Virus record (IMG/VR): IMGVR_UViG_3300005805_008748
Span: 1-25,314 of that record
DNA length: 25,314 nt
Direction: 5' to 3' (one strand)
Source of the DNA: a virus
Lineage: Duplodnaviria; Caudoviricetes
Positions 1-25,314 of the stretch are shown here, piece after piece. Within the stretch, counting starts at the first letter, position 1; each line of letters starts with the position of its first letter. The position numbers and the translations under genes were made by a program. The notes under the pieces are model-generated. The model was not told the DNA's origin. It made no database searches and worked only from the letters and a program-made list of their open reading frames with translations.

Positions 1-354
1 GTGGATTATGCGGTCAGTATGTGGTCCTACATTCAAACAAAAGATTTACCTCTATCAAATTATATTTGGCACACGCACTCAAAATTAGATGGAGGTAGAA
101 CACAATTGAAAACTGATTACACATTTGTATTCTATGTGCAAATACCTCCCAACTTAAAAGATGGAGAGGGTGACTTATTAATAAAAGATAATGATAATTC
201 CATCCATACAATAACCCCAAGAGAAGGTGACATCATTTTTTTTCCAGGATGTTTATGGCATGTTCCAACACATACACCGACAGCAACTATTGACAGAATT
301 GTTATTGCAGGAAACATCACTTCAGAATTTTTATTAAATACCTCATTGATATAA
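1..354 (+). CDS. Putative 2OG-Fe(II) oxygenase (2OG-FeII_Oxy_5/TIGR02466-like), probably 5'-truncated by the window edge
   Basis: WHTH, FVFYVQIP, GDLLI, PREGDIIFFPGCLWHVP and RIVIAGNI match the HxH...H...R double-stranded beta-helix pattern. The ORF begins at base 1, so the true start is likely upstream. Confidence 0.75.
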   Translation: MDYAVSMWSYIQTKDLPLSNYIWHTHSKLDGGRTQLKTDYTFVFYVQIPPNLKDGEGDLLIKDNDNSIHTITPREGDIIFFPGCLWHVPTHTPTATIDRIVIAGNITSEFLLNTSLI

Positions 355-359
355 TAGAT

Positions 360-836
360 ATGATAATTTACAAACCAAATTTTCTAAGTAATTCCGAATG
401 TGAATATTATATTAATTTGTTCAAATCAAATGATATAGAATTTATGGAATGGATTCAAACGTATAATAAATTTGGTGATGATGATGTACTAAAATTTTAT
501 TATAACGATTTGACAGAAAATAAATTTGAAACCGATAAATTCCCAAATTACATTTTCAAAATATTGAGAATACAAATGGTGAACGAATCGATAGACCAAT
601 GTAAAGCTCCGCACACTCATGTAAATCCTTGGTCTTTCGTTATTTTTTTAAATGAAGATTTTATAGGAGGAGAACTATCTTTTGACAATGTTGAATATAA
701 ACCAAAAACAGGGGATATGGTTTATTTTTCAGGAGAAGAAAGACATAAACTCAACAATTGTGTTGGGGATAGATATACTCTTATTGGTGGGATGCAAAAT
801 AATCCTTTAAACATTAAAACAGGAAAATTAATTTGA
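360..836 (+). CDS. 2OG-Fe(II) oxygenase, prolyl-4-hydroxylase-like fold, HxH variant
   Basis: N-terminal NFLSNSECEY; PHTH, FVIFLNEDFIGGEL, KPKTGDMVYF, distal His (ERH), RYTL. Confidence 0.8.
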   Translation: MIIYKPNFLSNSECEYYINLFKSNDIEFMEWIQTYNKFGDDDVLKFYYNDLTENKFETDKFPNYIFKILRIQMVNESIDQCKAPHTHVNPWSFVIFLNEDFIGGELSFDNVEYKPKTGDMVYFSGEERHKLNNCVGDRYTLIGGMQNNPLNIKTGKLI

Positions 837-1092
837 ATGTATAATGATTGTTTACTACGAAAATTTTTTGAACTCGTTTGAGTGTGAGTATTTTGTAAAT
901 TTATATAAAATCGATAATGACCAATATTGTGATGATGATATTTACAAATTTTATTTTATAAATTTGATTGGACGAGAATTAATGACTGAAAAATTTTCAA
1001 CCTTTATATTTAAGAAATTTAGAGTTCAAATGCTCAACGAATCGATAAATCAGTCCATAACTCCACACCGGCATGTAAATCCTTGGTCTTTC
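618..1092 (+). repeat. 21-nt exact direct repeat CATGTAAATCCTTGGTCTTTC (618-638 and 1072-1092) within the duplicated oxygenases
   Basis: Read directly from the sequence; reflects the tandem gene duplication. Confidence 0.85.
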
Positions 1093-1290
1093 ATTATTTT
1101 TCTAAATGATAATTTTACAGGAGGTGAAGTAATTTTTGACAATATAAGCTATACCCCCAAAACAGGAGATATGATTTATTTTTCAGGTGAAGAAAACCAC
1201 AAAGTTAATAATTGTATTGGAAATAGATATACATTAGTTGGATTTATGCACAATAACCCGATGAATGTAAAAAAAAATACTCTCATATGA
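844..1290 (+). CDS. 2OG-Fe(II) oxygenase, tandem paralog of 360..836
   Basis: PHRHVNPWSFIIFLNDNFTGGEV, PKTGDMIYFSGEENH, RYTL; colinear with the preceding gene. Confidence 0.8.
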   Translation: MIVYYENFLNSFECEYFVNLYKIDNDQYCDDDIYKFYFINLIGRELMTEKFSTFIFKKFRVQMLNESINQSITPHRHVNPWSFIIFLNDNFTGGEVIFDNISYTPKTGDMIYFSGEENHKVNNCIGNRYTLVGFMHNNPMNVKKNTLI

Positions 1291-2111
1291 AAAAAAAACT
1301 TCTAATTACAATGGGATGTTCTTTTACAGAGGGGGTAGGATGTTATGACCCTGAAGTTGTCTCATACAAAGTTGGTAACAAAACAAAGTATAAAAAAACC
1401 GAAGAAGTTTATTATATTAGTAAAGAAAGATTTCACAAATATTCTTGGCCCTCACATCTTCAAAAACAACTTAATTATGATATTTTAATCAACTTAGGGT
1501 TTGGCGGTTCATCGACCTCGGGTAATGTAAAAGTTTGGTTTGAAAAATATTATGATAAAAATTTTTCTGACGAGTTTGATGTTTTACTTCTTTGGTTATT
1601 ACCGTCTCCAACTAGATTTTCATTCTACAGAGATTCGACCGTGATGAATATAAATCCAGTAATGGAAAAAAACAGTTACAATGTTTATAGCTATGACATC
1701 GGAAGAGAATATTTAAAATTCATAAATAATTTGGATATGGATCCAATTCTTGAACAAATATTTTATGTCAAAATTATGGAAGAACACTGTATTTCTAAAA
1801 AATACAACTTTCTATATACTCCAATTGATTACCGTCAAAATACTTTTTTTGAAAAATTTCACAATATAAATAATATGATGAAGTTTAATCAATCTATTTT
1901 TCCAAACTTGGTAGAAAATCCAAACATGAAATCATTAGTTTGTGACCATCCAAATGAACTTGGTTATCAATTTATCTCAGATAATTTATATAACTGGATT
2001 AAAACAAATAACCCAGAATTAATTTCAGATAAGACACCGAACAGTTTTGAATCAAAATGGGATGGTTATCCAATACTTGATAACTTAAGTAAAGTAAAAT
2101 TACCTATCTGA
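1287..2111 (+). CDS. SGNH/GDSL-like hydrolase or acyltransferase
   Basis: Block I GCSFTEG, SWP, block II NLGFGGSS, C-terminal DHPNELGY; ATGA overlap with the upstream gene. Confidence 0.7.
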   Translation: MKKKLLITMGCSFTEGVGCYDPEVVSYKVGNKTKYKKTEEVYYISKERFHKYSWPSHLQKQLNYDILINLGFGGSSTSGNVKVWFEKYYDKNFSDEFDVLLLWLLPSPTRFSFYRDSTVMNINPVMEKNSYNVYSYDIGREYLKFINNLDMDPILEQIFYVKIMEEHCISKKYNFLYTPIDYRQNTFFEKFHNINNMMKFNQSIFPNLVENPNMKSLVCDHPNELGYQFISDNLYNWIKTNNPELISDKTPNSFESKWDGYPILDNLSKVKLPI

Positions 2112-2149
2112 TGATGATAAAATCAAAAACTATACTAATATTGTAATAG

Positions 2150-3199
2150 ATGAATTCCGAAATTGATTTAAAAAAATATTTTTGTGCGGTACCATTTAAA
2201 AACTTAGAGATTCACACTAATGTCTGTTTTGCATGCTGTCCATCTTGGCTTCCAAACAAAATAGAAACATCAGAAATCCCATTAAAAGAAGTTTGGAACA
2301 GTGACCCGATGATTGACATTCGAGATTCAATAATTGACGGTTCGTTTAAATACTGTGATAGAGAATTATGCCCATATTTGAGTAAACTTATCAACTTTGG
2401 TGAGACATCTGGCCCCCTACAATTAAAATCCGAATCAAGTCCTAAATCACCAGTTTTGAGTGAAGGCCCAAAAGTATTAGTAATGAATTTTGACAGGACT
2501 TGTAATTACAAATGCCCATCTTGTAGAGTAGATTTGATTGTAGAGGATAAAAAAGGGATACAACGAGTAGAAAAAACAATAGAAGAGATAGATTCTTTCT
2601 ACTCCAAAGACGTTAAGACATTGTATATAACAGGTTCAGGGGATCCATTTATATCCGTAGGCTTCAGAAACTATTTGAGAAATTTTGACCCCAAGAAATA
2701 TCCCAAACTAAAGTCAATTCACTTTCACACTAATGCTTCAATGTGGAATAAGGAAATGTGGGAGAGTATGCCAAATGTCCACAAATACGTTAAAAGTTGT
2801 GAAATTAGTATAGACGCAGCAACAAAAGATACTTACGAAAACAAAACAAGATTAGGAGGTAAATGGGATAACCTAATAGAAAATTTGAATTTCATAAATA
2901 CAATACCAAGTTTAAAACATGTCAAAACATCATTTGTAGTACAAGATTCGAACTACAGGGAAATGGAATTATTTTATAATATAATGTATTCAATTTTTGG
3001 AAAAAAGGTTGGGGTGTTTTTTGGTAAAATAACTAATTGGGGTACTTTCGGTGAGGATGAATTTAAATCGAAACAAGTGTGGGATATTTCACATCCTGAA
3101 CATGAATTATTCAAAGAGGAATTCAATAAAATTAGTAAGAACAAATATATGTTCCATAACTTACACGAATTTACTGATAAAACCAAAACTTTGATTTAA
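2150..3199 (+). CDS. Radical SAM protein with N-terminal SPASM/twitch-like Cys-rich domain
   Basis: CNYKCPSC (CxxxCxxC), GSGDPF, HTNAS, ISIDAA; N-terminal CAVPF...CFACC...EVWNS...IR...CDRELC. Confidence 0.88.
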   Translation: MNSEIDLKKYFCAVPFKNLEIHTNVCFACCPSWLPNKIETSEIPLKEVWNSDPMIDIRDSIIDGSFKYCDRELCPYLSKLINFGETSGPLQLKSESSPKSPVLSEGPKVLVMNFDRTCNYKCPSCRVDLIVEDKKGIQRVEKTIEEIDSFYSKDVKTLYITGSGDPFISVGFRNYLRNFDPKKYPKLKSIHFHTNASMWNKEMWESMPNVHKYVKSCEISIDAATKDTYENKTRLGGKWDNLIENLNFINTIPSLKHVKTSFVVQDSNYREMELFYNIMYSIFGKKVGVFFGKITNWGTFGEDEFKSKQVWDISHPEHELFKEEFNKISKNKYMFHNLHEFTDKTKTLI

Positions 3200-3759
3200 T
3201 GAAAATATTAGTTTTATCTCATACTAGATGTGGTTCTACTACCTTATGTAAATGGATTTCGAGGGAGATGAACATTGAGTTGGATGAAACTCCATATAAT
3301 AAAAAAACTTTCTACTCAATTTTCGATAAGAAAGACATAGTTAGAAAAATAGTCATAGAGGAATTCACACCACCAAACCATGTAATTCTCAAATTTGATA
3401 AAGTAATTTGTTTAACACGTGATAATAGTATCGAAACCGCCATAAGTTTTATCATGGCAAAAAAAAGTGATAAATGGCATGTCGAATATGATGTTACTAA
3501 TGATTGGATTATTGAAAATAAAAATGAAATAATACGGAGGAAAAATTGGTATGATACTATGAAGTCAACCCTGAAAAAATTTGATGTATTACAAATAAAG
3601 TATGAAAACATATATATCAGTAAAACAGATTTAAAATTATTAATTGATTATTTGAATATTGAAAACCCTCTTCATTTAGATATGTTTGATTACAATAAGA
3701 AATATAGAAAAGATACATACCAATTAGTTCATGATTTTGAAAGAAAAAATATTATTTAG
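3199..3759 (+). CDS. Sulfotransferase-like protein (Stf0-like)
   Basis: 5'-PSB-like loop SHTRCGSTTL at the N-terminus, 3'-PB-like LTRDNSIETAIS, later YENI. Confidence 0.7.
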   Translation: MKILVLSHTRCGSTTLCKWISREMNIELDETPYNKKTFYSIFDKKDIVRKIVIEEFTPPNHVILKFDKVICLTRDNSIETAISFIMAKKSDKWHVEYDVTNDWIIENKNEIIRRKNWYDTMKSTLKKFDVLQIKYENIYISKTDLKLLIDYLNIENPLHLDMFDYNKKYRKDTYQLVHDFERKNII

Positions 3760-4228
3760 TGAGAAGGAATGTCAGTCTATAATTTGGGACGAAACCAAAA
3801 ATATAAATAATCATTCCTATGTAAGTGATAGAAAATACAACTCACAACCAATAAACTATAATGAAGATACTAAATGGATATTTGAAAAACTTTCTGAGTT
3901 TTTTCAAGAAGAAACTAAATTAAAAATTACTACAATAAAAAATAAAATCCATTTTCATAAATTTGTTTCAGGAGATTGGTTTGGGAAACACAATGACGCA
4001 ATTGACAACAGAGTGTATGCCGTTGGAGTTCTACTGAATGAAAATTTTAAGGGAGGCGACTTCAAGTTATATAATCCCAACGAGTACACATTGAATAAAA
4101 CCGTTGGCAACGCTTACATATTTGAAGTAAATATAGACCATGAAATCACACCAATTTTAAGTGGTGAAAGGTATTCTTTGTTATGGTTTTTACAGAAAGA
4201 TAATTTGATTACAAAAACAATAATTTAA
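3731..4228 (+). CDS. 2OG-Fe(II) oxygenase (P4H/PKHD-like)
   Basis: Canonical HND (HxD), LLNENFKGGDF, HEITPILSGERYSL. Confidence 0.85.
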   Translation: MILKEKILFSEKECQSIIWDETKNINNHSYVSDRKYNSQPINYNEDTKWIFEKLSEFFQEETKLKITTIKNKIHFHKFVSGDWFGKHNDAIDNRVYAVGVLLNENFKGGDFKLYNPNEYTLNKTVGNAYIFEVNIDHEITPILSGERYSLLWFLQKDNLITKTII

Positions 4229-5395
4229 ATGGAAACAGATTTTTGGTTTACAGATATATTCAAAGGTTCAGGTATTCAAGAAATGCTTGAAAAGATAGAT
4301 ACAAACATCACATTCAAGAATGTTGATACTGATGTAATCGATTCAAACAAATTGAACCTATTAGTTTTTGTTTGGGAAACCAGTCCGAAGCTTCCATACA
4401 CAACATACACAACTTCAGATGAATTTATACATTTATTAAAAAAACTTCAAGATGAAAAGTTTTACTTCATGGCAGATTTTTCAAGAGAGGCTCATAACAG
4501 AGTAGACGATTTAAGTTTGTCTTTTTTAAATAAATTAAAATCAAATGAAATAGATATCAACCGATTAGTTCTTGTAAAAAATGATTCCTCAAAAATCGGT
4601 TTGCACAAAATGAAATATGAGAATTTTACATTAAACACATTTTTTTTCCCTCACTTTTTCTTATCAACATATAACCACCTCAAACAATATATTAACCCCG
4701 AAAACGAAAGAACAAAAATAGAACCAGATAAAAAATTTCTTTGTTTAAATCGGAGGGTATTTTACCACAAATATCAAATTATTGAAGAGTTGTTCAAAAG
4801 GAATTTATTAGATGAAACACGCCTCACTTGGGTAGATAATTACACCCCTCTCAAAATGATTGATTTAGATTTGGCGTATAAACTAAAATTAAATGGTCTC
4901 GAGTTCAAATCCATACAATTAGAAGGTGATGTAATGTACGGTAGTAGACTATCATATCACGACGAATTCTTGTTTACAATTAATCCAGATTGGTATTACA
5001 AGAGTAAAGTAGATATAATTACTGAAACCATGTTATATGACGAGGCGATACATATCACCGAGAAAACTTACAAATCAATTTATTTAGGATTACCGTTTGT
5101 TGTATCCGCGACTAAAGGGCACCTGAAACATTTACGAGATATGGGTTTCGAAACTTTTAATTCAATCATCAATGAAGATTATGATAATATAAATGGTAAA
5201 AATAAAGTAAAACATGTTGTAGATGCCGCTATCGAGTTATCAAATGTATATGATAGCCCTGAAGTATTAGAAATATGCAAGTTTAATAAAGAATTATATT
5301 TTGCCCCTGAATTTCGTAAGAAAATTTGTAAAGAACTTTTCTTAGACAAATTACATGAAATCGTAAAAAAATCACATCCTAATTCATTAATTTAA
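4229..5395 (+). CDS. Glycosyltransferase-like protein (ETxx...TEKT...PF...GF...YD family)
   Basis: KKFLCLNRR, IITET, ITEKTYKSI, LPFVV, LRDMGFETF, EDYD. The C-terminal half recalls the GT10-like donor-binding motif. Paralog of 13938..15128. Function is inferred. Confidence 0.5.
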   Translation: METDFWFTDIFKGSGIQEMLEKIDTNITFKNVDTDVIDSNKLNLLVFVWETSPKLPYTTYTTSDEFIHLLKKLQDEKFYFMADFSREAHNRVDDLSLSFLNKLKSNEIDINRLVLVKNDSSKIGLHKMKYENFTLNTFFFPHFFLSTYNHLKQYINPENERTKIEPDKKFLCLNRRVFYHKYQIIEELFKRNLLDETRLTWVDNYTPLKMIDLDLAYKLKLNGLEFKSIQLEGDVMYGSRLSYHDEFLFTINPDWYYKSKVDIITETMLYDEAIHITEKTYKSIYLGLPFVVSATKGHLKHLRDMGFETFNSIINEDYDNINGKNKVKHVVDAAIELSNVYDSPEVLEICKFNKELYFAPEFRKKICKELFLDKLHEIVKKSHPNSLI

Positions 5396-5399
5396 ATTT

Positions 5400-6212
5400 A
5401 TGGAATCATTAAAATACTGGTCACCTAATGAATTTGAGATTTCATCTTTAAGATACAAACTCAATGGTCAACGAAGAGTTAAAGAATTCAGGTCTCCAAC
5501 AAGTACTAAGCCTAAATCTTGCACTTACACTTATAATGATTTGGGATATAGAGGTGATTTAATCCATAAAAAAGGATTCAGAATAATGTCCATTGGATGT
5601 TCTCTTACCGAAGGTGTTGGGATTAATGACAATGAAACATGGCCCCACCAATTTACAAAAATGGTTCCGAATGGTGTGGATTTAAATTTTGGATGTGGAG
5701 GTAGAAGTAATGATTATATTAGTAGATGTCTATTAACTTACTTCGATTTAGTTAAACCTGACTTAGTTCTAATAATGTATACTTCACCAGAGAGACGGGA
5801 GGTATATACTAAAAACAATGGCGTAAAACCATTTATGCCACCTTGTTGGGGGTATTTAAGAGATACTGAAGAAGGTAAACAAATATGTAATCAGTTAATA
5901 GAGGTACAAAATGATTGTGCTGACCATCTAAATTGGTATAAAAATCATCTATTAATTAAATTATTTTTGGAGTCCAAAAAATGTAATTGGATTTGGAATG
6001 GGTCTTTCAGAATACCAAAAGAATATCAAGAAAATAATAGATTTGATGGTGACTATTTTATTCATCCATTTTTAGATTTGGGAGCAGACGAATCTCATCC
6101 AGGACCAAAACACAATAAAGAATATGTATCCAAGTTAATAACTCATATTGAAATAAATTTTCCTCATTACTTATCAAATGATAATAATTCTCACAATCAA
6201 AAATTATTATAA
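5400..6212 (+). CDS. SGNH-like hydrolase or acyltransferase, paralog 1 of 3
   Basis: YNDLGYRG, GCSLTEGVG, TWP, NFGCGGRSND, DESHPGP (DxxH). Confidence 0.72.
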   Translation: MESLKYWSPNEFEISSLRYKLNGQRRVKEFRSPTSTKPKSCTYTYNDLGYRGDLIHKKGFRIMSIGCSLTEGVGINDNETWPHQFTKMVPNGVDLNFGCGGRSNDYISRCLLTYFDLVKPDLVLIMYTSPERREVYTKNNGVKPFMPPCWGYLRDTEEGKQICNQLIEVQNDCADHLNWYKNHLLIKLFLESKKCNWIWNGSFRIPKEYQENNRFDGDYFIHPFLDLGADESHPGPKHNKEYVSKLITHIEINFPHYLSNDNNSHNQKLL

Positions 6213-6215
6213 CTT

Positions 6216-7004
6216 ATGGACTTTTTAAAATATTGGAAACCTGAAACATTTGAAATTTCTTCATACAAGTATCAACTTGAGGGAAGAAAACATAAAACCT
6301 TCACTACATCAGGTAGTGATAACACTGGATTATGTACATACACATATAATGAATTAGGATTTAGAGGTGATTCGATAAATAAAGAAGGATTCAAAGTAAT
6401 GTCAATCGGATGTTCCTTGACAGAGGGAGTTGGCGTAAATGATGATAAAACTTGGCCCCACCAATTTACTCAATTGATTCCTAATGGGGTCAACTTGAAT
6501 TTCGGATGTGGTGGTAGAAGTAATGATTACATATGCAGATCTCTAATTACCTATTATGACATTATCAATCCTGATTTAGTGTTAATTATGTATACCTCTC
6601 CACAACGACGTGAAATATACACAGAAAATGGTGGAATTGAACCATTCATTCCAACAATATCTTGGGGGTATTTAAGAGAGACTAAACAAGGAGAAAGGAT
6701 ACAAAACTTAATGATAGAATTACAAAACGAAAATCAGGATTTTATTAATTGGTATAAAAATCATCAACTTATCAAGTTGTTTTTAAAATCTAAAAATTGT
6801 AATTGGTTATGGAATGGGTCTTTCGACATACCAAAAAGTTATATAGAAATCAATAGATTTGACGGTGATTATCTCAGTCAACCATTAATCGATTATGGTG
6901 TTGAAGGATCTCATCCTGGTCCTTTACATAATAAACAGTATTCCAACAAATTACTTAATCATATACAAATTAATTTTTCTAATTATTTACCGAGTATTTC
7001 ATGA
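6216..7004 (+). CDS. SGNH-like hydrolase or acyltransferase, paralog 2 of 3
   Basis: YNELGFRG, GCSLTEGVG, NFGCGGRSND, EGSHPGP. Confidence 0.72.
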   Translation: MDFLKYWKPETFEISSYKYQLEGRKHKTFTTSGSDNTGLCTYTYNELGFRGDSINKEGFKVMSIGCSLTEGVGVNDDKTWPHQFTQLIPNGVNLNFGCGGRSNDYICRSLITYYDIINPDLVLIMYTSPQRREIYTENGGIEPFIPTISWGYLRETKQGERIQNLMIELQNENQDFINWYKNHQLIKLFLKSKNCNWLWNGSFDIPKSYIEINRFDGDYLSQPLIDYGVEGSHPGPLHNKQYSNKLLNHIQINFSNYLPSIS

Positions 7005-7612
7005 AAAGAACAAAATTTGTAATTGGATTACACACTTCTATGGAATTCTTGGAAGAAGCTAAAAATGATAAATCATTGACGGTTTTTGCATTTGAACCTA
7101 ACAAAGATTTAGTTTCCAAAATTTATAATGAATTTGAAATCCCTCAGAATTATGTAATAATTGATAAAGCAGTTTCAAATATTAATGGTAAAGTACCTTT
7201 TTATATTTGTTCCTTAGATTCATGTTCAAGCTTAATGAATTGGGGTAATGGGCCAAAGTTAGGTAAAATGAGATCAGTTGAGGTTGAATGTATAAGAATG
7301 GATAATTTTATAGAAAATTATGAGATTGAAAACATAGAATTTGTAATAATTGATACACAAGGAAATGATCTCAATGTCTTGTACGGTTTTGGAGAAAAAT
7401 TCAAAATTGTAGAAAAAGGAATATGTGAAAGTCTTTCTAAAGAAACAAATTGGAAACTTTATGAAAATCAACCTTCATTCTTGGACTTTGCTAAATTTTT
7501 TAAAAAAAATAATTATTCAATATCATGGGATTGGAATTGGGGAGGAGCGATACAATTCAACGAAATAAATATCAAATTCGAAAAATCGAAAAAATTAAAT
7601 AAGTTAATATAA
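7001..7612 (+). CDS. FkbM-family methyltransferase with degenerate motif I
   Basis: VFAFEPN, KAVSN, CSSL, VECIRMDNFI and IDTQGNDLNVL are FkbM-type motifs. Confidence 0.75.
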   Translation: MKRTKFVIGLHTSMEFLEEAKNDKSLTVFAFEPNKDLVSKIYNEFEIPQNYVIIDKAVSNINGKVPFYICSLDSCSSLMNWGNGPKLGKMRSVEVECIRMDNFIENYEIENIEFVIIDTQGNDLNVLYGFGEKFKIVEKGICESLSKETNWKLYENQPSFLDFAKFFKKNNYSISWDWNWGGAIQFNEINIKFEKSKKLNKLI

Positions 7613-7614
7613 TT

Positions 7615-8415
7615 GTGAATGCTTTAAAATTTTGGTCTCCGAACGATTTTGAATTTTCTTCTTTGAGAAGTTCACTTACAAGGAAGAAAATTAAACTTGG
7701 AACCGACGAAACTGGATTATGTACTTACACCTACAATGAATTGGGTTTTCGAGGGGACTCGATTTATAAAAAAGGTTTCAGAGTAATGTCAATTGGTTGT
7801 TCAAATACCGAGGGAGTTGGTGTAAATGATAATGAAACATGGCCTCATCAATTCAAAAAGTTAATCCTGAATAGTGTTGATATGAATTTGGGGGCTTCGG
7901 GCAGAAGTAATGATTATATATGTAGATGTCTTATAAGTTATTATGATTTGATTCAGCCTGATTTAGTTTTAATCATGTATACTTCTCCAATACGCAGAGA
8001 GTTTTACACTAAAAATATGGGTGTAAAACCATTTATACCAGAAAGTTCTTGGAACTATCTTAAAGAAACTGAAGAGGGTAGAAAAATTCAAAATAATTTG
8101 ACAGAGATTCAAAATGATAATGAAGATTTGATGAATTGGTATAAAAATCATCTAATAATAAAATTATTTTTAGAGTCTAAAAAATGTAATTGGTTATGGA
8201 ATGGTTGTTTCAATATCCCCAATGAGTATCAGGAATTCAACAGATTTGACGGTGAATATTTTATTCACCCCTTCATAGATTATGGCACAGACGGAGGTCA
8301 TCCTGGCCCTATACACAATAAAATATACAGTGAAAAACTATTCAAACATATAGAGACAAACTTTCCAAACTATTTACCTAATGAAACTCAAACTTATGAA
8401 AGTAAATTAATTTAA
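7615..8415 (+). CDS. SGNH-like hydrolase or acyltransferase, paralog 3 of 3 (GTG start)
   Basis: YNELGFRG, GCSNTEGVG, NLGASGRSND, DGGHPGP. The N-terminus aligns with the other two paralogs, supporting the GTG start. Confidence 0.72.
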   Translation: MNALKFWSPNDFEFSSLRSSLTRKKIKLGTDETGLCTYTYNELGFRGDSIYKKGFRVMSIGCSNTEGVGVNDNETWPHQFKKLILNSVDMNLGASGRSNDYICRCLISYYDLIQPDLVLIMYTSPIRREFYTKNMGVKPFIPESSWNYLKETEEGRKIQNNLTEIQNDNEDLMNWYKNHLIIKLFLESKKCNWLWNGCFNIPNEYQEFNRFDGEYFIHPFIDYGTDGGHPGPIHNKIYSEKLFKHIETNFPNYLPNETQTYESKLI

Positions 8416-8528
8416 TGATTGTAAATAAACGGATCTCTTTTTTTCAACTCTTCTATTTTCTTTTTCAATTCTTTTTTTCTTTTGTGTTCTTTAATTTTTT
8501 TAAGGAACCAATCAATAATTTTTTTCAT
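8412..8528 (-). CDS. 38-aa basic small protein MKKIIDWFLKKIKEHKRKKELKKKIEELKKRDPFIYNH, not in the ORF track
   Basis: Translated by hand. The ATG at 8528 overlaps the carbamoyltransferase TGA (ATGA), the frame fills the whole apparent gap, and its TAA overlaps the convergent TAA at 8413-8415. Confidence 0.75.
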   Translation of the reverse strand: MKKIIDWFLKKIKEHKRKKELKKKIEELKKRDPFIYNH

Positions 8529-10192
8529 AGTATTTTGTGTATAATATAATTATCTAAAACTAACAAATCCAAGTCAGTGTCCTTGAAGGTTTCTATAGCA
8601 TCACACGGAGTCAGTACCATTGTTTTATCTTTAACGTTAAAGGATGTATTCAATATAATTGGATAACCGCTCAGTTTTTCAAACTCAATTAATAAGTCGT
8701 GAATAACAGTATTTTCATAGACAGTTTGAATTCTTGAGGTTCCATCTACGTGAACAACTGCTGATAATTTATCAGCATATTCTTCTCTAACTTTAACAAT
8801 TTGATTCATGTATGGTACATCATCAACTACATAGAAAAACTCATTTTGTTTCTCTTTAATAACCATAGGAGCGAAAGGACGAAACCCTTCTCTTTTCTTA
8901 ATTAACTTATTAATTCTGTATTTCATGTCAGGAACGGTAGGATCTGCTAAAATAGACCTGTGTCCTAATGCTCTGGCTCCGAATTCGATTCTATCTCTAT
9001 ACCACCCAACTACTTTACCCTCGTGTATTTTTTTTGCAACGTAGTTTATTAATCTATTGTAATCGTAAATTTCAAAAAAGTTCAAATCTTTGATGTGACC
9101 CAAATAAGATTCAACATCGTACTTTGGTCCTAAAAAAGGATTCTTAGTTACTCTATTGTTTAATTTTTTATTTTGTACAAGGTAATGAATACAAGCACCA
9201 ACACAGGATCCAGCATCTGATGGTGCAACTGGTATCCAAATTTTATCAAAGTCAGAATTAGAAACTATTTTTCCATTTGCAGTACCATTGTATGCCGAAC
9301 CACCTCCTAAACAAAGATTATTACTACCAAGATTTTTCAAACTTTTGATAATATCGAATAAAACTTCTTCATATCTTAGTTGAACTGCTGCTGCTAAATT
9401 TTGATGTAATGTAGTAATTTCTTCTTCAGTTAATCTTGGTGAAATACCCAAATGTTCTATTAGTTTTTCGTTGAACATCAATTTTTCTGACTTATCCCAA
9501 CAAAAAACATTCATATCACAGATTAATTCACCATCTTTGAATTCTATTAAACTTCTAACTTTTTCAATGTACTCTTGAGGGTCTCCGTATGACGCCAAAC
9601 CCATTAATTTGTACTCCCCTTCATTTGGTTTGAACCCCAAATAAGAAGTCATTGTAGAATAATAAAGACCTAATGAATTAGGATATTTCCCTAAATCATG
9701 ATATTCAATTCCATCATCATCCGCTAAACCGAAAGACAACGTATCAATTTCACCAACACCATCAATAGACAAACAGATTGCCCTTTCAAAATCAGAAGTG
9801 AAAAAAGAATAATACTGATGAGCCAAATGGTGTTCGGAGTAAAATACCCTTCCCTTGAAGGGTCTCAAATGTTTATTTACATCTGAGATATTTTTCAAGA
9901 TTTTAACTAAAGATTTCAAAGAATATTTTGGTGAAGTAAAAAAGTTTTTCTTGATGTTACTCAGTACTCTTTTTAGTTTCAGATTGAGGTCTTCATAATA
10001 ACAAACCATTTCAACATCATCATAGGTTATGTTATAATGTCCGAAAATGTATTGAATCGTATTAATTGGAAATGAACTGTCATGTTTAATTCCAGTAAAT
10101 TTTTCCTCTTCGCAAGCAAAGACTAACTCCCCGTTTTTGAACAGACAGGCAGATGAATCGTGATAAAAGGATGAAATACCAAGTACGTACAT
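8525..10192 (-). CDS. O-carbamoyltransferase, NodU/CmcH/TobZ family
   Basis: HDSSA, EEEKFTGIKH, EHHLAH, DGVGE, EYKLMGLASYG, SDAGS, EFGARALGHRSILADP, KKREGFRPFAP, HVDGTSRIQTV, LNTSFN. Confidence 0.95.
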   Translation of the reverse strand: MYVLGISSFYHDSSACLFKNGELVFACEEEKFTGIKHDSSFPINTIQYIFGHYNITYDDVEMVCYYEDLNLKLKRVLSNIKKNFFTSPKYSLKSLVKILKNISDVNKHLRPFKGRVFYSEHHLAHQYYSFFTSDFERAICLSIDGVGEIDTLSFGLADDDGIEYHDLGKYPNSLGLYYSTMTSYLGFKPNEGEYKLMGLASYGDPQEYIEKVRSLIEFKDGELICDMNVFCWDKSEKLMFNEKLIEHLGISPRLTEEEITTLHQNLAAAVQLRYEEVLFDIIKSLKNLGSNNLCLGGGSAYNGTANGKIVSNSDFDKIWIPVAPSDAGSCVGACIHYLVQNKKLNNRVTKNPFLGPKYDVESYLGHIKDLNFFEIYDYNRLINYVAKKIHEGKVVGWYRDRIEFGARALGHRSILADPTVPDMKYRINKLIKKREGFRPFAPMVIKEKQNEFFYVVDDVPYMNQIVKVREEYADKLSAVVHVDGTSRIQTVYENTVIHDLLIEFEKLSGYPIILNTSFNVKDKTMVLTPCDAIETFKDTDLDLLVLDNYIIHKIL

Positions 10193-11421
10193 TATAAATT
10201 ATCTTTACCTATTATTTCGAATTTTGGACACGGTACAATAAATTTACCTCCACGTTCTAAAAATTCACGTTCTCTTTCAATAAATTCAGAAATAAAATGC
10301 CAAGGTAATACTAACATATAGTCTGGATTCATTTTTCTAACGTCATCCTCAGATAATATTGGAATATTTGTACCTATTGTTTTATATCCATATTTGTACG
10401 GGCTACGTTCAGCTATTACATCAATTAAGGTATTGTCTATTCCAAAATATTGTAATAAGGTGTTTCCCTTACTCGAAGCCCCATAACCACAAATTTTTTT
10501 CCCTTTTGCTTTTTCTTCCCTCAAAAAATTTAGTGTTTCTTTTTTCAGATCTTGTACCCTTTGATAGAAGTCCAACCATGTTTCTTCTGAGTCCAAATTT
10601 TGAGTTTTTTCCCAATTTAATATTGATTCGACTCTAACATTACAAACGTCTCGATATGGTCTAGTTGCAAATTTAGTTTCATCAGAGTTTGCTTTCTTAA
10701 TGTAAACTCTAAAACTTCCACCGTTTACATCATTAAGTTGACAATCTACAATTTTTAACCCGGCCTCAACCATTAGTTTATTTAGCGAAGAAAGTGACCA
10801 ATAATAAACATGTTCGTGAGTTATATTGTCGAACGCCAACTGTTTAATCATCAATGGAGTGTAGCTCATTTGTATAACAAATAACCCATCATCATCAAGA
10901 ACTTCATTGACATCGTTCAGAAAATCAATCGGTTCATCCAAGTCATAAAACATTGCAATACAGGTAATTACTTTAGCCTTTTTTTCTGAAAACTGAGATT
11001 TTTTATAAGATTCCAAAGTAAAATAATCTTGAATTATCTCATCAGCAACCTGTCTAGATTCAATTGTAAATGTATCATCTGTCGGATCGATTCCCAATTT
11101 TTTGACATGTTTTGGAACGTAATTGAAAAGAGTTCCGTCATTACATGCAATATCCAACCATAAATCATTTTCTTCCAATTTATGTACTTTGGAAATGTTT
11201 TCAACAATACTCATTAATTCATTTCTCATGGTTGTGTTGGTCCCACTTCTATACCAATACTTTCCAAACATTGAGTGAATAGGAGTACATTTCTCTAATC
11301 TAGCGGCCCCATATCTTTCATCAATTATTAGAGTCAAATCGTGTTTTCCCGCCCGTCCTTCTTCATCTTGTTTGATAAAGTCAGAAACATATAATTCTCC
11401 GAAACTAAATAATTTTTTCAT
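10192..11421 (-). CDS. NDP-hexose C-methyltransferase (TcaB9/NovU-like); start revised from 11490 to 11421
   Basis: YWYRSG, DIACNDGTL, FDNITHEHVYY, NGGSFR, YGASSKGNTLL, LPWHF, GGKFIVPCP. The ATG at 11421 lies 1 nt after the upstream stop. Confidence 0.88.
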   Translation of the reverse strand: MKKLFSFGELYVSDFIKQDEEGRAGKHDLTLIIDERYGAARLEKCTPIHSMFGKYWYRSGTNTTMRNELMSIVENISKVHKLEENDLWLDIACNDGTLFNYVPKHVKKLGIDPTDDTFTIESRQVADEIIQDYFTLESYKKSQFSEKKAKVITCIAMFYDLDEPIDFLNDVNEVLDDDGLFVIQMSYTPLMIKQLAFDNITHEHVYYWSLSSLNKLMVEAGLKIVDCQLNDVNGGSFRVYIKKANSDETKFATRPYRDVCNVRVESILNWEKTQNLDSEETWLDFYQRVQDLKKETLNFLREEKAKGKKICGYGASSKGNTLLQYFGIDNTLIDVIAERSPYKYGYKTIGTNIPILSEDDVRKMNPDYMLVLPWHFISEFIEREREFLERGGKFIVPCPKFEIIGKDNL

Positions 11422-11422
11422 A

Positions 11423-12157
11423 TTAAAAATCTTCACGTATAAATCCTTTATTCTGACCCCATTCCATGAATTTACCTTGAAGTGATTCATTCGAAATATC
11501 CTCGATTTTCAAATCTCTAACATTCGGTCTTACTAATTTCAAATCAAATTCGGGAAGTTGTACCACGTAGTAATCAAGACTTAGTATTGTTTTCGCAAAT
11601 TCAGTATGTATATTACCTGACATACTACTAGGAAGGGTATCAATTGTGTTAAATAGTGTTTTGAAATCCCCCATCATAAAATATTCCACTAAAAAGTAAA
11701 TTTTCTCAGAAGGTTTTCCTGTGATGTATATAGGAGTCATTCCGAAAATTATGTCTTTTTTGATTAACTTCGGATAAATTTCAGGACTATAATTATAAAA
11801 ACAATAATTGTCAGGTCTTGTCATGATTAATAAATCATATTCAACACCACTTTCTTTTATCATATTCAAAGAACTTTTCATCAAGAAAAGGTGCTTATCA
11901 TTATGATAGTATGCGTCTCCTGAAAAAACATAATCATTTACATCATAAATTTTCACTTTCGCATTAGGAATATGTTCAAGAATCATATTCTCAGAAATAT
12001 CTTCTTCAATGTGAATATTCAGTGTACTGCTTGATTGAACTGATGTTTTCCAAGTTGAAAAATATACATCACAATCTAAATCTTGCAAAAATTTCCATGA
12101 CTTGACGGCAATGTCAAATTGTCTACACATTCCTGATACCAAAACAGCGGTTTTCAT
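11423..12157 (-). CDS. Uncharacterised glycan-cluster protein, possibly glycosyltransferase-like
   Basis: MKTAVLVSGMCR, DVYFSTW and YDLLIMTRPD form a pattern I recognise from hypothetical proteins in surface-glycan clusters. Function unproven. Confidence 0.45.
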   Translation of the reverse strand: MKTAVLVSGMCRQFDIAVKSWKFLQDLDCDVYFSTWKTSVQSSSTLNIHIEEDISENMILEHIPNAKVKIYDVNDYVFSGDAYYHNDKHLFLMKSSLNMIKESGVEYDLLIMTRPDNYCFYNYSPEIYPKLIKKDIIFGMTPIYITGKPSEKIYFLVEYFMMGDFKTLFNTIDTLPSSMSGNIHTEFAKTILSLDYYVVQLPEFDLKLVRPNVRDLKIEDISNESLQGKFMEWGQNKGFIREDF

Positions 12158-12188
12158 CTTTTTTAATATAATTGAAAAACCAAAATTT

Positions 12189-12623
12189 TCAATTAACTTT
12201 TAATTTTTTTTTAATTGAAGTTGAGGACACATTTTCAGTATAGGGTATGTATATTAAAAAAAAACCATTATCATCTAACCACTTCTGTGTGAAATTCATT
12301 TGTTTATAATAATCTTTTTTCGCCCAATCACTTCCAATAACTATAAACTTTGGGTTGACAGAAAGTATTGTGGGTTTTGAATCTTCTCCCTCTCTATTTG
12401 GAATCACTTCATCAACATATTTACAACTTAATAGTACTTCTCTTCTGTCTTCATAATTTATGATTGGATATTCTCCTTTATAACGGTATATGAATTCATC
12501 AGTATTCAAAGAAACTACTACATAGTCTCCAATTTCTTTACATTGACGTAAAAAATTAACGTGCCCTTTATGGAACAAATCGAACGTCCCACCAGTATAT
12601 ACTTTACGATTTATCAAAGACAT
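12189..12623 (-). CDS. HIGH-type cytidylyl/nucleotidyltransferase (TagD or HldE-C-like)
   Basis: GGTFDLFHKGH, YKGEYPI, CKYVDEV, GSDW, YTENVSSTSIK. Confidence 0.88.
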   Translation of the reverse strand: MSLINRKVYTGGTFDLFHKGHVNFLRQCKEIGDYVVVSLNTDEFIYRYKGEYPIINYEDRREVLLSCKYVDEVIPNREGEDSKPTILSVNPKFIVIGSDWAKKDYYKQMNFTQKWLDDNGFFLIYIPYTENVSSTSIKKKLKVN

Positions 12624-13405
12624 CCTAATACATCATTTAATATTAACCAAACATTATTGAGTGATTGATTAGCAACATTCTGTACTTCATTGTGATTTAC
12701 ACTTGTATCACCAAACACATTAGTCACTATTGACATTGAAAATATTCTCAACCCTAATTGTTTTCCGACAATAACTTCTGGTATTGTAGACATCCCTACC
12801 GCATCTCCACCTATCAGTCTCAAAAATCTATATTCAGCAGGGGTTTCGTACGTCGGGCCAGATAATGCGGTGAGAATACCGTTTTTTACTCGGAAATTAT
12901 TTTTGTCTCCACATAACAAACCCACATCAATTAATTTTCTATCATAGACAGAAGACATATCAATAAATTTTTCACCTTCGAGTTCTCCGATTAAAGGATT
13001 ACTCCCCATTAAATTGATGTGGTCTGTAACCAACATTATGTCTCCAACTTCAAAGGTTTCATTAATACCTCCGACAGCATTGGTGGTTATCAAATTTTTG
13101 ATTCCCAAGTTTTCCATTACTCTGACTGGATAAGTGATATCCTGCATGGTGTATCCTTCATAGTAATGATTTCTACCTTGCATAAAAACCACATTGACTT
13201 CACCTATTTGACCAAACACTAAATTACCACGGTGACCATTAACTTTGGTATCGATAAAATGCGGAATATCTCCATAGTTTATGATAATTGGATTCTGAAT
13301 TTTTTCAACTAAATTTCCTAATCCAGATCCAAGTATCACCCCTACCGTTGGTATGAAATCAATTTTACTTTTTATGAAATCACAAGAATCTATTAGTTTT
13401 TTCAT
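12614..13405 (-). CDS. punA: Purine nucleoside phosphorylase, trimeric inosine/guanosine type
   Basis: ILGSGLG, GHRG, QGRNHYYEG, TNAVGG, DHIN, GPTYETPAE, DAVGMSTIPE, IVTN. Confidence 0.92.
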   Translation of the reverse strand: MKKLIDSCDFIKSKIDFIPTVGVILGSGLGNLVEKIQNPIIINYGDIPHFIDTKVNGHRGNLVFGQIGEVNVVFMQGRNHYYEGYTMQDITYPVRVMENLGIKNLITTNAVGGINETFEVGDIMLVTDHINLMGSNPLIGELEGEKFIDMSSVYDRKLIDVGLLCGDKNNFRVKNGILTALSGPTYETPAEYRFLRLIGGDAVGMSTIPEVIVGKQLGLRIFSMSIVTNVFGDTSVNHNEVQNVANQSLNNVWLILNDVLGCL

Positions 13406-13941
13406 TGTGTATATAACTGTGGATATTCAACTATAACGTGTATCCCCCCTTGATTGTAAGCATCTTTATACTTATCTTCAATTATTTCATGAGATAATAA
13501 GTTATGAAAAGAAATATTTTTACATAGTGACTGATATTCTAAGAAATAATCCCCTTTGTGTTGGTGACCCGGATCTATTGGATAATCAGAACCTTTACCC
13601 AATCTAACAATTATGTTTGGGTTGAATTGATTATTACTCATTAATTTAATTTTATCCAAGTGATTCAATAGTTGATTTGTTGCGCAAATTAAAAAATCCC
13701 ATCTTGGATAAAACGTGATTACAAAATCTCCAGTCATTGCCATACCTAAAGACATGCCCATTTGAGAATCTTCCATTACTGGTAATTCAATTATTTTATC
13801 TTTGGGTACATTACCTAAAGTTGTACTCATGGGGTTACCAGGATATAAAGTTTGTTGTCCAATAAAAATTGTATCAGGTTTTTCACCCAAAAATGTCATA
13901 GCATTAGTTAGTGCATCTTTGTATCTTGAATCTTGACTCAT
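13402..13941 (-). CDS. TPP-dependent enzyme beta-like subunit (pyrimidine-binding domain only)
   Basis: FIGQ, IELPVMEDSQMGMSLGMAMTG, DFLICATNQLLNH, GHQH; 179 aa with no C-terminal domain. Confidence 0.8.
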   Translation of the reverse strand: MSQDSRYKDALTNAMTFLGEKPDTIFIGQQTLYPGNPMSTTLGNVPKDKIIELPVMEDSQMGMSLGMAMTGDFVITFYPRWDFLICATNQLLNHLDKIKLMSNNQFNPNIIVRLGKGSDYPIDPGHQHKGDYFLEYQSLCKNISFHNLLSHEIIEDKYKDAYNQGGIHVIVEYPQLYTQ

Positions 13942-15128
13942 ATTAAACTTTTATAAAAATTATAATCTGTTTTATCTTTTTTCATTTCTTCAAATATTTG
14001 AACATTTCTGTCAAAACGTGATTTGTTGTGTTTGAAGAAATTGGCAATCTCTTCTTTTTTAGTACTTAATCTTAAAATTTCGTCAATTATCATCTGAAAC
14101 CTTTTCTTAGGATCTAACTCACTATCATAACTATGATTAACTACATCATCAAAAAAATCAAATCCATACCTATCTTTCATTTTTTTGATATGATTAGCAC
14201 TGGCCATTATAATAGGAATTTGTGAAAAAAATAAAGGTATAAATGACTTTTCACTCGTAAGTATAATATCATTTTTATCAAAATTAGTTTCAGTAACTAT
14301 GTTGATGTATGAATTTTTATAGGCATTATTTGAAAAGGAGGCTTCTGTATCAATTTTATTGGGTGGGTAATCCACTTGACAATCAATTTCATAAATGCTT
14401 TTCTTAATTTGAACATCAAAAAGTGTATTTATTTCCTTTTCAAATTTTAAAATTTCGTTTGGAATATATGGACAAGTTTCAAGAAAAGTCGGGTATTTAC
14501 CTGAATGTACTTCACTAATTTCATACCCTCTTAGCCAACTCCAATCGGTATTATCGAGTATATTATAATGCATCAAATACACCAATAAAGCAAAACGATG
14601 AAATTTTGGCATACGATTATATGTCATAAATAAAAAATTCCTATTTTCTTCAAATTGGTACGGAAATCTTGTCAATTCATTGGCATATGCAAATTTTCCG
14701 TTGTTGGTTGAATGTGTTATTATATTTGTATTTAATCTATTTTTAATTTCATTGTTGTTTTCATTACAATTAATAACAACTATTTTGTTCGTATCAATTC
14801 CCATATTCTTAAAAACAAAATCAAGAGCCTCAATCAAAATATCTTCGTCAGATTCAGCGTCATTACTAAGAATCAAATTGAAATTAGGATTGCTTTTTAA
14901 CAAACTCAATACGGTATCACTAAAAGGTAACTTTTTTTCTGATATAAGATATGGTACCAAATGATAACGATATTCAAAAAAGTAATAGTATTTGTTCCCA
15001 TCCTCAGGTATTTCGTTTATGTCGAAAACCTTGTAATTTTCCATACCAACATAACTACTAAAATAGTTAGTGATGCTTTCTCGAGTTACATCAACATCAT
15101 CATAGACCAAATTCAAAAAATTACCCAT
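13938..15128 (-). CDS. Glycosyltransferase-like protein, paralog of 4229..5395; start revised from 15152 to ATG 15128
   Basis: FMTYNRMPKFHR, SYINIVTET, TSEKSFIP, YGFDFFDDVVNHSYD; ATGA overlap with the downstream E1-beta gene. Confidence 0.5.
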   Translation of the reverse strand: MGNFLNLVYDDVDVTRESITNYFSSYVGMENYKVFDINEIPEDGNKYYYFFEYRYHLVPYLISEKKLPFSDTVLSLLKSNPNFNLILSNDAESDEDILIEALDFVFKNMGIDTNKIVVINCNENNNEIKNRLNTNIITHSTNNGKFAYANELTRFPYQFEENRNFLFMTYNRMPKFHRFALLVYLMHYNILDNTDWSWLRGYEISEVHSGKYPTFLETCPYIPNEILKFEKEINTLFDVQIKKSIYEIDCQVDYPPNKIDTEASFSNNAYKNSYINIVTETNFDKNDIILTSEKSFIPLFFSQIPIIMASANHIKKMKDRYGFDFFDDVVNHSYDSELDPKKRFQMIIDEILRLSTKKEEIANFFKHNKSRFDRNVQIFEEMKKDKTDYNFYKSLI

Positions 15129-15742
15129 TTTCCTGTTCCGTAGTGCGGCCACTCTTTTTTATATTTATACCAAATAATGTCTTCAGGTATTTCAGTTTTT
15201 TTCGCCCAAGTTTCAATAGTTGGTGTATTAGTTGATACTTCATTATCTTCAACAACAAATCTGATTGGTAACTTGAAATTTTTTGCATACTTATAATTTT
15301 CCATAAATGTACCTGTCTCAAACGTCATATCTCCGACAAAACACCATACAGTCTCATCAATACCTTTCATTTTGTTTGACATGGCAACACCAACCGCAAT
15401 TGGTAATATACCACCAACAATTGCAGAACTATAGAATTTTTCGTCCTTATTTACAATTGTTATGGATTTTCCTTCCAATATTTCTTTTTCTAACCAATCG
15501 GGAGATATTCCTTTGAGTAACGCATGATAATGAGACCTCCATGTCGAAAATACCCAATCATTCTTTGAGATTCTTTTGAAAATTTCAATCAGATATTTTT
15601 CATTACCACCACTCAAATGAACAGGCCCTCTTATTTTACCAGTCTCCCAACTTTCAACTATTTTATTTTCAAAATGAATAAGTTCATCTTCATTCCAATT
15701 GTGTTCCCTAACTATTGGATATTTATCTACATTTTTTATCAT
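15113..15742 (-). CDS. TPP-dependent dehydrogenase E1 alpha-like subunit (short)
   Basis: GPVHLSGGNE, STWRSHYHAL, SAIVGG, TPP motif GDMTFETG...VVEDN. Confidence 0.85.
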   Translation of the reverse strand: MIKNVDKYPIVREHNWNEDELIHFENKIVESWETGKIRGPVHLSGGNEKYLIEIFKRISKNDWVFSTWRSHYHALLKGISPDWLEKEILEGKSITIVNKDEKFYSSAIVGGILPIAVGVAMSNKMKGIDETVWCFVGDMTFETGTFMENYKYAKNFKLPIRFVVEDNEVSTNTPTIETWAKKTEIPEDIIWYKYKKEWPHYGTGKWVIF

Positions 15743-15745
15743 AAC

Positions 15746-16357
15746 TTACTTATTAAAAGACACAATTGAATATCTTGAATTTTGAGCAAACTCTTCAACT
15801 GATGAAACAAAATGAGGAGCTCTAAAAACCTTGTTATTTAATAATGTCACTCTGTTAAACTTAGGTAAAATTTGTTTATTAAAATCGTAGTTCTCATCAC
15901 TGGCTATGTTGAGAATTCCACCCCAATCCCATACCCATTTTTCATTAACATAATAAATTAAATTAATACTTCCAGCATAATCATCAATATGAGTCCTAAA
16001 ATAATCACCCTTTTCTGACTTATGACATCTAACATCAAATTCATTTAATTCAAATGGGGAGACTTCTCGGAGTATGGGAACAAAAAATTCATTGTATATT
16101 TTTTTTAAATCTTCATTTTGTTCTAAAGTAAATGACCTTCTAAATTTAGTTGAATAGATTTCATCGCTTTTAGGTAAATAAGGAGATTGAGTTTTGAACA
16201 CATGTTCATAATGATTTTCCCTTACTTGATGTATTAATTCCCAAGAATTTTGTGTAAAAAATAAATCTTGTATTTTTTTTGCAACATCGAAAGGTAAAAA
16301 ATCATCGATTACCGTATAACCTAATTTAGATAATTCATCTTTATTTATTTCATACAT
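15746..16357 (-). CDS. 2OG-Fe(II) oxygenase
   Basis: VIDDFLP, HID (HxD), [27 protein letters not shown]. Confidence 0.85.
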
Positions 16358-16784
16358 TGTCTTCAGTCAATTTATTTTCGTCCCAACTAATCCCCCAATC
16401 CTTAAACTCTGCGGCCAAACAATCAGTTTTATAATCTTTTCTACCACCTACAATTTCTTGTATTCTATTTTTCGCAGTATTACGAACTCCATTCAGCCCA
16501 TGCGTTAGTTCTAAGTTGTTTCCCTCTTTGATTCCTTTTCTATAATTCGACTCATTATGCCAAATATGTAGATTTGTTTGAGCTAAAACAACAATAGACC
16601 TTACGGTCTTTGCATCAATAACACCTTTCTGTTCTTTAAGAATCAAATCGATGTCGTGTTCGATGTCTCTTATTTCTTGCGCATATTCCTCTTTATGTTC
16701 GGGAATAAAAACTTCTTTTAACTGCGAAATACTTAATCTGTCGATTAACTCCGCCAAAGTTGGTAGGTATTTTCTTTTTTCCAT
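16350..16784 (-). CDS. Small helical protein, DUF6165/DUF4254-like
   Basis: [25 protein letters not shown] and [11 protein letters not shown] match the pattern of these DUFs as I recall them from glycan clusters. Confidence 0.5.
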
Positions 16785-16785
16785 A

Positions 16786-17793
16786 TTATCTATTTAAAAA
16801 TTTTCGTCCTTTATTTACTCTATCTCTCCAATATTCTAACAAATCATCCATAGTTTGATTGAAGTGTATTTTTGGTTCCCATCCTGTCATTTCTGTAAAT
16901 TTTGTTATATCGGGTATTTGTAAGTCAGCATCTATAGGTCTTAACCTACTTTTATCTACAATAATTTCAATATCTTTTACGGTAGATTTAGATAAAAGAT
17001 AGTTTAGGGTGTCCCCAACTTTACATGTATACGTACCACCGATATTGTAATATGCACCTGAAATTGGATTGACATTCAGTAATGTCCAATAGGCCCTGAC
17101 AGCGTCCCTAACATCTGCATACGTTCGAAGTGAATCTAAATTACCAACAAATATTTCAGGTTTTTGTAACCCATATTCAATCATTGCGATTTGTTTTGCG
17201 AAAGTTGATTCGTGAAAAACATCACCTCTTCTTGGACCTGTATGTGTAAACATTCTAGTCGTCATTACCATCATTTTGTATGCTTCTCCGTAATACCTTC
17301 CAATTAAATCAGTTCCAACTTTCGAAATTGCATATGGTGATGCTGGGTGTAACGAACATTCCTCATCAATGGGTAATTTTTCTTTTGGAACTCTACCAAA
17401 TATTTCACTTGAGGCACATACATGGATGTGAGCATCCCGATATGGTGATTTTCTAATTGCTTCCAATAAATTTGCAGTTCCGATGATATTAGTTTGTAAT
17501 GTTTCGATTGGAGAGTCAAAACTGGTTTGCGGATATGATTGAGCTCCAAGATGAAAAACAAATTGAGGTTTGGAAATTTCAATAGCGTTCAAAATTGAAC
17601 TATAATCATTCAAATCACCATATATTAGATGAATCCTATTTTTTTTGTTAATCTCTTCGGTTAAGTGTTCTATGTTGTCCATGGATTCATTCCATCTACA
17701 AAATCCATATATTTTAATGTTGGGTTTCTCTAACAAGAAATCCACCATGTGAGATCCAACCATCCCTAAAACACCAGTAATTAATACGTTCAT
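16786..17793 (-). CDS. gmd: GDP-mannose 4,6-dehydratase-like SDR
   Basis: ITGVLGMVGSH, HLGAQS, SSEIFG, SPYAISK (YxxxK), RMFTHTGPRRG, GNLDSLR, RLRPID. An Rmd-type reductase is not fully excluded. Confidence 0.78.
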   Translation of the reverse strand: MNVLITGVLGMVGSHMVDFLLEKPNIKIYGFCRWNESMDNIEHLTEEINKKNRIHLIYGDLNDYSSILNAIEISKPQFVFHLGAQSYPQTSFDSPIETLQTNIIGTANLLEAIRKSPYRDAHIHVCASSEIFGRVPKEKLPIDEECSLHPASPYAISKVGTDLIGRYYGEAYKMMVMTTRMFTHTGPRRGDVFHESTFAKQIAMIEYGLQKPEIFVGNLDSLRTYADVRDAVRAYWTLLNVNPISGAYYNIGGTYTCKVGDTLNYLLSKSTVKDIEIIVDKSRLRPIDADLQIPDITKFTEMTGWEPKIHFNQTMDDLLEYWRDRVNKGRKFLNR

Positions 17794-18747
17794 TTAAATT
17801 TTAGTTTTATACCATTCAATTGTTTCTTTTATTCCTTCTCCAAAAGTATATGTTGGCTCAAATCCCAATTCATTTTTGATTCGTTCAATACTGACTGCTC
17901 TGAAAGGTATTGTTGTAGGTTTAGAATCATCCCAAATAACTTCAGGGTTAAGTTTACTAACTTCAATTATTGTGTCTACGATTTTACCAATAGATATTCC
18001 TCCACCGTATCCCAAGTTATATGGCCTTATAGACTCTCCTTTTTCAAGAATCAACAACCCACCTTTGACAACATCTTTAACATAAAGAAAATCTCTAACA
18101 ACATCAGGTGAACCCCAAACTACGAATGGATTTTCACCACTTAATAATCTTTTAATCAACGCTGGAACAACGTGGCAAGTTTTCAAATCGAAGTTGTCAT
18201 AAGGCCCGAATATTGCGGTACCTCTTGCGATACAAATTTCCATATCCCCTAACCGTGATACGTGTTCCATCAATTTTTCTCTGTATCTCCTCATCCATCC
18301 ATATCCATAGTAAGACTTGTATGGCTCATCCACCCAAAACTCATCTTCAGTCAATGGTCTCCTAATATCAGGATATCCTGTGGAGCTATTAAGGTCCAAA
18401 AATCGTTTCACCTTTGACTTATACGATGCTTCTAACACATTTCCAATTATTTGGATTTGTTTCAATGAAATTTGTACATCAGTTGGTACTGTGGATGGAT
18501 GAGCGATTTGCCCCGCACAATGAATTACATAGTCACAGCCTTCAACAAGTCTGAAACAATCTTCTAATTTTGTGAGATCTATATTTTCATGGACTACAAT
18601 ACTCTCATGATTGTATTGTAGTGGAGATTTATGAGTGTGAGTGATAACTTTTGCGCCTTGTTTAACAAGTTCAATTAAATAATGGGTACCAATGAACCCA
18701 GATCCCCCCGTAACAACAACCTTTTTATTCTTAAAAAATTCTTTCAT
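17794..18747 (-). CDS. GDP-sugar epimerase/reductase (Fcl/ColC-like extended SDR)
   Basis: TGGSGFIG, FGPYDNF, HVVPALI, VWGSPDVVRDFLYVKD, WDDSKP. Confidence 0.8.
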   Translation of the reverse strand: MKEFFKNKKVVVTGGSGFIGTHYLIELVKQGAKVITHTHKSPLQYNHESIVVHENIDLTKLEDCFRLVEGCDYVIHCAGQIAHPSTVPTDVQISLKQIQIIGNVLEASYKSKVKRFLDLNSSTGYPDIRRPLTEDEFWVDEPYKSYYGYGWMRRYREKLMEHVSRLGDMEICIARGTAIFGPYDNFDLKTCHVVPALIKRLLSGENPFVVWGSPDVVRDFLYVKDVVKGGLLILEKGESIRPYNLGYGGGISIGKIVDTIIEVSKLNPEVIWDDSKPTTIPFRAVSIERIKNELGFEPTYTFGEGIKETIEWYKTKI

Positions 18748-19415
18748 AGTAATTTATTTGTTTTCATATATCGTTTAAATGAAATTTCACGTTTTCCAAT
18801 ACCGATTGCGTCATCCAAAAACAAATCACATGGGTCATTGTAAATATAATTTGATAATGAACTATCATATAATAATTCATTTTTTACAAAAATTAAGTTT
18901 CCCGTCATACAAACTAACGAATAATTCTTATTTTTAGCTAAATTAACAGTAGATTTGAAACTACTACTGAAAATTTTACCATCATAAACATGTTCAGTTT
19001 GACAATCAAAAAACGGATTTATTTCTATAACAACAACCTTAGGTTTATAGTCCTTGAGACTATCCCAAACATGATAGTCGTTCCCGTCAATATCAATACT
19101 CAATATATCAAAGTCTAATACCAAATCAGTTTTTTTTAGAACATTATCAAGCCGAGTTTCTCCAATTGTAGTTATTTCTTCATGAATAATTAAACCCCCT
19201 TCTAACTGTGGTAGATGAAAAGGATTTTTGTCAATATAAACTCCATACCAACCATAGTTTTGAACTAAATTATATGTATTGGAGAAAATAAGATGATTCA
19301 TCCCTACCTCACAACACTGTTTGTTATTCAACTTTAACTCATTAATTAAAAATTGTAAGACACCATCTTCTCCGTACTGAGAATATATTGAATATGAATT
19401 ATCAATTACTTTCAA
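18744..19415 (-). CDS. FkbM/Methyltransf_21-like methyltransferase
   Basis: YSQYGEDGVL, EVG, SNT, GWYG, LSIDIDGNDYHVW, PKVVVIEIN, GNLIFV. Confidence 0.75.
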   Translation of the reverse strand: MKVIDNSYSIYSQYGEDGVLQFLINELKLNNKQCCEVGMNHLIFSNTYNLVQNYGWYGVYIDKNPFHLPQLEGGLIIHEEITTIGETRLDNVLKKTDLVLDFDILSIDIDGNDYHVWDSLKDYKPKVVVIEINPFFDCQTEHVYDGKIFSSSFKSTVNLAKNKNYSLVCMTGNLIFVKNELLYDSSLSNYIYNDPCDLFLDDAIGIGKREISFKRYMKTNKLL

Positions 19416-20386
19416 TGATTAACAAATGGATTATATCGTTTATCTAAAATGTCTTTGTTGTTCAAAAACCACTCTGTAGTTTTTTTAACCCCCTCTTCTA
19501 ATGAAGTATAACTTTTGAATCCATATTTATTCATCTTGTTCATACTCATCAATCTTTTTTTGTCACCACTCGGCACATCAGTCAACCATTTAATATCAAT
19601 ATCTTTTCCCGAATGTTTAATTACTAGTTCAACAAGTTCTTTAATTGAATTTCCTTCACCCGAACCCAAGTTGACTGGTTCCGTAATTTTATTTTCAACA
19701 GTAAAAATCATTCCTTTTGCAACATCTTCAGCGTAAATAAAATCTCGAATCGGTGACCCGTCTCCAAATACCTCTAAAACATCGTTCTCTTGAGCTTTAC
19801 GTATTAATGAGGGTACAACCATCGCGTTAGCTGGATTAAAGTTGTCATACGGTCCATAAACGTTTGCAGGTCTAACTATAGATATCCTATCCCACCCATA
19901 TTGTTTGGAATAAGTTTCAGTCTGTAATTCTCCAATCCTTTTTGCCCAACCTGCATACATATCATTTGGGGATGGAAATGACCCCCATACACTTTCTTCG
20001 TAAAAAATTTCAGATGGTGCATATACCCCCACTGAACTTGTGAACAAATACCATTTGACATCAGATTCAAATGCCGCTTGAGTCATGTTAGTATTGAACT
20101 GCAACATCGGGACCATAAAATCAACTGGTTGATTCATACACATTTGTGGAGACCCCTTGACACCGGCTAAATGAAAAACATAGTCTTTCCCTTTACAAAC
20201 TTCTAAACAGTTATTGAAATTTCTCAAATCAGTCTTAACGAAATCAACATTCAAGGGTAAATCTTCAGGCTCTGTCAAATCCGCGATAGTGACTTTAGCC
20301 CCTCTCATCACTAACTTTTTAACTAGCTGTCTTCCAATCATTCCTGATCCGCCAGTGACTAATACTTTTTGATTGTTAAACATCAT
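19412..20386 (-). CDS. Second GDP-sugar epimerase/reductase (Fcl/ColC-like extended SDR)
   Basis: TGGSGMIG, FHLAGVKG, RPANVYGPYDNF, VPSLIRK, GDGSPIRDFIYAED, PVNLGSG. Confidence 0.8.
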   Translation of the reverse strand: MMFNNQKVLVTGGSGMIGRQLVKKLVMRGAKVTIADLTEPEDLPLNVDFVKTDLRNFNNCLEVCKGKDYVFHLAGVKGSPQMCMNQPVDFMVPMLQFNTNMTQAAFESDVKWYLFTSSVGVYAPSEIFYEESVWGSFPSPNDMYAGWAKRIGELQTETYSKQYGWDRISIVRPANVYGPYDNFNPANAMVVPSLIRKAQENDVLEVFGDGSPIRDFIYAEDVAKGMIFTVENKITEPVNLGSGEGNSIKELVELVIKHSGKDIDIKWLTDVPSGDKKRLMSMNKMNKYGFKSYTSLEEGVKKTTEWFLNNKDILDKRYNPFVNH

Positions 20387-21563
20387 TCAATAATTTAGCA
20401 AGGTTTATAATTTGTTCATCGGTGAGGTCTATATGGTTACCGATATACAGTGAATTATTATGTACATAATTGACAGAATCCAAATCCCCAACTACTTTAA
20501 ATGGGAAATTATCCAAATATGGTTGGATTGCTTGATTCCCACCTCCAGCAGTTCCTAATCTATATTCGACACCCCTCAAATCCAACCTATCACAGACACT
20601 GTCAAAATCATCATTTATGTGAAATCTATCTTTATACTCAGGTCGTATTATAAGGGGTAATGCAAAACTACTATTACCTTCAACATCAAACTCTGTAAAG
20701 TATTTTCTACTGTCCAAATTTTGCAACCAAACTGATAAATTATGTTTTCGTTTTTCAACATAACTGTCAATTCTTTTCATCTGTTCGATTCCTAACACAG
20801 CATTTAATTCTGTACTTCTCATGTTGAATCCTGCAACCGCAAAGGTAAACATCGGATTCAACTCAGGATAATTTTTTTTGTAGTCATTCTGAGTTTTTTC
20901 AGATACTTCTCTTGTCATACCATGAGACCTGAACAATTTAGAAAACTCATCAATCTCTTCATTGTTGGTACAAATCATTCCTCCTTCAATAGTAGTGATG
21001 TGGTGTCCGAAGTAGAATGAAAATATAGAAATGTCCCCGTAAGTTCCAACTTTTTTACCGTCATAAGTAGCCCCATGAGCCTCACAACAATCTTCAATTA
21101 ACAGAATATTATTTTCTTTGGCTATTTTGATAATTTCTTCATTAATTGCATTAAATCCCAAACAATGAACCAAAACAATTGCTTTAGTTTTTTTGGTGAT
21201 TGCCTTCTTAATGTTTTCTGAAGTTATTGCTAAATTATCCAAAGAAATATCAACAAATACCGGAGTCATTCCCAATTGGACCACAGAAGAAATATCTGAA
21301 ACCCATCCTAATGGAGGTACAATTACTTCACCTAATCCCCTTAATTCTTTTACAATAGCAATAGAAACAAAATTTCCAGAATTTCCTGAGTTCAACATTG
21401 TACTATGTTTCACCCCTAACCAATTACTCCAAATTTTTTCAAATTCTTGTACTTTTGTTCCGTTTGTCAATCTTTGATTTGATAATATAAAATTTGACAA
21501 AACTTCTCTGTCTTCTTGATTAACGTTGTCATTAATCAAGGGCCAATTATAAGTCTTTCCCAT
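20376..21563 (-). CDS. colD: PLP-dependent GDP-4-keto-6-deoxymannose 3-dehydratase (ColD type, DegT fold)
   Basis: EDCCEAHGA; SFYFGHHITTIEGGM has His in place of the Schiff-base Lys; RSHGMTRE and GFNMR. It lacks the Cys-rich Fe-S insert of E1/RfbH. Confidence 0.78.
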   Translation of the reverse strand: MGKTYNWPLINDNVNQEDREVLSNFILSNQRLTNGTKVQEFEKIWSNWLGVKHSTMLNSGNSGNFVSIAIVKELRGLGEVIVPPLGWVSDISSVVQLGMTPVFVDISLDNLAITSENIKKAITKKTKAIVLVHCLGFNAINEEIIKIAKENNILLIEDCCEAHGATYDGKKVGTYGDISIFSFYFGHHITTIEGGMICTNNEEIDEFSKLFRSHGMTREVSEKTQNDYKKNYPELNPMFTFAVAGFNMRSTELNAVLGIEQMKRIDSYVEKRKHNLSVWLQNLDSRKYFTEFDVEGNSSFALPLIIRPEYKDRFHINDDFDSVCDRLDLRGVEYRLGTAGGGNQAIQPYLDNFPFKVVGDLDSVNYVHNNSLYIGNHIDLTDEQIINLAKLLNDV

Positions 21564-21580
21564 AATAGTAAAAATAAAAT

Positions 21581-22315
21581 TTATTTCATCGAAGTCAAAG
21601 ACTTATCCAATATTAATTTCAACAAATGGACAGGTATATTAATTGGATTGTGTACCCCTGTAGGATATGGATAAAAAATATCCTCAACACTAAACTGCAT
21701 GGCGGTTAAGATATCAGGAAGTTGATTGTCTTGTAAATATTTTACGAAAAAAATGTCCTCCCAAACACCCTCTTCGGGTTCATGTTTTTTCAAGTATTCT
21801 ATGGTTTTAGATTTTTTCCTAATAGACAATCCTCCGTTTCCGACGAGTTTACCTTCTTTAGTTTTTGACCAAGGAGCACCAATAAAATCATACTGTAAAA
21901 AATTATCAGAAAGGTTTCTTAGCATCATAGAGTCTATTTGGAAATTTAGTATTGTTTCACCTTCAACTAATTCCCAAAATTTCAAACTCTTAAGTAATTC
22001 CGTGTGTGTTTTTTTATCGATATCCTCGATATCAAGTTTGGTCATTACAACATTTTCCCAACCATCTACAATGTTTCTAATGAAATTTTCATTACTCTCA
22101 CTGTGAAAAATTTGTAACCCCCATTTTACATCTTTATTATTTTTATTCAAAAAATAAATGTGGTTTTTTAAAATTTGTTCGAAGTTAATTACAATTCTAT
22201 TTTCAATTATAATTGAATTGAATGCCGAATTTTTTTTTAACTGAGGATGAAACCCTTTCGTCTTTTCATCGAACTTCATCATATATTCACTCAAAAGTAT
22301 ATGTTGGGGTGTCAT
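21581..22315 (-). CDS. DUF5672-like protein (putative GT-A-like)
   Basis: FQIDS, YDFIGAPW, VGNGGLSIRK, EDIFF, FSVE, GVH. Confidence 0.7.
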   Translation of the reverse strand: MTPQHILLSEYMMKFDEKTKGFHPQLKKNSAFNSIIIENRIVINFEQILKNHIYFLNKNNKDVKWGLQIFHSESNENFIRNIVDGWENVVMTKLDIEDIDKKTHTELLKSLKFWELVEGETILNFQIDSMMLRNLSDNFLQYDFIGAPWSKTKEGKLVGNGGLSIRKKSKTIEYLKKHEPEEGVWEDIFFVKYLQDNQLPDILTAMQFSVEDIFYPYPTGVHNPINIPVHLLKLILDKSLTSMK

Positions 22316-22329
22316 TCTTAATAGTTAAA

Positions 22330-23097
22330 TTAGTTTTTTTCAGTTATGTATTTGTAAAATAATTCAAATTGAATTTTATGACCTTTTTCCCCCAAATGAT
22401 TATCTCGAACTTGCCAATTAGTTTCTTCTCCGATTGTCAATGCCCCATATTGATGAAACACATCAAATATTGTTCTTTTAAATTCTGACCTGTGAATTTT
22501 TATACAATTCTCATCTTGAATTATCGAAGGTAAATTATTTATTTGCTCATGAAGAATATACTTTCTATCAATTAATTTTTCAGTAGGTAAATTATTTATT
22601 ATATCTACGTCCGCAGACCAAAAAAAAACTTCAAAGTTTTTTGATTTTGAAAGCTCATGTATTATTTTTTCATGTTCATAGATTTCATCAATACACAAAG
22701 GGAGAGTTTTTTGTAATGCAACATCAGTTCTTGTCTCCTCGGAAATTACACTACCGTCATGAGGAGATCCTCCTAATCTTACCCAAATATATTTTTCAAT
22801 TTTATCCCACCAAAATGCCCATCTAAATCTACTCGGATAAGTCCAACTGATTATGACTATATCACCTTTTTCAAACTCATTCGAATGTTGACACACTGTT
22901 TGAAACACCTCGGAATTTGACATACCCCCAACCGCATGATTATTCATTTTCATATGTAATTTTTCTGAAAGTAAATCCCCCCAACATGGTGGTAATTCCC
23001 CCCCTCTGAAGTTTTTCCATTCTTGGTAAGGTGGATAAGTTAAATCTAAGTTATGTCCTTCGGTAAAACTGTCTCCAAATAAATGTAGAGTTTTCAT
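22330..23097 (-). CDS. SGNH-like hydrolase or acyltransferase
   Basis: FGDSFTEG, NHAVGGMSN, SWTYPSR, DNHLGEKGH. Confidence 0.72.
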   Translation of the reverse strand: MKTLHLFGDSFTEGHNLDLTYPPYQEWKNFRGGELPPCWGDLLSEKLHMKMNNHAVGGMSNSEVFQTVCQHSNEFEKGDIVIISWTYPSRFRWAFWWDKIEKYIWVRLGGSPHDGSVISEETRTDVALQKTLPLCIDEIYEHEKIIHELSKSKNFEVFFWSADVDIINNLPTEKLIDRKYILHEQINNLPSIIQDENCIKIHRSEFKRTIFDVFHQYGALTIGEETNWQVRDNHLGEKGHKIQFELFYKYITEKN

Positions 23098-23107
23098 TCT
23101 TTAATTC

Positions 23108-23746
23108 TTAAAGGTGGTTTTTTATTTTTTCCAAAATTTCTTCTGCGATTAATTTATATCCCAGAATGTTTGGGTGATAATCCCCTACAAAGAGGTTTTC
23201 TTCATTTTCCCACACACTCCTACTACCATATTCCCAAACTGACTCATCATTTAGAATTTCGTAATTTCTTAACATATCTACCATTGTCCCACTTGGATTA
23301 ATGAAATAATTTGGTAAATTGGAAATATCAAATTCATCCTCATCTTTAAAAGTCGGATAAAAACTATTAAAGTAAAATCGTTTATGCGATTTCAAAAGAT
23401 TTTCTAATTTTTCGAATACTTCTACGGGATTATTCTCAGGTTTTTTTGTTCGATACCTGTGTGGATATGAAAACATGATGATAAAGACATCATCATTTTC
23501 AACTAATTTATCATCGAACAAATTTTTAACTTCTCGGTATATGTCATAATTACCTGCACCACAATAAGCACTGTTTACAAAAATACAATCGAGTTTTTCA
23601 GCAACGTATCTCGGCCAAGAATTGGATTTTCTCAAATTGACAATAAATCCATTTCCATCCGATGGTTGAGCGATTTCTTTGTACCTTACGTCAGTCTCGA
23701 CTCCGTGACCTGCTGTCCAACTATCCCCGAATGTCAATAATCTCAT
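23108..23746 (-). CDS. SGNH-like hydrolase or acyltransferase
   Basis: FGDSWTAG, SWP, NSAYCGAGN, DYHPNILGY. Confidence 0.75.
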   Translation of the reverse strand: MRLLTFGDSWTAGHGVETDVRYKEIAQPSDGNGFIVNLRKSNSWPRYVAEKLDCIFVNSAYCGAGNYDIYREVKNLFDDKLVENDDVFIIMFSYPHRYRTKKPENNPVEVFEKLENLLKSHKRFYFNSFYPTFKDEDEFDISNLPNYFINPSGTMVDMLRNYEILNDESVWEYGSRSVWENEENLFVGDYHPNILGYKLIAEEILEKIKNHL

Positions 23747-24477
23747 AATTTATTATTAATAAATTCAATAATATTATTATGAAGGAATTCATTATAAATA
23801 ATTTTTTGCGAATCCGACCCATAATGAAAATTGTTTTCAGAAACAGTTTGTAATTTTTTTTTCTTAGCAAATGATTCAACACTACCATCAATAACGTACA
23901 TTGAATTTATTATGTCTCCATACCCAACTTTTTTAGCAAGTTCTTTGATATCCACTGACCATGAAAAAAATAGAACTTTTTTATTATAAAAATTAAATAA
24001 ATTTTGAATCGACATCAAAGTATGAAATACTTTTATTTTCATATTGAAGTCAGAAGTTACAATATGATTTGTCATAAATTCAGCTACGTCGTAGTTTTTA
24101 TTTATTAATCGATTGATATCATTGTTTTCAGATAAATGCTGAAATGTATAATATGAAATCCCATTTGTTTGTCTAAAACAGCATATTTTATTTTCATCGT
24201 ATTCCAACTGAGGAAAATATTTTCTATATTCTTCTGCAGGATCATTTCCGTTTAATCCTAAAACTAATCTCGAGGGTTCAATTATTTGATAAACATAAAA
24301 ATCTACTTTTTTGTAGTCCAAAGTTTTCTTTATTTTTTCGATCATCATTTCGTTCCCAACACCAGGTGCACTCACGTCAGTAATTTCACATCCTAACTTC
24401 TCTGACATGTAATGTGACCATGGTCTCCCATAACTCCCACCAGAATGAGAACAACCTGCAATTCCAATATTTAACAT
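23743..24477 (-). CDS. SGNH-like protein (divergent)
   Basis: AGCSHS, SAPGVGN, EPSRL, NFHYG. Confidence 0.6.
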   Translation of the reverse strand: MLNIGIAGCSHSGGSYGRPWSHYMSEKLGCEITDVSAPGVGNEMMIEKIKKTLDYKKVDFYVYQIIEPSRLVLGLNGNDPAEEYRKYFPQLEYDENKICCFRQTNGISYYTFQHLSENNDINRLINKNYDVAEFMTNHIVTSDFNMKIKVFHTLMSIQNLFNFYNKKVLFFSWSVDIKELAKKVGYGDIINSMYVIDGSVESFAKKKKLQTVSENNFHYGSDSQKIIYNEFLHNNIIEFINNKL

Positions 24478-25208
24478 TGTTCGTGTTTCTTTATAAAATT
24501 ATAGAAAAAATTTGCTTGTGCAATGTGTCCATATTCACCAAAATGTCCATCATTGACTACTGAATTAGTTTCATGACAAATTCTACTATGTTGTCCTGTT
24601 TGTTCGTAATTTATCTGCTCAATCCTCTCCATTAATCCTAAACCTCGATTTTCCGAATCTATTACATTTATAAATTTTTCATTATCAACTTTATTAAATT
24701 CAATACCCATATCAACATCACTTGTCCAATGATGAACTTTCACTTTTTTCAAATCACAATAGAGATTTATAATCTTTATCCATCCAGCAACTTCTTTTTG
24801 CCACGCAAGATGTGTTCTATTATAAAAAACTTCATTGATTGTATTTTTTGATAGTAAAGTTTCTACAAAATCGTTATCACAAGGTAGAATATTAACCAAC
24901 GAATTATCTTTGAAATGTGCTGCAACAAATCTCACATTATTTGCCCATCCTATAATTACTCTGTCATTTTCTTCGAATTGGTCACAAACATTCAAAAAAT
25001 TCATAAATATATTGGTATTTGCAGAACCTCCAACCGCAAAGTTTTTGACTTCACATCCGAGTTCTCTTCCCAAAATTGTTGGCCAAACATCAGGTAGTTG
25101 ACCTCCCCTGTATGCTTTATAATGGTCATAGTTACTAACCATAAAATCCGCACCAACTGGATAGTATTCAGCAGTGTAACTATCCCCAAAAACCCATAAT
25201 TTTTTCAT
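24471..25208 (-). CDS. SGNH-like hydrolase or acyltransferase; start revised from TTG 25214 to ATG 25208
   Basis: MKKLWVFGDSYTA, VWP, NFAVGGSAN, DGHFGEYGH; resembles 22330..23097. Confidence 0.72.
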   Translation of the reverse strand: MKKLWVFGDSYTAEYYPVGADFMVSNYDHYKAYRGGQLPDVWPTILGRELGCEVKNFAVGGSANTNIFMNFLNVCDQFEENDRVIIGWANNVRFVAAHFKDNSLVNILPCDNDFVETLLSKNTINEVFYNRTHLAWQKEVAGWIKIINLYCDLKKVKVHHWTSDVDMGIEFNKVDNEKFINVIDSENRGLGLMERIEQINYEQTGQHSRICHETNSVVNDGHFGEYGHIAQANFFYNFIKKHEQC

Positions 25209-25210
25209 AA

Positions 25211-25314
25211 TCAAATTAAACCTTTAAAAAACTTATAATCATCCGAATTTTTCAAAATATCAAAAATAATTTTTTTATTTTTTTCGAATCTATCGTAATT
25301 ATTTTTATAAAACT
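25211..25314 (-). CDS. 3' end of a gene entering the window; likely a further paralog of the GT-like 13938..15128
   Basis: Hand translation FYKNNYDRFEKNKKIIFDILKNSDDYKFFKGLI* aligns without gaps to FFKHNKSRFDRNVQIFEEMKKDKTDYNFYKSLI*. Confidence 0.7.
   Translation of the reverse strand, partial: FYKNNYDRFEKNKKIIFDILKNSDDYKFFKGLI

Follow-up and report, generated by a model that had tools for sequence, protein, structure and literature searches.

A shared Leu/Ile C-terminal tail on mostly unrelated tailoring enzymes of an uncultured phage: a candidate docking tag linked to a predicted ligase-plus-intein-like gene

The DNA analysed here (the window, 25,314 nt, virus record IMGVR_UViG_3300005805_008748) derives from an uncultured freshwater phage. 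It opens with a plus-strand cassette of mostly unrelated enzymes sharing a C-terminal tail of about Lys-Thr-Leu-Ile, and continues with a minus-strand operon. The relevant genes are as follows.

1..354, plus strand: 5'-truncated 2OG-Fe(II) oxygenase-like gene (Pfam), cut by the contig start (full-length relative in genome G001, 184 aa); tail NTSLI
360..836, plus strand: 2OG-Fe(II) oxygenase (Pfam); tail TGKLI
844..1290, plus strand: 2OG-Fe(II) oxygenase (Pfam); tail KNTLI
1287..2111, plus strand: SGNH-like by motif; ends VKLPI, no strict tail
2150..3199, plus strand: radical SAM protein (Pfam), CxxxCxxC at 118; tail TKTLI
3199..3759, plus strand: sulfotransferase-like; tail RKNII
3731..4228, plus strand: 2OG-Fe(II) oxygenase (Pfam); tail TKTII
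4229..5395, plus strand: 388-aa protein; tail PNSLI
5400..6212, plus strand: SGNH/GDSL-like (Pfam); tail NQKLL
6216..7004, plus strand: SGNH-like paralogue by motif; ends LPSIS, no tail
7001..7612, plus strand: FkbM methyltransferase (Pfam); tail LNKLI
7615..8415, plus strand: SGNH-like, weak DUF6071, last cassette gene, convergent with the next operon; tail ESKLI
8525..10192, minus strand: carbamoyltransferase; ends IHKIL, a possible tail (5 of 20 family members are tailed)
13938..15152, minus strand: 404-aa protein of the sugar operon, no Pfam match; tail YKSLI
18744..19415, minus strand: FkbM-like methyltransferase of the sugar operon; tail TNKLL

No terminator and no promoter excess were found at the junction between the two operons (8300-8650). 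The fold labels proposed in an earlier note on this DNA, made from its letters, fared unevenly. Pfam supports FkbM (E 1e-12), radical SAM (4e-7) and the 2OG oxygenases (2e-5 to 3e-7), and more weakly the sulfotransferase (0.0018) and one GDSL/SGNH protein (0.0037). The genes starting at 1287, 4229 and 6216 have no Pfam match, and the "GT-like" label of 4229..5395 finds no support in Pfam or PHROG.

The central claim of that note was a shared x-[LI]-[LI]-stop tail, and all twelve plus-strand termini read as it gave them. Ten end in [LI][LI] (seven LI, two II, one LL), the exceptions being VKLPI and LPSIS, while the internal rate of [LI][LI] in the window is 219/8231 (2.7%; binomial p = 1e-14). 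When stop codons in all six frames are considered, 118 of 2164 (5.5%) directly follow such a pair. The minus-strand operon has three tailed ends in 20 (p = 0.015). The note is also right about the varied Leu and Ile codons and stops, the convergence of the genes at 8415 and the overlapping genes at 3731-3759. Away from the cassette such ends occur at 3-6%, and orthologues of the cassette genes keep the tail; no refuting outcome set out in the note was encountered. Exceptions among orthologues are the tail of 5400..6212, which reads KLF in three of them, and the end of 6216..7004, which is variable. In the radical SAM protein, I349 is invariant in 27 aligned relatives, all of which were chosen for having the tail.

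Related large T4-like phages supplied larger numbers. In these phages the tailed genes cluster around one particular gene, here called the anchor, which is outside our window and in close relatives lies just upstream of the matching stretch. Among distinct C-termini within five genes of the anchor, 464 of 553 are tailed, compared with 54 of 832 in distant genes; these counts, being drawn from related phages, are not independent. Consensus of the tail is about K-x-K-[TSK]-L-I at the free C-terminus. Lysine makes up 49, 30, 28 and 56% of positions -7 to -4, Thr (35%) and Ser (27%) together 62% of position -3 (the remainder being mostly K, N, Y and E), Leu and Ile 82 and 18% of position -2, and Ile and Leu 75 and 25% of the last position. 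Val, Phe and Met are rare. Placement is strictly terminal, with 464 motifs at the very end and only 5, 1 and 3 at one to three residues inward.

Nucleotide-level features argue for a signal in the protein. Leu codons at -2 (TTA 263, TTG 56, CTA 42, CTT 12, CTC 4, CTG 3) are near background use, tailed genes use each of the six Leu and each of the three stop codons, and synonymous changes separate orthologues within the tail, for example CTC/CTT in 844..1290. ATA is over-represented as the last codon (260 of 348 Ile). Genes with an ATGA overlap are tailed in 154 of 173 cases inside the cassette and in 10 of 72 outside; genes without a nearby ATG in 75 of 101 and 16 of 375, respectively. Counts stratified by ATGA overlap thus indicate that the tail is not due to gene overlap. 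FkbM homologues with 63-66% identity stop at the domain end and do not carry the LNKLI extension; the FkbM tree requires three tail changes, in which gain and loss are not distinguishable. The proposal of the earlier note that the signal acts at the protein level is borne out by background codon use, strict terminal placement, synonymous changes and tail-less close homologues. It is thus well supported by sequence comparison that the tail represents a protein-level, terminal and modular tag on tailoring enzymes.

Linkage to the anchor is also seen within single genomes. In the complete genome G006, 8 of 14 ends within 6 kb of the anchor are tailed versus 13 of 281 elsewhere, and in G007 10 of 15 versus 13 of 218. 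The cassette occupies differing genomic settings in G001, G002 and G006, with the anchor present each time. In two named relatives in which no anchor match was found, such ends number 6 among 172 and 6 among 211, never more than two per ten genes, compared with seven to nine per ten genes in G006, G007 and G015. Since these relatives contain only 0 and 1 homologues of the enzymes, they serve as a control of background only. Six loci with radical SAM genes of 35-38% identity show 0-1 tails in 15-20 ORFs; the anchor was not found in five of their contigs, which are fragments. Some anchors have few or no strict tails nearby (L235 and L281, 0/10; L233, L234 and L243, 1/10). Of 28 enzyme homologues at distances above 10 kb from the anchor, 9 are tailed, versus 32 of 773 (4.1%) for other genes, so proximity does not explain all tails. 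Two contigs estimated as 18% and 6% complete (L409 and L408) carry an untailed SGNH homologue and no anchor match; a few neighbours there nonetheless end in LI. A halogenase scan gave only two loci and thus no control set.

In the source phage the anchor presumably lies upstream of the window, as suggested by synteny with relatives and by single contigs from two runs containing about 90% of the window's words. The anchor has no match in GTDB genome contigs or named phages, nor has the radical SAM protein any in named phages, so that no cultured model or host is available.

A small Cys-containing protein is encoded within four genes of 125 of 176 anchors, directly adjacent in 105. Near anchors, this protein bears a relaxed tail in 118 of 126 cases and a strict one in 89 of 126. 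In five minimal modules (L545, L560, L445, L539 and L546) it is the only or nearly the only tailed neighbour. The anchor protein itself is tailed in 0 of 67 cases, and its tiny helical partner of 50 aa never.

The anchor protein is predicted to consist of a glutathionylspermidine-synthetase/YgiC-like ATP-grasp part followed by an intein-like Hint domain, with a hypervariable piece at the C-terminus. In the structure model (pLDDT 91.6), residues 1-281 resemble GspS, E. coli YgiC/YjfC and eukaryotic glutathione synthetase (Z 9.4-10.2, rmsd 4.2-4.6 over 206-217 residues), with which the anchor shares a circularly permuted ATP-grasp fold and the D...ExN metal motif near the N-terminus. An ESM Atlas search returned unnamed clusters and mixed ATP-grasp families. 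Residues D9, E22, K171 and R108 do not vary among the 133 anchors compared, and N24 and R230 are conserved in 132. Unlike these enzymes, the anchor starts eight residues before the Asp, is fused to Hint and has no Arg two residues before the Asp. Residue 1 of the model aligns with GspS residue 310, which places residue 7 at Arg316, a register taken from the ends of the alignment range only. Arg316 is the carboxylate-activating arginine of the family; a literature search on GspS R316 found nothing. Residue 7 is Gly in 85 and Ser in 48 of 133 anchors, and a fourth anchor clade has Gly (48) or Ala (16) at the same position.

Residues 285-459 match a BIL Hint domain (PDB 2lwy; Z 19.7, rmsd 1.5 over 138 residues). 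As in BIL Hint domains (2lwy, 6tmm), the fold and the closing His-Asn are retained (H in 130, N in 132 of 133). By contrast, the first Hint has no Cys among the common residues 288-293 (288 is K/G/H, 289 is L/T/I/V), thus lacking the opening Cys/Ser nucleophile of a splicing intein, and it sits between a ligase fold and the hypervariable C-terminal piece. A second Hint protein of G006 (P0294) was considered as another anchor and rejected; with its opening Cys present, it resembles an ordinary Hint protein. Behind the His-Asn, three anchor clades carry hypervariable Cys-rich peptides, no such peptide being found in the poly-Hint clade, to which the closest relatives of the window belong. In some anchors (5 of 8 tested, two above cut-off) the C-terminus is an S74-like fibre chaperone. 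Tails accompany four anchor clades that differ in the C-terminal piece, which points to the shared ATP-grasp/Hint part.

The reading we favour, and regard as quite possible though short of probable, is that the tail, which is separable from the enzyme domain, is under selection as an appended peptide label and serves as a docking tag read by the anchor module. Tailed, otherwise unrelated tailoring enzymes would dock on the anchor protein via this label. The Hint domain may cut off the variable C-terminal piece, which would be further Hint domains or a Cys/Trp/Tyr/Pro-rich peptide with or without the S74-like chaperone. The released piece, or a substrate on the virion surface that is attached to it, could then be decorated by the docked enzymes (oxygenases, halogenases, sulfo- and methyltransferases, radical SAM enzymes). 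Recruitment of a new enzyme would take the gain of about 4-10 residues at its C-terminus. The enzymes' tails might be copies of that of the small Cys protein next to the anchor, which would serve as a permanent ligand. Of the common partner supposed in the earlier note, linkage to one anchor gene, unseen by its reader, is what stands; binding is conjectural. Linkage is not binding, since an operon whose products share one common fate, such as degradation or packaging, would give the identical pattern. Also against docking are the anchors with few or no tails nearby, the tailed homologues far from the anchor and, for the presumed substrate, the lack of a Cys-rich peptide in the window's own anchor clade.

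Alternatively, the tail could be a ligase substrate, the ATP-grasp part activating the C-terminal carboxylate of the tagged enzyme and thereby tethering it covalently to an amine, which could be that of the Hint-released piece, of a virion lysine or of a polyamine. We consider this unlikely. The closest solved folds do ligate peptide carboxylates, YgiC being reported as a peptide-spermidine ligase in a review (PMC11762307). The invariant residues listed above and the requirement for a free end are also consistent with ligation. Against this, the position of the carboxylate-activating Arg is Gly or Ser in all 133 anchors, which favours docking, although R108 or R230 might stand in for it. Nor is there an evident reason for bulk ligation of catalytic enzymes.

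Similarly unlikely is that a different phage protein, in the head, in the tail or at the assembly site, reads the tail so that the enzymes are packaged, injected or localised, the anchor being merely a co-transcribed client. The cassette adjoins very large, presumably tail-fibre-type genes in several loci (2033 and 2556 aa), and the chaperone-like anchor ends and the tailed distant homologues fit this proposal. However, the anchor stays alongside in all three differing settings, it and its tiny partner are never tailed, and no PDZ, TPR or tail-specific-protease family was found in the 138 of the 224 G006 proteins of 130-1600 aa that were scanned (Pfam, E 1e-5).

About as unlikely is a signal for degradation or remodelling by a host AAA+ or tail-specific protease (ClpX of MuA type, Lon, FtsH or Tsp) that limits enzyme lifetime. 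Such a signal needs no phage receptor, and the shift in Leu at -2 between clades (3 of 16 in one poly-Hint clade versus 226 of 291) could reflect different hosts. The ClpX signal of MuA, RRKKAI (PMC8138137), is likewise portable, with a basic run and two aliphatic residues at the free C-terminus. Yet the tail marks a single gene module, with many enzyme families around one phage gene, whereas a host signal would be open to any phage gene. Other genes of the same genomes remain at the 4.1% given above and anchor-less relatives at about 3%, and in minimal modules the tail is still present on the small Cys protein next to the anchor. Finally, a by-product of AT-rich DNA (GC 27-32%), of overlapping stops and starts or of a DNA/RNA motif where genes meet, to which ATA over-use and the tailed ATGA-overlapping genes outside the cassette might point, is refuted by the overlap-stratified counts and codon use and is hardly tenable.

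Plug-in recruitment by a short motif is familiar from dockerin-cohesin, PTS1-Pex5, EEVD-TPR and PDZ systems, while the tail has only about four residues and no known receptor domain was found. Class I PDZ ligands read S/T-x-hydrophobic; of the 464 tails, 62% have Ser or Thr two residues before the last one, and most others K, N, Y or E. In RiPP clusters, tailoring enzymes read a leader, and a hypervariable Cys-rich core lies beside them, a role that the Cys-rich peptides of three anchor clades, but not the poly-Hint clade, might play here. We tentatively propose, as a possible but doubtful extension, that in large aquatic T4-like phages any enzyme can be recruited, through a C-terminal handle of four residues, to a ligase scaffold that cuts itself and would release, decorate and attach a hypervariable peptide to the virion surface. 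The recognition label would then sit on the enzymes, not on the substrate as in RiPP clusters.

Phage arrays of 2OG oxygenases, halogenases and methyl-, sulfo- and carbamoyltransferases have been described before, as tandem dioxygenase/halogenase clusters of cyanophages Syn9 (PMC2938197) and S-SSM6a (PMC7824862), and such clusters were called unprecedented (PMC2938197). In the passages compared, neither a common C-terminal tail nor an ATP-grasp-Hint gene is mentioned. No description of the tail-plus-anchor module was found in a literature search that covered few subscription papers and no supplements. The shared tail around a predicted ligase-plus-intein-like gene thus appears to be new as an arrangement, found in no paper.

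Were the tail a degradation signal, it would be a further form of a known kind of signal. The module parts are small and expressible, and the tail reader should be findable by peptide pull-downs; either a portable pair of tag and scaffold or a ligase acting on protein C-termini would be useful as a tool. If docking is true, enzyme assembly would rest on an unusually small device, a four-residue handle common to over a dozen unrelated enzyme families, and this would provide a testable entry to the long-standing substrate question for the oxygenase, halogenase and sulfotransferase arrays of large aquatic phages.

ORFs were called by a custom script with a minimum of 80-90 aa, some false ORFs being admitted. 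The 25.3-kb record is viral, with word matches in lake and freshwater metagenomes. An earlier note proposed that the last residues of most of 12 plus-strand proteins form a candidate docking or sorting tag; all 12 C-termini were confirmed exactly as written. Ten of them end in [LI][LI], compared with 219 of 8231 internal dipeptides in the window (p = 1e-14); 3 of 20 minus-strand genes do so. Both gene groups are listed here.

1..8415 (+), tailed cassette: four 2OG-Fe(II) oxygenase genes (Pfam, two just below cut-off); one radical SAM and one FkbM gene (supported by Pfam); a sulfotransferase and one SGNH protein (weak Pfam support); three genes lacking a Pfam match
8525-25214 (-), operon of nucleotide-sugar enzymes and carbamoyltransferase (Pfam): GDP-mannose dehydratase, two epimerases, DegT aminotransferase, C-methyltransferase, split transketolase-like pair, cytidylyltransferase, carbamoyltransferase, SGNH-like genes
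11423-12157 (-), gene ending IREDF, with orthologues ending DKSLI, DRNLI or NRNLI

The minus-strand operon is likely a surface-glycan island, convergent with the cassette. Judging by the orthologues, the gene at 11423-12157 appears to have lost its tail in the window.

The radical SAM protein used as query retrieved 48 viral loci. Tail runs occur in all 42 with identity of at least 52%, and the six at 35-38% show 0-1 tails per 15-20 ORFs. Gp23, portal and sheath proteins mark the complete relative G006 (288,673 bp) as a T4-like myophage; its capsid shares 52-55% identity with an uncultured phage, Flavobacterium phage immuto and Microcystis phage Mel-JY01. A Shine-Dalgarno-like word was found in 0/11 window genes, which would presumably fit Bacteroidota.

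In the closest relatives, the cassette extends upstream into a gene of 912 aa, a predicted ATP-grasp/Hint fusion (the anchor); in other phages, an anchor homologue of 490-500 aa lies mid-cassette. The anchor gene is absent from the window sequence. Two metagenome runs contain about 0.9 of the window's words, and in them a single 7.6-kb contig spans anchor core and cassette up to the radical SAM gene; words shared at the level of the run link these contigs to the window, and they may come from the same strain. Among distinct C-termini within five genes of an anchor, 464/553 (84%) are tailed, against 54/832 of distant genes; the anchor's own C-terminus is tailed in 0/67. Counts for individual genomes are listed below.

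Tailed genes near the anchor versus elsewhere in relative genomes
G006: 8/14 vs 13/281
G007: 10/15 vs 13/218
G001: 5/11 vs 16/96
G002: 8/13 vs 10/98
G003: 6/12 vs 6/101

Among the tailed families are several 2OG families, SET, tryptophan halogenase, radical SAM, SGNH, methyltransferases and unnamed ones.

The tail is a signal at peptide level. The 464 tailed genes near the anchor are K-rich at -7..-4, with T/S/K at -3, then L82/I18 and I75/L25; the dipeptide stands at the very C-terminus 464 times and one, two or three residues inward 5, 1 and 3 times. Leu codons at -2 match background use, all three stop codons occur, and tails of orthologues are separated by synonymous changes. An ATA excess at the last codon is the expected effect of ATGA overlaps. 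Overlapping genes of this kind are tailed in 154/173 cases in the cassette vs 10/72 outside, and genes without nearby ATG in 75/101 vs 16/375. FkbM homologues (63-66% identity) stop at the last strand (HFKKI, HFKKM, EFKRI); tailed FkbM proteins are 3-7 residues longer than untailed homologues, a length difference compatible with gain or loss.

The AlphaFold2 anchor model (133 sequences; pLDDT 91.6, pTM 0.87) matches glutathione synthetase-like proteins, YgiC and GspS over residues 1-281 (Z 9.4-10.2) and BIL Hint domains over 285-459 (Z 19.7). YgiC/YjfC were reportedly studied by Pederick et al. in 2023. D9, E22, R108 and K171 are invariant; N24, R230, H458 and N459 nearly so. The first Hint domain lacks the opening Cys and therefore, by general Hint chemistry, only cleavage after Asn would be expected. 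An intact Hint domain, with opening Cys and closing His-Asn, was seen in the tail-gene region of G006 (L153:2853-4109). The region after the Hint His-Asn varies by anchor clade.

Types of C-terminal piece
Hypervariable Cys/Trp/Tyr/Pro-rich peptides: 115 distinct among anchor proteins collected
Longer, Cys-rich, with S74-like chaperone: 5/8 tested, 2 above cut-off
1-3 further Hint domains: type of the window's closest relatives

The hypervariable Cys-rich peptides (L058:11642-13117, L065:14273-15772 and relatives), many with a P-K-L/I end, look like self-released products. In a fourth clade (P0195, P0201, P0209, P0178, P0259), the terminal Peptidase_S74-like fibre chaperone hints at a trimeric virion-surface product.

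Other genes accompany the anchor. A helical protein of 42-53 aa lies 3' of 82/132 representative anchors and was not found directly after P0003-clade anchors. It is basic (L001:5972-6121 and relatives), and its conserved Arg might, speculatively, complete the ligase site. A 90-100-aa Cys protein occurs within four genes of 125/176 anchors, with a relaxed tail in 118/126, and is the sole or almost the sole tailed neighbour in minimal modules. Two untailed genes often found 5' of the cassette (L058:16227-17038 and relatives) are, as we read their motifs, APS-kinase-like and nucleotidyltransferase-like; they could supply sulfate donor. The one checked gave no Pfam match.

We tentatively favour docking of the enzymes on the anchor by a putative reader. 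Tails accompany all four clades (168/425 neighbours in the fourth, both sides counted), and any reader within the anchor would thus lie in the shared ATP-grasp/Hint core. Against docking, some anchors are nearly devoid of strict tails in their surroundings, with 0/10 near the L235 anchor and 0/10 near L281, though two neighbours of the latter end TLF; anchor-distant homologues are tailed in 9/28, and the tail counts are drawn from related phages. Anchor-less controls are tailed in 6/172 and 6/211, but do not contain these enzymes. L281 and L321 are two anchors on one phage contig, and TLF in place of TLI near L281 is possibly a second specificity.

That the tail is instead a substrate of the anchor ligase seems unlikely. 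The anchor position equivalent to GspS Arg316, whose role in the ligase we presume, is Gly, Ser or Ala throughout, in a register taken from alignment range ends; moreover, HxD...H and CxxxCxxC motifs are intact among enzymes checked, two 2OG genes having HxH in place of HxD. Docking is ranked above ligation for these two reasons. Reading of the tail by a receptor in the virion or at an assembly site is about as probable as ligation, and so is a ClpX-type degron. In one clade, Leu at -2 falls to 3/16 (shifting to Ile/Val/Ala) vs 226/291, as would be expected if the tail had co-evolved either with a reader in the phage or with another host.

PDZ, PTS1, EEVD, dockerin, RiPP-leader and BIL chemistry offer further comparisons. 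Comparison literature includes PMC7824862, PMC2938197, PMC8138137, PMC11762307 and PMC12506659. No description of tail or anchor was found among the openly available papers searched. The C-terminal label is real and selected, and both it and the ligase-Hint module to which it is tied are apparently undescribed.
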